From UHGV virus genome UHGV-1363143: 64,000 bases of DNA, one strand, 5' to 3'. Positions 1 through 64,000 of the stretch are shown here, one piece after another. Both the position numbers and the translations under genes were made by a program. How positions within the stretch are numbered: the first letter of the stretch is position 1; every line of letters starts with the position of its first letter. The DNA comes from a virus. The notes under the pieces were generated by a model. The model had not been told where the DNA came from. It saw nothing but the letters and a program-made list of their open reading frames with translations, and made no database searches.

Positions 1-136
1 ATTAACGAAGCTATCTTGATTCGTTGATTCTTTTATTAGTCTATTTTTTTCTTCTTTCATTATAACTAGTATTTCTTCTCTGCACATATCATAATTATAA
101 ATTTTAGCTGAATTATTATTTAAATCCATTCCTATC
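1..136 (-). CDS. hypothetical protein, partial; the start codon lies in the window and the gene continues past the window start
   Basis: ATG at 134-136 preceded by AAGGAG; the open frame (MIGMDLNNNSAKIYNYDMCREEILVIMKEEKNRLIKESTNQDSFVN...) runs off the window. Confidence 0.3.
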
Positions 137-141
137 ATATT

Positions 142-306
142 TTATTTCTCCTTATCTTTAATTACTGCATAATCAAGTCCACAAGTTGGACATGTAGCAA
201 ACATTATTAGTTCATTATTTACTTTTTCATAATAAGATACCTTTAAAGGCTTATTGCAAAAAAGGGCACAACGTAATCTCTTAAGTTTAATTATAAATTC
301 TATCAT
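142..306 (-). CDS. small zinc-ribbon protein (54 aa, CxxC...CPTC)
   Basis: manual translation MIEFIIKLKRLRCALFCNKPLKVSYYEKVNNELIMFATCPTCGLDYAVIKDKEK; two Cys pairs. Confidence 0.3.
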   Translation of the reverse strand: MIEFIIKLKRLRCALFCNKPLKVSYYEKVNNELIMFATCPTCGLDYAVIKDKEK

Positions 307-596
307 ATTATCTCCTAATCATACTCTGGTTCACCATATTCATACTTATCACAAGTTTCTGTATTAATACGATCTTCATAGTTATTCTTAGAACAAACGC
401 CAGTGCAAGTTCCAACTAAAATAAAGTGAACACATCTACCACATTGACCTTCACTGGCAAAATTACCACTTATATGAAACAAAACAAAATCACACTCCTT
501 ACAAAAGCAAAACAAGGAAAAGGGCAGAAGAACCCAAAACCAAGATTATTAATAGCTAAAAAGACGTACCCACAACAAAGCAGGCACGTCCAAAAA

Positions 597-1853
597 CTAC
601 ATTGCAGTGTCTAAGTATTCTTCATTATCACTATCTTCGATATCATGATCTTCAATATTACTTATTTCAAACTTCTTAGGCATATTTGAATATCTATATT
701 TTTTATATAGCCATTCAACACCTTTTGGAGTTACCTTTACAGTAATTCTGCTTGATTCATTATCTTCGTCAATAGGTTTAACTTCAAATAATCCTTGGCC
801 TATAAATCTTTGATATGGAGTATTTCTATCTTCTCCGCTAGAAATTAAAACGCCATCTCTTCTTAACCATGCTAATAATGTATTTCTACCTATTATAGTT
901 TTAGAAGTCGCTGTTCTTGGTATAGCTACCATTTTAGCAGCGGCAGAGAAGCTATATAATCCATCACTATTTATAAAGTCTTCATAGGCCATAAGCTTTG
1001 GAGCATTATCAACCTTTTCTCTCAATAATGCTTCTTTTTCTTCTTTTTCTTTTTTATAGTTTTCAAAAAGTTGTATAGCTGCATCTGGATCATTTAAGAA
1101 CTTCTCAACAGTAGAACCAGTAGCATAGAATCCATGTTGTCTTATATCAGGTAAAACTTCATCAAATACCCAAGATTCAAATTTTTGAGCAGCAGGTAAT
1201 TTAGATCCTGTTATTAATCTATAAATATCACCTTGAGGTATAATGATCATAGATTGTTTTCCACCTTTTGAAAGGATGTCGTGTTTCACGACTCCCTTAC
1301 AATGTCTAGCTATTGCATCTCTGTAATTGCTGTATCCAAGCGCCTTCGCAACGTCTTTTGCTACAGCATATTCTTTGTGGTTTATAGCTACAAACCTTAC
1401 TGTACCAAATATTTCATTTTCCTTAAGAATAACCTTACTTGGTTTACTGTCTAGTTTTATAACTTCAGTACTAACCATTATCTTCTTAGGTTTATTTGTT
1501 TTACGAGTTCTAGTTTTAGTCGCATTAGATTCAATAGAACCAACGCTACTAAGATATTCTATTATTTCAATAGTAGTATCATTAACTCTCATTCCTGATA
1601 CTATTTTAATTGCAGCTTCAACTGTTATATCATAATTTATAACAGGTCTACCTATAGTACTTTTATTAACTACAGTTGTAACATAATCTTTATTTGCTAT
1701 AAGATTTTCAGATTTAATCTTAGCTCTAATCCAAGTAGGGAAGTCCCTTCTTATATTTAAGCTACCATACAATTCTCTTGCATCTAGCATTTTTTCATTT
1801 CCTTCATTAAATATTTTTATAGTTCCTTCTTTTCTCATAATCAATTCCTCCAT
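597..1853 (-). CDS. phage antirepressor (AntA-like N-terminus, Bro-N domain, KilA-C-type C-terminus)
   Basis: N-terminal AntA-type region (IFNEGNEKMLDARELYGSLNIRRDFPTWI); Bro-N-like core (FGTVRFVAINHKEYAVAKDVAKALGY...IIPQGDIYRLITGSKLPAAQKFESWVFDEVLPDIRQHG); 418 aa. Confidence 0.8.
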   Translation of the reverse strand: MEELIMRKEGTIKIFNEGNEKMLDARELYGSLNIRRDFPTWIRAKIKSENLIANKDYVTTVVNKSTIGRPVINYDITVEAAIKIVSGMRVNDTTIEIIEYLSSVGSIESNATKTRTRKTNKPKKIMVSTEVIKLDSKPSKVILKENEIFGTVRFVAINHKEYAVAKDVAKALGYSNYRDAIARHCKGVVKHDILSKGGKQSMIIIPQGDIYRLITGSKLPAAQKFESWVFDEVLPDIRQHGFYATGSTVEKFLNDPDAAIQLFENYKKEKEEKEALLREKVDNAPKLMAYEDFINSDGLYSFSAAAKMVAIPRTATSKTIIGRNTLLAWLRRDGVLISSGEDRNTPYQRFIGQGLFEVKPIDEDNESSRITVKVTPKGVEWLYKKYRYSNMPKKFEISNIEDHDIEDSDNEEYLDTAM

Positions 1854-1893
1854 ATTCTTTGTATTTTTATATTATGTTGCGTTTTTAAAAAAG

Positions 1894-1933
1894 AATAATA
1901 AAAAGTCGATACTCTCCGAAAAAAGTACCGACT
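1894..1933 (-). terminator. rho-independent terminator downstream of rtcB and a small ORF
   Basis: 9-bp stem agtcgatac/gtaccgact with one mismatch, followed on the minus strand by TTTTATTAT. Confidence 0.5.
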
Positions 1934-2110
1934 TTATCATTATTTCTTAGTAAGAGTAATATCATATCCACAAAAAATTGCTATGACTAAAATCACAACA
2001 ATTAGCCATACTGCAATATCTAAGAATACAGCTCCTCCTTTGTAAGAGATTTCAAGACTCCAAATAGCTTCTAATATTATGTCAAACAAGTTATACATAG
2101 CTGTCTCCTT

Positions 2111-3325
2111 TTAGTGGGCCTTATAGTTATATATAGGCTTTATTATTTCAATATCATCTACAGTGTCAACTATGTTTTCTAGAATTTCTTCTATTGGTTT
2201 ATAAGCCATAGGAGCTTCATCAAGAGTTGATTCACATACAGAAGAAGAGTAGATATCTTTCATTGTATCTTTAAACTCTTCTATATTTAATAACTCTTTA
2301 GCTTGACTTCTAGAATATAATCTTCCTGCTCCATGTGGAGCAGAGTAGTTCCATTCTGGATTACCTTTTCCTACAGCTATAATAGATCCATCTCTCATGT
2401 TGATAGGAATCAACACGACTTCGCCATCAGCAGCACTAATTGCTCCTTTTCTTAATATAGGATAACATCCTGTTTTAGAAGTAACATCACAATCAACTTC
2501 AATATAGTTATGAATAGTGTGAAAAGATCTACCTGTTTTTAATTCCATTTTTTCAATAATAATATCCGCTATAGCTTCTCTATTCATTTGAGCATACCAT
2601 TGAGCTATTTTCATATCATGAAGATAGTCATCATAGTTTTTTCCTGCAAGATAACATAATGAATCTGGTATTTTAGGTCCATCTAAGAGCTTTAAAGCTA
2701 CTTGAAGTTCTTTTTCTCTTCCTTCAAGTTTGTATTGAGAGATTATTTTAGCTTTCTCATGTTTATTATCGTTTATAGTTTTAATAGCTAATTTTTGATA
2801 ATACTCAGCTACTTGCTTACCTAGATATCTAGAACCAGAATGAACCACTAAATATAAGTTGCCGTTAGCATCTTTATTTAGCTCTATAAAATGATTTCCG
2901 CCTCCTAGAGTACCTATTGACTTTCTAGCTCTATCTAAATTAATTTGAGACTTGCAAAGTAATTCATTTAAATTTACATACCTATTATAATTATGATCTT
3001 TACTCCTTATGCTCTGCCCTGAAGGAATATATTTTTTAATAACTTCATCTAAAGCTTTTAAATCAATTTCCTTATCTTTTAGTTGTACGCAGAACATTCC
3101 ACATCCTATGTCTACACCTACTAAGTTAGGAACGACTTTACCATGTAAAGTCATTGTTGTTCCTATAGTACATCCAGCACCAGCATGAGTATCAGGCATT
3201 ATTGCAATGTTTGAATCTTTAGCGAACTCTTGATTACACAATTCGATTATTTGAGAGATTGCTAAAGATTCTATATTATCTGTAAATACTTTTGCTTCAT
3301 TATATTTTCCTTGTAATTTAATCAT
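2111..3325 (-). CDS. rtcB: RNA-splicing ligase RtcB (3'-phosphate/5'-OH RNA ligase)
   Basis: RtcB hallmark motifs MPDTHAGAGCTIGTT, GGGNHFIE, APHGAGR; 404 aa. Confidence 0.9.
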   Translation of the reverse strand: MIKLQGKYNEAKVFTDNIESLAISQIIELCNQEFAKDSNIAIMPDTHAGAGCTIGTTMTLHGKVVPNLVGVDIGCGMFCVQLKDKEIDLKALDEVIKKYIPSGQSIRSKDHNYNRYVNLNELLCKSQINLDRARKSIGTLGGGNHFIELNKDANGNLYLVVHSGSRYLGKQVAEYYQKLAIKTINDNKHEKAKIISQYKLEGREKELQVALKLLDGPKIPDSLCYLAGKNYDDYLHDMKIAQWYAQMNREAIADIIIEKMELKTGRSFHTIHNYIEVDCDVTSKTGCYPILRKGAISAADGEVVLIPINMRDGSIIAVGKGNPEWNYSAPHGAGRLYSRSQAKELLNIEEFKDTMKDIYSSSVCESTLDEAPMAYKPIEEILENIVDTVDDIEIIKPIYNYKAH

Positions 3326-3343
3326 ATATATCCTCCTAAGATA

Positions 3344-6300
3344 TTAATTTAATGATTGTACTAATATTTGATAAGTCCATAATATTCTAGCGAAATATTC
3401 ATATCTAACTTGAGGATATGGTATTATTCCACTTTCAGAAACATACTGCTTAATGTATGGAGCAAATTCTCCACCTGTCATAGGGGATAGGGAATATTTT
3501 TTAATTGTATTTGAAACTGTTCCTTGTCCACTATTATATCCGTAAAGAGTAATTGGCCATGTTCCCCATTCTTTACCTCTTAACGCCATTATGTCCTTAC
3601 GTTTACCCATTAAGTGATCTATTGATCCACTTACTTGAGTCTTGAAGTATTCAGTTGCTTCTGCTGAACCAGGTTTTACATTAGTAGATAATGATGCTCC
3701 ACCTGAGCCTGGAGCTAATTGTAGAAGTCCTGGATCTGGTCCACCAGCATGAGGATTACCACCAGCTTCGACTCCTGACAATGCCAGCATCATGTATGGA
3801 TCAATCTCTACTCCATATTGTTTACTCTTTTCTGCACATACACTTGCAAAGATAGGTGCATAGTTCCACTTTTGATTATTAGTGATAACTCCGTTTGCCC
3901 AACTTTGAGCTCTAGATTTAATATTATCTCTTAAATCACTTGGAAGCTTTTGAATATCTGGATCAAATGAATCTGCAGCTGTTGCCGATATAGCATTTTT
4001 ATCTGCTTCAACAAGTTCTTTAGGTCTACCAAAAGCAAATATTCTTTTATCCCAATTCTTTGTAGGAGATTTTTTAAGATGCTCAGTTATAGGTGCATTA
4101 TTAGTAGAAGCGTGAATGTATTCTCCGTTTCCTATATATATACCTACATGTCCTATTTGACTTAAAGAAGCTTTAGCTAATTCTTCTTGAGTGCTTGGTT
4201 TTGGCTCTTGTGAAGTAAACCATACTAAATCTCCAGGCAATGCTTTATCTTCTTCAGTATGAGGTATAATGATTCCTCCAGTAGAAGGCAAGCATAATGG
4301 ATATTCAGATGATGTATTACCAGCTATACTTGTTAAACCAGCATGTTTATATGCAGCTTCTGCAAAAGAAGAACAGTCCCAATAATGAATGCCATTTACG
4401 GCATTGTCATTATGACTATATCGTGTCGGACCATTAGCGCTATTGGTATTCATAGTATATCTACCTTTACCGTCTTTACATAGCTTAAGTCCATTTTCAA
4501 CATATTCAACTATTTTCTTTCTTATTGCAGCCCCGCCTCCATATAGTCCAGAAACACTTAAATCGCTTTCAGTACCGAAGTCCTCAAAGCTATAATTATT
4601 AGAATCATATTTTAGAGTTTCATATGCTTCTGTTTCTTCAACTACATTTTTGAATTCATCTTCTATAACAGGTTCATTTTCTTTTTCGACTACAGGTTTA
4701 ACTGCTTGGATTCCTTCTGTTTTGTATTCCGCAACATTATGTCTTTGTGCTTCAAGTGGAGTAGGGTTCCAATCCATTTTAAAACCTTCCTCAAAAATCT
4801 CATTAAAAGGCTTAGGTGGAGTAGCTTCAGTATTTAACTTAGCTGGTTCTCTTTCGACATGCATTTCTTCGGTTCTTGTGAAGTCTATATATTCTCCCAT
4901 ACTCATATAGCTCATTTGAATATCATCTAATACTTGAGCAACATTAGCTCCAGTATCGTCTAATATAGCATATACTTGACCAAGTATAGGTTCATATCTA
5001 GTACATGATAAGCATTGGTCTAAAGTCATACTTTGACCATCATTAATTCTGTCATTATGAAGACATCTTATACATTTATATTTACCATAAACATCTTGAC
5101 CTCCATAATATACACAATTAACTTGCATTCTAGATGCTGTCCTAAATAAATTTCTCATTACAGTTGAAAGAATATTTTCTAGTTTAACTAGTCTTCTTTC
5201 AGTTCTTTTGGCCATAGTAATGATTTCATCTTGTACCATAGCAAAATTCTTTGCTACCTCAGGCCCAATGATTGAGTCTGGGTGATTACAGTCATGTAAA
5301 TTAAATGCTACTTCATCAATCTTTACTTTAGGCATATGACTTTCTAACTCTTTTATCTTGTCGTCAGTAGGGAATGGATCGTTATTATTTACAGGTTTCC
5401 CTTCAATTTTTTTAACAGCACCAACATAATCTTTTATGTTAAAGGCTTTCTCACGATTATCAAATTCCTCAACAGACAATGGAACAGAGTTAGATTGAAT
5501 AGGTTTACTCTCTGTACTAGAGTTTAATAAAGTAATAGTTCCTCCAGGGGGAACTGCTAGATCAGGGTATATTGGTTCAACCTCAAGATTATTAGGAGTT
5601 ACTTTACCTGTTAAGGTATCAAAAGCTCTGCTACAATGACTAGATGAAGGAGGGGCATTTTCAACAACAGAATAAGTAAAAACATTATTTTGTTTTGTAG
5701 TAAAGTCTTTAATATCTCCTGGATCATTTGATTTGAATTGAACTATTTTTTCAATATCTCTATGATCTGGTTCAAAGCCTTTAGCATACTTATCCGCATC
5801 TTGTCCATATTTCAAATAGAATTTCCTAACTTCTTCGTCAGTATATGAAGTGTCAGCATTTTCAAGATCTTCATCCTCATAATCCTCATCCTTTATAGCC
5901 TTATATGTATCTTCTAATAATTCAATAAAGTGTCTCCATTTATCTTTTTCAAGTAAATATAGTGGGGAAGGGGATCTATTTAAATCAAATGCTCTCATCA
6001 CATCATCTGGTGAAAGTTCATTCTTTATTAAATAATCAGCAATGAATTTAATAGTTTTTCTTTCTATATCTTCATACTTAGAATCTTTAGGAATTACTAT
6101 TAATATTGATATAGATTCTTCATTTGCCTTGTTATTATAAAGTGCCCTATTAATAAAAGTATTTTTTCCTTCTATAATGTGTTGTGTTTGCTTGTTATCT
6201 GGAACACAATTCATAATATCCTTATCATCAATAATAAAATGATATCCTTTTTCAGATTTAAACTCGTCATCATCAGCTATAATTATTGCACTTTTAGTAA

Positions 6301-6448
6301 ATACAGTGTCTTCCTTATATTCAAATAAATCTGACCTGCAATGAATAGTAATACCTTTTACTTTTTCAAGATCTTTAAGTTTTTTTATTTGTGATTCATC
6401 TGCAATACTATCTGTAATTTCTATATCAATCATTGCTAACGCCTCCAT
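3344..6448 (-). CDS. large multi-domain peptidoglycan hydrolase: amidase-like N-terminus, NlpC/P60 endopeptidase and lytic-transglycosylase (SLT) domains
   Basis: NlpC/P60 region GIHYWDCSSFAEAAYKHAGL...GDLVWF...IGHVGIYIGNGEYIHAS; SLT-like LALSGVEAGGNP...GLLQLAPG; N-terminal GITIHCRSD...GYHFIIDDKD resembles an Amidase_2 domain; Cys-rich central segment; 1034 aa. Confidence 0.7.
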   Translation of the reverse strand: MEALAMIDIEITDSIADESQIKKLKDLEKVKGITIHCRSDLFEYKEDTVFTKSAIIIADDDEFKSEKGYHFIIDDKDIMNCVPDNKQTQHIIEGKNTFINRALYNNKANEESISILIVIPKDSKYEDIERKTIKFIADYLIKNELSPDDVMRAFDLNRSPSPLYLLEKDKWRHFIELLEDTYKAIKDEDYEDEDLENADTSYTDEEVRKFYLKYGQDADKYAKGFEPDHRDIEKIVQFKSNDPGDIKDFTTKQNNVFTYSVVENAPPSSSHCSRAFDTLTGKVTPNNLEVEPIYPDLAVPPGGTITLLNSSTESKPIQSNSVPLSVEEFDNREKAFNIKDYVGAVKKIEGKPVNNNDPFPTDDKIKELESHMPKVKIDEVAFNLHDCNHPDSIIGPEVAKNFAMVQDEIITMAKRTERRLVKLENILSTVMRNLFRTASRMQVNCVYYGGQDVYGKYKCIRCLHNDRINDGQSMTLDQCLSCTRYEPILGQVYAILDDTGANVAQVLDDIQMSYMSMGEYIDFTRTEEMHVEREPAKLNTEATPPKPFNEIFEEGFKMDWNPTPLEAQRHNVAEYKTEGIQAVKPVVEKENEPVIEDEFKNVVEETEAYETLKYDSNNYSFEDFGTESDLSVSGLYGGGAAIRKKIVEYVENGLKLCKDGKGRYTMNTNSANGPTRYSHNDNAVNGIHYWDCSSFAEAAYKHAGLTSIAGNTSSEYPLCLPSTGGIIIPHTEEDKALPGDLVWFTSQEPKPSTQEELAKASLSQIGHVGIYIGNGEYIHASTNNAPITEHLKKSPTKNWDKRIFAFGRPKELVEADKNAISATAADSFDPDIQKLPSDLRDNIKSRAQSWANGVITNNQKWNYAPIFASVCAEKSKQYGVEIDPYMMLALSGVEAGGNPHAGGPDPGLLQLAPGSGGASLSTNVKPGSAEATEYFKTQVSGSIDHLMGKRKDIMALRGKEWGTWPITLYGYNSGQGTVSNTIKKYSLSPMTGGEFAPYIKQYVSESGIIPYPQVRYEYFARILWTYQILVQSLN

Positions 6449-6788
6449 TATAAGAACTATATAAGTCTTGTATCATTTCATTTTCTTCATCAGGTCGAGG
6501 ATCATACTTCCCAGCAACCTTTCTGTCTAGAATAGTGCTTCCTAACATTTGTCTAGTTGCATCTCGAAGCATTCTCTTATAATCAGCTTCACTTTGAGCA
6601 GCATTGATTCTTGAGTAATCCCATGTTTCTTCTTTCTGTTTATCTTTCAATTCCTTATAAACAGTGGCTTTTATTCTAACTCCATCTACATCATCTATGT
6701 AGTAGTAGTCACCTGGTCCTATCAGTTCACCTGATACATCACACTTCATTAACTCATTAAAGCGAGTGTTTCTTTTTAACCATAACAT
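6426..6788 (-). CDS. hypothetical protein
   Basis: 120-aa ORF in the operon frame; no recognisable motif. Confidence 0.35.
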   Translation of the reverse strand: MLWLKRNTRFNELMKCDVSGELIGPGDYYYIDDVDGVRIKATVYKELKDKQKEETWDYSRINAAQSEADYKRMLRDATRQMLGSTILDRKVAGKYDPRPDEENEMIQDLYSSYNGGVSND

Positions 6789-6855
6789 TTTTTGTCCTCC
6801 TTCAATGTAATTTATATCATACTATAAATTATGTTTTATTTTGCAATTTAAGCTA

Positions 6856-6950
6856 CAATATATATTACGTTGTATATCATAATATATATTACATTTAATA
6901 TAACAACATATATTAGATTATAAAATGCAATATATAATATGTTTCCTATT
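6856..6950. repeat. array of about four imperfect 22-24 bp AT-rich direct repeats with core AATATATATTA (iteron or dif-like site)
   Basis: caatatatattacgttgtatat / cataatatatattacatttaatat / caacatatattagattataaaatg / gcaatatataatatg; 13/18 match to the central TATATA-TTA region of a Firmicute dif site as recalled from memory; the array lies beside a Xer-like recombinase gene. Confidence 0.45.
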
Positions 6951-7239
6951 AGCTTATATAATAGAAAAAACCCACAACTTAAATTAGTTGCAGGTCATTC
7001 AGGAGATTCGATTTTGTTATTTTCATGGTACATATTGAACAGTTTAATGTCATATTCAGGACTATGTACGTGGGAGCACCAACCGTTCAGTGCCCCCTAT
7101 ATTTACGGAGGTAATATATGAAAAAGAAAAACTGTAAGGGTAGGGAATACAATGGGTACAGGAGGTGTTTGTTCCATGTATCCCTGAGGAAGTTTTACAT
7201 TTATATATTATGTTATCTATGAATAATAGACTACTAATC

Positions 7240-7437
7240 TTAAAGTTTTTCAACAATTTTATTTAAGAAATTTGAAATTTCATCACATTCCAAAACTATA
7301 GAATTACATACATTCTTTTGATTATTTCCAACGTCTTCGGATAATTTAGCGAATGCAGTAGATATTCTATTTAGTGTTTTTATATATTCATTTATTTTTT
7401 TATATTCAAGATTTTTTAATAAAATATACTTACTCAT
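7240..7437 (-). CDS. hypothetical small protein
   Basis: 65-aa ORF immediately downstream of the recombinase gene. Confidence 0.3.
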   Translation of the reverse strand: MSKYILLKNLEYKKINEYIKTLNRISTAFAKLSEDVGNNQKNVCNSIVLECDEISNFLNKIVEKL

Positions 7438-7475
7438 ATTGCATTCCTCCTAGTGTATTTACTATATTAATACAC

Positions 7476-7503
7476 ATAAAAAAAGCACTAATACAATAGT
7501 GCT
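7476..7503 (-). terminator. rho-independent terminator after the recombinase gene
   Basis: stem agcacta/tagtgct with a 6-nt loop, followed by TTTTTTTAT on the minus strand. Confidence 0.55.
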
Positions 7504-7506
7504 TAA

Positions 7507-8472
7507 TTAATAATTTAATGGATTTAATTTAACAGTTTCTCTTAATTGCTCTTCATCAACATGAGTATATATTTGAGTAGTCGCAACACTTTCATGCCCT
7601 AAGATAAGCTGTAAGCTTCTAATATCAGCTCCATTTTTATACATTAGGGTAGCAGCAGTATGTCTTAGTTTATGAACAGAATACTTCTGTGATAATCCAG
7701 CTTTCTCTAAAGCATTGTTTACAATGTCTTCGACAGCCCTTTTACTTATTCTTCTTTTCTGTTCACTAATAAATAATGCATCCTTACTATCTTCTTTAAT
7801 TTCTTTCTCTATCTTTTTTCTAACCTTTTTATAGCTTTTTATAGCATCTAAGCAAGCATCATTCAGATAGACAAATCTCTGTTTATTACCTTTACCAGTT
7901 ACAACAAGAGTGTCACCTTTAATAGAAGATATATTGATTCCACACAGTTCAGATAATCTCATTCCAGTGTTAAGAAAAACAGTAATAATACATCTATCTC
8001 TTATTGTGTTTCTGCTATCAACTGAATTTATCAGTGTTCTGCTTTCTAAAACAGTTAGATAGATAGGTAATTTCTTTCTAATCTTTGGACTCTCAAGTTC
8101 GGTCCCTAAATCATAATCCAGGTATTTAGCTTTATTATGACAATATTTAAAGAAAGACTTTAGGCAAGCTACCTTTCTAGCTCTTGTAGTTCCTTCATTC
8201 TTTCTGTTATTTTCAAGATATTCTAAAAAACTATAAATATCAGCTAAGTCTATTTCTTTAAGAAAAGAAATATCTACATCCATAATAGAGATCTCGTGGA
8301 AAGGAGTAATTTCATCAACTTTGCCATAATATATTTTTAAAAATCTAAAAAATAAAATCAAATCATTCTTATAAGCATCTACAGTTTGCTTACTTGCACC
8401 TCTAATAGAAGAGAGGTAGCTTAAATAACCTTTAATTACTTTTGGGACATTGGTTTTTGGCTTGCGTATCAA
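7507..8472 (-). CDS. tyrosine site-specific recombinase, XerC/XerD-like (integrase or resolvase)
   Basis: C-terminal catalytic region HKLRHTAATLMYKNGADIRSLQLILGHESVATTQIYTHV (R..H..Y of tyrosine recombinases, very Xer-like); N-terminal SAM-like domain; 321 aa. Confidence 0.85.
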   Translation of the reverse strand: MIRKPKTNVPKVIKGYLSYLSSIRGASKQTVDAYKNDLILFFRFLKIYYGKVDEITPFHEISIMDVDISFLKEIDLADIYSFLEYLENNRKNEGTTRARKVACLKSFFKYCHNKAKYLDYDLGTELESPKIRKKLPIYLTVLESRTLINSVDSRNTIRDRCIITVFLNTGMRLSELCGINISSIKGDTLVVTGKGNKQRFVYLNDACLDAIKSYKKVRKKIEKEIKEDSKDALFISEQKRRISKRAVEDIVNNALEKAGLSQKYSVHKLRHTAATLMYKNGADIRSLQLILGHESVATTQIYTHVDEEQLRETVKLNPLNY

Positions 8473-8538
8473 TAAAACCCCCTCCTTATCTATATGATAA
8501 TATCATTGTAAATAAAAAACAAGTAGGAGAGTAGAGTA

Positions 8539-9231
8539 TTAACTAGCAACACTTTCTTTATCTTCTTTTTTCTTATAAAGTTTTTTTGGCCATCCATTAA
8601 TCATAAAAGCAGGAGTATACCATATATCCTTACATTCTACCAAAAGACTATTACCTAATATAACATAAGCAGGTATTCCTAGTAAACTAAGTTGTATGTA
8701 AGTCATCATAACACAAGTTCTGTCAATATCCTGTGCGGTAATAAGAAGATGTTTTTGACAATCAAATCCAGCTTCCTCCATAGCTTCAGCAAATGCTATG
8801 CACATACCACCGCCTCCTGAGCATGGCTCATTCATTGTTATATATCCTTTTTTATTTATTAACTTTGACATTCCATCTTTATCTACTGTCATTTTTGCCA
8901 TCATTTGGCTTATACTGTAAGGAGTGAAGAATTGACCTCCACATTTCTTACCAAGATCCATTTGCATATAAACTTCACCAAGTAAATCTGTTTTCTTTGC
9001 ATTAAGTCCTTTAGCTAGCTCAGCAAGTATTTCTACAAATGTATAGAAATCTTCTTTAGAATATTTTGATTGAACTTCATAGAAATATTTTTCTCTTTCC
9101 TCAGAATGAATAAAATCAACTTGATTACTTAATGAAACTGAAGCAATAACTAAAAAATCATAAAATACACTAGACATATCATATTTGTATCTGAACTTTT
9201 CAAATAATTTAATAATCTTTTTAGAATACAT
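8539..9231 (-). CDS. HsdM-like N6-adenine methyltransferase fragment: AdoMet-binding half without the catalytic (D/N)PP(Y/F) motif
   Basis: GQFFTP motif followed by motif I NEPCSGGGGM and ITAQDIDRT...VILGNSLL, but the protein ends at 230 aa with no NPPF/NPPY. Confidence 0.45.
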   Translation of the reverse strand: MYSKKIIKLFEKFRYKYDMSSVFYDFLVIASVSLSNQVDFIHSEEREKYFYEVQSKYSKEDFYTFVEILAELAKGLNAKKTDLLGEVYMQMDLGKKCGGQFFTPYSISQMMAKMTVDKDGMSKLINKKGYITMNEPCSGGGGMCIAFAEAMEEAGFDCQKHLLITAQDIDRTCVMMTYIQLSLLGIPAYVILGNSLLVECKDIWYTPAFMINGWPKKLYKKKEDKESVAS

Positions 9232-9471
9232 AATTTCCTCCTAATTATTTGTTTTTGTATGTAAAAAAGCCTTGCAACCCGCATTATATCTAGGTTTACA
9301 AGACTTTTAAAATGGTGTTATAACTCTTCGTAAAATAACAATTTCACGCAGAGTTTCTAATGGATAATAAAAAGACTTTTACAATAATTAGCCAACATCA
9401 AATTCTGACGCTCTTCGCATTTTTAAAACAATTCAAATGTACAAATATTAGTCTGAAATAATTCTAGAAAT

Positions 9472-10254
9472 TTATTTTCTGTCAGAATCGGTGCTGTTAA
9501 ATATATTCTTTTTAACCATTAATTTTATTATTCTAGTTAGATACTCATTAGCTTGTGAGTCGAATTCTTTTTCTTTATAAATTGGTCCATAGATTTCCAT
9601 TGTAGTTTGCAAAGTGCGTTCAGCATATTGTAAAAATCTATCTTTTGGAATTGTACCATTTTTTATTCCTAAAAGAAGTCCTCTCATTGGATCTTTATTC
9701 TCATACCATAATGCTGCTTTAAAATCTGTAAAATTATTGTCAGCATATCTTTTTATAAAATTTAGAGATCTAATTGCATGCATAGCTTCTTTTGTATCGT
9801 ATCCAAACTTTTCAACTAAATGTTTTGTTCCTGAAGTTCCTTTTTCTAAGTTCTTCATTCTTTGATTAAAAGTTCCTATACATGTGCTATATAAATTTGA
9901 TAAATTCATTCTAGCGATATGATCTCTCATTTTATATAATTCTTCAACCAGGTCCTGAGTAATCTTATGAGTACCAGTACCTAGTATTAATTCTTCTGTA
10001 AATAGTAATTCTAGAAAATTAGTATTAGCCTTAAAAAATAAGTTTGGTAATTTTCTAATATCGTGAACATCTAGGTCAATTTCATCACCTATATGCATTT
10101 TACTGTATTTTATGTTCTCATACATATCATCAAATGTCGGTAATACAAATACCTTATAGTCTTTATCACTACCAGCTGTATTAAGATTATAATTATGAGA
10201 ACCGACTAAAGCTCTAAAAGCTTCTTTTCTTCCTTCGTGTAATAGTCTGTCCAT
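9472..10254 (-). CDS. Pol-beta-superfamily nucleotidyltransferase (RlaP-like; RNA-repair-associated family inferred)
   Basis: minimal nucleotidyltransferase signature LVGSHNYNLNTAGSDKDYKVFV (GS-x9-SDxD); 260 aa; lies in the same unidirectional block as rtcB. Confidence 0.45.
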   Translation of the reverse strand: MDRLLHEGRKEAFRALVGSHNYNLNTAGSDKDYKVFVLPTFDDMYENIKYSKMHIGDEIDLDVHDIRKLPNLFFKANTNFLELLFTEELILGTGTHKITQDLVEELYKMRDHIARMNLSNLYSTCIGTFNQRMKNLEKGTSGTKHLVEKFGYDTKEAMHAIRSLNFIKRYADNNFTDFKAALWYENKDPMRGLLLGIKNGTIPKDRFLQYAERTLQTTMEIYGPIYKEKEFDSQANEYLTRIIKLMVKKNIFNSTDSDRK

Positions 10255-10265
10255 ATTCTCACCTT

Positions 10266-10688
10266 TTATACCTTTACAACTTCCACATTATTTAATTTGA
10301 ATAAATCAAATGCATATTCATCTACTCTGTAGTCATTTTTATAAACTACTTTAGTTATGCCTGCTGCTATTATGCTTTTTGTACAATTTAAACAAGGGAA
10401 ATGTGTTACATATAATGTAGTTCCTTTTAAAGCAACTCCTTCTCTTGCACAATATGTTATTGCATTAATTTCAGCATGTATTGTTGCAATGCAATGTCCA
10501 TCTCTAAGAGTATGTCCTACATCATCACAATGAGGATTGTTAGCAACGCTACCATTATATCCAGTACTTACAATTCTATTATCTGAATTAACAATTACTG
10601 CACCAACACTTGCTCTATCACAAGTTGAGCGTGTAGCTAGTTTTTCAGCCAATTCCATAAAATACTCTGACCAAGGTTGTCTAGCCAT
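10266..10688 (-). CDS. deoxycytidylate (dCMP) deaminase
   Basis: zinc-binding HAEINAI...PCLNC motifs of the cytidine/dCMP deaminase family; 140 aa. Confidence 0.85.
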   Translation of the reverse strand: MARQPWSEYFMELAEKLATRSTCDRASVGAVIVNSDNRIVSTGYNGSVANNPHCDDVGHTLRDGHCIATIHAEINAITYCAREGVALKGTTLYVTHFPCLNCTKSIIAAGITKVVYKNDYRVDEYAFDLFKLNNVEVVKV

Positions 10689-10803
10689 ACTTATGCCTCC
10701 TTATTCTTTAATGCTATATATTACGCAAAAAAATATAATAAAACTAATAGATACGATACATCTATATAAAATGCGACAGTATAAACTGCCGCATATAACA
10801 TCT

Positions 10804-11169
10804 CTATATTTTCTTTTTAAATGTATTAAAATCTATAAACATTTCAGGATCATTATGTTCATCATATCTATTTGGTATAGTGTAGCCATATCCAACATAT
10901 ACTTCTTCTCCAACAATGGATTCAAGTATAACTTTTGAAGAATGACTATATTTCTTATCAATCCTAATTGTAAATCCTAGTTTATTAATAGCTTCTTCTA
11001 ATTCATTATCAAATGAAATTCCTCGCCTACTATTTTCAGTATCAGTACCATAACAATATTTAGTTTTAATTTCCTCTAAGTATAGAGTTTCATTAGGTTG
11101 CTCAGCATTAAGCTGTTCAATAATTTCAAGTATTTGTTCATTTACGTTTTTTGAATTAAAGTCTATCAT
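10804..11169 (-). CDS. hypothetical protein
   Basis: 121-aa ORF. Confidence 0.35.
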   Translation of the reverse strand: MIDFNSKNVNEQILEIIEQLNAEQPNETLYLEEIKTKYCYGTDTENSRRGISFDNELEEAINKLGFTIRIDKKYSHSSKVILESIVGEEVYVGYGYTIPNRYDEHNDPEMFIDFNTFKKKI

Positions 11170-11195
11170 ATCACATTACCTCTATCTTTCTTGCG

Positions 11196-11223
11196 TATAA
11201 AATAAAAGGGAGCTTTCGCTCCC
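11196..11223 (-). terminator. rho-independent terminator
   Basis: perfect stem gggagc/gctccc with tttc loop, followed by TTTTATTTTAT on the minus strand. Confidence 0.55.
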
Positions 11224-11410
11224 TAAATTGTTATTCTTCAAAGTATTTTTCAAACATTGATGTCATTAAATTAATCCATTTATCAACGTCTTCTTTGGTT
11301 TTAAAGTCTGGCCAATGGCCAGGTACTACCTTTATGTCGTTTTTCTTACATTGCTCAAAGAAATACTTCTTTAATTCATTAGTCATTAGATCCTCCTACG
11401 TTGTATAATC

Positions 11411-11746
11411 TTAGCATTTTAAATATACTTTTAAGCATTTACTCAAATGATTTTCATAAAATTTTACTGTACATATATGAACGCACCAGTCACAAAAAAT
11501 TATAAACTTGCCATTATGATTTTCACGTAAGTATTCTTTTGCTAACCTTATGAATTCTTTTTGCACCATATATATCTCATTATGAGACAGTTCATCTTCT
11601 AAATCCTGATTGCTTATAAAGTTAATACATTTTTCATCCGTGAATTTGTTGTTTTCAACTATGTCTTTTAATTCATCTAGTTGTTCATTAATATAGTCAT
11701 CAAATAATTCAACATTAAACATGTTCAGATTCCTCCTATACTGCAT
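11411..11746 (-). CDS. hypothetical protein
   Basis: 111-aa ORF overlapping the upstream helicase stop codon by 11 nt. Confidence 0.35.
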   Translation of the reverse strand: MQYRRNLNMFNVELFDDYINEQLDELKDIVENNKFTDEKCINFISNQDLEDELSHNEIYMVQKEFIRLAKEYLRENHNGKFIIFCDWCVHICTVKFYENHLSKCLKVYLKC

Positions 11747-14700
11747 ACGGCCTATATAAGTTAGCTACATGTTGCTTACCACTAAATATAGACTTCATCA
11801 ATTTAGTAGTTGAAGTAGGTCTACTCTTCTTAACTACTTCTCTTGATAAATAGTCTAAATGTTGTCTTACGAAAGTTTCTACTAATAGTTCAGCTAAAAG
11901 TTTTCTATCTCTTTCAGCCTTAGTTCCCATAATTACACTGTCATTAGTAGATCTCTTTCCTGTAAATACTTCAGCTTCAACTGTATGTTTAATACCTTCA
12001 ACAACTGAACTTGCTATTTGAGATAATAAATCTTCATTATCTGCCATAGCTCTTAATCCTTCTTCTGAGAACTTACCTTCTAACGCCATAGAAGCTTGTA
12101 ACTTACTAGCCATTAATGACATGGCTTGCTCTTGGATAGTTTCTTTATAGAACATAAAGTAAACTTCTATATCTTTAGTTTGAGATAATCTCCAAGATCT
12201 TCTACTAGCTTGTCTCATTGTGAATATATTATATCCCATTTGATAGAATACAATAGTAGTAAAATCTAATAAATCTAAACCAGTTTTAACTAAGTTAGGA
12301 TTACACATTAGTACATCTATATCATTCTTTGCTAATTGTTCTTCCACCCATCTTTCTCTATTTTTAGCTTTAACTTTAGAAGTTAAATCAACTGCTTTAA
12401 TTCCTTCTTCATTTAAAGCGTCAATTAATTTAGATGCAACATCAGTCTTATTAGTCCATTCATAATAAACTAGCACTTTTTCACCAGCAGCTTTCTTTTC
12501 CTTAACTAAATTAATAAGAGCTCTTTCTTTATTTCTTAATCCCTTATCTAGTTCTCTAGGAGTACAAAGAACGTCAGCTGTATCAGGATGTATTATTGGA
12601 ACACAATTATATGGCATATCAGGATAAGTAGATAATGATTGCAATAAAGCACCCATTGTCTTCATTCCTCCGCCACCGCCCCAAGAGCATAAGCTTCTTA
12701 GGTTATTTTCTAATTCTTGATAAGATGCATTTAACTCTGCGTCCATATCAACTGGTAATGGATATTCAGTATACTCTGGTAATCCTTCGGCCATATCTGC
12801 TATAGAAACAAATACTGCATTTTCAAGTAAGAATTTAGTGAATACTAGTGGAGATACTCCTGGTAATCTCTTTTCAGAGCCACTCTTAATCTTATCTCCC
12901 CTTCTTCCATTTCTACCTCTTTCATGTTCAGATGTTCTCTTAACAACACCATAAGTTCTTTGGAATGCTGCTTCATCAGAGTACTCAAACCCTTCTGCTT
13001 TCATTACTTCTGGCATAGTTCTATAAAGAATATAGAATAAACCATCAGCATATCCATTTAATAAAGTACCAGTTAATCCGATTACTTTATTAGCTGCCAT
13101 TGCTAAATCTCCCATAGCTTGTCCTTGTAAAGAGTCGCCCTTATATTCATGTAATTCGTCTGCTATAAAGTAATCTACATGTCCTTTAAGTCTTTCTCTA
13201 ACATATTTAGCTATAGAATATTTCCTTACTCCATTTGCAGATGAAGAAATATTGCCAGTTTCTTTTAATTCATCTTTCTTCTCCATTAACTTTAGTAAGA
13301 AACCTTGTTCTTTCTTATTTAAAGTTTCTCTTCTTGAGAAGTAATCATTATACATTTCTTCAAAATGACTCTTCATTATCCATCCTTCAGAACCTAACTT
13401 AACCCATTTAGAATCTTTCTCAAATTTATTAAGTGGTGTCCATAGCTTAGCATTACAAGGCACTCTAACGTCCCTGTTTTTTTCAGAATCAAATTTTAAT
13501 ACACTATTGCCACATACAATATTATAAGCATACTCTTTTAGAAAGTCTTTTTCAGTTAATCTTTCTCTTACCTTATATCTGTTTCTTCCTTCACCTTTGT
13601 AAACTTCTTTAAATAAAGTTTTACCACATTCAGGACATACAAAACATTCTTTTGATTTAGACCAAATTGCTGCAGGTCTTTTTTCATAGCTAAACTTTGC
13701 ATTTTCTTTTGATAAAATTATAAATGAATGTTCTTTCTTATACTTATCTTTAATTGTATCTTCAAGTGCCATTAATTCAGATATATTTTCTACTATATAT
13801 CCTTTAGCATTAGGCACTAATCTTTCTACTTCTCTTTGCCACTTTTCAACTAAGTGTCCAGGACACATTATAATAGTAGAACTTCCTGCCTTTTTTCCGT
13901 AATGAGCATAAGCCATTCCTGCACCTAATAGTGTTTTACCGACACCCATCTCCCCTACTACTATTGTAGTTTTATTCTTATTCATATTATTAACTACAGC
14001 TTGTATAACAGCTTTTTGAGCTTCATATATTTCTATTCCACCATAATAACATGAATCATCATAGTTATTTACATACTCTGAATATGTATCTTGATGTGGA
14101 TCAAACTTAGGTACAAATGCTCTTTGTATTTTTTCTGCAAGTATATCTCCAAATACATTTAAATACATATCTAATCCAGTAACTTCAGTCATTACTTCTG
14201 AAACGGTATTGTTGTTATTGATACTTAATACTCCACTTCTTAATCCATTTTGAACGATATCTAGTAAGCCGCTTCTAGACACAGAAAACTTTAAACATTG
14301 AAAAGGAGTATTTTCATAACAATGATATACTGTTATTCTTCTAATACAGCCTAAAGATCTTAAATTGCTTAATATGTATGGAACCCATTCTCTTAATATT
14401 GGTACAGATGTGTTACCATATATTTTATCATATAAGATTTCTTCTAATTCATCTTCATTTCTATAAAATACATAGAATGTGTATAGTTCATTTGTGTCTG
14501 TTCTATTAATAACATCTTTTTTCTTTATAACCATGTATGAGAAGTCACTTCCATTTTGTTTTTCCTTCTCAATATCGAATTGCCCTTGAATAGTAGCATG
14601 ACATCTACCTTCAACATAACAGTTAACTCTTTTCTTAAGAGCTTTAGAAACGTTCTTTAAAAGTTTATCAGATGCTACAATAGAACCGAATACAAATTCA

Positions 14701-14783
14701 GATGACTGTCTATCAATAGCAACAGCTTCATAGTGCATAAAACTACTATTATCTATAGTTATTCTTCCAAAATTCTTTGCCAT
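11736..14783 (-). CDS. SNF2-family DNA-dependent ATPase/helicase
   Basis: VVGEMGVGKT (motif I), DELHEYKG (DExH), LTGTLLNG (SNF2 LTGTPxQN-like), C-terminal helicase domain; internal CxxC zinc finger; 1015 aa. Confidence 0.75.
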   Translation of the reverse strand: MAKNFGRITIDNSSFMHYEAVAIDRQSSEFVFGSIVASDKLLKNVSKALKKRVNCYVEGRCHATIQGQFDIEKEKQNGSDFSYMVIKKKDVINRTDTNELYTFYVFYRNEDELEEILYDKIYGNTSVPILREWVPYILSNLRSLGCIRRITVYHCYENTPFQCLKFSVSRSGLLDIVQNGLRSGVLSINNNNTVSEVMTEVTGLDMYLNVFGDILAEKIQRAFVPKFDPHQDTYSEYVNNYDDSCYYGGIEIYEAQKAVIQAVVNNMNKNKTTIVVGEMGVGKTLLGAGMAYAHYGKKAGSSTIIMCPGHLVEKWQREVERLVPNAKGYIVENISELMALEDTIKDKYKKEHSFIILSKENAKFSYEKRPAAIWSKSKECFVCPECGKTLFKEVYKGEGRNRYKVRERLTEKDFLKEYAYNIVCGNSVLKFDSEKNRDVRVPCNAKLWTPLNKFEKDSKWVKLGSEGWIMKSHFEEMYNDYFSRRETLNKKEQGFLLKLMEKKDELKETGNISSSANGVRKYSIAKYVRERLKGHVDYFIADELHEYKGDSLQGQAMGDLAMAANKVIGLTGTLLNGYADGLFYILYRTMPEVMKAEGFEYSDEAAFQRTYGVVKRTSEHERGRNGRRGDKIKSGSEKRLPGVSPLVFTKFLLENAVFVSIADMAEGLPEYTEYPLPVDMDAELNASYQELENNLRSLCSWGGGGGMKTMGALLQSLSTYPDMPYNCVPIIHPDTADVLCTPRELDKGLRNKERALINLVKEKKAAGEKVLVYYEWTNKTDVASKLIDALNEEGIKAVDLTSKVKAKNRERWVEEQLAKNDIDVLMCNPNLVKTGLDLLDFTTIVFYQMGYNIFTMRQASRRSWRLSQTKDIEVYFMFYKETIQEQAMSLMASKLQASMALEGKFSEEGLRAMADNEDLLSQIASSVVEGIKHTVEAEVFTGKRSTNDSVIMGTKAERDRKLLAELLVETFVRQHLDYLSREVVKKSRPTSTTKLMKSIFSGKQHVANLYRPYAV

Positions 14784-15011
14784 AATATTTTACCTCTTTC
14801 TTTTCATTTCGTATGTAAGGCTCAATTAAGAGCCACTATTAAGACTTCTTAAAAAATGAATGACCTTTAATAAATGTTTTTTAGGAATTTTAATTTCCAT
14901 AGTCATTAATTCATTGTTTTCTTCCTTTGCAAAGTTTAGAGCTATATCTTCTAACTTCCTGAATTTTTCTAATTCTTTTTTATCCATAGATACTTCTCCA
15001 TCACTTCATAT

Positions 15012-15440
15012 TTACTTTATTTTATCCCAAGATAAATTTACGCCACATTGAGAGCAATTAGATTCTCCTTTAGCTACTTGGTGCTTGTTATTAAGAGCAT
15101 CACATATAGGACAAGAATATTTTTTATATTCATCTCCATAATCATGCTCTACCGGATATATCTTTGTAATCCTTTGATATGCAAACTCGCCTTCAGTTAC
15201 TGTACCTCTAGTACTTCTTCTAAGCTCCTTTGTCCTTTCTCTTAATCTTTCTATATATAAATCTTTTTGAACTAGCATACTATCTCTTTTAGATAAAGCT
15301 TGTTCAAGATCTTTAATTTGTTTATCATACCAATCTGCATTATTTCTATAATAATTATTTGTAAATAAAACTTTATCTGCTGTAGATGAAGCAATTTTAT
15401 TTATTTGTTCATCGCTTAAAGTCACATTGATTCCTATCAC
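15012..15440 (-). CDS. hypothetical protein with C-terminal zinc ribbon
   Basis: CPIC...CSQC; 142 aa. Confidence 0.35.
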   Translation of the reverse strand: MIGINVTLSDEQINKIASSTADKVLFTNNYYRNNADWYDKQIKDLEQALSKRDSMLVQKDLYIERLRERTKELRRSTRGTVTEGEFAYQRITKIYPVEHDYGDEYKKYSCPICDALNNKHQVAKGESNCSQCGVNLSWDKIK

Positions 15441-15664
15441 TTTATCACCTCATAGTTTCTATAAATTATTGCTTTTAATATGTTCTTGAACTTCTTTTGG
15501 AAAACTACTTATATCATCAGTCCAGTATCCACAATTAATCCCATAGTGATATAATTCATACTTCCCACAACAATCACATTTAGATAGTCCCTGTTGATAA
15601 AAAGGAAGAGAAAAGCCTAAGACTCTTCTCTTATGAAATCCGAAGAAGCATTTGATTTTTTGAA

Positions 15665-16165
15665 TCATATTTTCTTCTCCTTGTTAGATATTTTTTCTGT
15701 ATCTATAAATTGATACTCATATCCATTTTCTTTAAATATCTTACTAGCATTAGTTACTCTAAAAGCTCCTGGCTCTACTTCAAAAAAAGTATCTGCATCA
15801 GTTTCTGCAAAAACTTGGGTAAGATATAATTTATTGCAGTAAGGCATGAATATTTTATATATTTCTGCCCCACCTATTATGAAGATCTCTTCTTCACTAT
15901 CATTATTTAAAATAATATTTATATCATTTATATAAGTTACATTTTCAGTAGATTCTTTTGGAGTTCTTGATAAAACAATATTTTTTCTATTAGGCAAACC
16001 ATCTTTAAAAGGTAAACTTTCAAAAGTCTTTCTTCCCATTACAACTGTTTTATCAGTAGTGATTTCTTTAAATCTTTTTAAATCACCTGGAATATGCCAT
16101 AATAGTTTATTATCTTTTCCTATGCCACCATTTGAATCAACTGCTACAATTATATTAATGTTCAT
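15665..16165 (-). CDS. folA: dihydrofolate reductase
   Basis: IIVAVDSNGGIGKDNKLLWHIPGDLKRFKEITTDKTVVMGRKTFESL...IIGGAEIY, the canonical DHFR fold signature; 166 aa. Confidence 0.9.
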   Translation of the reverse strand: MNINIIVAVDSNGGIGKDNKLLWHIPGDLKRFKEITTDKTVVMGRKTFESLPFKDGLPNRKNIVLSRTPKESTENVTYINDINIILNNDSEEEIFIIGGAEIYKIFMPYCNKLYLTQVFAETDADTFFEVEPGAFRVTNASKIFKENGYEYQFIDTEKISNKEKKI

Positions 16166-16177
16166 AAACTCACCTCA

Positions 16178-16900
16178 TTAGCTATTAAGCCATCTATTGT
16201 CTAGATAGCAGAATCCATATACTGCTAGACATATTACTGGAATCCATATTGCCCAGAAAATAACCTTACCGAAATTAGAACTTAAATTATCAACTGTTTC
16301 GTTGATTGTAGAATCTGCATATATAGGAACTCCACTTTCTCCAATGTTTCCGTCCTTTAGTTTGGTGTATATGGTACCTGTTATTTTTGTAGGTACTCCA
16401 TAGTATTTATACCTTACATGTGAAGATGTTTTTATTGTAGTTATATGTGGTGCATAAGGCATTGCGAATTGAGAAACATTAAACTTTACATCTAAGAATG
16501 TAGCTTCTTTTGCAGATAGATCCTCTGAACCTGCATAGTCCCAGGTCCAATAAGTTTCAGTTTTAGTTTTCGTCTTACCTTTAGAATCAGTATAAGTTAC
16601 TGTTCTTGTATGCATAGTATATACTTCTTTTACTTTTTCAACATATAAATATTCTCCATCTATCTCAGGATAAGATACTGTATCAATAGCTACTAAATCT
16701 CCATATACAAAGGCATTACCAACATTGGTATCCATAGCATATCTAAATAATTCATTATTATCTATTTTAAGAGCTTTATTATACTCCTCGTTTTTATCCA
16801 TTTGTATTTCTGATATTCTTCCTGATACTAGAAATCCTAATACTAACATTATTGCTGCGATTGCGATACTAAGTATAATCTCTCTTTTAGTGATCTCCAT
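16178..16900 (-). CDS. membrane protein with N- and C-terminal TM helices (possible LemA partner)
   Basis: hydrophobic N-terminus (ILSIAIAAIMLVLGFLV) and C-terminus (VIFWAIWIPVICLAVYGF); adjacent to lemA. Confidence 0.4.
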   Translation of the reverse strand: MEITKREIILSIAIAAIMLVLGFLVSGRISEIQMDKNEEYNKALKIDNNELFRYAMDTNVGNAFVYGDLVAIDTVSYPEIDGEYLYVEKVKEVYTMHTRTVTYTDSKGKTKTKTETYWTWDYAGSEDLSAKEATFLDVKFNVSQFAMPYAPHITTIKTSSHVRYKYYGVPTKITGTIYTKLKDGNIGESGVPIYADSTINETVDNLSSNFGKVIFWAIWIPVICLAVYGFCYLDNRWLNS

Positions 16901-16903
16901 ATA

Positions 16904-17449
16904 CTACTCTCCAAATAAATTTTGAGGTGCGTCAGATGGTGCATTGTAATCTAAGTAATCAAATTCAACTAATTCATATCCTAAGAATCCAAGTATTTGC
17001 TTACTAGGGAACTTTTTAACATATCTGTTATATTCTTTGATTTGTTTGTTATAATTGCTTCTATATTCTGCAATCATATTTTCTGTAATACTAAGTTCAT
17101 TCATTAATTGCTTATAGTTGGTGTTAGACTTTAGTTCTGGATAAGCTTCAGCAGCAGCGTTGATCATTGTAGTTACTTCTCCAATATCACCTTTTCCATT
17201 ATTTCTAGCTTCAACAACATTTTGTAAAGTTTCTGCTTCATGCTTGTCATATTGCTTTACTGTATCAACTAAATTGTAAACTAAGTCAACTCTTCTCTTT
17301 TCTTGAACTTTAATATCAGAATCAGCTACTCTTATTTGTTCTTCAAGGCCTATTGCTTTGTTTTGTACAGAATTAAATGCAAATACTCCTAGAATAACTA
17401 ATGCTAAGATAGTAGCTACAATAACTAAAATTGTTTTTAAATTTTTCAT
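16904..17449 (-). CDS. lemA: LemA-family membrane protein
   Basis: single N-terminal TM helix followed by the LemA-family core (…AAAEAYPELKSNTNYKQLMNELSITENMIAEYRSNYNKQIKEYNRYVKKFP…); 181 aa. Confidence 0.75.
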   Translation of the reverse strand: MKNLKTILVIVATILALVILGVFAFNSVQNKAIGLEEQIRVADSDIKVQEKRRVDLVYNLVDTVKQYDKHEAETLQNVVEARNNGKGDIGEVTTMINAAAEAYPELKSNTNYKQLMNELSITENMIAEYRSNYNKQIKEYNRYVKKFPSKQILGFLGYELVEFDYLDYNAPSDAPQNLFGE

Positions 17450-17468
17450 AATTTTAACCTTCCTTTGC

Positions 17469-18365
17469 TTATATTCCTAATTCGAACTTTAGTTGAGGTT
17501 TAACAGGTTCATAATCTATTAGTTCAAAATCATCGACTGTGAAATCATAGAAATTATCCTTACCTTCTTTTAAGATTAATTTAGGCGACTTATTACTAGG
17601 TGTTCTAGAAAGCATGTCCATTGCTTGTTCAGTATGTCTATCATAAATATGAAGATTATCCACTACATGCATGAACATACCTGGCTTTAAACCAACATGT
17701 CTTGCTACCATCATCATTAATGCTACATATTGCATTTTATTTATATGACCAGCTACAAGATAATCATTTGATCTTTGAGTAAGAGTCATATCTAAATACT
17801 GACCTCTAACAGTCCAAACAGTCATAAATGCACAAGGATTTAAGCCTTTGGTTTCTTCAAAATCTGAGTATTGATATAGATTCATGATATGTCTTCTAGT
17901 GTATGGTTCATTTTTTAAACCATCTAATAGCTTATTCATTAAGTCATATTTCTTTACTGTAGCTCCATATCTTTGACCTATGGTTCTAGTATTATCTACT
18001 TCCCATGAATCCCACCAAGTAATACCATACTTGTTAGCTAATAAATCTAAATCATTCGATTGCTCTTGGTAGATCCATAAAATCTCGCCAATAGCTTTCT
18101 TAATATAAATAGGTCTTAATGTAGTAATAGGAAATTCTCCTTTACTAATATCATATTTCTCAACTATTTGATTGATAAATATTGTATGAGCTGGTTCTCC
18201 ATCCTCATATACTGGTCTTACCTTGTGACCTTCTGTACTTGTACCTTCTGATAATATTTTTAATATATTATCTAAAGTATACTTATCTGCTTTTGTTATG
18301 TTATTTTGCATCTTTATTCTCCTTGCTATATATTTCAATAATATCTTCATCAGTAAAATCAACAC
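17469..18365 (-). CDS. thyA: thymidylate synthase family enzyme (ThyA-like; active-site Cys present, adjacent His replaced by Ala)
   Basis: EILWIYQ, RRHIMNLYQ, LNPCAFMTVW (compare PCH), QRSNDYLV...GHINKMQY (the Asn that specifies uracil is retained); 298 aa. Confidence 0.8.
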   Translation of the reverse strand: MLILLMKILLKYIARRIKMQNNITKADKYTLDNILKILSEGTSTEGHKVRPVYEDGEPAHTIFINQIVEKYDISKGEFPITTLRPIYIKKAIGEILWIYQEQSNDLDLLANKYGITWWDSWEVDNTRTIGQRYGATVKKYDLMNKLLDGLKNEPYTRRHIMNLYQYSDFEETKGLNPCAFMTVWTVRGQYLDMTLTQRSNDYLVAGHINKMQYVALMMMVARHVGLKPGMFMHVVDNLHIYDRHTEQAMDMLSRTPSNKSPKLILKEGKDNFYDFTVDDFELIDYEPVKPQLKFELGI

Positions 18366-18777
18366 TAGCTAAGTGCTCGCCATTTAATACTTCTCCTTTA
18401 TACCTTATTAGATTCTTTAAATCATAATCATAACTATCTAGAACCTTGGAGATTTCTATTACTTTTACAAAGACTGCATTCATTGATCTAGTATTCACTT
18501 GGACAATATCTAAAACTGAAATATCTTTCATACACTCACCTCCTTAAAGATAATGTCTATATATTTTTACATTGCTCCAAAATTCTATATATGAAATCTC
18601 ATCAAGGAACTTTTTAGTAAAATCATTTATTTCATTAAAGGGTAACGGTATTTTATCAATAATTAATTGGGCATCTATATTGCTGGAGTCTAGTAATTTA
18701 ATACCTTCTCCAGCAACTATGCAATCCCATCTTTTATCTAAAACTTGTACATAATTCACTTCTCTTATTGTCATTTT

Positions 18778-19638
18778 TTATTTTCCCATCATCAATTTGT
18801 GAGATTTTATAACATTTTCACATAATGCTATAACTGTTAATGTTCCAGTATGTCCATAACCACTAGCTATATTGATATTAGAATAATGATTTAAGATATC
18901 TTCTTTATCAAAATCTCCTACACCAGGTATTCCATCTACTCTATCCATAGAGCAATCAATAATTGTTTCTACAAAAGATCCATCAATATCGCAACTGTTA
19001 AACATTTTTCTTTTGCCACATCCAGTTACAATAATATCTGTTTCTTCCAATCCCTTTTCCTTTTCATATTCTGCACTTTTAGTATGAAGAACGGTTGGTG
19101 TCATATTCTTTTGTAACGCTAATTGCATTAAAGGTTTACCTATCAAATTACTTCTATTGAATATAGCAATAGACTTACCAGTTAAATCTCCATGTACATA
19201 CTCAAGTAGCTTAATAACCCCTAGAGCAGTACATGGTACTAACGCTTTATCACTTCCTGAAACTAATAATCCTTTTTGTTCATTAGTAAATCCATCTACA
19301 TCTGCATTTGTAGGAATTAACTTTGCTATATCTTCTTCAGTTAACTGAGGGAATGGTAATTGAACTATAATTGAATATCCTTCATGTTTACTTATGATAT
19401 TTTCTAAAGTAAATAGTAATTCTTCTTTAGTTCTTCCACTCCATTTAACTTCTGCCAGTGCTACTTCAATACCTAACTCATTTGCTACTTTCATTTTATT
19501 AGAAACGTATTTCTTACTTGGCTCATAGTAACGTTCAGCCATAATAATCAATAGTTTAGGTGTAGATTTGAGATGCTTAATCTCTATCCTAAGTTGCTCT
19601 TTCCATTGTTCTGCGAATGCTTTAGTGTTAATTTCCAT
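18778..19638 (-). CDS. folD: bifunctional 5,10-methylene-tetrahydrofolate dehydrogenase/cyclohydrolase
   Basis: SKKYVSNKMK (YxxxK), IIVQLPFP, DVDGFT, PCTALG, NRSNLIGKPL — near-diagnostic FolD motifs; 286 aa. Confidence 0.85.
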   Translation of the reverse strand: MEINTKAFAEQWKEQLRIEIKHLKSTPKLLIIMAERYYEPSKKYVSNKMKVANELGIEVALAEVKWSGRTKEELLFTLENIISKHEGYSIIVQLPFPQLTEEDIAKLIPTNADVDGFTNEQKGLLVSGSDKALVPCTALGVIKLLEYVHGDLTGKSIAIFNRSNLIGKPLMQLALQKNMTPTVLHTKSAEYEKEKGLEETDIIVTGCGKRKMFNSCDIDGSFVETIIDCSMDRVDGIPGVGDFDKEDILNHYSNINIASGYGHTGTLTVIALCENVIKSHKLMMGK

Positions 19639-19659
19639 GTCAATTACTCCTTAAATGTT

Positions 19660-19890
19660 TTATTTACTTTTTAATTTTTGACCACAATATACGCAGTAGA
19701 ATATTCCATCTATTGCAGATGTAACTCTACCGCATTTGCATATACCAGTATCACTTTCTTCGTCATATTTACTTAATTTATAAGTTGAATCTTTATCAAT
19801 TAATGCTTTTAACCATTCTTTTGATTCTTCATCCATAATGCGATTATCATTAATTGTTGTAATAGTATTTCTGACTCCTATATCAGTCAT
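19660..19890 (-). CDS. small zinc-ribbon protein
   Basis: CKCG...CVYCG; 76 aa. Confidence 0.35.
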   Translation of the reverse strand: MTDIGVRNTITTINDNRIMDEESKEWLKALIDKDSTYKLSKYDEESDTGICKCGRVTSAIDGIFYCVYCGQKLKSK

Positions 19891-19920
19891 AGATTTTAAT
19901 TCCTTTCATTAAATAAATTT

Positions 19921-21291
19921 CTAAGCAAGTACTTTAAACTCTCCATTTGGAAGAAGTACATTAATCTCAACTTTATTCACAGTAGTTTCAGTAATTTCAA
20001 CACCTTTATCAGTGTCAGTTTCAGTTTCAACTGTTTGTTTTGAAACTCTACCTTTAATAAGATGACTATGGCCATCTCCTTCATCTACTATTCCATCTAG
20101 ACATCCTGATGTTAAAACTAATCCAAGTTGTCCAATATTAAATGGTAGAAGAGGATTCTTGATAGTTTCATCTAACTTCTCAACTCTTTGATTTGCCCAC
20201 ATCTTATCCATTAAAGAAGATTTTTCAATAATTTGTTCAACTTCTTCTAAGTCCAATGCAGATCCTTTAAATAAATCAATATAGACACTTGATCTTGGTA
20301 AAACATATTCTGTATCAAGTTCTTCAATATTTGCTATTCTTGAAAATTCAAATAATCTTCTTAATTTTGCATACTCTTCTTCTCTAGGTTCTTTGACAGA
20401 TTCCTTTTGGCCAATAATATGAACTAGTCCAAGGTTAGAAAATCCAATACCTTCAGCTTTTATTATTTGAATATTTTTTAAATGTTTACTAAGCATTGAA
20501 CAAATATCTTTGAATAATCTAGTGTAAGGCATTGTTATTACCATTACTCCGTCTGTTCTAAGGTATTTGAACATATCTGCTATATAGCTTTTTTCAATTC
20601 TTTTATTAGCAAAGATATCTTCTTCATCTATTTCTAAGTGAAGTTTCGGTTGAACATATAAGATATCAAATGCATTGTTTTGTATTCTTGAACCTCTCAA
20701 AATACCTTTTACTACCTTATGCATATTTGACTTAGCTCTAGATAACATTACATCATTCGCTTCATTACCATAGGCCAACACTTTGTTTGGAATAATATTA
20801 AATGGATCTATATTTGCTCCATCATAACAATCAGGATAAAACAAAGTTATATCCCTATTTCCTGTTGGAATTATCTTTCTAGATATTTCATACAAAGAAG
20901 AGCTATTGCTTATATCATTCTGTTGCCTATTACTATAAGCTTGGTGCCATTGCAAAGCATATCTGTTAAAATCTGCGGATGAAAAATCTTTAAGCATTAT
21001 CGTGTCAAATTCTTCACATATTGTAGTTAATGCTCTTTTAAATGCGTGCACATCCTCAGCTGTTTGTGCATTGCTTATTTCTAAAAGTATATTTCTATAT
21101 TTAGAATGGAATAAATCTCTTCCAGTAGTAAAATATGCTTCACCTGTTGCCAAAGCTATGTCATATGCTAATGCGTAAAACTTATTTTTGTATGTAAGTA
21201 AGCTATCTGGTTTTGTATCAAGTTTAACTTGATCATTTAAAGTTTTCATTCTTACGATATTGTCTCTGATTGTATATAAACTAAATAACAT
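19921..21291 (-). CDS. hypothetical protein (456 aa)
   Basis: long ORF in the operon frame; no confident motif. Confidence 0.4.
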   Translation of the reverse strand: MLFSLYTIRDNIVRMKTLNDQVKLDTKPDSLLTYKNKFYALAYDIALATGEAYFTTGRDLFHSKYRNILLEISNAQTAEDVHAFKRALTTICEEFDTIMLKDFSSADFNRYALQWHQAYSNRQQNDISNSSSLYEISRKIIPTGNRDITLFYPDCYDGANIDPFNIIPNKVLAYGNEANDVMLSRAKSNMHKVVKGILRGSRIQNNAFDILYVQPKLHLEIDEEDIFANKRIEKSYIADMFKYLRTDGVMVITMPYTRLFKDICSMLSKHLKNIQIIKAEGIGFSNLGLVHIIGQKESVKEPREEEYAKLRRLFEFSRIANIEELDTEYVLPRSSVYIDLFKGSALDLEEVEQIIEKSSLMDKMWANQRVEKLDETIKNPLLPFNIGQLGLVLTSGCLDGIVDEGDGHSHLIKGRVSKQTVETETDTDKGVEITETTVNKVEINVLLPNGEFKVLA

Positions 21292-21351
21292 TTTTGTACC
21301 TCCATTTTTCCATTAAGCGTCATAAATAAAGCACTTTTTTATATTATGCTT

Positions 21352-21388
21352 TTTAAAAAAATAAAAAGACCGGATTTACTCCGATCTT
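21352..21388 (-). terminator. rho-independent terminator after dnaE
   Basis: stem agaccgga/tccgatct with one mismatch, followed by TTTTTATTTTTTT on the minus strand. Confidence 0.5.
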
Positions 21389-21394
21389 TAAAAT

Positions 21395-24300
21395 TTATGC
21401 AATAAATTGTTGAAGGATTAAAGAATCCCTATCTCTTTTTGCTTTAATTGTAATAACTTGATTGTTTTTCATATATTTTGTATTTCCTTTATATATTGTA
21501 CTGAATACAGTACTATCAATGTATCCTGATGTAGTTTCTAAAGTTAAGAAGGCCATTGGATTATTATTCTTATCTTTTATCTTCTTAACTCTTCTAACTA
21601 TAGCTTGTAATTGACATACTTCTCCATGTCTAACTCCTTCAAATGAAAATGGTTCAAAATATTGAACTGGATTACTTGTTATAGGTACTTCATATAACAC
21701 AGATTCTATGTCTTGAAGACTAGCTTCTGATTTAAATATCATATCTTTTGAAATTTTAATCTCGGCCAAAGGTTCTTCCTTTCTAGCTTCACAATATTCT
21801 TTATATACTGCTAGTCTATTTTCTTCAAAACATTCAAAAGCTCCTCCAAAAATAGAAACCACAAATGCCTTCTTATTGAATTTACTTGTAACCTTGTCCA
21901 TAGTATCTTTTAAAGAGCTTAATGGTCTTGCAGCGTCTAATGCATCATATGCAACTTTACCTAAGCCTTTAGCTGCAACGAATCCTATTCTTAATTGGTT
22001 ATCTTCTATTGAGAATGGCCATAATGATTTATTTATATCTAATCCTAAGAATCTTATTCCTACTCTTCTACATTCTTGTATTGTTTCAGATATAGATTCT
22101 TTTCTATCATATGCATTTGTTAAAGAGTTCTTCATCCACTCTAACGGATGATATGTCTTTAAGTAAGCTGTGTAATAGCATAATAATGCATAAGCAACTG
22201 CATGAGATTTATTAAAACTATACTTACCAGTATCAAGCATTATATCCCATATTCTAGTTGCTACATCTTCAGGAACTCTATTCTTATTAGCAAGTTCTCT
22301 ATATTCGGTTTCTGCAGCTGCTAATTTTTCTTGTTTCTTTTTAGCAGCAAACTTCATTACTTGGAATGCTCTTTCTAGATCCATACCAAAGTTAACAAGT
22401 ATTTGCATCATTTGTTCTTGATATAAAAGAACACCATTGGTACTAGCTGTAACAGAATCATAGAATGGATGTATAAGTTCAATTTCTCTTTTACCTTCAA
22501 CTACTTGCATATATACTTCATCTAGTTTAGAAGATATGCATGGTCCACGAACTAATGCTAAACAAGCAGCTAGTTCTTCTATTGTTCTAGGTTTTAATCT
22601 ATCCATTCTCTTTTTATAAGTTTCTGATGATATTTGGAATAACGTAGTAGTATTTTTAGATCCTATCGTATCCCAAACATAAGGATTATTTAACCATACA
22701 TCATCATCAAAATCAGCTTCGAAATTAATATCTATTTCTGTAGCTGAAGTTACGTCAAGAGTTGCTAATGATAAATAATCATACTTAATGGCACCTGCAT
22801 ATTCAGCATCTGATAAATTTAATGCTGTGGCCATCATGCCATCGTCTTTTCTATTTTTGATTAATGGGACGTATTCTTTTAAAGGAATAGGACTAATAAG
22901 AGTACCAGCAGCATGTATGCTAGTTGTTTTAGATAAGTTTTCTAATTTCATAGCAGCTTCGAACCATTCTTCATGTTCAGCTTTAATAGTTCTTAATTCT
23001 TCGCTAATTTCAAGAGCTTCTTCAATAGACAAATCAGTTTGCTTTTCTCCATCTTCATCATTGTAATATACTTGAGGAATCAATTTAGCAGTATACTCTG
23101 CAAAATCGCTCTCTATATTGAAAATTCTAGCAGTATCTTTAATAGCAGAACGAGCCTTTCTTATAGTAAAAGTACTAACAAGAGCACAACATTCCTTACC
23201 ATATTTATTAAGAGTATATTCAAACAGTTCCATTCTTCTGTTACTAGCAACATCTAGGTCTACATCTGGAACAGAACCCTTTCTATGAATAGAAATAAAT
23301 CTTTCAAATAATAATCCATACTTAATAGGATCTACTTTTGTTATCCCTATTAGATATGCAATTAAACTTCCTCCTATCGAACCTCTGCCTGGTCCCATTG
23401 GAATATGTTTCTTTTTTGCATAATCATAAATATCTTTAATGATTAATAAATATCCACTAAATCCTACTTCTTTTAAAGTTTCAAGCTCATATTGAGCTCT
23501 ATCATAATAAACTGATGGATCTTTTAATCTATAACTTATTTCATTTAATTTATCTATAGATATTTTTGCAAGATATTCATCCTCATTATATCCCTCTGGT
23601 ATATCTGCTTTAGGCATTTTTATTTTACCATCATACAAATTAGATAAATCTATTTGTGAAGCTATTCTAACTGTATTATCAATAGCTTCTTCTACTATTT
23701 CTCTATCTAGATAAGGAAATAATTCTACTATTTCCTCATGATTCATTAAATAATAACATTTATCAGGATAAATCATAGCGTCATCATGCTTTTTCTTTTG
23801 GGCCATCTTTACATGTTGATCATGTGCTATATAGTCCTCTGCATTTAAATAATGAATGTCGTTAGTTACAACCAGCTTTGTGCAGGTTTCTTTAGCTAAT
23901 TCCACTAATAATTTATTAACTGTTATCTGATCTTCAAAATCACCTGGCTGAATTTCAAGATAAAAGTCAGCAAATATTTCTTTATATTCTTCAATTAATT
24001 TAATTATTTCTTTGTATCTTATATTAATATAATCATCTATAATATCTTCTTGAGATATTTCTATTGGATCTATTCCTGCAGTCTTTAAAACATTGTTGAT
24101 ATTATCCATATGCATTTCTAAGCCTTCAATACCATCATTACTCACTTTAACTATATCCATAATCATTTTAGGTATTCTACCACCTAAACATGCAGATAAA
24201 GCTATTAAGTTTGAACCGTGTTCTCTTAATACTGATATATCTGTACGTGGTTTGTAGTAATATCCATTGAATTGTGAGTCTGCTGATATATGTAAAAGGT

Positions 24301-24583
24301 CTTTATAACCTTGTTTGTTCTTAGCTAATAATACTAAATGATAATACCCTTTTTGTTTTTCAGTACGGTCATTGCACTCATAGGCTTCTAATCCTATTAA
24401 TGGCTTGACACCATGTTCATTGCACTCTTTGTAAAATTCAATTACATTGGCCATAGAACCATGGTCAGTAATAGACAATGCTTCTATGCCTATATTCTTG
24501 GCTTTCTTCACAGCATCCTTAGTTTTTAGTATGCTGTCACCAATTGAACCTTTCGCATAGTGCATGTGTAAAGGTATATACAT
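21395..24583 (-). CDS. dnaE: DNA polymerase III alpha subunit (DnaE-type, N-terminal PHP domain)
   Basis: PHP domain MYIPLHMHYAKGSIGDSIL...ALSITDHGSMANVIEF...LIGLEAY; Pol III alpha core (…YSFNKSHAVAYA…); 1062 aa. Confidence 0.85.
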   Translation of the reverse strand: MYIPLHMHYAKGSIGDSILKTKDAVKKAKNIGIEALSITDHGSMANVIEFYKECNEHGVKPLIGLEAYECNDRTEKQKGYYHLVLLAKNKQGYKDLLHISADSQFNGYYYKPRTDISVLREHGSNLIALSACLGGRIPKMIMDIVKVSNDGIEGLEMHMDNINNVLKTAGIDPIEISQEDIIDDYINIRYKEIIKLIEEYKEIFADFYLEIQPGDFEDQITVNKLLVELAKETCTKLVVTNDIHYLNAEDYIAHDQHVKMAQKKKHDDAMIYPDKCYYLMNHEEIVELFPYLDREIVEEAIDNTVRIASQIDLSNLYDGKIKMPKADIPEGYNEDEYLAKISIDKLNEISYRLKDPSVYYDRAQYELETLKEVGFSGYLLIIKDIYDYAKKKHIPMGPGRGSIGGSLIAYLIGITKVDPIKYGLLFERFISIHRKGSVPDVDLDVASNRRMELFEYTLNKYGKECCALVSTFTIRKARSAIKDTARIFNIESDFAEYTAKLIPQVYYNDEDGEKQTDLSIEEALEISEELRTIKAEHEEWFEAAMKLENLSKTTSIHAAGTLISPIPLKEYVPLIKNRKDDGMMATALNLSDAEYAGAIKYDYLSLATLDVTSATEIDINFEADFDDDVWLNNPYVWDTIGSKNTTTLFQISSETYKKRMDRLKPRTIEELAACLALVRGPCISSKLDEVYMQVVEGKREIELIHPFYDSVTASTNGVLLYQEQMMQILVNFGMDLERAFQVMKFAAKKKQEKLAAAETEYRELANKNRVPEDVATRIWDIMLDTGKYSFNKSHAVAYALLCYYTAYLKTYHPLEWMKNSLTNAYDRKESISETIQECRRVGIRFLGLDINKSLWPFSIEDNQLRIGFVAAKGLGKVAYDALDAARPLSSLKDTMDKVTSKFNKKAFVVSIFGGAFECFEENRLAVYKEYCEARKEEPLAEIKISKDMIFKSEASLQDIESVLYEVPITSNPVQYFEPFSFEGVRHGEVCQLQAIVRRVKKIKDKNNNPMAFLTLETTSGYIDSTVFSTIYKGNTKYMKNNQVITIKAKRDRDSLILQQFIA

Positions 24584-24603
24584 TGTTCTCTCCTCCTGAA
24601 GTC

Positions 24604-24632
24604 AAATAAAAAAGACCAGTTAATACTGGTCT
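24604..24632 (-). terminator. hairpin + T-run (possible attenuator) immediately upstream of dnaE
   Basis: 8-bp perfect stem agaccagt/actggtct followed by TTTTTTAT on the minus strand. Confidence 0.45.
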
Positions 24633-24638
24633 TTAAAT

Positions 24639-25130
24639 TTATAATATATTATCTAATTCTTTAAATTTATCAAAAATATTAAATTCACAGGCACCATCTA
24701 AGAATTGATAGTTACTGCCATTATCTGTTGTAACATATAAATATTTTACGTCTTTCATCACAAAAGCATTAAGGTCATCAGTCAATTCTTTTGACTCTAT
24801 TATATCTTTATTAGGACCATAATATCTTTTATATGTAGATTTTAGTCCGTCTATCATTGCTCTAAGTGGAACTTTAGCTGGATTATCGTCATATTCTAAA
24901 TCTTCATTTACTGCTTTTAAATCTTTATATCTTTCTTTGTCGATTTTAAGTAAATCGCCTTCCCAAAACAATTCTATTTTCCCAAGAAAAAGTCTACTAA
25001 GTTTTCCACTTCTTTCTTTGGCTATATATATTTTTTCATACGGAACTGTTGTTGTAGACAATCCATAATCAATTATATCCTCACTTCTCAATCTTTTATT
25101 ACCAAATTTTATAAAGCTCAAAATAGCCAC
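24639..25130 (-). CDS. hypothetical protein (probable GTG start)
   Basis: 163-aa ORF; no in-frame ATG near the 5' end. Confidence 0.35.
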   Translation of the reverse strand: MAILSFIKFGNKRLRSEDIIDYGLSTTTVPYEKIYIAKERSGKLSRLFLGKIELFWEGDLLKIDKERYKDLKAVNEDLEYDDNPAKVPLRAMIDGLKSTYKRYYGPNKDIIESKELTDDLNAFVMKDVKYLYVTTDNGSNYQFLDGACEFNIFDKFKELDNIL

Positions 25131-25158
25131 CCTCTCATTTGTGTTTTTATATAATTTA

Positions 25159-25188
25159 TTGTATATTTATTTGAAATTGTGCTATAAT
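25159..25188 (+). promoter_or_regulatory. plus-strand sigma70-type promoter with extended -10 (TTGTAT-N18-TGcTATAAT)
   Basis: TTGTAT at 25159-64; TG at 25180-81; TATAAT at 25183-88. This is the only strong plus-strand promoter-like element found in the window. Confidence 0.45.
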
Positions 25189-25194
25189 ATTAGT

Positions 25195-25291
25195 AAGGAA
25201 AGGTCAAGTGTTACATTTGACCTATGGCTTATGATATGTTAAAGATTAAAGTAGCTTAACTTGGTGAGTGTGGGCTACTTTTTTCTTTTTG
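25195..25291 (+). ncRNA. putative ~95-nt antisense small RNA convergent with, and overlapping the 3' end of, the small membrane-protein gene
   Basis: defined by the upstream promoter and a plus-strand terminator (stem gtagc/gctac 25251-25278 followed by TTTTTTCTTTTT); contains near-palindromic hairpin aggtcaagtgttacatttgacct. Confidence 0.35.
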
Positions 25292-25439
25292 TATCTTTAT
25301 CTTCAGTTACAGACAATTCAGCTGTAACACCATCTATACTTCTATCAACTTTCGTTGAGAATTTCTTTCCAAATACAATCGAAACTATAGCAACTATAGT
25401 TACACTGATTATAAGTAAAGCTTGTATAAATTCTGACAT
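25275..25439 (-). CDS. small single-TM protein, 54 aa (type I toxin-like or holin-like)
   Basis: ATG at 25437-39 with AGGTGG 6 nt upstream; MSEFIQALLIISVTIVAIVSIVFGKKFSTKV... is a hydrophobic helix followed by a charged tail; own extended -10 promoter (TGgTATAAT) at ~25527-25555. Confidence 0.5.
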   Translation of the reverse strand: MSEFIQALLIISVTIVAIVSIVFGKKFSTKVDRSIDGVTAELSVTEDKDTKRKK

Positions 25440-25562
25440 GGATACCACCTTCTTCCCGTCATTAAAATTGCCATAGAGCAATTTGTAACACTCGACCTAA
25501 ATGAAGAAGGATAACTTATCATAAGTTTCCTTACTGAATTATTATACCATAATTGGTATAAG

Positions 25563-26324
25563 CTAAGCTATGTTAACTTTTAAACTTTCTGTTTCTATTG
25601 TTGTTGCATTAAACATATGCAGATCTCCAGTTATTTTATTAAATCCTATAATATTATTTAAAATATTAAAAGTAGTAACTGCACTGGTTATGTTTGCACC
25701 TATGTTTTGAATATTTTCTAACATGATTTCACCACAGCTTGCTGTAGGTTCTTTTATTTCCTCGTCTTCAAGTATTTGAGGAAAGTAAGTACTAGCAGAT
25801 GGAAGTACCACTTCATCACGAGTTCTATAAGCTATTACAGTTTGTCCTGTAAGTTCATCTAAGCTACCACTATTACCAGTATCAATTGCAATAATTCCTG
25901 GGCAATTATGATTAGTAAATTCAAAATCATTAAATGCTTGGTCAATATATTTCCTAGCTTCATTATTATCTACACATGAAACTATTATATTTGTTGTTCC
26001 ATAAGATCTATCTAATAATTTTAAAACATCTTCTTTAGATGATATGTACTTATCGACATAGGATATTTCCATTCCAAATACTGCAGAATACCTATCAGAT
26101 AAAACTTCAGCTTTTAATTTTCCCACATCACTTTCTAAGAATTTTTGTGTTCTTAAATTTTTTTCTTCTACTCTATCACCATCAACTAATATAACTTTAT
26201 GTTTCATATTATAAACCTTGTTATTTCCTATTAGCTGACTTAAAAATGAAATAAGGTGAGAACCAGTCCCACCTACACCTACCACTATTATATTATAAGA
26301 TGAATTCTTTTTAAGCTCTATCAT
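25563..26324 (-). CDS. E1-like adenylating enzyme of the ThiF/MoeB/HesA family
   Basis: VVGVGGTGS Rossmann motif; DGDRVEEKNLRTQ; VSCVDNNEARKYI; C-terminal SCGEIM...AVTTF matches the MoeB CxxxGV region; 253 aa. Confidence 0.8.
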   Translation of the reverse strand: MIELKKNSSYNIIVVGVGGTGSHLISFLSQLIGNNKVYNMKHKVILVDGDRVEEKNLRTQKFLESDVGKLKAEVLSDRYSAVFGMEISYVDKYISSKEDVLKLLDRSYGTTNIIVSCVDNNEARKYIDQAFNDFEFTNHNCPGIIAIDTGNSGSLDELTGQTVIAYRTRDEVVLPSASTYFPQILEDEEIKEPTASCGEIMLENIQNIGANITSAVTTFNILNNIIGFNKITGDLHMFNATTIETESLKVNIA

Positions 26325-26346
26325 TATATTGCCTCCTTACAAGCCT

Positions 26347-26913
26347 TTAGCCTTTAGTTTGGAATTTAAGAAGAACTTCCAATGTTCCAGTAGATTCATC
26401 AAAGTCATAGAATACCTTATCTTTCTTAAAGTTTGGAAAATTATATTCTGTAACTAATTTAACTCTGATATCTTCAAATTTTGCATTGGTATCTTCTTCG
26501 ATATATATTTCTCTACCGAATACTTTAACAATCCTTGGACCATCATATTTAGGTTCTTTTGGTTTTGAACTCTTCTTCTTAGAAGATTTCTTTGCTTCAG
26601 TTTTAGTTCCATCAGGATTTCTATCCTTATCATATTCAACTAAATGATCTATAGCAAAGGCTATTGCATCACATGCATTAGTAAATGCATTTGGATTTAA
26701 TGTAGAATATCCACATTCATTATCTGCAGGAGTTAGAACATCAAATCTTCCATCTCCCCATTCCATTACTCCTATCGTTAAATTTTTATATTTAATTTCT
26801 CTATTTTCTCTAAAGAAAGCCTCAAACTGCTCTCTAGTCATAGACTCTGTAATATTTGTATCCTCCTCATCATGAAGATCGCTTATATAATTAATTGTAT
26901 TTTCTGTTGTCAT
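26347..26913 (-). CDS. protein with a C-terminal ubiquitin-like beta-grasp domain ending in a single Gly
   Basis: C-terminal ~62 aa RIVKVFGREIYIEEDTNAKFEDIRVKLVTEYNFPNFKKDKVFYDFDESTGTLEVLLKFQTKG* has the ubiquitin-like secondary-structure pattern; the ORF ends in Gly immediately before the stop. Confidence 0.5.
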   Translation of the reverse strand: MTTENTINYISDLHDEEDTNITESMTREQFEAFFRENREIKYKNLTIGVMEWGDGRFDVLTPADNECGYSTLNPNAFTNACDAIAFAIDHLVEYDKDRNPDGTKTEAKKSSKKKSSKPKEPKYDGPRIVKVFGREIYIEEDTNAKFEDIRVKLVTEYNFPNFKKDKVFYDFDESTGTLEVLLKFQTKG

Positions 26914-26931
26914 AACATCTCTCTCCTATTC

Positions 26932-27633
26932 TTATCTTAAATTATCTAAAAAGCTTTGATATGTTGGTGTATTGTATGATTGCACTAAAATATTATTATC
27001 AAACGAAGAACCTTCCATTAATTCTAAAAGTTCTTTATATGAAAATGGACTAGAATTACTTCCAATGTACCCATCATTATTATTTGTCATTGATAAAAAC
27101 ATTTCAGGAATCATTACTATATTGCTTAAATCATTTAATTCAAAATCACTTAATGTATTCCCTCCAAGGCATACACTTTTTGTATCGAATACATTACTGT
27201 AAGGGTATCTATATATAGGCATGTCCATAGTTATAGGACCATTTTGCACACATCCTATTCTTAACGAAACGCATTTATTATTACATACTTTAATAGCATA
27301 TAAAGTTCTAGGCATAGCTACTTTCTTGTATACTTTTTTCGCAAGTTTCATATCTGCAGGAACTTGTTCTCTCAATAAAACATACCATTTAGATTTACTA
27401 GAGAATATTTCTTTGACTTGAATTGTAGATATCATATGATCTCCTGGTAGTATATCTGATACTTGAACGTTAGCTGATGAGTTATCAAAATTATCTTCTG
27501 TAGTGGAACAATTTAATAGTGATAATAAAGTTTCAAAACTTATATTTTTATTTGTCTTAACTCCATTTTCATTTTCAACAATAACTTTACAGTAATTACT
27601 ATCATTCAATTCTATGATTGTTCTCTCGCTCAT
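26932..27633 (-). CDS. E2-like (UBC-fold) protein with a variant HPN motif
   Basis: PIYRYPYSNVFDTKSVCLGG corresponds to the UBC HPN(I/V)x3-4GxICL active site with the catalytic Cys conserved; 233 aa. Confidence 0.5.
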   Translation of the reverse strand: MSERTIIELNDSNYCKVIVENENGVKTNKNISFETLLSLLNCSTTEDNFDNSSANVQVSDILPGDHMISTIQVKEIFSSKSKWYVLLREQVPADMKLAKKVYKKVAMPRTLYAIKVCNNKCVSLRIGCVQNGPITMDMPIYRYPYSNVFDTKSVCLGGNTLSDFELNDLSNIVMIPEMFLSMTNNNDGYIGSNSSPFSYKELLELMEGSSFDNNILVQSYNTPTYQSFLDNLR

Positions 27634-28238
27634 TAAGCTACCTCCTTTTCATTTAAAGTTTGTACATTTAATTGTTTTTCATAAAATTCTACTTTTTCCC
27701 TAATCTCTTCTAAAAAGATACAATATGTTTCAAAAAACATATCTATCATAAAATATTCTTCTGGAACAATTATATAAATATAATCATTAAAAATAATCTG
27801 TACATCTGTTACTGTGCTTTCTTCACACATACAGCAATTTTCTGTAAATAATTGAATAAATTTATTTATAAAATCATTGTTATTTAACTTATACTTTATA
27901 AGTTTATCAATATCAGGATTTTCTATTTTCACGGTTAATCCATTTATACAGTCTTTATCATAAGTAGAATATGGTATCTTACCACCTATAGAAATCAATT
28001 CATCTTTCATATACTCATTAGTGCCACAGTAACCAGTTCCTATTGAAGTACCCAAAAGTCCTCCAAGGAATTCTACTTGATCTATGCCTCCATATCCATC
28101 TTCATCAGCCCTTGTATCTATTGTTATATAAGTGCCTTCTTCGTAGATATATCCTAATTTTTTTATTCTCATGCAATTACCTAACATAACTAATTTCCCA
28201 AATAATCTATCTATTTCATCTTCATTAATATCAATCAT
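27633..28238 (-). CDS. hypothetical protein in the Ubl cluster (no JAB/MPN motif)
   Basis: 201-aa ORF whose start overlaps the E2-like gene by 1 nt; no HxHx7Sx2D. Confidence 0.35.
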   Translation of the reverse strand: MIDINEDEIDRLFGKLVMLGNCMRIKKLGYIYEEGTYITIDTRADEDGYGGIDQVEFLGGLLGTSIGTGYCGTNEYMKDELISIGGKIPYSTYDKDCINGLTVKIENPDIDKLIKYKLNNNDFINKFIQLFTENCCMCEESTVTDVQIIFNDYIYIIVPEEYFMIDMFFETYCIFLEEIREKVEFYEKQLNVQTLNEKEVA

Positions 28239-28247
28239 GATTCCCTC

Positions 28248-28547
28248 CTAAAATAAATCAGCTTGTAATGCCTTTTTTTGTGTTTTAGTAGATCTAGCTA
28301 ACCCATTCATTTTTGATGTAGCTGCCATTGAATGTAATAATATTGGATCATTTGTAACCATATCTATTGCCTTATCTAATGTTTCGTCTGTTAAGTTCAT
28401 TATTGTGGCTGCTTCGCAGTCTATGTAATCTGATATTATTGAAATAAGTTCATGTGCTTTTATTTCAACATCAGTTAAAACTTTTTCTTGTTTTATGTTC
28501 TTAATTGAATCATTAAATTTATCAATATTAAATTCTAGTTTTATCAT
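28248..28547 (-). CDS. hypothetical protein
   Basis: 99-aa ORF. Confidence 0.3.
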   Translation of the reverse strand: MIKLEFNIDKFNDSIKNIKQEKVLTDVEIKAHELISIISDYIDCEAATIMNLTDETLDKAIDMVTNDPILLHSMAATSKMNGLARSTKTQKKALQADLF

Positions 28548-28559
28548 ACTTACCTCCTT

Positions 28560-28592
28560 AAAACAAAAAGAGCAAGCCTAAGCTTGCTCCTT
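28560..28592 (-). terminator. rho-independent terminator
   Basis: perfect 8-bp stem gagcaagc/gcttgctc, followed by TTTTTGTTTT on the minus strand. Confidence 0.55.
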
Positions 28593-28871
28593 CTTATTTA
28601 CATAAAGATCTAATACTAATTCATTTTTCTTATTCCTAGAAACTAATATAGTTGCCTTTTCTGTTTTTGTAGGTTTATAATCATCCTCATATTTTGTTAT
28701 AAATATTACTTCAGCCCCTTTTTCATTATCTATAATATTAGCTAGAGGCTGAAAGTCAATCTTGCCAAGGTCAAAGTCAAATGATGCTATAACTTCATCA
28801 TTGACTTTAATCTCTTCGACATAATGAGTCTTATTTTTAAGCCTAATCAAAGTTACAACTATATTATCCAT
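28578..28871 (-). CDS. hypothetical protein
   Basis: 97-aa ORF overlapping the ligA stop codon. Confidence 0.3.
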   Translation of the reverse strand: MDNIVVTLIRLKNKTHYVEEIKVNDEVIASFDFDLGKIDFQPLANIIDNEKGAEVIFITKYEDDYKPTKTEKATILVSRNKKNELVLDLYVNKKEQA

Positions 28872-30762
28872 TTATGATTTCCTTTAACTCATCTAATGAA
28901 TTGATTATAGGAGTACCTAAATCTGTAGCTTTGGTGTACTTAGTAGTACCTTCCTCACCAGGACTAGCTAATAAATAACTTGTCTTAGAAGAGACAGAGC
29001 CACTAGTCTTATGTCCAGCATCCTTAATCATTTGTTCGATTTCTTTTCTAGGAATATCAAATGAACCTGTAATAACAAATGTCTTAATATCTGAATTAGA
29101 AATTTTTTTAGCTACTGTAGTTACATCTAAAGGTCTTACTCCAGCATCCCATAGCATTCCAAATCTTTCTGCTCCATATTTATTAAGATTCTCTATCATT
29201 TTAGGTCCTATTTTTTCAATAGAAGCTATAGTTTTATAACCCGTCTTTACTTCATTTATTAAATTAGGCAAAGTACGAATAGTATTAGCTATATCTTCGC
29301 TAGCAGACTTTCCTATTAAAGGTATGTTAGCTGCTAAAATGAATCTCTTTAATTCAGTTTGTTTTGCTTTTTGAATACTGTTATATAATTTTTCAGCACT
29401 CTTTTCAGCAAACCCTGGTAGATTTAATATATCTTCTTTATGAAAATATAATGGCGTTGTGAAATCATACTCATATTCTTTTTCTTCACAATAATTCATT
29501 ATCTTTATAATAGTTTCTTTTGATAATCCAGTTATATTTAAAGCTTCTCTTGATGAAAGTTTGATTGTTTTACCTAATTCTTGAGCGTCACATTCTTCCC
29601 CAGTGCAATATAATATATTATTTTTAAATTCTGTAGGGGCTCCACATACTGGACACTTCTTAGGAGGTATTATTGGAAAAGTATCTCTAGTTACCTTAGG
29701 TTCACCTTTTATTATTTTAGGTATAACATCATTAGCTTTAACTACAAATACTCTCTCATTAATTCTGATATTAAGGGCGTTAATAATGCTAATATTGTGT
29801 AATGTAGCTCTATTAATTGTAGATCCTAATATTCTAATTGGTTCAATTTCTCCAACGGGTGCAATTATACCAGTTTTCCCTACTTGCCAAGTAACAGATT
29901 TAAGCGTAGTCCATTCACCTTGGGCTTCAAACTTAACAGCTATCGCACCATTAGGATGATGTCTAGTAAATCCAAATTTCTTACTTCCATCATGCTTTAT
30001 GACTAACCCATCAATATCATAATCTAAAGAATCCCTATATTTATCTTCATAAGTTAATATATAATCTAATGCTTCTTCTTCAGTCTCTGGCTTAAAATTA
30101 TCTACAGTATTCCAGCCTAACATTTGTAAAGACATAATTTGATTACTTGAATCATTTGATTCTTCAGTTCTAATCATATTGTAAGCAAAAGCTTTTAATC
30201 CTTTTACTTTATTAATATCAAGTTGTCTAAGCATACCAGCTGCAGCATTACGAGTATTATCAAATGGTTTTTCTCCATTTTTTATTTTTTCTTCATTTAA
30301 CTTATTAAATTCAGATTTTAACATTACAACTTCTGATCTTATAGGAACTTGAACATTACTAAATTCGCCTATTCCATCGACATTCGTTACTTTTAATGTA
30401 ACTACTTCACCAATTTCTCCGTTTCCTCTAGTCACATGTTCTCCACTTGGATATGATACTAAAGTTAATCCATCCATTTTAGGCTGTATAGTAACAGGCC
30501 ATAACCTATGGATATGAGATTTTAATTCATCAATCTTTGTAATTTGGCACTTATCTAATGAAGATATATTTGTTGTATGTTGATATTTAACGCTAGTTTC
30601 ACTAGCTTCTCCTGGCACATAATCATATTCTTCAAGACCAGTTAATTCTAAGTATCTTGCTTTAAGTGCATCATATTCAAAATCTGATATCTCAGGAGAA
30701 TCTTGATTATAATATAAGTTATCATGATAATCTAATAACTTTTTTATTTCATTGGCATTCAT
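28864..30762 (-). CDS. ligA: NAD+-dependent DNA ligase
   Basis: adenylation motif KMDGLT, ligase N-terminal Ia domain, OB/Zn/HhH/BRCT-length C-terminus; 632 aa. Confidence 0.9.
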   Translation of the reverse strand: MNANEIKKLLDYHDNLYYNQDSPEISDFEYDALKARYLELTGLEEYDYVPGEASETSVKYQHTTNISSLDKCQITKIDELKSHIHRLWPVTIQPKMDGLTLVSYPSGEHVTRGNGEIGEVVTLKVTNVDGIGEFSNVQVPIRSEVVMLKSEFNKLNEEKIKNGEKPFDNTRNAAAGMLRQLDINKVKGLKAFAYNMIRTEESNDSSNQIMSLQMLGWNTVDNFKPETEEEALDYILTYEDKYRDSLDYDIDGLVIKHDGSKKFGFTRHHPNGAIAVKFEAQGEWTTLKSVTWQVGKTGIIAPVGEIEPIRILGSTINRATLHNISIINALNIRINERVFVVKANDVIPKIIKGEPKVTRDTFPIIPPKKCPVCGAPTEFKNNILYCTGEECDAQELGKTIKLSSREALNITGLSKETIIKIMNYCEEKEYEYDFTTPLYFHKEDILNLPGFAEKSAEKLYNSIQKAKQTELKRFILAANIPLIGKSASEDIANTIRTLPNLINEVKTGYKTIASIEKIGPKMIENLNKYGAERFGMLWDAGVRPLDVTTVAKKISNSDIKTFVITGSFDIPRKEIEQMIKDAGHKTSGSVSSKTSYLLASPGEEGTTKYTKATDLGTPIINSLDELKEIING

Positions 30763-30773
30763 TATTAGTCCTC

Positions 30774-31220
30774 CTATCTTACTGACACTGAACCACCAGC
30801 ATCTATGTCTCCTTTATGAGATCCACTTATAATTACTGAACCTCCACAGTCTATATTTCCTGTAACATCTCCTTTGGCTGTAACACTACCGCCACAATCA
30901 ATGTATCCTCCTAATTTGCCACCTATAGTTACACTACCACCGCAATCAATACCATTTATCACATCGCCTGTGACTTCTACTGAACCATTGCATTGAATAC
31001 TTTCTACATTACCTTCAATGATTACGTTTATGATTGTATTGCTGTTAATTCCATCAATATCATTGATTTCTTTTCCATCAACAATAATCTTACCATTACT
31101 AATGGATACATTATTGCCTGCAACACTAATTGTTTTGCCATTAATAGATACTTTATGCATATTTCCATTGCTAATAATACATTGACTATTTCCATTTATA
31201 AAATTCTTAAAAAAGCCCAT
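30774..31220 (-). CDS. beta-helical repeat protein (bactofilin-like ~17-aa repeats)
   Basis: repeated (G)xIDCGGSV(T/I) units: IDCGGSVTIGGKLGGYIDCGGSVTAKGDVTGNIDCGGSVIISGSHKGDIDAGGSVSV; Gly- and Val-rich; 148 aa. Confidence 0.45.
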   Translation of the reverse strand: MGFFKNFINGNSQCIISNGNMHKVSINGKTISVAGNNVSISNGKIIVDGKEINDIDGINSNTIINVIIEGNVESIQCNGSVEVTGDVINGIDCGGSVTIGGKLGGYIDCGGSVTAKGDVTGNIDCGGSVIISGSHKGDIDAGGSVSVR

Positions 31221-31468
31221 TAATTTTCTTTCCCTTCGAATATACTTTCTAGTCTAGGAACTGAATCTATCATTGCTTCTTCAAAATCAACTAAGTGTTC
31301 TAACTCTAGAGGGATTGAGCCACTTAATATAGTTCCAACTAAAGCAAAGAATTCATGTCCAAATTCTTCTGGATCTTGATCTGTATTGAAGTATAAATCA
31401 TAAAAAAGTTGAATTAATATTTCCTTTTCTTCAGCTGTTAAATCTGTATACACTGTTCTATTTCCCAT
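31220..31468 (-). CDS. hypothetical acidic protein
   Basis: 82-aa ORF. Confidence 0.3.
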   Translation of the reverse strand: MGNRTVYTDLTAEEKEILIQLFYDLYFNTDQDPEEFGHEFFALVGTILSGSIPLELEHLVDFEEAMIDSVPRLESIFEGKEN

Positions 31469-31479
31469 TGCTATTCCTC

Positions 31480-31698
31480 CTAATATTTATGTAAATCTGA
31501 ATTCATTATGTCACATAAATATATTTCTGAATTATTTTCTTTAAGGATTTCGCCATCTTTAATTATAGCTGCGCAATCATCAACTCTTTCAATATTATAA
31601 TTTGAATGACATTTATCTATTGCTTCACTTAAATTAGAAGCTTCAACTTCCATATCTATTGATTTTATAATCAATCCTTTTAATTGATATTTAGGCAT
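31480..31698 (-). CDS. hypothetical protein
   Basis: 72-aa ORF. Confidence 0.3.
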   Translation of the reverse strand: MPKYQLKGLIIKSIDMEVEASNLSEAIDKCHSNYNIERVDDCAAIIKDGEILKENNSEIYLCDIMNSDLHKY

Positions 31699-31844
31699 TA
31701 TTCATCTTCCTCCTCTAATTCCTCTCTACATTGAGTAAAGTATTCTGTAACTAGATCATCTATCTTTGTTAATATATCTCTATCCTTTGAACCAGAAGAT
31801 ATTAATAATTCATTAATTTGTGATAATACGTCATGTGGATCCAT

Positions 31845-32414
31845 TTATTTCACCTCATATTTTCCTATAGTTATTTCGACTAAATCATATTCATCTTGCA
31901 AAATATAACTATATATTTTTTCATTTGCATTTAATTTTTCTTCATCTTTATATTCAGATTGTCCAAATTCTTTTTGAGCTTTGTCTCTAATTTCTATTGC
32001 TTTTTCATAAGCTTTTGTAAAATCAGTTGTGATTAAGTGAATATTACTACCAATTTCACATTGATTATTCATATATCTATAATCTTCTTTAACTACAAAT
32101 ACACCAATATTATCAATTTCATCGGAAGTTAATTCGAAGATTTTTTCTTGTCCCTCTCCATAAACGTAATGTTTATAAATAGCGTCATTATTATCAATAT
32201 CTTCTTCTAATGAATGAACTATCCATTCTTCAATTTGCTCATCTGTTACATCTGGTGAGTCTCCTATTAAACAATCTTCCTTATTGTATGCCCATTCCTT
32301 TTCGCTATCTAGACAGAACTTTCTAGCTTCATCTAAATTTAAAAATATTCTTGTAGAATGCTCTGCTGCTTCCTCTAAATCTGTCCAAATTATATTGACT
32401 GCATATGCTTTCAT
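31845..32414 (-). CDS. hypothetical acidic protein
   Basis: 189-aa ORF. Confidence 0.35.
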   Translation of the reverse strand: MKAYAVNIIWTDLEEAAEHSTRIFLNLDEARKFCLDSEKEWAYNKEDCLIGDSPDVTDEQIEEWIVHSLEEDIDNNDAIYKHYVYGEGQEKIFELTSDEIDNIGVFVVKEDYRYMNNQCEIGSNIHLITTDFTKAYEKAIEIRDKAQKEFGQSEYKDEEKLNANEKIYSYILQDEYDLVEITIGKYEVK

Positions 32415-32416
32415 AG

Positions 32417-32716
32417 TTACGCAACCTCCCCAGCAAATAATTCTTTTGTAACTTGATCAGCTAAGTTATAAGCCAAATCAGAAACAAGGTCTGTATTAAA
32501 CAGTCTTTCTGCTAATGTTTTTATAAAGATTTTTCTTTCTTCATCTGATAATGTTCTGTCTATAGCTTCTTCACATTCACATACTCTTGACTCTGCTTCC
32601 ATAAAGCAAAAAGCTTCTGATGCAGAATCATATATTTTTGACTCTATGTTATTTTCTTTTAAAAATTTTAATAAATTAACCTTCTCTTCCATGCTTATAT
32701 CTAATTCTAAGTACAT
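32417..32716 (-). CDS. hypothetical acidic protein
   Basis: 99-aa ORF. Confidence 0.3.
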   Translation of the reverse strand: MYLELDISMEEKVNLLKFLKENNIESKIYDSASEAFCFMEAESRVCECEEAIDRTLSDEERKIFIKTLAERLFNTDLVSDLAYNLADQVTKELFAGEVA

Positions 32717-32735
32717 TGTATCTACCTTCCTTTGT

Positions 32736-32760
32736 CAATAATAAGAGGCCCTAAGGCCTC
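32736..32760 (-). terminator. GC-rich hairpin after groL
   Basis: stem gaggcc/ggcctc with ctaa loop, followed by TTATTATTG. Confidence 0.4.
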
Positions 32761-32766
32761 ACAGTA

Positions 32767-34585
<1,819 letters not shown>

Positions 34586-34596
34586 ATTTATACCTC

Positions 34597-35289
34597 CTAT
34601 AAATTGTCCAAAGTTCTATCTGGATTTTTAATCAATTTATATCTTATTTCATATAAATGTTCTTCAAACTCTTCTAAGTTTGTTATTTCTATACGATCAT
34701 AGTCACAGTATAGTTCAAAGCAACCACAGTTAAGTTCTTCATCTTCTTCATCAGTAGTTTCTTCTCCATTGGATAACTTTTTCCAATATGACTTAAGTTT
34801 TTCTACCTTTTCGCTTGTGAAAACTCTTTCTTGACAATCAAAGTTGTGATAATGACTGCATGATACAACATAATTCTTTTCAAGTATTTTCTTTTCTAAT
34901 AAAAAATTTATTACTTTTTCATCAAGACTATTTATTTCATTTCTTTTTATGTTTCTCTTAGAAAGTAATCTATCAAGTTTTATCTTTTCTTCTTCTGAAA
35001 TAAAATCAATCTCTTTTATCTCTTTAAAGTAATGAACACCTAAAATTTCAGGATATAATTCTGCTTTTTTAGCTTCCATTATTTCTTTTACGTTAGACGT
35101 AGTTTCATCATTGTTCATATATATTATCAACTTAAAAAACTCTTTAACTTCTTGATAAGACAATTTTTTTACATCTTCTAAGTCTATATTGCTGCTCATA
35201 TCTTTTAATTCTTGATATTTTTTTAAAGCAATATTATCAGCATTTTTATACTCTTTATTTTTTTCTAGAATTTCTTTTACGCTATACAT
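34597..35289 (-). CDS. hypothetical protein
   Basis: 230-aa ORF. Confidence 0.35.
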   Translation of the reverse strand: MYSVKEILEKNKEYKNADNIALKKYQELKDMSSNIDLEDVKKLSYQEVKEFFKLIIYMNNDETTSNVKEIMEAKKAELYPEILGVHYFKEIKEIDFISEEEKIKLDRLLSKRNIKRNEINSLDEKVINFLLEKKILEKNYVVSCSHYHNFDCQERVFTSEKVEKLKSYWKKLSNGEETTDEEDEELNCGCFELYCDYDRIEITNLEEFEEHLYEIRYKLIKNPDRTLDNL

Positions 35290-35304
35290 AATTAAGTCTA
35301 CCTC

Positions 35305-35712
35305 CTACCAGTACCTTAATCCTTCTTTAGGTATTTCTATTTTTCTAGTAGTCATATAATAAGCTATTCTATTGACATATCTTGCTCCTTCTACTAGCCA
35401 AGCTTCTTCATCTTCACAATCAATAACAGTATAAACATGTACATCTGAGAAAGTATTTGCGACCTCATTAGCAGCTCTACAATCATCCCATCTGAATTTG
35501 TCTCTTAAAAATTCTACTTTTTCATTTCCCCCTGGCATAATAAAATATTTTTCATTATCTTTAAAGAAATTTTCTAGAGCCTCCTCCTGTGCATCTGTCA
35601 TTTCATCAACTTCTATGCAATAACCTCCACATTCAGGACATCCTTCATCATGTTCATCTGTTTCAACAATCTCTTCTCCTAAGTAATCACATTCTTGACA
35701 TCTCCAAGCCAT
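35305..35712 (-). CDS. hypothetical zinc-ribbon protein
   Basis: CQEC...CPECGGYC; 135 aa. Confidence 0.35.
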   Translation of the reverse strand: MAWRCQECDYLGEEIVETDEHDEGCPECGGYCIEVDEMTDAQEEALENFFKDNEKYFIMPGGNEKVEFLRDKFRWDDCRAANEVANTFSDVHVYTVIDCEDEEAWLVEGARYVNRIAYYMTTRKIEIPKEGLRYW

Positions 35713-35739
35713 CTTTGTCTCCTCCTGTATATTTAATTT

Positions 35740-36324
35740 TTATATAATTGATACTTTCGTAGTTTTTATATTAAATGTCTTGCATAATAGATAGTCAATG
35801 TAACCATCTTGCAATACATTGTCCTTATTAACTCTTATAGGTTTTGCAAACTTACCGTTTTCCTTATAATAAGTTAATTTATTTATAACTTTATCAGGTG
35901 ATGGAGTGTGCTCTTTAAAAACTTCTTGTATTTCGATATCATCAACATTTACAAGCATTAAGTTTTCATTAAGCTCATCACATTTCTTTTGAGCTTCTTC
36001 TCTTGTTAAGAATAAGCTCTCTTCTGATCTATTTAACATTTGTGAGCCACAATAACCTTTATACTTTACGACAGATTCTCCATTGTTATTAACTTCAATC
36101 TTAGTTTGCTTAATTACAAAAGGGGTTTCATGTACTATGTTAGTAGTTTTCTTTGATGTAAATGAACCTGCTCCCATACATTCAGGGCATCTCATATTCT
36201 TATTGTTAAATTTAATAGTTCCTTCACCTTCACATATTTCACAAGGTATTTCAACTTTAACCTTTTTTATGGTATATAAACTTTCTCCATTTAGAAATTT
36301 AACTGGTATTTGCAATGTATTCAT
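35740..36324 (-). CDS. hypothetical protein with DnaJ-type CxxCxGxG zinc-finger repeats
   Basis: CEICEGEGT...CPECMGAGS; 194 aa. Confidence 0.35.
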   Translation of the reverse strand: MNTLQIPVKFLNGESLYTIKKVKVEIPCEICEGEGTIKFNNKNMRCPECMGAGSFTSKKTTNIVHETPFVIKQTKIEVNNNGESVVKYKGYCGSQMLNRSEESLFLTREEAQKKCDELNENLMLVNVDDIEIQEVFKEHTPSPDKVINKLTYYKENGKFAKPIRVNKDNVLQDGYIDYLLCKTFNIKTTKVSII

Positions 36325-36352
36325 AATAATTTCTCCTTTAGTTTTTTATTTT

Positions 36353-36682
36353 TTATACAGCAAAGAAGTTAAGTGACTTACACTTTGGACAACAAGGCTC
36401 TCCATTAAGTATTAGTTCCTCAGCTTTTTCTGCTGTAATTTTATATTTATCTATTAGTTTGTTAGCATCTATTGTATCCAAATCAAAATGTAGAGGATTT
36501 GGACCTGGTTCTGGTTTTACTATAAAAAATTCTTTAACATGAATTAATCCTTCATAACCTTCTACCTTCCAAAGACCTGTTTCTCCTATGTATTTACAAT
36601 CAATACATTCATTTGAAAATCTTTTTGACATTATTCTACCTCCAGTTATGTATAAACAATTACCTTGTTTAATATTATGCAA
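36353..36682 (-). CDS. hypothetical Cys-rich protein
   Basis: CIDC...CCPKC; 109 aa. Confidence 0.3.
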   Translation of the reverse strand: MHNIKQGNCLYITGGRIMSKRFSNECIDCKYIGETGLWKVEGYEGLIHVKEFFIVKPEPGPNPLHFDLDTIDANKLIDKYKITAEKAEELILNGEPCCPKCKSLNFFAV

Positions 36683-36737
36683 ATAAAAAAAGATAGACTA
36701 TTATTTTTGCCTATCCTATCGAAATATAGTTATTAAA

Positions 36738-37151
36738 TTATTCGCCTCTTAATATTTCTAATTGATCCTTTTCATTTTTAAGTTTTCTGATTAATGCTGT
36801 AATGCAATCGTCAATAGTGTGATTTCTACCACAATAAAACTTAATATAAAAATATTTTCCTATAATTTTTATATCAATTCTTACAGTATTCTCTATAGTA
36901 AAACTTTTATTTATTCTATTATTTATAAGTTCTTTATTGTCTTTAAAATATGATGAACATTCATGAATAATATAATCTTGAACTACTCCACTTTCTAATA
37001 TTTGTTTTAAAATTGTATTATTTAAGTAAAGCTTTTTCTTATTAAAACTTGCTGAAAATCTAAGAGTTGCCATTAAGCATTGCTCCATAGATGTTTTTAT
37101 ATCATTGTCAGTATTGTTATTTATTATTAATTTTCCTGAGTAATATCCCAT
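36738..37151 (-). CDS. hypothetical protein downstream of the MazF-like gene
   Basis: 137-aa ORF. Confidence 0.3.
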   Translation of the reverse strand: MGYYSGKLIINNNTDNDIKTSMEQCLMATLRFSASFNKKKLYLNNTILKQILESGVVQDYIIHECSSYFKDNKELINNRINKSFTIENTVRIDIKIIGKYFYIKFYCGRNHTIDDCITALIRKLKNEKDQLEILRGE

Positions 37152-37154
37152 ATT

Positions 37155-37532
37155 TTACACCGCCTTAAAAGGATCATCTTGTTTAATGTAAGATTTTCTT
37201 CCGAATTGTATGTCAGCAGCTTGATCTATTTTATTCATATATTCAACTGATAATGAGCCTATTTTTTCTCTTAACTGAGTCTTATTAATAGTAGTAATTT
37301 GTTCTAATAGAGCCATAGAAGGTTCTTTTAAACCAAAGCCTTCAATTAATACATGCACACATAACTCTTTAAGCTCACTACTCAATGGAATAGCTTGAAG
37401 AACTGGTGCGAATATGTTATTTGTGTTATTTGAATAAATTATTACTGGTCTAACGCCAATTTGCTGATTCCCTATTCCATACAATTCAGCATAGAAAATA
37501 TCTCCTCTTCTTATTTTTGGTCCTCTCCCCAT
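37155..37532 (-). CDS. PemK/MazF-family endoribonuclease toxin homologue
   Basis: RRGDIFYAELYGIGNQQIGVRPVIIYSNNTNN...APVLQAIPLSS matches the MazF/PemK fold signature (RGdI..v.l....G.E..k.RPvlVvS); 125 aa. Confidence 0.75.
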   Translation of the reverse strand: MGRGPKIRRGDIFYAELYGIGNQQIGVRPVIIYSNNTNNIFAPVLQAIPLSSELKELCVHVLIEGFGLKEPSMALLEQITTINKTQLREKIGSLSVEYMNKIDQAADIQFGRKSYIKQDDPFKAV

Positions 37533-37550
37533 GTTTATCCTCCTGTATGT

Positions 37551-38036
37551 CTAAAAGTAAATCCTTTCTTTTTTCTTTAAATCAATAATCCTTTGATTAG
37601 CAGAGCCTGTATATAGCTGTGCACCTTCACGATTATCTATTTCGAACCTTCCATCAGCTAAGTAATCAGCTATTGAAAGTATTTCGTGTATATATGAATT
37701 ATTCATACCTATTAACTGCTCATAGGTTCTACCAGAATAAATCATTATATTAAGTGATGGGCATTCAGACTTTATTCTTTTACAAAGTTCTAATATTTCC
37801 TTTGGTTGCTCCATAGGATCTCCACCACTAAGAGTAACTCCTTCTATAAATGGACTAGATTCTATATGTTCCATTATTGTATCTATAGGCATACTTACTC
37901 CTAATTCTTTGTTCCATGTATGAGTGTTATGACACCCAGGGCACCCCATTGAGCACCCTTGAGTGAATAGAACATATCTCATACCAGGTCCATTGGCTAA
38001 ACTATCATATAGTTCACCTGCTGTTTGTATGTTCAT
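37551..38036 (-). CDS. nrdG: anaerobic ribonucleoside-triphosphate reductase activating protein (radical SAM); start placed at an internal Met
   Basis: NGPGMRYVLFTQGCSMGCPGCHNTHTW (CxxxCxxC)...SGGDP...IDGRFE; the longer ORF call would overlap nrdD, so a start near 38036/38045 is more likely. Confidence 0.8.
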   Translation of the reverse strand: MNIQTAGELYDSLANGPGMRYVLFTQGCSMGCPGCHNTHTWNKELGVSMPIDTIMEHIESSPFIEGVTLSGGDPMEQPKEILELCKRIKSECPSLNIMIYSGRTYEQLIGMNNSYIHEILSIADYLADGRFEIDNREGAQLYTGSANQRIIDLKKKERIYF

Positions 38037-38049
38037 ATAATGCATCTCC

Positions 38050-40218
38050 TTAAAGCTTTTCTTTTTGAGCGTTAGCATAGATTTTTGCGTCGCTATCATT
38101 ATTATGAGCAACTCTATCAGCTCTTTCAGCTTCCTTACCTGCACCAAATCTTTCATCTAAAGCTAAATATCCTGTTATTCTAGATACACCTTGTATTTTT
38201 CTAGAACCACAATTAGGGCATTCTTCTTCAGTTCTTAATAACTGTCCACATTCTTTACAGTATCTAACGTGGAAGTTAATTCCGATATATCCCATATTGG
38301 TATTAGTGAAAGTCCAAGTAATTATTTTTTCTATTTCTTCTGGTGTAGGATAATCATCTAATTCAATATAAGAAATTCTTCCACCATTACATAATTCGTG
38401 GAATGGAGCTTCCTTTTGGATTTTCTCCTTAACAGATATCTTAAATCCTGGATTAATATGATATCCATTAGTATAGTAAGCATGGTCTGTTACTCCTTTT
38501 ATTTCACCGTACTTAGCTTTGTCTATTGCAATAAATCTACCGCAAAGACCTTCTGATGGTGCAGCATAACAGCTCCAATTTAATTTATCTATTTCTTTAT
38601 ACTTATCACAGTATTCTCTAATCATTCTTACTACAGTATCAGCTATTTCTAAAGCTTTTTCATCTTCACCATGATGTTTACCGATAGCAGCCATTAACAT
38701 TTCATGTATTCCAATAAATCCTATTGCATAAGAACCTTGTTTTAAGATAGGTTCAATAGAATCATTTGGCCCAATTTCTTCTGCTCCCACATACATATTA
38801 TTTTCAGTTAAGAAAGGAATGTCTTTTCCTTTTAATTGCTTTAATACACTATATCTGTATAATAATGATTCTCTAGTTAAATCAAGCATTTTTAATAAGC
38901 TATCATATAAGAACTTAATCTTTTCTTCATCTGAACATCCAGTTTCTTTTTGGTGTAATGAAGCTTCTATACCTAATCTAGGTAAATTGATTGTTGTTGG
39001 TGCAATATTGCCCCTTCTCTTAGCTCCTTTAGGCCCATTGATATTATCAATAGTACTTGTTCTACATCCCATTGTGCTTATTCTTACTCCTTGCTCATGT
39101 AAAGGTAAGTTATAAGAAGCATCAATATTTAAGAATGTTGGGTTTAATCTTCTTGAAGCTACTTCACAAGCTATTTTGTATAAGTAGTAATATGGATCAC
39201 CAGGATTTCTATTAACTCCTGACTTAACTGCGAATACCATATTAGGGAATATTAATTGCTCACCAGCACCTAATCCTTTTCCATATTCTATTAATGCATG
39301 CTTACATACTAATGCAGCATCGTCATCCTTAGGTAAACCTATATTTAAAGAAGAGAATACTATTTGAGATCCACTTCTTGATTCCATAGTAGATAAATTG
39401 TACATTACTGATTGCATGGCTTGGCCTACAGCTTTATCAAGCTTAGCCTCAACTCTTGCTTTTATAACATCTTCAGGTTGACCAACCATTAATGCTGAAT
39501 ATTCTTCATATATTTCATCTCTTGTAGCTTTTACAAATACAGCCATATCATTATCGAAGTCATCTATACTTTGTCCTCCGAACATTTGATTTTGAGCACA
39601 TTGTAATAAGATACAAGCTAATTCAGCAGCAACATTAATTCTTTTAGCTGGTCTAATTGTTCCGTATGAAGTTTTAAAACCTGTCTTCAATGGTTCTAAG
39701 CTATGAGAGCAACAATTAAATGTTAAGTTAAAAGCATCTAAATCATGAAGATGATAATCTCCTTGCTCATGTGCTTTCGCAATATGTTTAGGCATGTTAG
39801 CTAAGTTTTGCCACTTATTTGATTCAGAAGCTATTCTTAATAGCTTTGCTCCAAAGTTATTACCAACATTACCATTATCTCTATCAGTATGAACACCAAT
39901 CTTTCTAATAGCTTTCATTATGTCAGATTTAGTTTCTCTTACTTCATTTCTTTCTTTTCTATAATCTAAATATGCATCTTTAGTTAATCTAAATCCATTT
40001 ACATATATAGCTGTTTGAATGAAATCTTGTAGTTTTTCAACTGTGATTTCTGTTTTATTTAACTCTGATATTTTAGCTTCAACTACATCTAAAATAACAT
40101 TAAGAACTTCAGCGTCTATTATTTGTTTTGCACTTTTAGCAGCATTAATAACTGATGCAGCTACCTTTGTTCTATCATAATTTGTTTTTCTACCATCTCT
40201 TTTTATAATTGTAATCAT
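38050..40218 (-). CDS. nrdD: anaerobic ribonucleoside-triphosphate reductase (class III, glycyl-radical)
   Basis: N-terminal ATP cone (MITIIKRDGRKTNYDRTKV); C-terminal Zn ribbon CKECG...CPNCGS and glycyl-radical motif SRITGYLA; 722 aa. Confidence 0.9.
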   Translation of the reverse strand: MITIIKRDGRKTNYDRTKVAASVINAAKSAKQIIDAEVLNVILDVVEAKISELNKTEITVEKLQDFIQTAIYVNGFRLTKDAYLDYRKERNEVRETKSDIMKAIRKIGVHTDRDNGNVGNNFGAKLLRIASESNKWQNLANMPKHIAKAHEQGDYHLHDLDAFNLTFNCCSHSLEPLKTGFKTSYGTIRPAKRINVAAELACILLQCAQNQMFGGQSIDDFDNDMAVFVKATRDEIYEEYSALMVGQPEDVIKARVEAKLDKAVGQAMQSVMYNLSTMESRSGSQIVFSSLNIGLPKDDDAALVCKHALIEYGKGLGAGEQLIFPNMVFAVKSGVNRNPGDPYYYLYKIACEVASRRLNPTFLNIDASYNLPLHEQGVRISTMGCRTSTIDNINGPKGAKRRGNIAPTTINLPRLGIEASLHQKETGCSDEEKIKFLYDSLLKMLDLTRESLLYRYSVLKQLKGKDIPFLTENNMYVGAEEIGPNDSIEPILKQGSYAIGFIGIHEMLMAAIGKHHGEDEKALEIADTVVRMIREYCDKYKEIDKLNWSCYAAPSEGLCGRFIAIDKAKYGEIKGVTDHAYYTNGYHINPGFKISVKEKIQKEAPFHELCNGGRISYIELDDYPTPEEIEKIITWTFTNTNMGYIGINFHVRYCKECGQLLRTEEECPNCGSRKIQGVSRITGYLALDERFGAGKEAERADRVAHNNDSDAKIYANAQKEKL

Positions 40219-40304
40219 CTTTAGTAACCTCTTTTCTTTGCTAATTTCTTCATACTCTATTATTACTAATAGCTAGCTCCTTATTGTGGGTGCTAGCTAT
40301 CAAA

Positions 40305-40919
40305 TTAATATATTTTCTTCTTCTCAGCAAAGTGGTCTACGATGTATTTACTCCAACCTTCTAATTTTTCATAATTAGCTATTAATTCATTTATGTCCAT
40401 CCATTGGCCAATTAAATTGTCCTTTTCTTTAACTATAACTTCACCAGTAGCATGTGCTAATATCACAACTCCTGTATGATCACTTGTACTTGAAGCTAAA
40501 TCTCTTACATAACCAATTATTTCTAATGGTTTTAATATATCAGCTTGAACTTCTTCAAATAATTCTCTTACAGCTGCTTTGAACAATACTTCTCTTCCTT
40601 CATCACATTTATCTATGTGACCTCCACAAGCTATGCTTACTTTATCGACAAGTCTTGAATCACCAGCAACTCTTTTTGTTGTAAATACTTTTTGACCGCT
40701 TTCATCTAATATTAGAATATACGGTATTATTTGTTGCATATAAGGTTGTCCTTCTGCATCATACCTATAAATAAATTCACCCATAGAATCAAACTGTCCC
40801 CAAATTCTAACATCATGTTTTAATGGCGTAAATCCGTCAGGTATAAACTCTACTTTTGAATATGGAACAGCAAAAACTTTTTCTTCACCATATTTGGCTA
40901 TCAATTGTTTTCTATTCAT
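40305..40919 (-). CDS. Nudix hydrolase
   Basis: Nudix box GGHIDKCDEGREVLFKAAVRELFEEV (Gx5Ex7REUxEExGU); 204 aa. Confidence 0.8.
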   Translation of the reverse strand: MNRKQLIAKYGEEKVFAVPYSKVEFIPDGFTPLKHDVRIWGQFDSMGEFIYRYDAEGQPYMQQIIPYILILDESGQKVFTTKRVAGDSRLVDKVSIACGGHIDKCDEGREVLFKAAVRELFEEVQADILKPLEIIGYVRDLASSTSDHTGVVILAHATGEVIVKEKDNLIGQWMDINELIANYEKLEGWSKYIVDHFAEKKKIY

Positions 40920-41212
40920 TACACTAATTCTCTCCCATTTAAACCTTTCTTGATTTTAGTTGATAATCCTAATCTAATAGTTCTACTATCAGGAATAACA
41001 ATCTCCTCTTTAGTTGTAGGGTGTTTTGTTTTCTTTCCTGGCACTGTGCCATATTTAAAAACTGCGAAGTTTTTTATTCTAACTTCTTCTCCTTCTTCAA
41101 CAAGTATCTTTGAGATCTCATTAAATGTATCTTCTATAATGTTGTGCGCATCTTTTTGAGATATTTTTTGATTCTCTGATACTCTTTTAGATAAATCTTT
41201 AATATTCTTCAT
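40919..41212 (-). CDS. HU/IHF-family DNA-binding protein
   Basis: FNEISKILVEEGEEVRIKNFAVFKYGTVPGKKTKHPTTKEEIVIPDSRTIRLGLSTKIKKGL — HU fold including its beta-arm; 97 aa. Confidence 0.8.
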   Translation of the reverse strand: MKNIKDLSKRVSENQKISQKDAHNIIEDTFNEISKILVEEGEEVRIKNFAVFKYGTVPGKKTKHPTTKEEIVIPDSRTIRLGLSTKIKKGLNGRELV

Positions 41213-41256
41213 TTGTGTTCTATCCTTTCGTAAGTCTATATTATAAATTATGTCAA

Positions 41257-41300
41257 ATAAAAAAAATAAGATACCGTAGGGAACTATTTAAGCTCCCTAC
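41257..41300 (-). terminator. hairpin + T-run terminator
   Basis: stem gtaggga/tccctac, followed on the minus strand by ggtatctt then TTTTTTTTATTT. Confidence 0.4.
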
Positions 41301-41306
41301 TTTTAA

Positions 41307-41639
41307 TTACCTTGGTTTAACTTGCTTATTACTTCTCATTCTTAACATAGTTCTATGACATTTAATACATTCATAAGGTCTACACCCTATATTATAGAAT
41401 TGTTGAACTGCCATACATGAGCTATGTGCTTTACCTCTTTTAGGAGTTTCGCCTGTTGATTTTGCGTAATAATTCTTAATACATTTTATTTTTGTCTCAT
41501 TAGTTAATAGGATAGAATCAAATACTATTGTATCTATTTCAGGTTGTCCATCTACTGAATTAAAATTAAGAATTTCTTCTAAATCTTTAATGTTAATGCC
41601 TTCTATCTGATTTCTTGTTTTTCTTTGAAATATGTTCAT
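41307..41639 (-). CDS. hypothetical Cys/His-rich protein
   Basis: 110-aa ORF. Confidence 0.3.
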   Translation of the reverse strand: MNIFQRKTRNQIEGINIKDLEEILNFNSVDGQPEIDTIVFDSILLTNETKIKCIKNYYAKSTGETPKRGKAHSSCMAVQQFYNIGCRPYECIKCHRTMLRMRSNKQVKPR

Positions 41640-41651
41640 AAATTCACCTCA

Positions 41652-42116
41652 TTATAATGCTTGCCAACACTCAGGGCATAGCAAATTTAAAGTATCACCA
41701 TCTACAGTGGCACAACAACTGCAAATGTCTTTTCCACAAGTGCTACATTTAGCAGCATCTTCTTTAAAGGTACTAGCTCCACATCCTTCACAAGTATGAT
41801 CTAATACAAGTGGTTCAGCTACAAATGTGGTTTTAGGCTCAGCTTTTTTTTGAGCTGCTTTTTCTTGTTTCATTTTTTCTTGCCTATTTTTATTAGATAG
41901 TTCATTTATTCTATCTCTATCAACCTTTGGCTTACCAGTAAAAGGATCTATTTCTACTTTAGGTTTTAGTTCCTTTTCTTTAGTACGTATCATGTGATTA
42001 TTATTAAAATCACAGCTGTCGATAGTGATACTTGCATGAACCATATGTTTTGCAATATCACTATAAATATTGCAAATTGGCTTTATATCACATTCTTTGC
42101 AAAGTGACATAAACAT
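41652..42116 (-). CDS. hypothetical Cys-rich (multi-zinc-ribbon) protein
   Basis: CEGCG...CSTCGKDICSCC...CPEC; 154 aa. Confidence 0.35.
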   Translation of the reverse strand: MFMSLCKECDIKPICNIYSDIAKHMVHASITIDSCDFNNNHMIRTKEKELKPKVEIDPFTGKPKVDRDRINELSNKNRQEKMKQEKAAQKKAEPKTTFVAEPLVLDHTCEGCGASTFKEDAAKCSTCGKDICSCCATVDGDTLNLLCPECWQAL

Positions 42117-42122
42117 TCCTCC

Positions 42123-43280
42123 TTAAAGTCGCATATTCATTCTCTTAAGAATATATTCTTTCATGACCATTCTTTCGGCTTCGTAAGGAATTTCTTCAAG
42201 TACCTTTTTGATATCTTTATATTGCTTTAACTTTAATTCATTAATCTGACTATCATATGAATTAACTATCTTTTGCATCTTATACTGTCCATAAGTAAGT
42301 GCATTGGTCTTTATATAATCTTCAATATCACATTTAAGCTCTATTGATAATTCACATAAATCTTTGTTGCCAGGTAGGATTAATATTTTAGAATAGATCC
42401 CCTCAGAAGCCAGTTTGTTAATAGCTTTTTCTGCAGCAGCTATTCCTGGTCCATCTCCATCCATTATGAATACAGGAGTCTTATTCCAATTCTTGATTAC
42501 TTTTACATGTTCATCTGTAAAAGCTGTTCCTAATGTTGCAACTATATTTAATGCATTATACTTATCTGCCATTATTACATCCATTGGTCCTTCAGTTATT
42601 CTTATTTCCTCGAAGCTCTCTATTATATTATGCGAACCATAAAAATAACTAGACTTGTTGAATATCTTACTTGTAGGACTGTTTTTATATTTATCATTTC
42701 TTCCTTCAGGAACTTCAAGCCATCTCTTAGTAAATCCTATTGGATACTTATATCTATTAAGTAATGGGAATACTATCTTTTCTCCTTCAAAACCAATCAT
42801 CCATTTTTTAATATCCTTATCACTTAAACCTCTATTATATAAATAGTTTAATGGTACAGAATATAAATTTTTTATATAACTTTCAGTTTGTATTCTTCTA
42901 AGTTTATATAATTTATCAAATTCTGAACTGGGAATAGGTATCTCATACTTTTCACAAAGATCATAAACTGCTTGTTTCCAATTAACTCCTTCTATCCATT
43001 GATAAAAAGCTATACAATCAGAACCATAATTTTTATGTTCTTTGCTAGATGTATTTTTATCTCCAGAATGACAGACCATACAAGCCCAACTATCAAACTG
43101 ACTGTTTCTATATCCTCTCTTCCAAATTCGGAAAGATGGGTTTTTATCATCATGATTAGGGTGAGGACACTTACCTTGATATATATTGGTGCCTGCTTTA
43201 TGGAGAGCTGTGTATTCTGAAACAAGTTCTACTAAATCTACCTTTTCTTTTATTTCATTAATAAACTCTTGCGGAAACAT
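42123..43280 (-). CDS. DNA primase (DnaG-like: CHC2 zinc finger + TOPRIM)
   Basis: CPHPNHDDKNPSFRIW...CMVCH zinc finger; TOPRIM IMDGDGPGIAAAEKA; 385 aa. Confidence 0.8.
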   Translation of the reverse strand: MFPQEFINEIKEKVDLVELVSEYTALHKAGTNIYQGKCPHPNHDDKNPSFRIWKRGYRNSQFDSWACMVCHSGDKNTSSKEHKNYGSDCIAFYQWIEGVNWKQAVYDLCEKYEIPIPSSEFDKLYKLRRIQTESYIKNLYSVPLNYLYNRGLSDKDIKKWMIGFEGEKIVFPLLNRYKYPIGFTKRWLEVPEGRNDKYKNSPTSKIFNKSSYFYGSHNIIESFEEIRITEGPMDVIMADKYNALNIVATLGTAFTDEHVKVIKNWNKTPVFIMDGDGPGIAAAEKAINKLASEGIYSKILILPGNKDLCELSIELKCDIEDYIKTNALTYGQYKMQKIVNSYDSQINELKLKQYKDIKKVLEEIPYEAERMVMKEYILKRMNMRL

Positions 43281-43315
43281 GTTAGAATTTACTCACCTCT
43301 TTCGATTTTGTGTAT

Positions 43316-43340
43316 GTAAAAAGACTCCCTTTAGGGAGTC
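43316..43340 (-). terminator. rho-independent terminator
   Basis: stem gactccc/gggagtc with ttta loop, followed by TTTTTACAT on the minus strand. Confidence 0.55.
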
Positions 43341-43346
43341 CTTGGC

Positions 43347-44315
43347 TTAGTTTTTAGAACTATCTACTATTCTTACTGATCCATTTGCTTGTACAGTTTT
43401 AGTAGCAATTTCTTGTACCTTAGCATAAGCATCATCTAGTTTAGTTTTTGTTACTTCATGAGCAGCTCTTTCACTTGATAAAGCTTCTTCTAATGAAGCA
43501 ATTTTTTCTTCAAGTCTTTCTTTTGCCCATTTAGCTTCTTTTTCAATATAGCTCTTTTGAATATTGAACTCTTTAGAAGCCTTATCTCTACCTTCTTTGA
43601 ATGAAGATTCTTTAATTTCTTCAATCTTATCATTTAAATTAGCAATATGTTCATTTAATTCTGCATTTTTAGCCTCAATTTCTTCAACCTTAGATTCTCT
43701 TTCAGCTACAGCTAATTCCTTTTCTGCTAATACGGATTCTCTAGAAGCTTTTTCATCTTCCCAAGCATCATTATCCTTTTGTCTTTCTCTCTTTAGGTTA
43801 TATTCAAATTCTTCTTTTTCTCTAGCTCTTTCTTTTTGAAGTTTAACCTTTTCTTCTTGGAATTCAGCTCTTAAATCAGTTTTTAATTTATCATATTCTT
43901 CATTTAATTCCTTAACTGATTTAGCAACTTCTGCTCTCTTTTCAGCTAGATTTGCATTCATTTCCGCTACTTTAGCTTCATAATTAGCATCAAGCTCTCT
44001 ATCCTTATCCTTAGCAGCATTTATTAATGCTTCTAAAGAATCAGCTTCCTTCTTTATGCTATATAATTCTTCTATTTCTTCTTCTAATAAGTCTACAGTC
44101 TTTAATAGAGCAGTATACTTATCCTTCATATCATCATTTAATATTTCTAAATCAATTATTTCTTTTGCTTTAGCCTTTACTTCCTTTATTTCCTTAGCCT
44201 TTACAACTTCTGCAGTAGTAGTTCTTCCTTCTTTTAATCTCTTGATTTCTTCTTGCGCTGCATTGTATGCCTCTAATATTTGATCCTTTGTGTTTTTTGA
44301 TGTTACTTTTGCCAT
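43347..44315 (-). CDS. coiled-coil Lys/Glu-rich protein
   Basis: 322 aa of heptad-like K/E-rich sequence; no enzymatic motif. Confidence 0.4.
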   Translation of the reverse strand: MAKVTSKNTKDQILEAYNAAQEEIKRLKEGRTTTAEVVKAKEIKEVKAKAKEIIDLEILNDDMKDKYTALLKTVDLLEEEIEELYSIKKEADSLEALINAAKDKDRELDANYEAKVAEMNANLAEKRAEVAKSVKELNEEYDKLKTDLRAEFQEEKVKLQKERAREKEEFEYNLKRERQKDNDAWEDEKASRESVLAEKELAVAERESKVEEIEAKNAELNEHIANLNDKIEEIKESSFKEGRDKASKEFNIQKSYIEKEAKWAKERLEEKIASLEEALSSERAAHEVTKTKLDDAYAKVQEIATKTVQANGSVRIVDSSKN

Positions 44316-44630
44316 TTAAAATTCCTCCATCTCTCTTGTTAAAAATCATTTTAAATCTACATACTTTATATTATGTGAATAATAAAAAAAAGAGCATTAA
44401 AATGAAAAAGCTTCCACTCTAATATCTCTATTTTGATTCTATATCCCAAATTGTTATATTTTTATAATTTTTAGCATACCAATATCCAAAATCTTCGTAA
44501 TTATCAAAGTATCTGTATTGGTATCCATCTTGGCTAAATCGTTGATTATACTTCACTCTTATCATTAGTTCACCTTTAAATATATTGAATATCATAGAGG
44601 CTATTAAATAGCCCCTACATAATTAAAAAA

Positions 44631-45383
44631 TTACTTAATTTCAAATTTATCTTCCTGAGTTTGAATTGTTACAGAAGGGATAACAGTATCTCCTAAATAG
44701 AATTTACCATCTTCAATTCTTCCATTTTTCTTAAGCATACTCTTATCAAGCTTCTCAACTGTTTCTACTTTTATTAAGTCAGGATTCACTTCTTTAACTA
44801 ATGATTTAAGTTCATCCTCATCTCCATAAATATATTTAGGTTGCTGCTTTTTAAACGATAAGTTTCCATATGGAAGTTTTATAGTCCTAGTTTTTTTGCC
44901 TTCTAATTCTTGCATAGCAAAATCTTTTAATATACTAGAGAAATATGATTTCTTTCTATCTATTTCATCTTGTCTTTGCTTTCTAAATGCATTAACTGCC
45001 TTTGAAGTTCTTTCAATTTCTGAATCACATAACTCATTCATTTCTGTTTCTTCAAGTATTAATTGATTATAAAGCTTAATATAGAAATTAGCTTGAGCCT
45101 TAGTCATTGAACCTGGTTCTTCTATAGAATCCACATTTAAATCAGTCTCTGCAAATTCATTCATAAAATCTCTTAGTTCTCCTAAGAAATCTTTTGCAAA
45201 TGCATTTTGAGGCTCTGTAACAGGAGTCTCTACTTTTTCTTCTTTTGGAAGTAAAGTATCAACCATATCTCCAAAAGGCATAATATTATTAGGCTTTTGT
45301 GAGAACGGGTTATTTTTAATTGCTCCTGGTGGTGGAGCAGGAATTGGCATAGGTGGTACAAGTCTTGCATTTTCCATTAACAT
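44631..45383 (-). CDS. Mu Gam-like host-nuclease inhibitor (Ku-like) candidate
   Basis: central coiled coil followed by KTRTIKLPYGNLSFKKQQPKYIYGDEDELKSLVKEVNPDLIKVETVEK, resembling the Gam-family C-terminal domain; Pro-rich N-terminus; 250 aa. Confidence 0.4.
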   Translation of the reverse strand: MLMENARLVPPMPIPAPPPGAIKNNPFSQKPNNIMPFGDMVDTLLPKEEKVETPVTEPQNAFAKDFLGELRDFMNEFAETDLNVDSIEEPGSMTKAQANFYIKLYNQLILEETEMNELCDSEIERTSKAVNAFRKQRQDEIDRKKSYFSSILKDFAMQELEGKKTRTIKLPYGNLSFKKQQPKYIYGDEDELKSLVKEVNPDLIKVETVEKLDKSMLKKNGRIEDGKFYLGDTVIPSVTIQTQEDKFEIK

Positions 45384-45390
45384 ATCCTCC

Positions 45391-46452
45391 TTAAATAAGA
45401 TTTTTGTTTATATAATCCATTATTGTATTTAACCTTTGATTATAATTACCGCCAACTTCAACAATTTTATCTTCAAATCCTCTTTCGATATACATATGTT
45501 TAAGTCTTTGGTGTAATTTTTCTCTTTTTTCTTGGTCGCCGTTAAGTCTTTGGCCATCTGATACCCACTCAACGTCTGGCTTAAGTAAAAATACTACATC
45601 ATATTTATCAGGATCTACACAAGCTTCTACTTGTGCATTTCTCTCACCCATATATAAAATGCTATAATATTGGGTAATAGTTGCATCTGTATCAAAGAAA
45701 CATAATTTATTAGCACATCTTAAAGCTTCGTAATCTTGCTCAACTTGTTGATGAGCAATTCTAGAAAAGTCTTGAGTAGTAAATATCTCCTCATTTCCTC
45801 CAAGGAATCTTTGAGCATAATATCTACCTACTTCTTCACTCCAAGAGGTGTGATATAATTTAGCCAATGATTTAGTTAAAGTAGTTTTCCCACAACTTTC
45901 ACTTCCAGCTATTAATACTTTCTTAGTAAAGAAAGGTCTTGCAGGTCCTAATATATGATCCCAATGTTTGATAGGATTGCTTCTAATTTCAGTAGCACTA
46001 ATGTTATAAGTAGTTCTCATTGGATCAAATAGATCTACCTTAGCATTAGGGAAATACTCTTCTAGCTTTTCTACATATTCATGCTCTCCACAAAAGAAAA
46101 CATCTATATTGTCTCCTACTGCTCCTTTCATTAGTTCAGCCCACATTGGCCATCCATTAGGATACTCAGGTATATTAGATTCATCTAATTTAACTACTTT
46201 GATGTGAGGCATATCTATAAGCTCTTGAGATAACCATTGTATTCTAAGGTTAACATTAATTTCAGGAATGCCTGATTCTTTACAGATTCTTCTGCTTCTT
46301 TCTATATTGTCACTTACTACTACATAAAGTTTTTGAACCTTTGTGGCAGCATTTAATATAGCTGTTAAATGTCCTCTATGTGGAGGAAGGAATTTACCAA
46401 AGTAAACTCCAACCTTAGGCATATCATTTAAATTGAAAATTGAACCACTCAT
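45391..46452 (-). CDS. nadR: bifunctional NMN adenylyltransferase / ribosylnicotinamide kinase (NadR-type, no HTH)
   Basis: NMNAT motif GKFLPPHRGHL (HxGH); C-terminal P-loop kinase AGSESCGKTT; 353 aa. Confidence 0.8.
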   Translation of the reverse strand: MSGSIFNLNDMPKVGVYFGKFLPPHRGHLTAILNAATKVQKLYVVVSDNIERSRRICKESGIPEINVNLRIQWLSQELIDMPHIKVVKLDESNIPEYPNGWPMWAELMKGAVGDNIDVFFCGEHEYVEKLEEYFPNAKVDLFDPMRTTYNISATEIRSNPIKHWDHILGPARPFFTKKVLIAGSESCGKTTLTKSLAKLYHTSWSEEVGRYYAQRFLGGNEEIFTTQDFSRIAHQQVEQDYEALRCANKLCFFDTDATITQYYSILYMGERNAQVEACVDPDKYDVVFLLKPDVEWVSDGQRLNGDQEKREKLHQRLKHMYIERGFEDKIVEVGGNYNQRLNTIMDYINKNLI

Positions 46453-47133
46453 TTATTTCACCTCTTTTATTTGAGCCTTTTTCCATGAATATAATCCAAA
46501 TATAGAATTGCATAGGTAAACTATCCACATAATTAATGTAGCCATCTCTCCTACACCATTTATTAAAGAGAATGCCCACATGATTATTGATACTACATTG
46601 ATAATAACCCATATCACCCATTGCTCCATAAATTGTTTAACCATTAATATCATTGCAATGATAGATAGAATTGTTGAAGTTGAATCTAAGAATGGTAGAT
46701 AATTACCTAAAGACTTTAAGAAGAATCCATAGAAAATAACTAAGGAAACTGATATTCCGACTAATCTAATTCTTCCTTCTGTGCTAAGACTTTTTGATTC
46801 TATTTCTCCATCATTCTCTTCCTTAGCTTTCTTCCACATATAAAGACCTATAAATTGCATAGGCAAGTAATATAACGCATTTAACATTACTTCTCCATAG
46901 AAGCTAGCTTGGTAAGATAAAATAGCATAAGTAGAAACATTAATAGCACCAAATAAATAATTTAATGACATTCTCTTAGCTACTAGGATTACAGATAAGA
47001 TACCTGTTAATGAAGATACAATCGCTAAGGGACTATCTCCCCAATAAAGGCTTAAACCTAGTGTAGATAATGTCGCAACTGTTACCCATAAAATTTCATA
47101 AAGCTTCCAGTTTTTAAATATTGTTTTGTTCAT
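46453..47133 (-). CDS. pnuC: nicotinamide riboside transporter PnuC
   Basis: multi-TM protein with PnuC-family motifs (EILWVTVATLS...NALYYLPMQFIGLYMWKK); 226 aa; stop codon abuts the nadR start. Confidence 0.8.
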   Translation of the reverse strand: MNKTIFKNWKLYEILWVTVATLSTLGLSLYWGDSPLAIVSSLTGILSVILVAKRMSLNYLFGAINVSTYAILSYQASFYGEVMLNALYYLPMQFIGLYMWKKAKEENDGEIESKSLSTEGRIRLVGISVSLVIFYGFFLKSLGNYLPFLDSTSTILSIIAMILMVKQFMEQWVIWVIINVVSIIMWAFSLINGVGEMATLIMWIVYLCNSIFGLYSWKKAQIKEVK

Positions 47134-47231
47134 ATACTTTTCTCCTTCGATTTTTGTTTCAAAATTATGTTATGTCTTAAAAAATAAAAAGACTACTTTT
47201 ACGAAAAGCTTCGCAAAAATAGTCATATTTT

Positions 47232-47264
47232 ATTTATAAAAATAGAGACTGCTATGCAGTCCCT
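47232..47264 (-). terminator. rho-independent terminator overlapping the helicase stop codon
   Basis: stem agagactgc/gcagtccct with one mismatch, followed by TATTTTTAT on the minus strand. Confidence 0.45.
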
Positions 47265-49093
47265 TTAGCTAAACTCTTAATTAGCTCTAAATCATAATTT
47301 TCTTTTTTAGCAACAACTTTTAGTTGAATTTCATCCCAACTCTCTTGTGCTATTAGTTGATATACAAATACGTTATCATGAACGCTATCAGCTCTTTCTA
47401 GTCTACCATGTCTCTGTGTCTGAATAGCATAACTACCAGCTATATCATATTCAATTAGATATTTGCATTTAGATAAATTTAAACCTTCAGCTCCAGCATC
47501 AGATAACAATAATACCTTATAATCTGGATTATCTCTAAATTTATCATATACTTCAACACTTCTTTCTTGTGATGATAATGTTCCATTAACATATGCTATT
47601 TTAATGTTTTTATTGTATTTATGGATCCTCTCAGTTATAACGTGTTGCATTCTTTCAAATTTTGAAAATACAGCAACCTTTTCTCCTGATTCAACAATTT
47701 CTTCTATTAAATCCATAAATAAATCCATCTTAGGATTCTTCTTTGTTTTCACTACATACTTTTTAGCAAATTCAGAATCACTATCCTCTAAAAGCTTTGG
47801 TTCGTTTGCAATTTCTTGAGCAAATGTTTGTAGTGCTAATATTTGAGCTCCTATTTTTTGAAGCTCAGGATTTAATTTAGCTTCTAGCTCTGTTCTACAT
47901 TTAGATCTTATTGCGAAATCTTGTTCCTTCAATTCATCTAATTGTTGCATGATTGTATTATTCATATCATACTGTTCTTCTGTAAGTGTAACATACCTTT
48001 GAATGACCTGTAATTTAGGTAATTGATCACTTATTTCTTCTTTTGATTTAATCATAATATATGGTCCAATAGTTTTAGTAAGTTTATTGCCGTTACGCAC
48101 TCCTGCAATCCTGCCTCTCCCTGCCCATTTAATAAATTCAGATGAGAATTTACTCCATGAAGGAAATAAGTCTGGTTTAATAAATTTAAAAATTGAATAA
48201 ACGTTTTCAGGATTTTTTGTAATAGGAGTAGCTGTTGCTCCAACCTTTATTTTTGCTTGGAACTCTTGTAACGCTTTTGATCTTTTACTATCTTTTGAAC
48301 CTATCATGTGAATTTCATCAGCAAAGATAAAATCTAATTTCATTGAATGAAGTTGTTGACGAATAGTATCATCAAGTAAGGCTTCATAATTAACTACAAA
48401 CAAATCATGTCCTTCAAACTGTTCTTTAAACTTAGAGGATATCTTTTCTTCTAATCTTAAATTCTCAAGTTTAATATCACTGATTTTATCTTTGTCTTTT
48501 ATCTTGTCTAGTGTTTTAATTAACTTTTTATTCTTGTTAATTTTAGACTTTGTGTATGCTGAAATACTTGATGGCGATTCAACTGCTACAGCTTTTAAGT
48601 CACTAAACTTGCTAACTTCATTAACCCATTGAGTTTTTAATGAAGCTTTTACAACAATTAAGCCTTTTCCTGAAATCATTCCTCTTTCAGTGGCCTCGAT
48701 AAACATTCCTATTCCTGATGGAGTTTTACCAGCTCCACAAGGCAATACTAGTAAAGCATTATTATTATCAAGTACGAATTTAATAGCCTCTCTCTGATAT
48801 ATATATGGCTTTAATTTCATGGATAAGCCTATTTCATCAAGTGATTTATCGTATCTTCGTATTTTAGGTAAACTGTGTTCTACACTTATGTTTAAATAAC
48901 TATAAGCATTGATAAAAGATTGAAGATCTTCTTCATACAGTTCCCATTGTTTAGTGATAAAATTGAAGTGTACAAATGGATTGTACACAACAATATTTAA
49001 AAATTCACTAAGTTCAGTTTTTTTGCCCAAGAATTTCAACCTATATTTTCTAGAAATAACTCTTTCTATTTTTAATAGTTCCATAGGTTGCAT
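47252..49093 (-). CDS. SF2 DEAD/DEAH-box-type DNA helicase
   Basis: Walker A PCGAGKTPSG; FADEIHMIG (DExH); GATATP (motif III); C-terminal helicase domain (QTQRHGRLER); 613 aa. Confidence 0.75.
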   Translation of the reverse strand: MQPMELLKIERVISRKYRLKFLGKKTELSEFLNIVVYNPFVHFNFITKQWELYEEDLQSFINAYSYLNISVEHSLPKIRRYDKSLDEIGLSMKLKPYIYQREAIKFVLDNNNALLVLPCGAGKTPSGIGMFIEATERGMISGKGLIVVKASLKTQWVNEVSKFSDLKAVAVESPSSISAYTKSKINKNKKLIKTLDKIKDKDKISDIKLENLRLEEKISSKFKEQFEGHDLFVVNYEALLDDTIRQQLHSMKLDFIFADEIHMIGSKDSKRSKALQEFQAKIKVGATATPITKNPENVYSIFKFIKPDLFPSWSKFSSEFIKWAGRGRIAGVRNGNKLTKTIGPYIMIKSKEEISDQLPKLQVIQRYVTLTEEQYDMNNTIMQQLDELKEQDFAIRSKCRTELEAKLNPELQKIGAQILALQTFAQEIANEPKLLEDSDSEFAKKYVVKTKKNPKMDLFMDLIEEIVESGEKVAVFSKFERMQHVITERIHKYNKNIKIAYVNGTLSSQERSVEVYDKFRDNPDYKVLLLSDAGAEGLNLSKCKYLIEYDIAGSYAIQTQRHGRLERADSVHDNVFVYQLIAQESWDEIQLKVVAKKENYDLELIKSLAKGTA

Positions 49094-49101
49094 TCCTCCA
49101 T

Positions 49102-49941
49102 TTAGTCATGAACTCCAATTATATCTAGCATTTCTTTACAGATATTAACTGTTTCTAGCTCAAGATCGTATTTTTCGCAGATATAAATAGCTGATTTTCT
49201 GCTCAACAGGTCTTTAGCCAACGAATCTCTTTCTTCTTTATCTATATAGCATTGTTCATCTAAAGAATCATATAGTAATTTAAATTTCTTACCAAGTCTT
49301 TTGTATACCTTAGGAATATACGATTTTGATACCTCTGCTTCCTCGGCTATTTCCGCTTGGCTTTTCCCTTTTATTTTAAGAAGATAAACTCTTCTTTCTT
49401 TATCTGTGCAGGCATCTATTAGTTCTAATAAAAGGTAAATAAAGTCAAGCAAGAACTCTTGAAATACTACTACATCATCTATATCACAATTATCTCCCAC
49501 TAAATTCAAGAGTTCTATACTTTTCTTATCCGAAGAAGGATTAGGAATTATAGAATCTAGCGAATAATTCATCTCATTTCTTAATATGTTATTTTTTTGA
49601 GCCTCTAAAGAACGTTTAATCATTCCAAGCTTGGACTCACATACTATAAATATCCATGATGACAATCCAGATCTATCTAGATCACATTTATTTACATTTT
49701 TAAATATGTGCGCCCATAGCTCATTATGCATATCTTCTAGATCGTATTGACCTTTACTCAAAGTATTAATGGCTGGATACCACTTTTTAGATATATCCCA
49801 CACTAATCTATCATACTCTTCATAAAATATAGTTGTTTCCGGTTCTTTACCATCAATAACACACTTCAGAAATTCTTTATTGCTATTAATATTTTTTAAA
49901 TTCATAATTCTCCTCCCCATTTTACAGACACTATTCTGCAT
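49102..49941 (-). CDS. sigma-70-family RNA polymerase sigma factor (regions 2 and 4)
   Basis: region-2-like DLEDMHNELWAHIF...SSWIFIV; region-4 HTH ERRVYLLKIKGKSQAEIAEEAEVSKSYIPKVYKRLGKK; 279 aa. Confidence 0.6.
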   Translation of the reverse strand: MQNSVCKMGRRIMNLKNINSNKEFLKCVIDGKEPETTIFYEEYDRLVWDISKKWYPAINTLSKGQYDLEDMHNELWAHIFKNVNKCDLDRSGLSSWIFIVCESKLGMIKRSLEAQKNNILRNEMNYSLDSIIPNPSSDKKSIELLNLVGDNCDIDDVVVFQEFLLDFIYLLLELIDACTDKERRVYLLKIKGKSQAEIAEEAEVSKSYIPKVYKRLGKKFKLLYDSLDEQCYIDKEERDSLAKDLLSRKSAIYICEKYDLELETVNICKEMLDIIGVHD

Positions 49942-51181
49942 ATCTATACATATATTGCTTGTCTATTTCTGTAACAAATCTCGACTCTTGAGTCCTGATA
50001 TAGCTTCCTTGCTTAAGCGTATAAATAGGCCTTGTAATAAAAAGGAGTTTTTTTGCTCGTGTAACGGCAACATACATTAACCTTCGTTCTTCTTCGTAAT
50101 CTGCCTCTGTAGTTGCTCTATATGAAGGTATTACTCCCTCATTTGATCCTGCAATAATAACAATATTCCATTCCAATCCTTTACTGCTATGCATAGTTAA
50201 TAACTGTACGCAGTTCTCTTCATCCTGATTTTGTTCTGCAATAGTGCTATCTAAATTTATATTGTCGGATAATTCTTCCATACTTTCAAAGTGAGTGGCT
50301 AATTCTATTAGCTCTTGAATATTTTCTATTCTATCGTCAGCAATGTTTTTCTTTTCACTCTCTCTGATATAAGGAATATAACCTGTTATTCTTAGCATAG
50401 TCTCTATTGCAATGTCTGGAGTGTTAGTCTCCATTTCTACAGATAGTTCCCCTACTATATCAAGAAAATCTTTAGCACTTGACTTTGCTTTTCCTGTTAA
50501 ATTTATTTGCTCTAATGCTTCAATTAAATTACATGAATTTGTTTTTGCAAAGTCAATTATTTTCTCGACTGTTTTGTCTCCTAGTCCTCTTTTTGGTGTG
50601 TTTATTGCTCTTGAGAAAGCAATTGTATCATTAGGGTTTATTATTAACCTAAAATAAGAAATTATATCTTTAATTTCTTTTCTACTATAAAAGTTGGTTC
50701 CTCCTACAATTTTATAAGGAATTCTATATTTAAGAAGAGCATCTTCTATTTGTCTAGATAGATAGTTCATTCTATATAAAATAGCTATATCACTGTACTT
50801 GTAACCATATTTTTTAACTGATAATTCAATTAATTTAACTATTCTTGCTGATTCTGCCATAGGATCTTTTTCAGGAAAAAATATAATTGGATTACCTTTT
50901 TCATTATTAGATCTTAAGCTTTTTTCTACTAGCTGTTTATTATTACTTATTAAACTTTTAGAAGCGTCAACTATCATTGAAGTACTTCTATAATTAGTAT
51001 TTAATAGATGTACTCTCATGCCAGTAAATATGTTTCTCATATTCATTACAGCTTCTATCTTAGCACCTCTAAAAGCATAAATGCTCTGGTCATTATCAGC
51101 AATCATACAAATATTTTGGTTTTCTCCTGTAAGAAGATATATTAATCTTAAATCCATTACAGAAGAATCATGACTCTCATC
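49931..51181 (-). CDS. UvrD/PcrA/Rep-family helicase, exon 2 (begins in motif II DESHDSS; includes motif III and the 2A/2B domains)
   Basis: the frame is open upstream of the called Met: ...DESHDSSVMDLRLIYLLTGENQNICMIADNDQSIYAFRGA aligns with UvrD DEFQDTN...LRLL...VGDDDQSIYGWRGA; 1251 nt in one frame. Confidence 0.75.
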   Translation of the reverse strand, partial: DESHDSSVMDLRLIYLLTGENQNICMIADNDQSIYAFRGAKIEAVMNMRNIFTGMRVHLLNTNYRSTSMIVDASKSLISNNKQLVEKSLRSNNEKGNPIIFFPEKDPMAESARIVKLIELSVKKYGYKYSDIAILYRMNYLSRQIEDALLKYRIPYKIVGGTNFYSRKEIKDIISYFRLIINPNDTIAFSRAINTPKRGLGDKTVEKIIDFAKTNSCNLIEALEQINLTGKAKSSAKDFLDIVGELSVEMETNTPDIAIETMLRITGYIPYIRESEKKNIADDRIENIQELIELATHFESMEELSDNINLDSTIAEQNQDEENCVQLLTMHSSKGLEWNIVIIAGSNEGVIPSYRATTEADYEEERRLMYVAVTRAKKLLFITRPIYTLKQGSYIRTQESRFVTEIDKQYMYRYAE

Positions 51182-51762
51182 CTTTTTTGTAAATCTAATT
51201 AATAATATAATGTTTCATCTTTTTAGAATAATCTCCTTTCAACACGAACTTACGTTCTTATCATATTTTAGCATATTTCCAATATATACTCAATAATAAA
51301 TACATTTAACAAAAGTATTTATTATTCACAAAAAAAGCGTAACATTAACAATAATATTAGATTTTTCTTACTTTCGCAAGTGTGGACTATATCATCATCT
51401 CATAATTACTAATTTTAGCCCTATTGCTAGTTCTAGTTTTATGAGAATGCCTCTTGTTTCACGCAGAGTTACCTTTCGGCACTTTGCTAGTCTCTGAACC
51501 TTCTTCCACCCTGGCATATAATTATATGTTACATTGGAAGCTTGGCTGCTGATTCCCCATTATTAAGGTCCTTAGCACCATCATATTTAATGATAGCTTT
51601 TATTTCAGCTTAGACTATCCTTAGTTATTTTTTCTGCCTTTCGGCGACATTCACGCTTGTCCTTACGGACTACGTTGTAGTTAACTTAGGCTTTAGGGAT
51701 TGTTCCAGCAATTAAAGAGGTACGCACACTACGTCACCGTAATATGGGCCGATGAGTTCAGC
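51182..51762 (-). ncRNA. group I self-splicing intron (581 nt, ORF-less) interrupting motif II of the UvrD-like helicase gene
   Basis: R-like element GUUCAGAGACUAGCA (rc of 51486-51500) and S-like element GAUAUAGUCC (rc of 51384-51393) in the correct order; P8-like stem UCUCAUAA/UUAUGAGA; GAAA tetraloop hairpins (gccGAAAggc); upstream exon ends in U and the intron ends in G; local GC content above the surrounding DNA. Confidence 0.7.
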
Positions 51763-52407
51763 AACGATATATTGGTATTGTCTATTGATTTCAGATTTGA
51801 CTTCAGGGAATTGTTCTAACAATCTAACCGTCTTATAAATTAAATCATCAAAATCTACACAGTTATCTTGCATCATTCTGGAATGATAGAGTTGATAGAG
51901 TTCTGCGAATTGTCTTTCTATTGTATTGGTTGATTCTCTCAACGCTTGACTTGGACTTATTAGCTGACATTTATAATCTGATATTTTCCATAATACCTTA
52001 TCAGCTTCAAAATTGTAACCAGATGTTTTAATGATTTCTTTCATTAATTTCTTGCAATCTTCAGTATCGCATATACTAAAAGATTTAGTAAGTCCAATAT
52101 AATTTGCATATTTTCTTAAAAATCTACTGCATACACTATGGTATGTACCGACCATTATACTATTTGCTTCAGGTCCTATAGTAGCAGTTACTCTTTCTTT
52201 GATTTCCATAGCTGCTTTCTTAGTAAATGTAAATAATATAATTTTATCAGCCGGTATTCCGCTTTTAATCATGTTAGCTGTTCGAACTACTAAGGTAAAA
52301 GTCTTACCAGCTCCTGGACCAGCTATAACCATTGAAGGTCCATGAATATCTATTGCGGCTTCCTTTTGTTCATCATTAAGTCTATTAAATAATTCTGATA
52401 GTTCCAT
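51763..52407 (-). CDS. UvrD/PcrA/Rep-family helicase, exon 1 (Walker A through the start of motif II)
   Basis: MELSELFNRLNDEQKEAAIDIHGPSMVIAGPGAGKTFTLV...QYQYIV matches the UvrD N-terminus up to ...RYILV(DEFQDT). Confidence 0.75.
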
Positions 52408-52419
52408 TTTAAGCCTCCA

Positions 52420-52449
52420 AATAAAAAAGGGGAGTTGTTTAATACTCCC
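52420..52449 (-). terminator. rho-independent terminator upstream of helicase exon 1
   Basis: stem gggagt/actccc, followed by TTTTTTTATTTGG on the minus strand. Confidence 0.5.
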
Positions 52450-52669
52450 TCAATACTTAATTCAATTTTATAGTAACTGGTGATGAGGGATCTGCTTCAT
52501 AAAATTCTTTTGTTTTTTCTTTTGATACAATTGTTCCACCTAATGCAAGCTCTAAATCTTTAGTTCTTTCTATACATGAAGTACCTGCAAATCCTTCCTT
52601 AGCTTGAAATGTATATCCACCTTTTTCATTTATTCTTATTTCAACTGTTTCTTTTCTCATGATTGCCTC

Positions 52670-53392
52670 CTAGTTTTCAATATCTTTTAATATTGCCTCA
52701 ACAGTTTCTTTTGCTATTGACGCAAGATTGATATCATAAGAAATAGTATTAAAATAATCATCATCATTTAATACATTTCTATTTGGATATCTTTTTAAAA
52801 CAAGTTTATTCTCTCCAATATTGTTTTCTATTTCTTCTAGTAAAATTATTGGAGCATTATCTAGCTTCACTACTACTCCATTTGGAAAATTATCATCATT
52901 TCTTTTGAAAGTTAATTCTCCTACTATAGTATTAATTACTAATTCTTTTACCTCTGCCATATTTTCAATATAATTTTCAAGATCTGTTTTAAATTTTTGC
53001 AACTGTTTTGTTCTATCTTCTGTATTTAGTTGCAAAAACATTAATAGGCTATCAAAATCATATTTATCAATATAACTCATAGTATTGCTCATAATATTGT
53101 ATGGCAATATTATCATTTTCACATTATCATAACCATCTTCTTTGTTTTTCGATTTAATTGCATCCTCTATATTATTTGTATATAAGAATTTAGATAAATC
53201 ACTATATTTATCATAATATATTAGTGCAGTTGCTTTTGGTAACTCATCTGATTTATTAACTAATTGTTTAACTATAAATTCAATACTATCGTTTAAATAT
53301 ACTGACAGAGTATGAACGTTATTAATTTTTTGTTTAAGTATAGTAACTGTTCCTATATCTGTATATAATTTCATCTCGATTTTATCTATCAT
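52670..53392 (-). CDS. hypothetical protein
   Basis: 240-aa ORF. Confidence 0.35.
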   Translation of the reverse strand: MIDKIEMKLYTDIGTVTILKQKINNVHTLSVYLNDSIEFIVKQLVNKSDELPKATALIYYDKYSDLSKFLYTNNIEDAIKSKNKEDGYDNVKMIILPYNIMSNTMSYIDKYDFDSLLMFLQLNTEDRTKQLQKFKTDLENYIENMAEVKELVINTIVGELTFKRNDDNFPNGVVVKLDNAPIILLEEIENNIGENKLVLKRYPNRNVLNDDDYFNTISYDINLASIAKETVEAILKDIEN

Positions 53393-53445
53393 GTATTCGC
53401 TCCCCCAATATCTTTAAGGTTATCACTTCAGTCTTTTAAATTATA

Positions 53446-53856
53446 TTATACTACATAACGACTTGCTTGTATAACAATTTCCTTTGTCTTACTATCTATG
53501 GATATATCTTCCTTGTTTATTGTCCATCCTTGTTTTTCACATTGAAAAATTACATCATGCTTTTTATAAGCTTGTGATAATCTATCTATAAAAGTCTTTT
53601 CATCTATTCCTGTACAGAAGAAATCACCAGCTACTTCTAGGTTAGTGTTTTTTCCTTCTTTTATGAATTTTATTCCTATTGATAATGGCTTCCCATCTCT
53701 AACGAATCCAGCGTCAACTTTTTCTGTTATCCAAGTATTTTGAATTAACTTAATATCATGGTCTATAGTTAATCCTAAATCTTTTGCTGCTCTTGATAAT
53801 AATGTTTTTTTACAGTTTACTAATACTTTTGAATTATAAGTTGTTAAATGTGACAT
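53446..53856 (-). CDS. hypothetical protein
   Basis: 136-aa ORF. Confidence 0.3.
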   Translation of the reverse strand: MSHLTTYNSKVLVNCKKTLLSRAAKDLGLTIDHDIKLIQNTWITEKVDAGFVRDGKPLSIGIKFIKEGKNTNLEVAGDFFCTGIDEKTFIDRLSQAYKKHDVIFQCEKQGWTINKEDISIDSKTKEIVIQASRYVV

Positions 53857-54182
53857 TGAGATCTCTCCTTTTGTTTTAAAAAATATTTATATTTCTTCCC
53901 ATTTAGGGATACATACATATTATTATGACTTGTTTTACTTAAGTGAAGTTTTAAAGCTGGTATATAATGTTTAGCAGCAAATACTTCTCTTAAACCATTT
54001 TTCGAATTATAGAATATTGGCATATATTCTATTTGATTACTTTCTAAATAATCTAAAATTATTACTTTTGTTAATGTGCTATGAGGTTTCCCATTCATAC
54101 TATATAATCCAAATGCTTCAGCTATTTCTTTTGGATATAACATATGCTCTTCAGTTTTTATTTCTAAATAAAACTTATACAT
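53844..54182 (-). CDS. hypothetical protein
   Basis: 112-aa ORF. Confidence 0.3.
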   Translation of the reverse strand: MYKFYLEIKTEEHMLYPKEIAEAFGLYSMNGKPHSTLTKVIILDYLESNQIEYMPIFYNSKNGLREVFAAKHYIPALKLHLSKTSHNNMYVSLNGKKYKYFLKQKERSQCHI

Positions 54183-54559
54183 TAGAATGGATCATCTTTT
54201 TGATTAGATATATATTTATTGATTAAATCTTTATACATATCTTCTCTCATAGCTAAATAATCTTGTTCAGAAATAAATGGTGGTCTATTTCCTTCAAAAA
54301 TAGGTTTTACTAATGATTCTAATATTTCTTTTACAAGAAAAAATCTTACTTGTTCTCCCATAACATCATTAAATATTTTTTTAAATGCAGCTAAACTCGA
54401 TACCTTTTTCACAAATTCATTTGCAAGATTTTCATATTCTTTGATTTCTTTATATCCATTTGCTTGTACTATTTTTAACTTATTTAATGCTTCTGGATTA
54501 TCAGCATTAGCTACTGGCTCTGTTTTTTTTAAGCTTATGTTAATAACATTTGATGACAT
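54182..54559 (-). CDS. hypothetical protein
   Basis: 125-aa ORF. Confidence 0.3.
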   Translation of the reverse strand: MSSNVINISLKKTEPVANADNPEALNKLKIVQANGYKEIKEYENLANEFVKKVSSLAAFKKIFNDVMGEQVRFFLVKEILESLVKPIFEGNRPPFISEQDYLAMREDMYKDLINKYISNQKDDPF

Positions 54560-54569
54560 ACATTACCTC

Positions 54570-56228
54570 CTAACCTCTTTTTAAATCATCTATTGAAAGA
54601 ATTCTTGATATTTCTTTATTATTGTTAATATTACAACCATATTCATTGATTAATTGATTACTAAATCTAGCTCTACTTTTTGCATATTCATTTAGTGCTG
54701 CAATTTTTTCTCTAGATGATTTGGCTACAGGAATAACTTCAACACAAGCTTTTTGAATATCTTCTTGTGTAATTTCTTTATTGCCATCTTTTCTGTATCT
54801 AGAAAAAGCTTTCTTTAATGTATTCTTAACAGCTTCTTTGATTTCTGCTCCAGTAAAATCATTTGTTATGTCAGCAGCATAAGTTAATAAAGAATCGTCT
54901 AAACTTTTTCCTAACTTATTAAAATGTATATTAAATATATCTTTTCTTTCATCCTTTTCAGGTAATCCAAAATACCATATAGCATCTAATCTACCAGCTC
55001 TAGTAAGTTCAGGTGGTAATTGTGACACATCATTTGATGTCATAACCACAAATACTCCATGATCTTCTGCTAAGAATTCTAATATAGCTCCTATTGATCT
55101 TGCCATAGTACCTGCATCACTTGAACCACTTGATTGCATACCTGATAAAGTTTTTTCTACTTCGTCAATCAATAATACACATGGAGCTGTAGCCTTTATC
55201 ATTCTAATAGCTTGAGCCATATTTTTTTCTGAACTACCCACTTTTGAATCTAAAATTTTTGACATATCTAATTTTAAAAATGGAAGGCTCATTGATGTAG
55301 CTAAAGCTTCAGCTAATAAAGTTTTTGCAGATCCTGGTACACCTAATGCTAAATATCCTTTTGGTTTTACACACCCAAATTCCATTGCCTCTGGTGTCAT
55401 AGCATCCATTACTTCATCAATCCAAGATTTAAAACCAGCATTTCCTCCAATTTCATCAAGACTTGAATTTGGGATTTTATAATCTAGCACATTTGATTTT
55501 TTTACCAGCTCTATCTTATAATTGCTAATTTCATCTACAGAGATTGTTTTATTTTTAACCAATGATATTCTAAAACTACACGCTATTTCTTCCAATGTCA
55601 ATCCTTTACAGGAATTTATTATCAATTCTTTATCCTCTTCACTGACTGGAATGAAGCCTGGTGTTCGTTGACCTGCCATTAAAGCTGCATTAAGAATGTT
55701 CCTAATTAAATTTTCGTCAGGTGTATTATAATCAACTACTGAGAAGATTTTTTCATGTTCTATTGGTATCTCTGTTACTGGAGAAATTATAATAATTGTA
55801 TTATAGTTTAGGTACTTTCCTTCAACTATATCTCTAAGCATTCTTTTTATATTTGGATTATCTATCATAAGATGAAAGTCTTTTAATATGAAGATATTAT
55901 TTTTATCTTCAATTACAGTTTGTCCATCCTCTTTCATCATTTCAATAGTTTCATCATCCATTTCTATACCTCTAGTAATGTCGTATATAGTTTTTAATAA
56001 TTTATCGACACCAATAGAAGGATCTAGTTTATTTTCTCTATTTGAAGTTAATTCTACCTTCTTTATACCAGTAGCAAATGAATGAACATATATTGGCATA
56101 GGTATTCTTAAAGCTGTAGAAACTTCTTTTATGTCATTAATAACTGCTTCTTCTTCATATGTATTTATCCAAATACATTTTGCCTTAGCGTTTATTAAAT
56201 TTAAAACTTCGTTCATACACTCTCTCAT
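54570..56228 (-). CDS. classical-clade AAA+ ATPase (C-terminal AAA module, ~280-aa N-terminal domain)
   Basis: Walker A GVPGSAKT; Walker B LLIDEVEK; sensor-1 / second region of homology MTSNDVSQLPPELTRAGRLD; 552 aa. Confidence 0.75.
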   Translation of the reverse strand: MRECMNEVLNLINAKAKCIWINTYEEEAVINDIKEVSTALRIPMPIYVHSFATGIKKVELTSNRENKLDPSIGVDKLLKTIYDITRGIEMDDETIEMMKEDGQTVIEDKNNIFILKDFHLMIDNPNIKRMLRDIVEGKYLNYNTIIIISPVTEIPIEHEKIFSVVDYNTPDENLIRNILNAALMAGQRTPGFIPVSEEDKELIINSCKGLTLEEIACSFRISLVKNKTISVDEISNYKIELVKKSNVLDYKIPNSSLDEIGGNAGFKSWIDEVMDAMTPEAMEFGCVKPKGYLALGVPGSAKTLLAEALATSMSLPFLKLDMSKILDSKVGSSEKNMAQAIRMIKATAPCVLLIDEVEKTLSGMQSSGSSDAGTMARSIGAILEFLAEDHGVFVVMTSNDVSQLPPELTRAGRLDAIWYFGLPEKDERKDIFNIHFNKLGKSLDDSLLTYAADITNDFTGAEIKEAVKNTLKKAFSRYRKDGNKEITQEDIQKACVEVIPVAKSSREKIAALNEYAKSRARFSNQLINEYGCNINNNKEISRILSIDDLKRG

Positions 56229-56255
56229 ATGTTTGTCTCCTTTCCTGTGTGTTAA

Positions 56256-57131
56256 CTAAAAATCAAAATCAGCAAATAAATTATTTACAATATCTTGATC
56301 TGCGTTATTGGTATTAAACATAGATTCTCTACTAGCAAGCAATTCTGCTCTTTCATCAAAATAGAAATCATAATCTAATATATTATTGTTTGTTTCTGCT
56401 ATTATTGGTTCATCACAAGGAACAGAATAGCAATTAGTTACTTTAAGTTTATACTGTCTTATTATTCCTTCTGTATTACTTATGATATCAAAATCATTAA
56501 TTACGAAATTATAATGACCAGTAAAAAATTCTATTTTTGATACATTTATATCTTTTAATGAGATATAAGATACTACATCATTTAAGTTAATTAGAAATTC
56601 ATTATCATCACTTAATGAAGTTTCAAAGCTATTAATAATTGCTACAACTTCATTATTTGTATTTATGATTCTTCCAACAAAATCATATTTTTTATCTGCA
56701 AGAATCTCTCCAGTGAATGCGAAGAAATCTCTCATTAATTCGTCTATTGCCTTTCTTTTAACTTCTAATATTAATTCATGTTCTTCAAAAGAACGATTTT
56801 GGTATATAGTTTCACATAATGCATCTGTAAAATCCTGAATTTCTATCTTTGCTGCAGTAGCTTTATGATCATTAATTATTGCAGATACATTAACATTAAT
56901 AGGATCTATATCTTTATTGAATTCACATACAAACGATATTTCTGTTTTACCATTTTTGCATGTAGCTTTATTAATAGTATCTACTTTTATAGGAACTATA
57001 ACTGCTTTAGACACTTCTTCTAGTAGCAAATAATCATATGTTCCATCATCTTCACATACAAAACTAGCATAAACACCTTCTTTACCAGTCAAATCTACTT
57101 GTTGTATACTATTTCTTTCATATAAAGCCAT
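56256..57131 (-). CDS. hypothetical protein
   Basis: 291-aa ORF. Confidence 0.35.
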   Translation of the reverse strand: MALYERNSIQQVDLTGKEGVYASFVCEDDGTYDYLLLEEVSKAVIVPIKVDTINKATCKNGKTEISFVCEFNKDIDPINVNVSAIINDHKATAAKIEIQDFTDALCETIYQNRSFEEHELILEVKRKAIDELMRDFFAFTGEILADKKYDFVGRIINTNNEVVAIINSFETSLSDDNEFLINLNDVVSYISLKDINVSKIEFFTGHYNFVINDFDIISNTEGIIRQYKLKVTNCYSVPCDEPIIAETNNNILDYDFYFDERAELLASRESMFNTNNADQDIVNNLFADFDF

Positions 57132-57141
57132 ACTGTACCTC

Positions 57142-57822
57142 CTATCCTATAAAATAAGTCTTACATTCTAAATCTTTTAAGATATATTGCAAGTCATTGC
57201 TATTAGTTAAGAACATGCTATCTATATCTCTCATGGCAAATCCATACTTCTTTTTTGTATTCCATATAATTTGATTTCCTGAGCCTACTGAACTTAATAA
57301 TCCATCTTCTTTTTCTCCATCCCATAGTCTTTCATCTTGCTTATACTCCCCATCAACTATAATATCTACGATTTTAGCTAATCTTCCTAGCTTATCTCTG
57401 AATATACTTTCTGGAGTTAAAGCTGAATTAACTATAAGACCTTTACCTATATACTTCTTTAGTTCTAAATGAGTATAAATCATAATGTGAAATCCATATT
57501 TTTTAAGTTCTTCACACAAAATTAGTAGATTATCTATTTGATCAGTTGGTTCACCTCCACCAATAGTTATATATTTATTAGGAGCAAATTCATTTATATG
57601 TTTAGCCATATCTATTGGATTGTGACTAATTTCTGCTTTTGAAACATCCCATGTACTGCTGTTAAAACAACCTTTACATGGATTACCTAGCATAGCCTTT
57701 TTACATCCTAATAAAAATATCTCTGTTCTATTATTATCATCTGGACTAGGGCCTGCAGTTTTTACACTCCATCTTACATCCCTCAATAATAATCCATTTA
57801 AATCATTGTTAGCCTTGTACAT
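57142..57822 (-). CDS. divergent NrdG-like radical-SAM activating-enzyme paralogue with a Cx8Cx2C cluster motif
   Basis: GCKKAMLGNPCKGCFNSSTW; GGGEP; IMIYTHL; IIVDGEYKQDERLWDG...GSGNQIIW is collinear with the canonical nrdG at 37551-38036; 226 aa. Confidence 0.6.
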   Translation of the reverse strand: MYKANNDLNGLLLRDVRWSVKTAGPSPDDNNRTEIFLLGCKKAMLGNPCKGCFNSSTWDVSKAEISHNPIDMAKHINEFAPNKYITIGGGEPTDQIDNLLILCEELKKYGFHIMIYTHLELKKYIGKGLIVNSALTPESIFRDKLGRLAKIVDIIVDGEYKQDERLWDGEKEDGLLSSVGSGNQIIWNTKKKYGFAMRDIDSMFLTNSNDLQYILKDLECKTYFIG

Positions 57823-57835
57823 AGTTTGTTCCTCC

Positions 57836-58045
57836 TTATATTATTGAATATTTCACTATTTGATTTGTTACATCCGTTTCACATGCTGAACAAACATAGA
57901 TAGTTTTTTTATTACCCTTAGTTAATTTAATTCCTGATGGTGTATTAGTTCTTCTTAAAGTAAACACATCATTCTCTTTGAATACTACACCTTTACATTT
58001 AGGGCATTGTATATATTCATTTTCATTAAGCATATTGATTGCCAT
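57836..58045 (-). CDS. small zinc-ribbon protein
   Basis: CPKC...CSAC; 69 aa. Confidence 0.3.
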   Translation of the reverse strand: MAINMLNENEYIQCPKCKGVVFKENDVFTLRRTNTPSGIKLTKGNKKTIYVCSACETDVTNQIVKYSII

Positions 58046-58096
58046 TGAAACTACCTCTTTTCTCTAAATCTTGATAGCAAAAATAGGGAGGAGCTA

Positions 58097-58852
58097 TTAA
58101 GCTCCTTGTGCTTGCTCTTGAGCAGAAACTAACCCTTTTAAGTAATTTACAAACTCTGAAATGTTTTCAGGCATTAAATAGTTTGTTGTTGGTAAAGCAC
58201 CATTTGAGAAAGTATTTATATAATTATCCATATCTGCTTCAACTAATCCATATTTCTTTTTGAACTCATCTAAATAAGCAAAATCTTCTTTATGTTCATC
58301 TAATGCTTCTTCAGTCCATGGATCTTCATAATTCATTAAATTAAAGAAATAAGCTTCATTTTCATCTCTGTATAATTCTAAGCCTATACCAAACATAGTA
58401 GCAGCTTTTTTAAGAGCATCAGTATTGGCACCTTTAAAGATATTTTCTTGCTCAGATTGTCCTCCAACTAAACATTGTGCTCCAGGAGCTGTTTTTGAAA
58501 TTTGATAAAAGCGTCCAGAATCATCTTGTAGATGAACTGTTAATCTACCTATTACATGAGCAACTGGTTGTTGTGGTTCATATTCAGGTGAATCAAGATT
58601 TACTTTCTTTCCATTTACGTACTTTACTTTTATCATCTTAGGCTCACTTTGTTGGATAAATCTTTCGATTATATCCCATGACCATCCTGTATACCCAAAA
58701 GTAGCGTTTAATTTATCAATAACTGCTTGTCCACTTACATATGTTAAGCTAGTTTTTCCCGCAGGCTTTTGTTTGTGGATATACTCTGGTAATGGAGTTG
58801 CAAGAGCTACTTTTAATTCTTTAGGTGTGTTTATTACTTGTAATTCTGACAT
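58097..58852 (-). CDS. Rad52/Sak-family single-strand annealing protein
   Basis: YQISKTAPGAQ...ANTDALKKAATMFGIGLELY is the Rad52/22-family signature; 251 aa. Confidence 0.65.
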   Translation of the reverse strand: MSELQVINTPKELKVALATPLPEYIHKQKPAGKTSLTYVSGQAVIDKLNATFGYTGWSWDIIERFIQQSEPKMIKVKYVNGKKVNLDSPEYEPQQPVAHVIGRLTVHLQDDSGRFYQISKTAPGAQCLVGGQSEQENIFKGANTDALKKAATMFGIGLELYRDENEAYFFNLMNYEDPWTEEALDEHKEDFAYLDEFKKKYGLVEADMDNYINTFSNGALPTTNYLMPENISEFVNYLKGLVSAQEQAQGA

Positions 58853-58864
58853 AAATTTGCCTCC

Positions 58865-59320
58865 TTAAGTTTCAATAATTAAATTTGGATTATACTCAGT
58901 CAATGTCAAGCTGTCTATATCATCGTTTTCGATGTTGATTTTAAACATTTTTATATCATTTTCTATCATGAATTTAGTCATAGTTGGCTCAAACTTATCT
59001 GATATAACACATACAAATGCTAAATTACCTGCTACATCAACATAGAAATTTCTGAATTCTAGCTGCTTTTTTAATTCATAAACAAGATCTCTCATTTCTG
59101 AATTATATTTAACTTCGAAGAATACAGGGGCCACATGTTTAAATGGACTTGGTTTAAGTCCGTAGGCCTCCCTGTCTACTTCTAAGTTAGCAGCTATATC
59201 AACTCTAAAATTTCTAAAACTATATTCAGTTCGCCAAAAACGTAGTTGAGGGAAGTAATCTTCCCATGAATCAACTATTTTTTTTACTATGTCTTTTTCC
59301 TTTAATTTGGTTTTAGACAT
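58865..59320 (-). CDS. hypothetical protein
   Basis: 151-aa ORF. Confidence 0.3.
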   Translation of the reverse strand: MSKTKLKEKDIVKKIVDSWEDYFPQLRFWRTEYSFRNFRVDIAANLEVDREAYGLKPSPFKHVAPVFFEVKYNSEMRDLVYELKKQLEFRNFYVDVAGNLAFVCVISDKFEPTMTKFMIENDIKMFKINIENDDIDSLTLTEYNPNLIIET

Positions 59321-60426
59321 TAATTATTAGAATGACTTTTCTCCATTTTTATTGCTGAAGACATTGTAATAAGTACATCTGATTTATATTTAATAGTGTC
59401 CATAACACTCTTTAAGAAATAGAATCTATTTTTAGTTTCATCATAAACTTCATATAGATTTACATTTTCTCCTTCTGGAGTAACATAATTCATTACTGCA
59501 AGAACTCCAGCTTTCTTTCTAATAGTTTCATTAGCACCTTCTAGGCTAGCAAATTTAACTCTTTCAATTAAACCTTCAGTATCCTTATTTGATAAGCTTT
59601 CGAATAAAGACTTAGTATCTACAAAGTTAACCCATATTTTTTCTCTTAAAGCATTTAATTTGGCTATAGTTTTTTTCATAGCTCCTTCTTGCATGTCTGA
59701 TTCAATAACTATCTTATCTGATTCTTCAATAACTTCTTTTCTGAAGTTTTCCCATTCTTCATCTACAAACTTACTTTTAATAGCTTGTATAGCTTCAGAA
59801 TACTTTATACTAGTAGTTGGCATCTTAAATAAAGTTTCTATTGTTTCAGTAACTTCTGGAGTATCAACTACTTCTTTTGTAGTAGCTTCTTCTGCTTTCT
59901 TTCTAGTTGAAGTTTTTCTACTCTTTGTTTTAGTCTCTTTTTTAGTTTCAGCTTTAGCTTTAGTAGCCTTCTTTTCTTCAACTGCTTCTTTTTTAGTTTC
60001 AGCTTGAGCTGCAGTTGGTTCTTCAACTTTAGTTTCTTTTATATCCTTAATCATTTCTTCAGTAGAAACTTCTTTAGCCTTTTCCTTAACTTCTTCCTTA
60101 GTGTCAGCTTTAGCTTCAACTGGTGCTGGAGTTGGAGAAGTCGCTGGCTTTACTGGTGCTGGTACTGCCCCTGGTTTTGGTACGGCCATTCCTGGTGCTT
60201 TAGGTACTCCTGGGAAACTTGGTTTACCTATAGGTGCAGCTGGTTTACTTGGTACTGCTCCTGGTGCTACAGCTATATTGAATGGTGCTGCTGGTGCAGG
60301 TGTTCCCTTAGGTGCAAATGGATTATTCGTGCTATTAGTCATCTTAGTTCCTCCTGATGTTGCGAATGGATTAACTCCTCCGCCGATTCCTGGTTTATTT
60401 GCTTTAACGTTATCTAAAAAACTCAT
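59320..60426 (-). CDS. protein with a Pro/Ala/Lys-rich disordered N-terminal half and a structured C-terminal domain
   Basis: PAPAAPFNIAVAPGAVPSKPAAPIGKPSFPGVPKAPGMAVPKPGAVPAPVKP... then KEEVKEKAKE repeats; this GC-rich low-complexity coding produces the spurious plus-strand ORFs at 59660-60460. Confidence 0.45.
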   Translation of the reverse strand: MSFLDNVKANKPGIGGGVNPFATSGGTKMTNSTNNPFAPKGTPAPAAPFNIAVAPGAVPSKPAAPIGKPSFPGVPKAPGMAVPKPGAVPAPVKPATSPTPAPVEAKADTKEEVKEKAKEVSTEEMIKDIKETKVEEPTAAQAETKKEAVEEKKATKAKAETKKETKTKSRKTSTRKKAEEATTKEVVDTPEVTETIETLFKMPTTSIKYSEAIQAIKSKFVDEEWENFRKEVIEESDKIVIESDMQEGAMKKTIAKLNALREKIWVNFVDTKSLFESLSNKDTEGLIERVKFASLEGANETIRKKAGVLAVMNYVTPEGENVNLYEVYDETKNRFYFLKSVMDTIKYKSDVLITMSSAIKMEKSHSNN

Positions 60427-60484
60427 AATTCTTGTCTCCTTTATCTTAATTTTTATATAATATTTCTTGTCTTAAATTTACTGT

Positions 60485-61099
60485 TTATATAATTATGTCA
60501 AGCATCTTACTAGCTGCTTCCTCGGCTGTTATGTTTGTAGTATCAATTATTTCTACCTTAGCCTTTCTAGGCTTATAAATATGAATCATATTTAAATAGT
60601 TTAGATTGGCTCCTAATAGATCAACTTTTTCAGAATCTTTGTCCAATCTATTCACTTCATTTCGAAGTTGCATTCTTCTCTTCTTTTCTTCTTCTGATAC
60701 CGTAAAGAAGAAAATAATATTTGGCTCAACTCCATTTAAAGCCTCTTTATTTAAATTGAAGACTTTTTTATGGCCAATACCTTTCATTACACCTTGGTAA
60801 TATAGTGAAGAATATATAAATCTATCACATATAACTGTTTTACCTTGGTCTAATAAATCTTTAATTTTTTTAGTATGCTCTGCTCTACTTGAAGCAAAAA
60901 GATAAGCTTCAGTTAGTGGATCCATATTGTTTTTAAATATTAGCTCTCTAATATCTTCTGCCACAACATTATCTAGTCCACCTGGTTCTCTTGTGAAAAC
61001 TACATTATCATCTGAACCATATAATTCTTTAAGCTTACTAAGTGCTAAAGTCTTACCAGCAAAGTCCATACCTTCGGCTATAATGAATTTCCCAGCCAT
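60485..61099 (-). CDS. tmk: thymidylate kinase
   Basis: FIIAEGMDFAGKT P-loop; TREPGG; lid and DR(F/Y) regions; 204 aa. Confidence 0.85.
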   Translation of the reverse strand: MAGKFIIAEGMDFAGKTLALSKLKELYGSDDNVVFTREPGGLDNVVAEDIRELIFKNNMDPLTEAYLFASSRAEHTKKIKDLLDQGKTVICDRFIYSSLYYQGVMKGIGHKKVFNLNKEALNGVEPNIIFFFTVSEEEKKRRMQLRNEVNRLDKDSEKVDLLGANLNYLNMIHIYKPRKAKVEIIDTTNITAEEAASKMLDIII

Positions 61100-61130
61100 G
61101 CTATCTCACCTCTTCATATTTAAATTATGT

Positions 61131-61161
61131 TTAAAAATAAAAAAAAGCGAATTACTTCGCT
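61131..61161 (-). terminator. rho-independent terminator upstream of tmk
   Basis: stem agcgaa/ttcgct with ttac loop, followed by TTTTTTTTATTTTT on the minus strand. Confidence 0.5.
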
Positions 61162-61275
61162 AAAAATTTGAATATTTTAAATGTAAACCTTTTCTTGTAC
61201 TTTGTACCAAAGCAACTATTAGTGCATTTCGGTACATTTTTACATGTATTACAATCTTGAATCATATCTATCACC

Positions 61276-61656
61276 TTACTGAAATATTGAAACCCCTTCA
61301 TTAAATTCTTCTGCAATATCTCTGAAGAAGTCTTTAAATTCAATTTTTTCATTTGTTATTATTGTACAATCAGCTCCAAGGTAATTTAACTTTTCATGTC
61401 CTACTGATGATACAAAAGCTTTTTCTCCATCTTTGATATGCTTTTTAATTAAATTATAGTAATCATTTTCCGAAAATTCTTCGTCACCATCTTCGTCTAT
61501 TGTGCTAAATAATGGTCCATAAATAGCTACTGTCACTTTATTATTAGAAATGTTAAAGAATTCAGTGCCATTAACTCTTTCTAATTCATCCTTAAATGAA
61601 TCTATATCCTTAACTTCAAACCAATTTGATGTTGTATAACTATTATAATCTGCCAT
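61276..61656 (-). CDS. hypothetical acidic protein
   Basis: 126-aa ORF. Confidence 0.3.
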   Translation of the reverse strand: MADYNSYTTSNWFEVKDIDSFKDELERVNGTEFFNISNNKVTVAIYGPLFSTIDEDGDEEFSENDYYNLIKKHIKDGEKAFVSSVGHEKLNYLGADCTIITNEKIEFKDFFRDIAEEFNEGVSIFQ

Positions 61657-61670
61657 GTTAAATCTCTCCC

Positions 61671-61973
61671 TTAATCTAGATTTTCATTATTCTCTATTCT
61701 TAATCTCAACTCTTCTTTTAATAATCTATAAATCCTAAATTCTTCAGGCCATATGTAAGCTTCATATGCTTCCCTTTCAATTTTCTTTATAGTATTAATT
61801 AGATGAGTATAGTCAAATTCATTTGGAAAAAGCTTTCTTCCATTTTGTGAAACCCAATAACCTTTATTTTGGCGTATACTATACTCTATATCTCTTCCGT
61901 CTTTCATCCTTATTCTAGATCTCATATCAAAGCTATTTCTTAATGATTCATAGTAGCTATTCTCTCTACTCAT
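61671..61973 (-). CDS. hypothetical protein
   Basis: 100-aa ORF. Confidence 0.3.
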   Translation of the reverse strand: MSRENSYYESLRNSFDMRSRIRMKDGRDIEYSIRQNKGYWVSQNGRKLFPNEFDYTHLINTIKKIEREAYEAYIWPEEFRIYRLLKEELRLRIENNENLD

Positions 61974-61982
61974 AGTTATCTC

Positions 61983-62720
61983 CTAAAAAGGTAACTGTAT
62001 ATTGCCTATCCCACAATTAGGATTTTTAGCTAAAGCAATATTAAAAGCATTATATAAATCAGTTAAGAAATTATCTTTATACATATTTAAGATTTCTTCA
62101 TCAAATTTCTCAGCCATTTGTCTAAAAAATCCTGGATGGAAAGTTGGGATTACAGGATATCCTCTATATTCAAATCCTTGTCCCCTACTTTCTAATATAG
62201 ATATCTTTGTTGTACTTAACGCATTTGATGAAACACTACCAAGAGTTATGATAACCGCTGGATTAAGTGCGTCAATAACTTTATCTATATGAGCTTTACA
62301 AGTAGTACGTTCTTTTACACTAGGAATTCTTTTATTTATAGATCCTTTAACTTCTCTAGCTGGATAACAATTAACACTATTCATCATATAAATAGCATTT
62401 CTATTTGCATTGATTACTCCAAGGGCCCTATTTAGAGTATCACCATCTGTATCCATTAGAGGTAATGTTACTGCATTTCTTTGAAGGTATTGTTCTTCAG
62501 AAACATCATCACTAATCATAAGAATAGATGAATTTATATCTCCATAAGTTATTGTTTTTACTCCGAAGTTACAAAGTTCACAATTATTACAAGATTTAAT
62601 GTCGTTATTAATTTTTTCTAATGCATAGCCTTTAACTATGTTTTGTGTATACTTTATAGGATCTTCAGGGTTAGTCATTTTAACTAAAGCCAAAATTTTA
62701 TCTTCTACTGTAATATTCAT
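61983..62720 (-). CDS. uracil-DNA glycosylase superfamily protein, family-4-like (Fe-S type), with a non-canonical motif A
   Basis: CNNCELC; YMMNSVNCYP; IPTFHPGFF as in family-4 UDGs, but ILMISDDVSEEQ replaces the GEAPG motif; 245 aa. Confidence 0.6.
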   Translation of the reverse strand: MNITVEDKILALVKMTNPEDPIKYTQNIVKGYALEKINNDIKSCNNCELCNFGVKTITYGDINSSILMISDDVSEEQYLQRNAVTLPLMDTDGDTLNRALGVINANRNAIYMMNSVNCYPAREVKGSINKRIPSVKERTTCKAHIDKVIDALNPAVIITLGSVSSNALSTTKISILESRGQGFEYRGYPVIPTFHPGFFRQMAEKFDEEILNMYKDNFLTDLYNAFNIALAKNPNCGIGNIQLPF

Positions 62721-63380
62721 CTATAGGCCTCCTTCAGCTAATTTAAATTCTAATTCTTTTATTTTTGCTTTTAATAATTCATTCTCCGCAAACAACTTAG
62801 CTGATTCTGCTTCTTTTAGCATTGCCTTTTTCTCTGCAATGTTTATCTTGTACTCTGCACCTTTTGCTACTCTTCTATCTTCAACCATTGTTTTAACCAT
62901 TGACATTATAGTGTCAGATTCTACTACAATATAGTGGTCACGATCTTCATCCTTAAATGCAAACTTTAAGTACCAAAATTCTTTATCAGCTTCTTTAGCT
63001 TCTTTGTTCAGTTTAATTAACCAACTTTTTTGAATAGTGAATGATTCCTTACCTGGTTGTCTACCTTCATTTTTCTTTTGGTGAGTTTTTAATTCTTCCA
63101 TTATGTTAATAATTCCTCGAATTTCTTCATCACCTTTGATATTACCAGCTCCACTGTTAGGAGTCATTCTTGAGGATACATCACTAAGTAGGTCATGGTT
63201 ATTTACATGATTCCTTGCTTCAAATAATGATCCTTGTCTTTTAGTAACCTTAGCCTTGGCCATAGTCTGTTTTTTCTTAAACTTCGGTTCATAATGATAG
63301 TCTGGTGCTGTACATAAATGGCACTTACTATCTTCATTCTTACAATCTGTTCTACCCCAATCGCAACTCATTTCTTGCAC
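62721..63380 (-). CDS. PD-(D/E)xK nuclease-fold protein, Hjc/RecU-like Holliday-junction-resolvase candidate, with N-terminal Cys cluster
   Basis: QGSLFEARN...RMTPNSGAGNIKGDEEIRGIINIMEELK parallels Hjc GsxxEr...SGG...D...E.K; C-terminal coiled coil; 219 aa. Confidence 0.35.
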   Translation of the reverse strand: MQEMSCDWGRTDCKNEDSKCHLCTAPDYHYEPKFKKKQTMAKAKVTKRQGSLFEARNHVNNHDLLSDVSSRMTPNSGAGNIKGDEEIRGIINIMEELKTHQKKNEGRQPGKESFTIQKSWLIKLNKEAKEADKEFWYLKFAFKDEDRDHYIVVESDTIMSMVKTMVEDRRVAKGAEYKINIAEKKAMLKEAESAKLFAENELLKAKIKELEFKLAEGGL

Positions 63381-63987
63381 CTCCTATTAAATTTGGTTGT
63401 AGCTTATGTGACAATAATTTAAAATCATTTTTTCCATAAAACCCTACTCTTACTGTACAATACATTTGAAACATATTATTCCATCTTGGTACTGTTTCCT
63501 CATTTTTATATATTAAGTGATTAACAGCTATTAAAGTTGCTTCTTCACCATACATAATTGTATTTAGATTTCTTAATAACTTTGGAACATTTTGATTTAC
63601 TTTCATATCAAAACCATTCTTCTCATTCTCAGTTAATATTTCTGGAATAGAATCTATAATAAAAAGATCTACTACATTAATAGTACTTTTTACAAAATTG
63701 ATAATCTCAGTTTCGTCATTAGTAACACAAAGTATTAGTTTTTCATCTTTTGTTAAGCCTCTTGCTTCTAAAAAACCTAATGATTTAGTAGAAGTAGCTA
63801 TATAAGCTACAACTACTTCTTCATTTTTTAAATTTTCTATAATATCAAATAAGAAGCTAGTTTTACCTATGTCTGGCTCACCAGTTATTTCTGTTATCTT
63901 TCCTATAGGTAATCCTCCTCCTATTAAATTGTCAAATGCATTTATATTTGTTTTTAAGCATTTAAAAGGTCTTTTATTAAGAGGCAA
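63352..63987 (-). CDS. small RecA-family ATPase (Sak4-like recombinase candidate)
   Basis: FDNLIGGGLPIGKITEITGEPDIGKTSF is a RecA/RadA Walker A region; Walker B-like LFIIDS; 211 aa; the start codon lies 13 nt from the window end. Confidence 0.55.
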   Translation of the reverse strand: MPLNKRPFKCLKTNINAFDNLIGGGLPIGKITEITGEPDIGKTSFLFDIIENLKNEEVVVAYIATSTKSLGFLEARGLTKDEKLILCVTNDETEIINFVKSTINVVDLFIIDSIPEILTENEKNGFDMKVNQNVPKLLRNLNTIMYGEEATLIAVNHLIYKNEETVPRWNNMFQMYCTVRVGFYGKNDFKLLSHKLQPNLIGGARNELRLG

Positions 63988-64000
63988 TGGAAATCTTGTT

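What the first reader, a model, noticed from the sequence alone, without database searches (positions are those of the whole stretch)
25131..25562. Type I toxin-antitoxin-like locus: small TM protein gene, convergent antisense promoter/terminator unit and flanking 23-bp inverted repeats
Between the 163-aa gene and the E1-like gene lies an independently promoted minus-strand gene with an extended -10 promoter (TGgTATAAT) and an AGGTGG ribosome-binding site. It encodes a 54-aa protein, MSEFIQALLIISVTIVAIVSIVFGKKF..., consisting of one TM helix and a charged tail. On the opposite strand is the only convincing plus-strand promoter in 64 kb (TTGTAT-N18-TGcTATAAT, 25159-25188), followed ~95 nt later by a plus-strand hairpin + T-run terminator (25251-25291) that overlaps the small gene's stop codon. 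The resulting sRNA would be fully complementary to the 3' end and 3' UTR of the small-protein mRNA. This is the arrangement of txpA/ratA- and bsrG/SR4-type type I TA loci found in Firmicute prophages. In addition, near-identical 23-bp sequences lie in inverted orientation on either side of the small gene: aggtcaagtgttacatttgacct at 25201-25223 and gagcaatttgtaacactcgacct at 25476-25498, the reverse complement of aggtcgagtgttacaaattgctc. The first is itself a near-palindrome. These could be operator sites or the ends of a small mobile or invertible cassette.
Basis: partly seen in the sequence, partly recalled or inferred. Interest (0 to 1): 0.6.

Follow-up and report, generated by a model that had tools for sequence, protein, structure and literature searches.

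The report
Phage toxin-antitoxin-like RNA-regulated module
A self-contained 400-base cassette in a giant Clostridium phage encodes a small membrane protein and a convergent antisense RNA, built like a type I toxin-antitoxin system; it belongs to no described family, and its antisense RNA copies the start of the messenger it controls.

Summary
Window 25153-25554 is a discrete about 400-bp module. It contains a 54-aa gene (N-terminal TM helix, charged tail) with an extended -10 promoter and a 95-nt leader. A convergent plus-strand unit (TTGTAT-N18-TGCTATAAT, about 98-nt RNA, 15-bp hairpin plus U-run over the stop codon) lies opposite.

I found the same architecture in 14 distinct loci: two or three jumbo-phage contigs and several Clostridium chromosomes, in unrelated contexts. 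Some chromosomal copies are about 91% identical to the phage copy, with sharp ends.

Comparative evidence supports four points:
- The ORF is coding.
- The antisense promoter and terminator are conserved, and the hairpin is more stable in the sRNA sense in 13 of 14 loci.
- An anti-SD:SD helix is kept by compensatory changes.
- The "23-bp inverted repeats" are part of a roughly 60-bp inverted duplication. The sRNA 5' domain is a same-sense paralog of the mRNA leader, so the leader pairs with the mRNA's own 3'UTR (13-17 bp in every locus, six co-varying positions, wobbles only in the mRNA sense).

Best reading: a new type I toxin-antitoxin-like family in which the sRNA competes with the leader for the 3'UTR. 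Toxicity and transcripts are untested. The operator and mobile-end readings of the repeats are not supported.

The parts
25153..25554 (.). Whole conserved module, defined by homology boundaries shared with copies in unrelated genomic contexts
   Evidence: blastn of all loci against the window. L015-L020 (Clostridium nigeriense, C. lamae, Clostridium sp. HCS.1, a Bacillota MAG) match 25153-25551/25554 at 90-92% and nothing else. L008, L009 and L013 match about 25155-25586 at 74-81%.
25541..25551 (-). mRNA promoter, extended -10 TATGGTATAAT with no good -35. Predicted TSS is about 25534-25535.
   Evidence: An extended -10 is present at the same place in all the loci aligned or read.
25440..25535 (-). 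mRNA leader (5'UTR, about 95 nt)
25527..25534 (-). Leader 5' end GTAAGGAA (helix A, 5' strand). It can alternatively form the 5' hairpin at 25507-25532 with TCCTT of the anti-SD.
25503..25510 (-). Anti-SD CCTTCTTC, inside the 28-nt insertion that distinguishes the leader from the sRNA
   Evidence: It pairs with GAAGAAGG (25448-25455): 98.7% of cells paired, with compensatory changes and a compensating indel.
25484..25498 (-). It is complementary to the mRNA 3'UTR at 25201-25215.
25466..25483 (-). Leader hairpin AATTGC-TCTATG-GCAATT. It contains CTATGGC (25470-25476), which is complementary to the 3'UTR at 25222-25228 (helix C).
25445..25455 (-). Shine-Dalgarno region GAAGAAGGTGG
   Evidence: It is sequestered in the predicted fold of the free leader.
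25275..25439 (-). 54-aa ORF: TM helix at about residues 4-23 and a charged tail (9 K/R, 6 D/E) ending KRKK
25159..25188 (+). sRNA promoter TTGTAT-N18-TGCTATAAT
   Evidence: It is the only TTGnnn-N16-19-TGnTATAAT site in the window. It is conserved in position and type in 14 of 14 loci, and inter-context homology ends just past its -35.
25193..25290 (+). Predicted antisense sRNA, about 98 nt: 5' GUAAGGAAA, palindrome hairpin, linker, terminator hairpin and U-run
   Evidence: No Rfam family matches it.
25201..25223 (.). It is the 5' hairpin of the sRNA. On the mRNA strand its loop and 3' arm pair with E5.
25248..25290 (+). sRNA intrinsic terminator: hairpin 25248-25281 plus U-run 25279-25290. 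It overlaps the last codons (KRKK) and the stop codon of the ORF.
   Evidence: dG is -16.8 kcal/mol in the sRNA sense and -9.6 in the mRNA sense. The sRNA sense is more stable in 9 of 10 and 13 of 14 loci.
25193..25200 (-). 3'UTR TTCCTTAC (helix A, 3' strand), complementary to the leader 5' end
24611..24634 (-). Nearest canonical minus-strand intrinsic terminator. It is the likely end of read-through small-gene transcripts. In relatives the equivalent terminator lies directly after the sRNA promoter.

Best explanation
Window 25153-25554 is an autonomous type I toxin-antitoxin-like module.

Components:
- The minus strand gives an mRNA from a sigma-A-type extended -10 promoter. It encodes a 54-aa membrane peptide, the presumed toxin.
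- The plus strand gives a roughly 98-nt antisense sRNA, the presumed antitoxin. Its own terminator overlaps the ORF's 3' end. It is fully complementary to the last 16 nt of the gene (four sense codons plus the stop and one base) and to the 3'UTR.
- The free mRNA leader folds so that an anti-SD (CCUUCUUC) sequesters the SD.
- The leader also carries three blocks (GUAAGGAA, E5, CUAUGGC). These are same-sense copies of the sRNA 5' domain, so they pair with the mRNA's own 3'UTR when transcription reads through to the downstream terminator.

Inferred mechanism:
- Without sRNA, the 5'-3' pairing holds the leader in a form where the nested fold leaves the SD open.
- The sRNA, being a perfect complement, out-competes the leader for the 3'UTR.
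- The released leader then snaps into the SD-sequestered fold, and the RNA duplex is a substrate for RNase III.

What is shown and what is inferred:
- Shown by sequence comparison: the anatomy, its conservation, the covariation and the module's autonomy.
- Inferred only: the transcripts, the toxicity, the direction of the switch and any role of RNase III.
For: Module autonomy:
- The same architecture occurs in 14 distinct loci. These are jumbo-phage contigs (window, L004, L031) and Clostridium chromosomes or MAGs, in unrelated neighbourhoods.
- The neighbourhoods include DEAD helicase/ferredoxin, ribU/dnaX, IS30/FtsW, an integrase, and Xre-type repressors.
- Homology boundaries are sharp, at 25153 and 25554.

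Coding:
- The small-protein family retains MSEFIQAL plus a TM helix plus a K-rich tail at 48-57 aa.
- Variable columns by codon position are 23/9/30.

sRNA:
- A TTGnnn-N17/18-TGnTATAAT promoter and a GUA(A)GG start are present in 14 of 14 loci.
- The predicted RNA is 92-110 nt and ends in a hairpin plus U-run.
- The hairpin is more stable in the sRNA sense in 13 of 14 loci. In L027 it is followed by a U-run only in the sRNA sense.

RNA structure:
- On 10 close loci, 96% of cells are paired, 8 pairs have changes on both sides, and 0 of 500 shuffles reach this. Slid controls give 37-52%.
- The anti-SD:SD helix keeps pairing through substitutions and a compensating indel, for example CCTTCTCC/GGAGAAGG, CCTTCTTTCTT/AAGAAAGAAGG and CCTCTTCCG/CGGAGGAGG.
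- E5 pairs with the 3'UTR over 13-17 contiguous bp in all 14 loci. Six positions change on both sides, and there are 5 G-U states. The single A-C state comes from the L009 indel register.
- Cognate pairing (0.96) exceeds non-cognate pairing (0.86).
- The cognate duplex is far more stable than shuffled controls, with z from -1.9 to -10.

Read-through:
- A canonical mRNA-sense terminator lies just beyond the sRNA promoter in 8 of 14 loci; L027 has one only about 130 nt further on.

Thermodynamics:
- In the window, the probability that the SD is unpaired is 0.27 for the short mRNA, 0.96 for the long mRNA and 0.28 for the long mRNA with the 3'UTR blocked. Seven of 10 loci show the same trend.

Precedents:
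- SR4 binding at the 3' end of bsrG extends SD sequestration (PMC3834814).
- C. difficile type I TAs have 50-53-aa toxins, 83-88-nt leaders, sequestered RBSs and convergent sRNAs overlapping by about 130 nt (PMC5961336).
- SD/anti-SD, terminator stem-loops and 5'-3' long-distance interactions are the recognised determinants of type I toxin mRNAs (PMC8594479).
Against: - No expression data exist for either RNA, and there is no toxicity test.
- The protein hits no known toxin family (Pfam, NCBIfam, PHROGs, PADLOC). hhalign against TxpA gives 0.1% probability.
- The bidirectional hairpin may terminate much of the mRNA before the palindrome, particularly in L009 and L015-L019. In that case the 5'-3' pairing would form only in read-through transcripts.
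- The prediction that the SD is open in the long form ignores a possible pseudoknot between the anti-SD and the SD. Three of 10 loci (L004, L009, L013) do not show the predicted trend.
- Wobble directionality rests on only about 5 independent events.
- L014 carries an intact ORF homolog without the sRNA part.
- In the window there is no terminator between the upstream E1-like gene and the module. Read-through transcripts with a different 5' end are therefore likely.
- The benefit of an addiction-type module to a lytic-looking jumbo phage is unclear.
Confidence: 0.62

Rival explanations
1. The RNA architecture is the same, but the logic is hok/aapA1-like. The full-length mRNA with 5'-3' pairing is the locked, translationally inert and stable form, with the anti-SD still pairing the SD as a pseudoknot. 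The sRNA acts mainly by triggering duplex-dependent decay, or by acting on a processed form, and not by refolding the leader.
For: 5'-3' long-distance interactions that lock full-length toxin mRNAs are an established theme (PMC8594479, and hok/Sok and aapA1/IsoA1 from general knowledge). In the paired state the leader 5' end (GUAAGGAA) is occupied. That frees UCCUU of the anti-SD from the competing 5' hairpin, which is itself conserved at 93% paired. Nested-fold software cannot evaluate the pseudoknot. Three of 10 loci do not show SD opening in the long form.
Against: No processing signals have been identified. The nested thermodynamic model in 7 of 10 loci predicts higher SD accessibility in the long form. 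Under this logic, sRNA binding that releases the leader 5' end could open the SD, which is awkward for an antitoxin.
Confidence: 0.2
2. The small protein is not a toxin. It is an ordinary small membrane protein (for example a phage or host membrane modulator, a holin-like factor or a superinfection-exclusion factor) whose expression is tuned by a cis-antisense RNA. The module is antisense-regulated but is not a toxin-antitoxin pair.
For: There is no homology to any validated toxin. The hydrophilic tail is fairly long (30 aa) and well conserved (VTAELSVT invariant), which hints at a specific interaction beyond membrane damage. L014 keeps the ORF without the sRNA. The module holds a conserved position upstream of the PolIII-alpha gene in at least three phage contigs.
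Against: Solo 400-bp copies sit between housekeeping genes in several Clostridium chromosomes. An intact copy also survives inside a decayed phage fragment. Both are typical of selfish, addictive modules. Multi-layer translational silencing (anti-SD, long-distance pairing, antisense RNA) is characteristic of toxic products. Size, TM helix and K-rich C-terminus fit the type I toxin profile (PMC6563280).
Confidence: 0.13
3. The inverted repeats act at the DNA level. They would be operator sites for a repressor controlling both convergent promoters, or the ends of a small mobile or invertible cassette.
For: The two promoter-leader regions form imperfect inverted repeats near the module ends. The module has clearly moved between phage and chromosomes with sharp boundaries.
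Against: The repeats are transcribed parts of both RNAs, at about +9 to +31 in the sRNA and +37 to +51 in the mRNA leader. No regulator or recombinase travels with the module in its many contexts. Changes co-vary between the two copies, with G-U tolerance in one strand sense only. Orientation relative to the PolIII-alpha gene is the same in the window, L004 and L031. The motif occurs nowhere else in the 64 kb. No target-site duplication was evident.
Confidence: 0.04
4. There is no functional plus-strand RNA. The conserved 3' region is just the small gene's 3'UTR with stabilising or terminating hairpins, and the plus-strand promoter-like site is fortuitous in AT-rich DNA.
For: TGNTATAAT is not enriched in the window. 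There are no expression data. The palindrome hairpin in L027 is better in the mRNA sense.
Against: The promoter (-35, spacing, extended -10, start context) is kept in 14 of 14 loci while surrounding sequence diverges, and inter-context homology ends right after its -35. The hairpin with a following U-run is systematically stronger in the plus sense. It is the only full TTGnnn/extended -10 site in the 64 kb.
Confidence: 0.05

Closest known systems
bsrG/SR4 and txpA/RatA (Bacillus subtilis prophage type I TA systems)
   Same: Both have a small TM toxin with a charged C-terminus and a convergent sRNA overlapping the 3' end and 3'UTR of the toxin mRNA. The SD lies in a double-stranded region. In bsrG/SR4, antitoxin binding at the 3' end alters the SD helix at a distance, in addition to promoting decay (PMC3834814). 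Both have a phage or prophage location (PMC6563280).
   Different: There is no sequence similarity (hhalign against TxpA gives 0.1% probability; the TxpA sequence was recalled from memory). Here the sRNA 5' domain is a same-sense paralog of the mRNA leader, so the leader competes directly with the sRNA for the 3'UTR. To my knowledge this has not been described for SR4 or RatA. The sRNA terminator lies inside the ORF's last codons.
Clostridioides difficile CD2517.1-RCd8, CD2907.1-RCd9 and CD0956.2-RCd10 type I TA systems
   Same: The host clade is the same (Clostridia). Toxins are 50-53 aa with an N-terminal TM helix and a lysine-rich tail. mRNAs are about 300 nt with 83-88-nt leaders and a sequestered RBS. 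Convergent sRNAs overlap by about 130 nt. They occur in phages and prophages (PMC5961336, PMC6563280).
   Different: A profile search of 1.84 billion representatives found only 10 proteins, all of this small family and with no named relative. No sigma-B promoter or CRISPR association was seen here. The present copy is in a 240-kb jumbo phage and as solo insertions between housekeeping genes. I could not check whether RCd RNAs share the leader and sRNA paralogy.
hok/Sok (E. coli and plasmid R1) and aapA1/IsoA1 (Helicobacter pylori)
   Same: The toxin mRNA has a 5'-3' long-distance interaction plus anti-SD sequestration, which are recognised determinants of type I toxin mRNAs (PMC8594479, PMC6733600).
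   Different: In those systems the antitoxin pairs with the 5' leader and the 3' end acts as the lock. Here the antitoxin pairs with the 3' partner of the long-distance interaction, a mirror-image layout. There is no protein homology, and the host is Gram-positive.
par locus of pAD1 (fst RNA I / RNA II, Enterococcus faecalis)
   Same: The RNAs are convergent and share a bidirectional terminator hairpin. Repeated sequence elements near the 5' ends of both RNAs are central to regulation (general knowledge; not tested here).
   Different: In par the repeats are direct at the DNA level, so the two RNAs are complementary at their 5' ends and the antitoxin masks the RBS region. Here the repeats are inverted, so the two RNAs are identical in sense there and cannot pair through them beyond 7 nt.

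Membership tests
Type I toxin-antitoxin system (generic) | Small (<60 aa) hydrophobic protein with a TM helix and a charged C-terminus | tested here: met
   The protein is 54 aa. Kyte-Doolittle 19-residue window means reach 2.2-2.7 over the N-terminal region. The tail has 9 K/R and 6 D/E and ends KRKK. The family is conserved.
Type I toxin-antitoxin system (generic) | cis-encoded antisense RNA overlapping the toxin mRNA | tested here: inconclusive
   The promoter, the roughly 98-nt length and an orientation-specific terminator are conserved in 14 of 14 loci. No transcript data are available.
Type I toxin-antitoxin system (generic) | Toxin mRNA structure that sequesters the SD (anti-SD), with or without a 5'-3' long-distance interaction | tested here: met
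   The anti-SD:SD helix is 98.7% paired with compensatory changes. The long-range helices are 95-97% paired, and no shuffle out of 500 reaches the observed value. The pattern extends to distant loci.
Type I toxin-antitoxin system (generic) | The protein is toxic when expressed, and the sRNA neutralises it | not testable with these tools
   This requires inducible expression with and without the sRNA.
Type I toxin-antitoxin system (generic) | Stable toxin mRNA and labile antitoxin RNA | not testable with these tools
   This requires rifampicin half-life measurements.
TxpA/BsrG, Fst/Ldr, Hok and other named toxin families | Sequence homology of the toxin to the family profile | tested here: not met
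   There are no hits in Pfam-A, NCBIfam, PHROGs or PADLOC. hhalign against TxpA gives 0.1% probability.
Known antitoxin or sRNA families in Rfam | Covariance-model match at the gathering threshold | tested here: not met
   The best overlapping hit is AaHKsRNA82 at 20 bits against a gathering score of 51, E=9.3.
C. difficile CD2517.1/CD0956.2 toxin family | Sequence homology to those toxins | tested here: inconclusive
   The profile search returned only 10 unnamed small proteins of this family.
Mobile or invertible DNA cassette | Terminal inverted repeats at the element ends, a recombinase or transposase, target-site duplication or both orientations | tested here: not met
   The repeats are internal and transcribed. 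No recombinase travels with the module. Orientation is constant in the three phage contigs. The empty-site test was not possible.

The most novel reading that the evidence does not exclude
This would be a previously undescribed type I TA family with an antitoxin that acts as a molecular mimic. The sRNA's 5' domain is a maintained paralog of the toxin mRNA leader. It acts by displacing the leader from the mRNA's own 3'UTR, flipping a three-state leader (5' hairpin, anti-SD:SD, 5'-3' pairing) into the silent fold. The 400-bp module would be exchanged as a unit between jumbo phages and Clostridium chromosomes. It would be the first such system described in a jumbo phage.
Probability: 0.35. Interest if true: 0.72.

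Novelty: new variant of a known kind. Interest (0 to 1): 0.58.

Why it matters
Type I TA systems are hard to find because neither the toxins nor the RNAs are conserved between families. Here comparative sequence alone delivers several things:
- a complete new family: promoters, sRNA, terminator, anti-SD and long-distance pairing;
- about 14 natural variants that already behave like a compensatory-mutation series;
- cultured carrier strains in which to test it.

If the leader-mimic competition is real, it adds a new regulatory principle to antisense control: the antitoxin targets the 3' partner of a 5'-3' lock.

The near-identical 400-bp copies in a 240-kb phage and between housekeeping genes of several Clostridium species document recent phage-host exchange of such a module. 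An intact copy also survives inside a decayed phage fragment.

The family could also supply a compact counter-selection or kill-switch cassette for Clostridia, as the C. difficile systems have done.

Tried and rejected
- blastn of 24600-26400 against 50,697 phage records: no match.
- tblastn of the 54-aa protein against phages and plasmids: no match.
- Rfam at E<=10: only chance hits.
- Pfam, PHROGs, NCBIfam and PADLOC for the small protein and the 163-aa neighbour: nothing.
- hhalign against TxpA: no relation.
- Enrichment of TGNTATAAT in the window: none, 8 sites against 11 expected.
- Generic promoter/terminator scan: it did not list any of the three key signals.
- Other copies of the repeat, or of the TATAAT-N5-GTAAGGA start context, in the window: none beyond chance.
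- IMG/VR scan with CCTTACTWATATTATA: 119 or more stretches, but only the already known 241-kb UViG carries the module, so the rest are chance AT-rich matches.
- sRNA pairing with the leader element E5: rejected, because they are the same sense and only the 7-nt palindrome arms could pair.
- A peptide encoded on the sRNA (11-codon ATG ORF at 25224): rejected, because there is no SD and it is not conserved in L008.
- Literature search for type I TA in jumbo phages: nothing specific.
Full report
**1. Observation**

- The ORF is at 25275-25439 on the minus strand and encodes 54 aa (MSEFIQALLIISVTIVAIVSIVFGKKFSTKVDRSIDGVTAELSVTEDKDTKRKK). GAAGAAGGTGG lies 5 nt upstream of the ATG.
- An extended -10 (TATGGTATAAT, 25541-25551) lies upstream on the minus strand.
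- On the plus strand, TTGTAT-N18-TGCTATAAT spans 25159-25188.
- A hairpin (25248-25281) with TTTTTTCTTTTT (25279-25290) contains the stop codon.
- The two repeat copies are at 25201-25223 and 25476-25498.

Within the window the statistics are mixed.
- TGNTATAAT alone is not enriched, at 8 sites against 11 expected.
- The generic scanner listed none of the key signals.
- The complete TTGnnn-N16-19-TGnTATAAT pattern occurs exactly once on either strand of the 64 kb, at this site.
- The 15-mer AGGTCRAGTGTTACA occurs only at the two repeat positions.

The 23-mers are near-identical only over 15 nt.

**2. Context**

The window has about 30% G+C, and all genes of 90 aa or more that look real are on the minus strand. 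It encodes NrdD, GroEL, primase, helicases, RtcB, PolIII-alpha, an NAD-type ligase-sized gene and FolD.

It is 91-94% identical to a 241-kb IMG/VR contig, so it is a jumbo phage. Upstream of the finding lies an E1-like (ThiF) and Prok-E2_D-like cassette. Downstream are a 163-aa ORF and the PolIII-alpha gene.

**3. A discrete 400-bp module**

Protein and DNA searches recovered the small gene in 14 distinct versions. blastn of all loci against the window shows three patterns.
- Copies in Clostridium nigeriense, C. lamae, Clostridium sp. HCS.1 and a Bacillota MAG match only 25153-25554, at 90-92% identity.
- More distant copies (L008, L009, L013) match the same span at 74-81%.
- The Clostridium sp. 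DSM 100503 chromosome carries 1.33 kb that is 86% identical to 25014-26339. There the E1-like gene has decayed, the module is intact, and an IS30-like gene cuts the fragment.

The neighbourhoods are unrelated: DEAD helicase/ferredoxin, ribU/dnaX, a phage integrase, Xre-type repressors and SocA/methylase. Homology begins at the mRNA -10 and ends just beyond the sRNA -35. The unit that moves and persists is therefore exactly the span from promoter to promoter.

**4. The ORF is a gene but belongs to no known family**

- Family members of 48-57 aa keep M-S/T-E/D-F-I/V-Q-A-L, a TM helix and a charged, K-rich tail.
- Variable alignment columns fall 23/9/30 on codon positions 1/2/3.
- Pfam, NCBIfam, PHROGs and PADLOC give nothing.
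- A profile search of 1.84 billion representatives finds only 10 unnamed small proteins.
- TxpA is unrelated by hhalign.

**5. The antisense RNA**

- All 14 loci keep TTG(T/A)AT-like -35, 17-18 nt, TGnTATAAT, then about 4 nt and GUA(A)GG.
- The predicted RNA is 92-110 nt and ends in a hairpin followed by 5-8 U.
- The U-run is the complement of the codons for the terminal lysines.
- Because of G-U pairs in the inner stem, the hairpin region is much more stable in the sRNA sense. In the window it is -16.8 against -9.6 kcal/mol. The sRNA sense wins in 9 of 10 loci and 13 of 14 loci.
- In L027 the hairpin has a U-run only in the sRNA sense.
- No Rfam family matches.

This is good comparative evidence for a real plus-strand transcription unit, though no expression data exist.

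**6. The leader**

The free leader folds with CCUUCUUC (25503-25510) paired to GAAGAAGG of the SD. Across loci the helix is maintained by substitutions on both sides and by a compensating one-base deletion on each strand. Examples are CCUUCUUCCCA/UGGGAAGAAGG, CCUUCUCC/GGAGAAGG, CCUUCUUUCUU/AAGAAAGAAGG, CCUCUUCCG/CGGAGGAGG and GCCUUUUCUC/GAGAGAAGGC. A competing 5' hairpin (AAGGA...UCCUU) and a small hairpin (AAUUGC...GCAAUU) are also conserved.

**7. What the inverted repeats are**

Aligning the sRNA 5' region with the mRNA leader shows an inverted duplication of about 60 bp:

AATT.TG.TATAAT..T.AGTAAGGAA[28-nt insertion]AGGTC.AGTGTTAC.A.TTG..CTATGGC

The insertion is present only in the leader, and it carries the anti-SD.

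Because the sRNA is the complement of the mRNA 3'UTR, the leader is complementary to its own 3'UTR in three blocks: GUAAGGAA:UUCCUUAC, E5:UGUAACACUUGACCU and CUAUGGC:GCCAUAG. The evidence for this pairing is as follows.
- On the 10 close loci the combined structure is 96% paired, with 8 pairs changed on both sides. No shuffle out of 500 reaches this, and slid controls give 37-52%.
- With the four distant loci added, E5 pairs over 13-17 contiguous bp in every locus.
- Six of the 14 core positions show fully compensatory states, for example GUGUUACA/UGUAACAC, GUAUUGCA/UGCAAUAC, GCGUUAUU/AAUAACGC, GUAUGAGAU/AUCUCAUAC, GUAUUGGU/ACCAAUAC and GUGUUAG/CUAAC.
- There are five G-U states, all in the mRNA sense. 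The single A-C comes from an indel register in L009.
- Helix A, invariant among the close loci, changes on both sides in L023, L029 and L031.
- Cognate pairing (0.96) exceeds non-cognate pairing (0.86).
- Cognate duplex energies lie far beyond shuffles.

The two RNAs are same-sense in these blocks, so they cannot pair with each other there. The covariation is best explained by intramolecular pairing between the leader and the 3'UTR in read-through mRNA. The sRNA would be a perfect-match competitor for the same 3'UTR.

Read-through is plausible. In 8 of 14 loci a canonical mRNA-sense terminator lies immediately after the sRNA promoter, 122-146 nt past the stop. In the window that terminator (24611-24634) is displaced by the 163-aa gene.

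**8. Mechanism (inference)**

- RNAfold puts the short mRNA and the 3'UTR-blocked long mRNA in the SD-sequestered fold.
- It puts the free long mRNA in the 5'-3' paired fold, with the SD in a loop.
- In the window the SD unpaired probabilities are 0.27 (short), 0.96 (long) and 0.28 (long, 3'UTR blocked). Seven of 10 loci show the same direction.

I therefore propose that the sRNA acts by capturing the 3'UTR. This releases the leader into the silent fold and creates a long duplex for RNase III. It is a more direct version of the action at a distance shown for SR4 on bsrG (PMC3834814).

Two caveats apply. Nested folding cannot assess an anti-SD:SD pseudoknot in the paired state. Three loci also do not follow the trend. 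A hok/aapA1-like "locked inert full-length mRNA" logic therefore remains a serious rival.

**9. Comparison with known systems**

The anatomy carries the recognised determinants of type I toxin mRNAs: SD/anti-SD, a 5' stem-loop, a terminator stem-loop and 5'-3' long-distance interaction (PMC8594479). Its dimensions match the C. difficile systems, with 50-53-aa toxins, 83-88-nt leaders and convergent overlapping sRNAs (PMC5961336, PMC6563280).

It differs in four ways.
- It has no sequence relationship to any named family.
- The antitoxin targets the 3' partner of the long-distance interaction.
- The antitoxin is a paralog of the leader.
- It occurs in a jumbo phage and as solo insertions between housekeeping genes.

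I file it as working like a type I TA. It is not a member of TxpA/BsrG, Fst, Hok or any other named family.

**10. Open points**

Transcripts, toxicity and antitoxin activity are untested. L014 keeps the ORF with different UTRs and no sRNA part. The role in the phage (addiction in a carrier state, host shut-off, exclusion, or mere hitch-hiking) is unknown.

Noticed in passing
window 24639-25130 (-): The 163-aa ORF is an indel. It is absent from the 91-94%-identical 241-kb UViG, where the module is followed directly by a terminator and the PolIII-alpha gene. A 5' remnant is present in Clostridium sp. DSM 100503. It sits exactly between the sRNA promoter and the mRNA-sense terminator (24611-24634), so it may be co-transcribed with the small gene. 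It has no family hits. Its likely true start is the TTG a few codons downstream of the listed GTG, with GAGGGTGG as its RBS.
   Followed up: partly
window 25563-28238 (-): This is an E1-like ThiF gene (253 aa), a 188-aa ORF, a Prok-E2_D-like gene (233 aa) and a 201-aa ORF. Together they form a PRTRC-like or E1-E2-type cassette inside a jumbo phage. PADLOC E1-E2 and BilD models hit the E1 weakly. There is no terminator between it and the small-gene module.
   Followed up: partly
L005 3105-4428 (Clostridium sp. DSM 100503, JANKAF010000014.1): This is 1.33 kb of jumbo-phage-like DNA, 86% identical to window 25014-26339, in a bacterial chromosome. The E1-like gene has decayed into small ORFs, the small-gene module is intact, and the fragment is truncated by an IS30-like transposase next to FtsW/FHA/UvrA genes.
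   Followed up: partly
L014 1-480 (SRR6202093_865): An intact 56-aa homolog (87% identical) has a different leader and 3' flank. It has no anti-SD, palindrome, sRNA promoter or terminator, and is followed by GntR and ABC-transporter genes. This is an orphan copy that the TA model does not explain.
   Followed up: partly
L031 648-1100 (SRR21291460_23435): A strongly diverged copy of the module again sits directly upstream of a PolIII-alpha-like gene (..NYIPLHMHY). This suggests an old, conserved position in this phage lineage.
   Followed up: no
L015/L018 about 3285-3320; L017 likewise: The mRNA-sense terminator just beyond the sRNA promoter begins AGGTCAAGT / AGGCCAAGC. It resembles the E5 and palindrome motif and may be a third copy of the repeat.
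   Followed up: no
window 1-64000: All credible genes are on the minus strand, with uniformly negative GC skew. No tRNA genes are present. The predicted sRNA is the only plus-strand transcription unit suggested by a full sigma-A-type promoter.
   Followed up: partly
window 25224-25259 (+): There is an 11-codon ATG ORF (MAYDMLKIKVA) inside the predicted sRNA. It has no SD and is not conserved in L008, so it is probably meaningless.
   Followed up: partly

What the first reader, a model, noticed from the sequence alone, without database searches (positions are those of the whole stretch)
25563..28238. Phage-borne E2-like / ubiquitin-like / E1-like conjugation module with no recognisable deubiquitinase
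Three consecutive minus-strand genes encode components of a conjugation module. The first is a UBC-fold E2-like protein (26932-27633) whose active site reads YSNVFDTKSVCLG, an HPN-to-(Y)SN variant with the catalytic Cys intact. The second is a 188-aa protein (26347-26913) whose last ~62 residues form a ubiquitin-like beta-grasp pattern and which terminates in Gly directly before the stop, so it is ready for adenylation without processing. The third is a ThiF/MoeB-type E1 (25563-26324; GxGxxGS and DGDRVEEKNLRTQ motifs) whose only conserved downstream Cys is the MoeB-like CxxxGV residue rather than a crossover-loop Cys. None of the neighbouring ORFs (201, 99 and 97 aa) carries a JAB/MPN HxHx7Sx2D motif. 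Bacterial E1-E2-Ubl (Bil/6E-type) operons are known as anti-phage systems that tag phage tail proteins. A phage-encoded version, embedded between ligA and dnaE, could serve counter-defence, modify a phage or host protein, or be a hijacked system. The Ubl being the C-terminal domain of a larger protein ending in a single Gly is unusual.
Basis: partly seen in the sequence, partly recalled or inferred. Interest (0 to 1): 0.85.

Follow-up and report, generated by a model that had tools for sequence, protein, structure and literature searches.

The report
Phage ubiquitin-like tagging cassette without protease
An uncultivated giant phage carries a compact gene set for attaching a small ubiquitin-like protein to other proteins; it is a protease-less variant of a gene cassette already catalogued on plasmids and phages, and nobody has yet tested what that cassette does.

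Summary

The family assignment needs correcting. This is not Bil- or 6E/Bub-like. It is a diverged member of the "6d" operon type of Iyer, Burroughs and Aravind (2006), called PRTRC in TIGRFAMs. Relatives occur on Clostridium and Bacillus plasmids, in Bacillus jumbo phages and, fully annotated, in Ralstonia phage Dina. Relatives that have a JAB carry the Ubl fused to it or extended past the Gly. JAB-less ones, like this phage, end exactly at Gly.

Two more syntenic genes belong to the unit: a fast-diverging 201-aa protein translationally coupled to the E2, and a 99-aa protein ending in QADLF.

N-terminal extensions and a terminal [KR]-Gly are the rule in this Ubl family (71 of 75 cluster representatives), so they are not unusual. 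The target and biological role are unknown. This is a new variant of a known, uncharacterised kind, of moderate interest.

The parts
28248..28547 (-). 99-aa small protein, possible fifth component; C-terminus ...KKALQADLF-COOH
   Evidence: It lies 9 nt upstream of X. A syntenic ~95-107-aa protein sits in the same position in L002, L004, L006, L008 and L012, and all end in an acidic/aromatic tail (DLF, DLF, DLF, EIY, DFF). BLASTP from the window protein gives E 3e-11 to L006 and 5e-4 to L002. Beyond those only position and tail are shared. Only 2 of 80 coding-strand ORFs in the window end this way.
27633..28238 (-). X: 201-aa acidic protein (pI 4.2, no His), fast-diverging partner gene of the E2
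   Evidence: Its stop codon overlaps the E2 start (TAATG). A gene of 185-261 aa lies immediately upstream of the E2 in L001, L002, L004, L006, L008, L009, L012 (three tandem copies), L013 and L014. No residue is invariant across the set. No Pfam, NCBIfam or PADLOC hit.
26932..27633 (-). E2-like protein, 233 aa (Prok-E2_D type): small N-terminal beta3-alpha domain plus a UBC-like core
27169..27195 (-). E2 active-site segment, Asn147 ... Cys155 (SNVFDTKSVC)
   Evidence: Codons verified. Both residues are invariant in 28 sequences. The Cys is also visible at the same motif position in the E2 translations of L001, L008-L014.
26347..26913 (-). 188-aa Ubl protein: N-terminal alpha-beta4-alpha domain (residues ~25-95), Lys/Ser-rich linker, C-terminal beta-grasp
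   Evidence: Alignments A5/A6. AF2 model with both domains at pLDDT ~88-91 and the linker below 50.
26350..26550 (-). Beta-grasp (ubiquitin-like) domain ending at Gly188 (codon 26350-26352), followed directly by the stop codon at 26347-26349
25563..26324 (-). ThiF-type E1-like adenylyltransferase, 253 aa, single adenylation domain
   Evidence: Pfam ThiF E 2.6e-17. Best NCBIfam match is TIGR03736 PRTRC_ThiF at 97 bits, covering positions 10-243 of 245. PDB sequence relatives are MccB, UBA6, UBA5 and UBA3, over the nucleotide-binding half only.
25734..25736 (-). Cys197 of the E1 (within the invariant Ser196-Cys197 pair), candidate thioester-forming residue
   Evidence: Invariant in 10 E1s spanning this phage, Clostridioides, Bacillus and Sporosarcina elements, Bacillus phage WH1 and the PRTRC ThiF of phage Dina. 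A catalytic role is inferred, not shown.

Best explanation
This is a co-transcribed cassette, p99-X-E2-Ubl-E1, packed directly behind ligA in the replication-gene block of a ~240-kb phage from an anaerobic, low-GC (probably clostridial) host. It is a JAB-less, diverged member of the 6d/PRTRC class of prokaryotic ubiquitin-like conjugation operons.

Proposed mechanism:
1. The 253-aa ThiF-type E1 binds the C-terminal beta-grasp of the 188-aa protein. By analogy with other single-domain E1-likes, the E1 is probably a homodimer.
2. The E1 adenylates the free carboxylate of Gly188. No processing is needed, because the ORF stops right after that Gly.
3. The acyl group probably passes through the invariant E1 Cys197 and then to Cys155 of the E2-like protein. 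Asn147 of the E2 sits at the canonical -8 position.
4. From the E2 the Ubl, carrying its N-terminal domain as cargo, is attached to lysines of target proteins.
5. The fast-diverging X protein, translationally coupled to the E2, most likely serves as the E2's specificity partner (E3-like adaptor) or as a substrate.
6. No isopeptidase is encoded, so the modification would be one-way unless a host enzyme removes it.

Shown: the gene content, the folds, the conserved catalytic-type residues, the mature Gly terminus, the synteny, and the link between JAB presence and the form of the Ubl C-terminus. Inferred: every chemical step, the role of X, and the target. Because the cassette travels with the replication modules of phages and plasmids, I think it serves the mobile element (replication or establishment, or action on host proteins) rather than host defence.
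For: - **Genes and signals:**. Gaps between genes are -1, 18 and 22 nt. The promoter-like and terminator-like sites found across the region are no more numerous than in shuffled sequence, so they neither define nor break an operon.
- **E2:**
- **Ubl:**
- **E1:**
- **Same cassette with conserved order** in phage contigs of up to 249 kb, mostly between ligA and dnaE.
- **Same cassette type in other elements:** C. difficile plasmid pHSJD-312, where NCBI names the E2 'prokaryotic E2 D family protein'; B. thuringiensis pHS18-1; Bacillus phage vB_BceM_WH1; Sporosarcina; Oscillospiraceae.
- **JAB presence tracks the Ubl terminus.** Ubl-JAB fusions occur in L009, L013, L014 and P0144. Phage Dina has a Ubl extended 63 aa past ...RKG plus a separate JAB. 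The JAB-less phage clade and the C. difficile plasmid end exactly at KG.
- **Literature:** the 6d operon type is defined in PMC1779556. The PRTRC cassette's function 'has not been studied' (PMC13366799).
Against: - The window proteins miss curated cut-offs: PRTRC_ThiF 97 bits against 144.75, and Prok-E2_D 24.5 bits against 25.
- NCBIfam does not recognise PRTRC A, B, C, E or F here.
- The Ubl does not match Pfam Prok_Ub. Its profile aligns to PRTRC_C only weakly (E 0.006, 6% probability).
- The His downstream of the catalytic Cys, described as absolutely conserved in 6d E2s (PMC1779556), is absent.
- No biochemical evidence exists for any 6d/PRTRC system, so conjugation itself is unproven for the whole class.
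- Some relatives (L012) show X and E2 with no E1 or Ubl in the contig.
Confidence: 0.72

Rival explanations
1. A captured anti-phage or superinfection-exclusion system. The phage carries a bacterial Ubl defence operon and uses it to tag proteins of competing phages, as Bil tags tail proteins.
For: The characterised bacterial E1/E2/Ubl operons (CBASS type II and Bil) act in anti-phage defence, and Bub is proposed to (PMC10557695, PMC11601596). The E1 gives weak PADLOC hits to E1-E2 and BilD models. In L004 the cassette sits next to DNA methylases and a PemK toxin. X diverges fast and is triplicated in L012, as expected for a target-recognition module in an arms race.
Against: No PADLOC model matches the E2, the Ubl or X. 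In three phage lineages whose E2s are only ~53-59% identical to the window's, the cassette keeps its place between ligA and dnaE. That looks like long vertical inheritance inside the core replication block, not a variable defence island. 6d/PRTRC cassettes are typical of plasmids, ICEs and phages themselves (PMC1779556).
Confidence: 0.13
2. A self-directed assembly system. The E1 and E2 ligate Gly188 of the 188-aa protein to lysines of other copies of the same protein, building covalent polymers or a scaffold rather than tagging other proteins.
For: A Lys/Ser-rich disordered linker (KKSSKKKSSKPKEPK) lies directly before the beta-grasp and its Lys-rich character is conserved. Lys152, Lys183 and Lys187 in the Ubl domain are invariant. 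No DUB is present to edit chains. Bacterial Ubls with N-terminal domains are known to self-assemble (PMC11601603).
Against: This is purely architectural inference. The N-terminal domain is shared only by the closest ~10 family representatives, whereas the Ubl domain and the enzymes are shared much more widely. A general mechanism therefore cannot depend on that domain.
Confidence: 0.08
3. An adenylation or sulfur-carrier system of the ThiF/MoeB-ThiS/MoaD or MccB type, with no protein conjugation.
For: The E1 is a single-domain ThiF-family protein. Its best PDB sequence matches include MccB. MoaD appears among the structural neighbours of the beta-grasp.
Against: ThiF and MoeB NCBIfam models score no more than 44 bits, against 97 for PRTRC_ThiF. 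An E2-like protein with invariant Asn and Cys is an obligate neighbour. None of the window ORFs scanned against Pfam hit MoaE, ThiG, a rhodanese or a desulfurase. Relatives fuse the Ubl to a JAB peptidase.
Confidence: 0.03
4. A partition or maintenance cassette, the reading sometimes attached to PRTRC because of its ParB-related gene.
For: The PRTRC name and the literature's 'partitioning cassette' label (PMC13366799). Relatives sit on large low-copy plasmids.
Against: No PRTRC_F or other PRTRC-specific family was detected among the eight ORFs scanned around the cassette. The rest of the window was not scanned against NCBIfam, and only the larger ORFs were scanned against Pfam. The label has never been tested (PMC13366799). 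The enzymology encoded is protein modification, not DNA segregation.
Confidence: 0.04

Closest known systems
6d-type operon of Iyer, Burroughs & Aravind 2006 (PMC1779556), equal to the PRTRC system (TIGR03735-03742); examples are Ralstonia phage Dina gp02-gp07 and proteobacterial plasmids and ICEs
   Same: Separate small ThiF-type E1 (best NCBIfam match), Prok-E2_D-type E2 with a conserved Cys, a small beta-grasp protein whose conserved end is [KR]-Gly, carriage on mobile elements including phages, and unknown function.
   Different: No JAB/JAB-N peptidase and no PRTRC E, F or ParB-related genes detected. The E2 lacks the conserved His after the Cys. The Ubl is not recognised by Prok_Ub and carries an extra N-terminal domain. 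The curated PRTRC cut-offs are not reached. X and p99 are extra genes.
Firmicute plasmid and phage cassettes: C. difficile pHSJD-312, B. thuringiensis pHS18-1, Bacillus phage vB_BceM_WH1 gp214-216, Sporosarcina L013
   Same: The gene order X - E2 - (Ubl) - ThiF. E1 identity is 31-45%. The Ubl domain is demonstrably homologous (hhalign E ~2e-5 to 3e-4). These cassettes often sit next to replication genes (FEN and DnaX in L013, near dnaE in WH1).
   Different: The Bacillus and Sporosarcina versions fuse the Ubl to a JAB peptidase. The C. difficile plasmid, like this phage, is JAB-less with a free KG end, but it has a short Ubl (123 aa) and an extra 203-aa gene.
Bil (BilABCD, types I and II; type II is '6C')
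   Same: A thioester-type E2 with a catalytic Cys, a Ubl and an E1. The cascade conjugates the Ubl to target lysines.
   Different: The Bil E1 is a large IAD-AAD-CYS protein, and a JAB DUB (BilC) is part of the system. Bil is chromosomal defence against phage. Only a weak partial PADLOC BilD hit was found here.
Bub ('6E'/DUF6527)
   Same: Ubls with diverse N-terminal domains. Some types lack a JAB.
   Different: Bub E1 and E2 lack catalytic cysteines and work through oxyesters. Bub also has a DUF6527 serine protease and fused E2-E1 or Ubl-E2 proteins (PMC11601596). None of this applies here.

Membership tests
6d operon / PRTRC system | ThiF-family E1 of the PRTRC_ThiF type (TIGR03736) | tested here: inconclusive
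   It is the best NCBIfam hit, full length (positions 10-243 of 245), at 97 bits, but below the curated cut-off of 144.75. The next family scores 43.7 bits. A >=90%-identical cluster-mate is named PRTRC ThiF in NCBI nr.
6d operon / PRTRC system | E2-like protein of Pfam Prok-E2_D with a conserved Cys | tested here: met
6d operon / PRTRC system | Absolutely conserved His C-terminal to the E2 catalytic Cys (PMC1779556) | tested here: not met
   No invariant His appears in A1 or A7. The stretch corresponding to FTHPNH of Dina PRTRC_B reads MTNNND here.
6d operon / PRTRC system | Small beta-grasp Ubl with a conserved C-terminal Gly (Pfam Prok_Ub / PRTRC_C) | tested here: inconclusive
   The beta-grasp fold and the terminal KG are met. 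There is no Prok_Ub hit for this protein or its relatives. hhalign to Dina PRTRC_C gives E 0.006 at 6% probability.
6d operon / PRTRC system | JAB peptidase with a JAB-N domain (PRTRC_A) | tested here: not met
   No JAB motif in any ORF of the window. No Pfam or NCBIfam hit.
6d operon / PRTRC system | Accessory PRTRC E, F or ParB-related proteins, or the alpha-helical protein with conserved charged residues | tested here: not met
   No NCBIfam hit for any neighbour. X has no invariant residue. p99 shares with Dina PRTRC_E only an acidic-hydrophobic C-terminal tail.
Bil (BilABCD) | Multidomain E1 (IAD-AAD-CYS), BilB E2, BilC JAB and BilA Ubl | tested here: not met
   The E1 is 253 aa with a single domain. 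PADLOC gives only a partial BilD hit (E 1.3e-5, residues 40-130) and nothing for the E2, Ubl or neighbours.
Bub (6E/DUF6527) | E1 and E2 lacking a catalytic Cys, plus a DUF6527 protease | tested here: not met
   Invariant Cys in the E2 and the E1. No DUF6527 hit.
ThiF/MoeB sulfur-carrier adenylyltransferases | Equivalog-level match to ThiF or MoeB, and a ThiS/MoaD partner with downstream sulfur chemistry | tested here: not met
   Scores of 20-44 bits against cut-offs of 152-450. No such partner genes among the scanned window ORFs.
Canonical UBC E2 superfamily (fold level) | UBC core fold with Asn about 8 residues before the catalytic Cys | tested here: met

The most novel reading that the evidence does not exclude
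The cassette is a one-way protein-tagging device that mobile elements aim at the host replication machinery. The small p99 protein would dock through its SSB-tail-like or clamp-binding-like C-terminus (...QADLF-COOH) on replisome or SSB-interacting proteins. X and the E2 would then covalently attach the 188-aa Ubl protein to them. This would be a bacterial-virus counterpart of PCNA/replisome ubiquitylation, used to take over or protect DNA replication. The hints behind this reading are:
- the cassette's constant position among ligA, dnaE, FEN, dnaX and Rad52-like genes;
- the recurrence of acidic-aromatic C-terminal tails on the small upstream gene in independent lineages;
- the absence of any DUB.
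Probability: 0.08. Interest if true: 0.85.

Novelty: new variant of a known kind. Interest (0 to 1): 0.45.

Why it matters
Of the five bioinformatically defined bacterial E1/E2 operon classes (6a-6e), I found no experimental study of 6d/PRTRC in the searchable literature. A 2026 paper states that its function has not been studied. It is also a class that lives on plasmids, ICEs and phages themselves.

The phage clade described here is a stripped-down version. It has four or five small separate proteins, a Ubl that needs no processing, and no deconjugating enzyme. That makes it a convenient reconstitution target for asking whether 6d systems really conjugate proteins, and onto what.

If a phage uses its own ubiquitin-like tagging during infection, it would mirror the host's Bil and CBASS systems from the other side of the conflict. 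As it stands, the finding is a well-supported annotation and family reassignment, not a new principle.

Tried and rejected
- **DNA similarity.** A DNA-level search of the cassette against GenBank phages found nothing.
- **PDB sequence search with the E2 profile.** No hit, so the fold had to be tested by modelling.
- **JAB hypothesis for X.** Rejected. X has no histidine, no motif and no invariant residue.
- **Sequence membership of the Ubl in Prok_Ub.** Not demonstrable.
- **Promoter and terminator scan.** No more sites than chance.
- **Link between the cassette and the Cdc48/VAT-like AAA ATPase in the same window.** Rejected. Among the 40 listed records of 127 with AAA homologues, none is a phage in which I found the cassette's E1, and none of the 16 phage records with an E1 homologue appears among them.
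- **AFDB Foldseek.** The library was unavailable.
- **Literature searches.** Searches for Prok-E2, PF14460, '6D operon' and phage Ubl systems returned no functional study.
- **P0129.** This 3561-aa protein matched the N-domain profile in repeats. It is an MBG-repeat surface protein and I regard the match as spurious.
Full report
**1. Observation**

The region holds a run of same-strand, tightly spaced ORFs behind ligA (28864-30762):
- a 97-aa ORF;
- a 99-aa ORF, called p99 here (28248-28547);
- a 201-aa ORF, called X here (27633-28238);
- a 233-aa ORF (26932-27633);
- a 188-aa ORF (26347-26913);
- a 253-aa ORF (25563-26324).

Two small ORFs and dnaE (21395-24583) follow. The four main genes each have an AGGAG-type ribosome-binding site. 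X and the 233-aa gene overlap as TAATG, and the next gaps are 18 and 22 nt.

The window as a whole is ~30% GC with every gene on one strand. It encodes an integrase, an antirepressor, RtcB and RlaP, ThyA, FolD, DnaE, LigA, a GroEL-like chaperonin, anaerobic NrdD, DnaG, SNF2 and UvrD helicases and a sigma factor.

Identical or near-identical proteins lie on 238-249-kb contigs, one of them an IMG/VR viral genome. NCBI nr labels them Caudoviricetes sp.. A jumbo phage of an anaerobic low-GC host is a fair description.

**2.

*E1.* Pfam ThiF matches at E 2.6e-17. The best NCBIfam model by far is PRTRC_ThiF (97 bits, full length), against at most 44 bits for ThiF, MoeB, TcdA and UbaA models. PDB sequence neighbours are MccB, UBA6, UBA5 and UBA3, over the nucleotide-binding half only.

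No JAB motif occurs in any ORF of the window.

**3. What it is**

The same order, X-E2-Ubl-ThiF, is found in phage contigs whose E2s are only 47-59% identical to this one, usually again between ligA and dnaE. In one of these loci an HNH endonuclease and several small genes are inserted between the E2 and the Ubl.

The E1 finds 31-45%-identical homologues in several other elements:
- 110-145-kb Clostridioides, Clostridium and Thermoanaerobacterium plasmids;
- large Bacillus plasmids;
- Bacillus jumbo phages (vB_BceM_WH1, Edson, KLEB27-3);
- more distantly, Ralstonia phage Dina.

| Element | Arrangement |
|---|---|
| C. difficile pHSJD-312 | X-like, 'prokaryotic E2 D family protein', a 203-aa gene, a 123-aa Ubl ending NKG-stop, ThiF |
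| B. thuringiensis pHS18-1 | One 331-aa protein between E2 and E1: Ubl domain ending ...MKKKG, followed by a JAB domain (HSHHNMSEIPSVLD; Prok-JAB E 0.002) |
| Sporosarcina locus L013 | Ubl-JAB fusion |
| Oscillospiraceae locus L014 | Ubl-JAB fusion |
| Cluster representative P0144 | Ubl-JAB fusion |
| Phage WH1 | JAB-containing gp215 between E2-like gp214 and ThiF gp216 |
| Phage Dina | Complete annotated PRTRC system (E, C, F, B, A, ThiF); PRTRC_C is a clear Prok_Ub (E 2.6e-25) that runs 63 residues past ...AVGRKG |

A simple rule emerges. Where a JAB is present, the Ubl is fused to it or extended past the Gly and must be cut. Where there is no JAB (this phage clade and the C. difficile plasmid), the ORF stops at the Gly.

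The operon type matches row 6d of Iyer, Burroughs and Aravind 2006: a Ubl with a C-terminal Gly, a JAB with JAB-N, an E1-like, an E2-like without the HPN His, and a diverging helical protein. B. cereus and B. thuringiensis are listed as carriers (PMC1779556). 6E is Bub, which uses oxyester chemistry without catalytic cysteines. 6C is type II Bil (PMC11601596, PMC10557695).

**4. Extent of the Ubl family**

A profile of the 188-aa family was searched against 1.84 billion cluster representatives. It found only 75 at E<=1e-3. Almost all matches run to the last residue of the protein, and 71 of the 75 end in [KR]G. Their lengths range from 71 to 265 aa. The N-terminal domain seen here is shared only by the top ten or so.

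A broader Ubl-domain profile aligns significantly to the Ubl parts of the Bacillus and Sporosarcina fusions (E ~2e-5) and to the C. difficile Ubl (E 3e-4).

The Ubl is therefore a member of a small family not covered by Pfam. It is securely tied to the firmicute 6d cassettes. It is tied to proteobacterial PRTRC_C only through fold, terminal motif and operon context. N-terminal domains on bacterial Ubls are already described for Bil and Bub (PMC11601603).

**5. Catalytic residues**

Ten E1s, spanning this phage through to Dina's PRTRC ThiF, were aligned. The following are invariant:
- the P-loop glycines;
- Asp50, Asn56, Gln60, Lys71 and Arg78;
- Asp119, which I infer to be the Mg-binding Asp of the VDNN motif;
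- Asp148;
- a Ser196-Cys197 pair.

By spacing from the P-loop, about 180 residues, Cys197 is where I would expect the crossover-loop cysteine of ThiF, MoeB or UBA5. This is an inference from my knowledge of those enzymes.

The E2 cysteine is visible at the same motif position in every relative examined. The His that Iyer et al. describe as absolutely conserved after the Cys is not present in this clade.

**6. Two further components**

A gene of 185-261 aa always lies immediately upstream of the E2. This holds even where the E1 and the Ubl-JAB sit 4-5 kb away (L001, L014) and where they are absent from the contig (L012, which has three tandem X paralogues). The family is acidic, has no invariant residue and has no domain hit. 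I read it as a fast-evolving binding partner of the E2 (adaptor or substrate), not an enzyme.

One gene further upstream lies a ~100-aa protein. It is homologous among the close loci (BLASTP E 3e-11 and 5e-4) and positionally conserved in more distant ones. It ends in an acidic-aromatic tail:

| Locus | C-terminal tail |
|---|---|
| Window p99 | QADLF |
| L006 | EDLF |
| L002 | SDLF |
| L004 | NDLF |
| C. difficile plasmid (L008) | EEEIY |
| Clostridium MAG (L012) | TEDFF |
| B. thuringiensis plasmid (L009) | DEDFPFF |
| Phage WH1 gp212 | ESDFI |
| Dina PRTRC_E | GLDLPI |

Only 2 of 80 coding-strand ORFs in the window end this way. The tails resemble the SSB C-terminal tip and the QxxLF clamp-binding motif, as I recall them. 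I picked the ORFs by eye, and homology outside the close clade is not demonstrable, so this remains a lead.

**7. Mechanism and role**

The best-supported reading is a working E1-E2-Ubl cascade:
1. The E1 adenylates Gly188.
2. The Ubl is transferred through E1 Cys197 to E2 Cys155.
3. The Ubl is attached to target lysines, with X assisting and with no dedicated deconjugation.

Every chemical step is inferred. I found no biochemical study of any 6d/PRTRC system, and a 2026 paper says the function 'has not been studied' (PMC13366799).

Two observations suggest a function for the element itself: the cassette is stably placed inside replication-gene blocks in several lineages, and it is restricted to plasmids, ICEs and phages. 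A captured defence or exclusion system, self-polymerisation through the Lys-rich linker, sulfur-carrier chemistry, and partitioning are the rivals. They are weighed in the structured fields.

**8. Novelty**

The kind has been known bioinformatically since 2006 and has a TIGRFAM name. Phage-borne copies are annotated in GenBank and noted in the literature.

What is new is a coherent JAB-less phage and plasmid clade with these features:
- a ready-made Ubl terminus;
- an extra Ubl N-terminal domain;
- loss of the E2 His;
- two additional syntenic genes.

I rate it a new variant of a known kind, with interest 0.45.

Noticed in passing
window 28248-28547 (-); L002:5082-5405, L004:3779-4096, L006:5113-5403, L008:3254-3541, L012:3477-3785, L009:2768-3079, L010:755-1138, L011:1410-2000: A small (~95-127 aa) protein near the 5' end of the cassette ends in an acidic-plus-aromatic C-terminal tail in every lineage looked at: QADLF, EDLF, SDLF, NDLF, EEEIY, TEDFF, DEDFPFF, ESDFI, and GLDLPI for Dina PRTRC_E. 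The tails resemble the SSB C-terminal tip or a clamp-binding motif. Background in the window is 2 of 80 ORFs.
   Followed up: partly
window 54182-54559 (-) and 54570-56228 (-): A 552-aa AAA+ ATPase whose best PDB matches are VAT and Cdc48/p97 D2 domains (E 1e-51 to 1e-43). Directly after it comes a 125-aa protein ending ...NQKDDPF, another SSB-tip-like tail. Among the 40 listed phage records with AAA homologues (of 127), none overlaps the 16 phage records that have a homologue of the cassette's E1, so I see no link to the Ubl system.
   Followed up: partly
L012:3984-6485: A Clostridium sp. MAG contig has three tandem X-like paralogues followed by an E2-like gene. No Ubl or E1 is present anywhere in the 10.6-kb contig, and the downstream genes are on the opposite strand.
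   Followed up: no
L001 (MT835919.1) and L014: In GC-rich gut elements the system is split. In L014 a Ubl-JAB fusion plus ThiF lie ~4 kb upstream of X-E2, and in L001 a ThiF homologue lies ~5 kb upstream. In both, X-E2 is followed by a ~275-aa gene I guessed to be Rad52-like, and in L001 also by an SMC-like ATPase and a possible primase. These three labels are my reading of the translations and were not tested. A DUF6094-type methyltransferase homologue seems to lie between the two halves, resembling window 19921-21291.
   Followed up: no
L002:6721-8740: An HNH endonuclease and six small ORFs are inserted between the E2 and the Ubl genes in one phage lineage, without disrupting either gene.
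   Followed up: no
L006:8149-12542; L010 record LC597490 194434-198407: dnaE next to the cassette is split into pieces in some relatives. In L006 there is a LAGLIDADG-like ORF between a PHP/polymerase part and an HHH_6 part. In phage WH1 dnaE is annotated as three CDS. In the window it is a single 1062-aa ORF.
   Followed up: no
L008:802-1452: The C. difficile plasmid pHSJD-312 has a YiiX/YebB-like NlpC/P60 cysteine hydrolase about 3 kb upstream of its JAB-less cassette. It could be an alternative deconjugating enzyme. I did not look for an equivalent small papain-fold gene in the window; only the 1034-aa protein at 3344-6448 has an NlpC/P60 domain.
   Followed up: no
window 2111-3325, 9472-10254, 7507-8472 (-): An RNA-repair pair (RtcB ligase and an RlaP-type nucleotidyltransferase) and a tyrosine recombinase lie in the same block, unusual cargo for a phage replication region.
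   Followed up: no
model mb28b0defaf9e, residues 1-45 of the E2-like protein (window 27499-27633): The E2-like protein has a conserved N-terminal beta3-alpha mini-domain (invariant Ile7, Glu8, Cys15, Lys16) with no counterpart in canonical E2s. Its function is unknown.
   Followed up: no

Follow-up and report, generated by a model that had tools for sequence, protein, structure and literature searches.

What would a phage gain from two abutting genes that resemble the bacterial machinery for nicotinamide riboside (NR) salvage? The question is raised by a 64,000-nucleotide stretch of the virus genome UHGV-1363143, which we call the window. On its minus strand, a gene for a PnuC-family transporter is followed without a gap by a gene for a NadR-like enzyme. 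Our preferred answer, which we regard as likely from sequence comparisons, is that the pair is a NARP3-type nicotinamide-riboside salvage module of a human-gut jumbo phage of roughly 240 kb and that it keeps NAD+ available. The genes and the two enzyme domains are located as follows.

46453..47133, minus strand: pnuC, a PnuC-family nicotinamide riboside transporter (226 aa)
45391..46452, minus strand: nadR-like gene for an NMN adenylyltransferase/ribosylnicotinamide kinase without a helix-turn-helix (HTH) domain (353 aa)
45937..46416, minus strand: NMN adenylyltransferase (NMNAT) domain of NadR (about aa 13-172; GKFLPPHRGH at aa 19-28, ISATEIR at aa 151-157)
45433..45927, minus strand: ribosylnicotinamide kinase (RNK) domain of NadR (about aa 176-340; PF13521, E = 7.5e-34)

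Both open reading frames are intact. Their junction reads ...GTG AAA TAA ATG AGT..., with the pnuC stop codon TAA directly before the nadR ATG and a spacer of 0, which confirms the adjacent stop and start codons described in an earlier reading made from the sequence alone. A comparison with one 95%-identical relative gives dN/dS values of 0.057 (nadR) and 0.21 (pnuC); the range given for the pair is 0.06-0.28, and the reference values are 0.064 for the neighbouring primase gene and 0.13 for a Gam-like gene. The two genes are under purifying selection, and they are real genes and not chance reading frames. Their linkage is clade-wide, since each of the six related contigs examined (NadR 62-95% identical) has both genes on one strand with pnuC upstream, and frequent pseudogenisation of the pair was not seen in this clade.

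The phage origin of the window is backed by PHROG matches and by a 241 kb IMG/VR contig that has the same gene layout and a 95%-identical NadR. An identical PnuC occurs on a 238 kb contig. These matches point to a clade of human-gut jumbo phages, the genome size of roughly 240 kb being that of the relatives and the window itself covering 64 kb. Megablast of the locus found no close relative among deposited phages, and for the polymerase the best match has about 33% identity. The phage also encodes the anaerobic ribonucleotide reductase NrdD. The scan of a genome collection for relatives was queried with P0077, a 60% NadR relative.

The surroundings of the pair contain three further features that bear on its expression.

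47191..47264, minus strand: two terminator-like hairpins between the SNF2 helicase stop codon and pnuC, from a terminator scan
47134..47190, minus strand: conserved block (ACATAACATAATTTTGAAAC AAAA) with a GGAG ribosome-binding site, a candidate promoter/leader of pnuC-nadR
44631..45383, minus strand: Mu Gam-like gene (PF07352, E = 5e-14; PHROG 2205)

The second hairpin upstream of pnuC has a stem of 15 bp with a T-run after it, and it is kept in two relatives (L003 and L043); judging from this architecture, the hairpins may act as terminators. The block directly 5' of pnuC is near-invariant in the window and the same two relatives while its flanks diverge, and it could serve as the promoter and leader of the two genes. 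Upstream of pnuC there is no good sigma-70 consensus, and promoter-like matches are no commoner there than in shuffled sequence. A search for a leader riboswitch, including the Rfam pnuC and nadA motifs and any other family, returned no Rfam family at threshold within the window, and the matches at E <= 10 in 46900-47500 are at chance level only. The Gam-like gene begins 7 nt past the nadR stop codon, and the gene order through it is the same in L003, L043 and L046. It is probably co-transcribed with nadR, and we mention it as context outside the NAD+ pathway. More broadly, the pair sits in a replication block, with an SNF2 helicase gene upstream, genes for Gam, primase and NrdD downstream, and LigA and Pol III alpha elsewhere in the window. 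The two genes appear to start their own transcription unit in this block, downstream of a conserved putative terminator.

NadR belongs to the bifunctional family. It matches both PF13521 and PF01467 of Pfam, PHROG 3462 (E = 2e-106) and NCBIfam NF005988 (248.8 bits, cutoff 201) over profile positions 61-406 of 411. Since this last match starts at profile position 61, the N-terminal HTH domain is absent from the phage protein. Just 12 residues precede its first strand, and the frame upstream is pnuC, in line with the earlier description of a NadR without this domain. The PDB entries that match in sequence are 9x6f (the best, E = 1e-70, residues 10-341), 1lw7, 8x7f and 6gye. We take 9x6f to be the NARP3 enzyme Bas30_86. 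The AF2 model of NadR, with pLDDT 88.5, superimposes on 8x7f and 1lw7 with TM scores of 0.84-0.86; over both proteins of the pair, the predicted folds match solved structures at TM 0.84-0.87. Two rows from phage records were left out of the alignment used for structure prediction.

The HxGH, ISxTxxR, Walker A, Walker B and LID motifs of NadR are all intact. In the NMNAT domain, G27, H28, S47, E91 and R157 are invariant in 31 phage and bacterial homologues. In the kinase domain, Walker A is GSESCGKT (183-190), Walker B is LCFFDTD (250-256) and the LID is WVSDGQR (296-302), and K189, D254, D285, D299, G300 and R302 are likewise invariant in the 31 homologues. With the NF005988 score above its cutoff, these motifs, the fold match and the low dN/dS of nadR, the assignment as a putatively bifunctional NadR-type gene holds. 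Longer homologues in the clade were considered as possible PnuC-NadR fusions, but no PnuC lies in their extensions, which consist of zinc-ribbon-like CxxC repeats or of unknown sequence.

PnuC matches PF04973 (E = 1e-46), PHROG 1880 and the NCBIfam equivalog TIGR01528, for which the score of 150 bits is 3.5 times the cutoff of 42. A sequence search of the PDB returned a sole match, the PnuC of N. mucosa (4QTN, E = 8e-43, residues 3-220), and the AF2 model (pLDDT 89) superimposes on it with a TM score of 0.86. The family score, this fold match and purifying selection together uphold the transporter call made from the sequence.

By homology, the pair would work in three steps. PnuC would be a facilitator in the host membrane through which external NR diffuses inward. 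The kinase domain at the C terminus of NadR would then convert NR and ATP to NMN, which is trapped inside the cell, and the N-terminal adenylyltransferase domain would convert NMN and ATP to NAD+. The complete logic from NR through NMN to NAD+ that had been read from the sequence is backed by the family, motif, fold and selection tests, and it stands as a prediction from sequences and models. The substrate, activities, expression timing and selective benefit of the pair are all putative. The salvage model assumes a supply of NR in the gut niche.

A homologous system suggests what the module may be for. NARP3 comprises the NadR-like Bas30_86 and the PnuC-like Bas30_87 of the T5-like Escherichia phage TrudiRoth, for which biochemistry and crystal structures are available (Yan et al., Sci Adv 2026, PMC13464706). 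Experiments on this prototype, done by heterologous expression only and not in its native phage, showed NR transport, conversion of NR to NAD+, and rescue from both Sir2-HerA and DSR1 (PMC13464706). The pair described here would guard the infected cell against NAD+-depleting host defences as Bas30_86/87 does, a role suggested by homology at about 37% identity to that prototype. The module may also feed NAD+-consuming phage enzymes such as LigA, whose NMN product NadR could re-adenylate.

The second of these roles might be the one that was selected. The biochemistry would then be the same, with housekeeping NAD+ supplied for phage replication, NadR recycling the NMN of LigA, and PnuC and the kinase topping up. 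We consider this metabolic role possible, though somewhat doubtful. Its NAD+ consumer would be the ligase LigA.

28864..30762, minus strand: NAD+-dependent DNA ligase LigA (PF01653, PF03120, PF00533; PHROG 3869, E = 1.5e-138)

LigA carries adenylation, OB and BRCT domains and aligns end to end with the T. filiformis and E. coli enzymes (1DGS, 2OWO), including the NAD-specific domain Ia (YH...SD.EYD) and KxDG. With domain Ia and the KxDG motif aligned, the NAD+-dependent ligase noticed in the sequence-only reading is genuine, and its NAD-specific domain favours a metabolic role. For each nick that it seals, LigA uses up one NAD+ and sets NMN free, and NadR adenylates NMN; this established enzymology and the position of the pair inside a replication block also fit such a role. 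In the window the ligase gene lies about 15 kb from the pair, a loose linkage that weakens the argument. In relatives L041 and L042, however, it lies about 1.5 kb upstream of pnuC, and LigA, pnuC and nadR all fall within 6.5 kb. A supply of NAD to the phage ligase was already proposed for the "NAD-jumbo phages" of animal and human guts, which carry pnuC, nadR and LigA (Microbiome 2024, PMC11662467), so the earlier suggestion that the pathway could feed the phage ligase is not a fresh idea. Two observations tilt the balance toward a counter-defence role, with which the metabolic role is in any case compatible. The T5-like phages that carry the pair gain demonstrated defence evasion (PMC13464706), and distant members of the present clade add NADAR, a DarG-like Macro, an NAPRTase and an ADP-ribose-hydrolase-like Nudix around nadR, of which the NADAR, Macro and Nudix genes point to conflict.

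A Nudix gene is also present in the window itself.

40305..40919, minus strand: Nudix-fold protein (PF00293, 36.7 bits)

This gene had been listed beside the pathway in the sequence-only reading. Its Nudix fold is real by the PF00293 match, but its tie to NAD finds no backing in PHROG, NCBIfam or the PDB. The protein falls in PHROG 8902, a group of unknown function, it has no match in NCBIfam, and its sole PDB relative is the uncharacterised TM1382. In BLASTP it showed no significant similarity to the Nudix genes beside nadR in relatives L044 and L045. Unlike those ADP-ribose-hydrolase-like genes, the window Nudix gene was therefore rejected as part of an NAD module. A Pfam scan of 46 of the larger open reading frames in the window found no NAMPT, NadD/E, NadM, Macro, NADAR or sirtuin, and the only further NAD(P)-binding domain among them is that of FolD.

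A second alternative concerns the biochemistry itself. The transporter might be like PnuT and PnuX and carry a different vitamin or nucleoside, and the enzyme related to NadR might be only an NMN adenylyltransferase or only a kinase. The Pnu family also holds transporters of thiamine and other vitamins (PMC5749112). With several substrate classes in the family, the NR assignment of PnuC rests on the equivalog score and the linkage to nadR. Some substitutions at binding positions could be taken to favour another substrate. PnuC has G44 in place of N45 of Bas30_87, a residue essential for NR binding there (PMC13464706), and M161 in place of Q196 (paper numbering) of the N. mucosa transporter. 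Each deviant residue is nevertheless shared with one validated NR transporter, the glycine with the crystallised N. mucosa PnuC and the methionine with Bas30_87. The binding residues Q93, N179 and Y206 are kept, the first two corresponding to Q94 and N180 of Bas30_87 and the third to the N. mucosa Tyr, so that three of the four N. mucosa contacts (Q, N and Y) are preserved, and at the fourth the protein shares Met with Bas30_87.

The enzyme can be compared with Bas30_86 in the same way. Among the NMNAT-pocket residues tested in the prototype, seven of nine are identical (K10, F11, S37, E80, P84, G89 and F110 are K20, F21, S47, E91, P95, G100 and F120 here), the exceptions being S112, which is G122, and D115, which is E125. 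In the "site 1" of the kinase domain, K168 and D275 are kept as K178 and D285, R167 and E230 are K177 and D240, and P and F stand at the positions of K163 and D164. This loss of K163 and D164 might speak for the second alternative, but the non-conserved positions of this site come from docking and not from a substrate-bound structure. The invariant Walker A, Walker B and LID motifs and the strong purifying selection on the kinase domain argue for a functional kinase, and the TIGR01528 score and the clade-wide linkage of the abutting pnuC and nadR argue for NR as the substrate. A different substrate or a single-function enzyme is accordingly improbable in our estimation, and the NR salvage module remains the preferred reading.

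The two genes appear to differ in ancestry. The nearest cellular NadR proteins are encoded by chromosomal genes of Clostridia (about 60% identity). The nearest PnuC proteins come from non-Clostridial genes at about 50% identity, and the named ones include Bacteroidota and DPANN archaea. At the one Clostridia nadR locus examined (L004), no pnuC occurs within about 6 kb. Since NadR is nearest to Clostridia and PnuC to non-Clostridial genes, the comparison suggests that the pair was assembled independently. Close cellular homologues such as these Clostridia genes might recall a host "moron" of recent capture that plays no part in the phage life cycle, yet this is very unlikely, given that the pair has the GC content of the rest of the phage (about 0.30), that the pair and its orientation are kept across a clade diverged to 62% NadR identity, that dN/dS is low and the upstream regulatory block conserved, and that the apparent sources of the two genes differ, with no neighbouring pnuC at the Clostridia locus.

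How new is a salvage module of this kind? A PnuC-NadR route had been put forward in the sequence-only reading as a distinct solution beyond NARP1 and NARP2. The NARP1/2 paper itself already proposed that a phage operon for PnuC and NadR provides a third way to rebuild NAD+ (Osterman et al. 2024, bioRxiv 10.1101/2024.02.11.579819), and Yan et al. demonstrated it and named it NARP3, so that this claim of novelty falls away. The phage pair is a distant further example of the NARP3 type and not a new concept.

Like the prototype, it consists of two adjacent co-oriented phage genes that encode a PnuC-family transporter and an HTH-less NadR with NMNAT and RNK domains. The differences are considerable, however. 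Identity between the two pairs is about 37-40%, and the prototype order of nadR followed by pnuC is reversed here to pnuC followed by nadR with abutting codons. The prototype resides in a 110 kb enterobacterial siphovirus, whereas the present pair belongs to a gut jumbo phage of roughly 240 kb and 30% GC. K163, D164, S112 and D115 of the prototype enzyme and N45 of its transporter are replaced, and NadR is nearest to Clostridia genes (60%) rather than to those of T5-like phages.

Other known systems share parts of this arrangement. The NAD-jumbo phage model was put forward for 174 gut jumbo phages, 68 with pnuC and 90 with LigA (PMC11662467). Those phages resemble the present one in being gut jumbo phages of >200 kb (the size here is taken from relatives) with pnuC, nadR, LigA and a near-complete replication set, and the same strategy was proposed for them, in which the phage produces NAD+ for NAD-dependent enzymes of its own. 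That paper is a gene-content survey, however, and its named cluster nhp215 has nadM, which was not found in the scanned open reading frames of the window. The Tsamsa-like Bacillus siphoviruses (Joanripponvirinae) also carry pnuC followed by nadR on one strand (Tsamsa gp71 and gp73), although in Tsamsa a small open reading frame lies between them. Their pairs and those of enterobacterial jumbo and large myoviruses are 37-41% identical to the pair described here, but they belong to unrelated phage lineages and hosts and are known from uncharacterised copies. Phage records matched by NadR and PnuC number 776 and 474, and annotated PnuC and NMNAT proteins run to hundreds.

The bacterial NadR/PnuC salvage systems of H. 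influenzae, L. lactis and Salmonella (1LW7, 6GYE, 8X7F, 4QTN) have the same two folds and motifs, and in such systems NR enters by facilitated diffusion and is then metabolically trapped by the kinase domain (PMC7221760). The NadR of enterobacteria carries at its N terminus an HTH repressor domain that the phage protein lacks, and pnuC and nadR are unlinked in E. coli (PMC13464706), whereas they abut here. NARP1 (Adps and Namat) and NARP2 (Nampt and an NMNAT/Nudix protein) are likewise two-gene phage routes that rebuild NAD+. However, their enzyme families are unrelated to the present pair, and they start from ADP-ribose and nicotinamide (NARP1) or nicotinamide and PRPP (NARP2), neither of which requires an imported precursor.

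The conceptual gain from this locus is small, as the pathway, enzymology, structures and anti-defence role have been published before. What it offers is modest and concerns distribution and evolution: an intact and strongly constrained pair occurs in an uncultured gut jumbo phage far from every deposited phage. We tentatively propose, as a real possibility, that NARP3-type modules have more than one origin, the present one having been assembled in the phage lineage from genes of differing ancestries, fixed in a replication module next to LigA, and, in sister lineages, enlarged by genes for NADAR, DarG-like Macro, ADP-ribose-hydrolase-like Nudix and NAPRTase to form an NAD/ADP-ribose conflict island. 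If so, NARP3 would extend well beyond the range described as "largely Enterobacteriaceae-restricted" when 124 enterobacterial operons were counted (PMC13464706), and the module would double as an NMN-recycling partner of the phage LigA. The reversed gene order and the apparently different gene sources support the repeated evolution of NAD+ replenishment from imported NR, which would be much more widespread than those operons indicate. Such a distribution matters for estimating the number of phages able to evade NAD+-depleting immunity, and for selecting diverse NadR/PnuC pairs in phage engineering.

The PnuC-NadR pair of this phage is a distant, well-preserved example of the known NARP3 type, the published phage route that combines a PnuC transporter with a NadR enzyme, and it differs in minor ways, namely in its host niche, the order of its genes and its probable origin. 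The pair consists of two minus-strand genes:

46453-47133, minus strand: pnuC, predicted nicotinamide riboside (NR) transporter gene, ORF of 226 aa
45391-46452, minus strand: nadR, predicted bifunctional NMNAT and ribosylnicotinamide kinase gene, ORF of 353 aa

These coordinates and the minus-strand junction (...GAG GTG AAA TAA ATG AGT GGT...) bear out the sequence-only reading that the ORFs abut, since TAA is followed directly by ATG and the pnuC stop therefore adjoins the nadR start without a spacer. An AGAGGTG ribosome-binding sequence lies inside the 3' end of pnuC. PHROG places the two proteins in phrog_1880 and phrog_3462, families labelled as auxiliary metabolic genes of phages. Comparison with a relative of 95% identity gives dN/dS values of 0.057 (nadR) and 0.21 (pnuC), next to 0.064 for the primase and 0.13 for Gam.

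NadR matches both PF13521 and PF01467 and scores 248.8 bits against the NCBIfam equivalog NF005988 (cutoff 201). The alignment spans only positions 61-406 of this 411-position profile, and the helix-turn-helix is thus absent, as had been proposed. Its top match among solved structures is 9x6f (E = 1e-70), which is taken from its residue numbering to be the phage enzyme Bas30_86 of the NARP3 prototype; 1LW7 (H. influenzae), 8X7F and 6GYE (L. lactis) also match. The AlphaFold model (pLDDT 88.5) has TM scores of 0.84-0.86 to 8X7F and 1LW7. The protein carries these motifs:

aa 19-28: GKFLPPHRGH, NMNAT domain
aa 151-157: ISATEIR, NMNAT domain
aa 183-190: GSESCGKT, Walker A, kinase domain
aa 250-256: LCFFDTD, Walker B, kinase domain
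aa 296-302: WVSDGQR, LID, kinase domain

The key residues are invariant across 31 aligned phage and bacterial homologues, and the Lys of Walker A and the Asp of Walker B have been described as essential for NadR of L. lactis and of H. influenzae (PMC7221760). In the NMNAT pocket, K10, F11, S37, E80, P84, G89 and F110 of Bas30_86 are identical here; S112 has become G and D115 has become E. Kinase 'site 1' is less alike: D275 and K168 are identical, E230 becomes D and R167 becomes K, but P and F stand in place of K163 and D164, two positions that derive from docking rather than a substrate-bound structure. Six jumbo-phage homologues (P0011, P0018, P0020, P0030, P0019 and P0027) have N-terminal extensions at the position of the bacterial helix-turn-helix. 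Some of the extensions contain a single CxxC...C zinc-ribbon-like repeat or several of them (as much as ~260 aa in P0020) and others are unrelated sequence of ~140 aa; they could be real fusions or gene-calling artefacts.

PnuC matches PF04973 (E = 1e-46) and scores 150 bits against the equivalog TIGR01528 (cutoff 42). The N. mucosa NR transporter (4QTN) is its sole match among solved structures (E = 8e-43, nearly full length), and the AlphaFold model (pLDDT 89.4) has a TM score of 0.86 to it. Q94 and N180, which are essential in the prototype transporter Bas30_87, have their counterparts in Q93 and N179. At the position of Bas30_87 N45 the residue is Gly, which N. mucosa PnuC also has. Of the four NR contacts in the N. 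mucosa protein, three are kept and one is Met, a residue shared with Bas30_87.

Each of the six related contigs examined has pnuC upstream of nadR, with both genes on one strand. They adjoin directly in L003, L043 and L046, and small ORFs spanning 1-3 kb lie between them in L041/L042, L044 and L045; L041 and L042 also carry LigA ~1.5 kb upstream of pnuC. In L044 (7052-14012, NadR identity 69%) and L045 (1-12626, 62%) the pair sits within an NAD/ADP-ribose island with a NADAR domain protein, a DarG-like Macro domain and a NAPRTase-family gene, and a NudE/ADPR-diphosphatase-like Nudix lies immediately 3' of nadR. None of these four island genes occurs in the window. Among cellular NadR proteins, the nearest (~60% identity) come from Clostridia MAGs of rumen and gut, Christensenellales and Aristaeellaceae among them, where the genes are chromosomal and lack the HTH. 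For PnuC, the nearest named cellular proteins (~48-50%) belong to Bacteroidota and DPANN archaea. The T5-like and Tsamsa-like phage copies share no more than 37-41% identity with the pair. This pattern of identities, rather than a phylogeny, suggests that the pair was put together within this phage lineage, separately from the NARP3 operons of enterobacterial phages. At the Clostridia MAG locus L004 (6001-8314), which holds the closest bacterial NadR (347 aa, HTH-less), an esterase and a small Nudix gene come next, in ordinary chromosomal surroundings with RadA, KsgA and EF-G. No pnuC lies within ~6 kb of nadR at this locus, the single Clostridia locus examined in detail.

Two terminator-like hairpins follow the helicase gene upstream of pnuC. 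The second (a 15-bp stem and T-run) is conserved in relatives, as is a ~25 nt block, ACATAAYATAAYTTTGAAAYAAAA, just before the pnuC ribosome-binding site. The hairpin and block are located as follows:

47134-47264, minus strand: window
5178-5330: L003
9248-9366: L043

Their conservation suggests that pnuC begins a transcription unit, and the block may be a candidate phage-specific promoter. A sigma factor gene of the phage's own lies at 49102-49941. A Mu Gam-like gene starts 7 nt past nadR, and no riboswitch was found with Rfam.

The sequence-only reading had presented the pair as a solution distinct from the earlier pathways NARP1 and NARP2. Its interpretation is reasonable, but both halves are already in print. 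Osterman et al. (bioRxiv 10.1101/2024.02.11.579819) noted that phage NadR genes are usually in an operon with PnuC and could represent a further NAD+ reconstitution pathway, which Yan et al. named NARP3 (Sci Adv 2026, PMC13464706). In that work Bas30_87 binds NR, Bas30_86 converts NR to NAD+, rescue of NAD+ levels and of phage plating from Sir2-HerA and DSR1 takes both genes, the enzyme's crystal structures were solved, and a survey counted 124 operons, most of them from phages of Salmonella and Escherichia. Support of the phage's own NAD-dependent ligase is likewise a sound idea but not a new one: among 174 gut jumbo phages, 68 carry pnuC and 90 LigA, and these 'NAD-jumbo phages' were proposed to make NAD+ for their ligase (PMC11662467).

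A tblastn search of deposited phage records found NadR in 776 and PnuC in 474. Per-genus counts are equal for Klebsiella, Escherichia, Bacillus, Prevotella, Erwinia and Aeromonas phages and nearly so for Salmonella phages (173 versus 176); Bacillus phage Tsamsa shares the order pnuC then nadR. NadR-like genes also occur in Enterococcus (27 records) and Lactobacillus (18) phages, neither being among the genera listed with PnuC, and Vibrio phages have 333 NadR-like matches versus 78 for PnuC. Phages with NadR but no transporter of their own are therefore common.

The window has 30% GC throughout, with essentially all long ORFs on the minus strand. It encodes Pol III alpha, a DnaG-type primase, SNF2 and UvrD helicases, the sigma factor, Mu Gam, Rad52, a RecA-like protein, NrdD, NrdG, thymidylate kinase, UDG, FolD, GroEL and a tail-associated lysin. 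No close relative was found among deposited phages. A 241 kb IMG/VR contig has the same layout (NadR identity 95%), and 10 public contigs, the longest of 238 kb, encode an identical PnuC; the one with a named source comes from a human gut metagenome. NadR homologues of 62-93% identity lie on contigs of 226-256 kb, which indicates a jumbo-phage clade.

Several minus-strand features of the window, GroEL and FolD among them, lie at these positions:

32767-34368, minus strand: full-length GroEL (PF00118, E = 4e-80)
18778-19638, minus strand: FolD-type methylene-THF dehydrogenase/cyclohydrolase
57142-57822, minus strand: radical-SAM activase-like protein, a second besides NrdG
51365-51769, minus strand: group I catalytic intron (RF00028, 53.7 bits, E = 9e-13), between ORFs 51712-52407 and 49931-51157
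25563-26324 and 26932-27633, minus strand: ThiF/E1-like and Prok-E2_D genes, either side of an unknown 188-aa ORF (26347-26913)
37155-37532, minus strand: MazF/PemK-family toxin gene, directly downstream of NrdD-NrdG

The intron, overlooked by a whole-window Rfam scan at the gathering threshold (score 50), contains no homing-endonuclease-sized ORF. It interrupts the UvrD-like helicase gene, which consequently appears as two ORFs; the gene is split likewise in L043. The region 25563-27633 adjoins Pol III alpha and looks like a phage-borne ubiquitin-like conjugation cassette, PRTRC or Bil-like. The PemK gene is retained in L041-L043, and no antitoxin was identified for the window toxin.

LigA (28864-30762) has domain Ia and KxDG, which mark it as a bona fide NAD-dependent ligase, as first read. 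The gene at 40305-40919 is of Nudix type, but it belongs to the uncharacterised TM1382-like group and no NAD link is demonstrable. The NMN that LigA releases is the direct substrate for the adenylyltransferase domain of NadR, which makes a recycling loop between the two enzymes plausible from established enzymology. In the proposed pathway, NR would diffuse into the cell via PnuC, the NadR kinase domain would trap it by conversion to NMN, and the NMNAT domain would turn NMN into NAD+. The benefit would be that NAD+ is kept up during infection, which by analogy with the NARP3 prototype would counter NADase defences and would also serve NAD-consuming phage enzymes. These two roles are mutually compatible.
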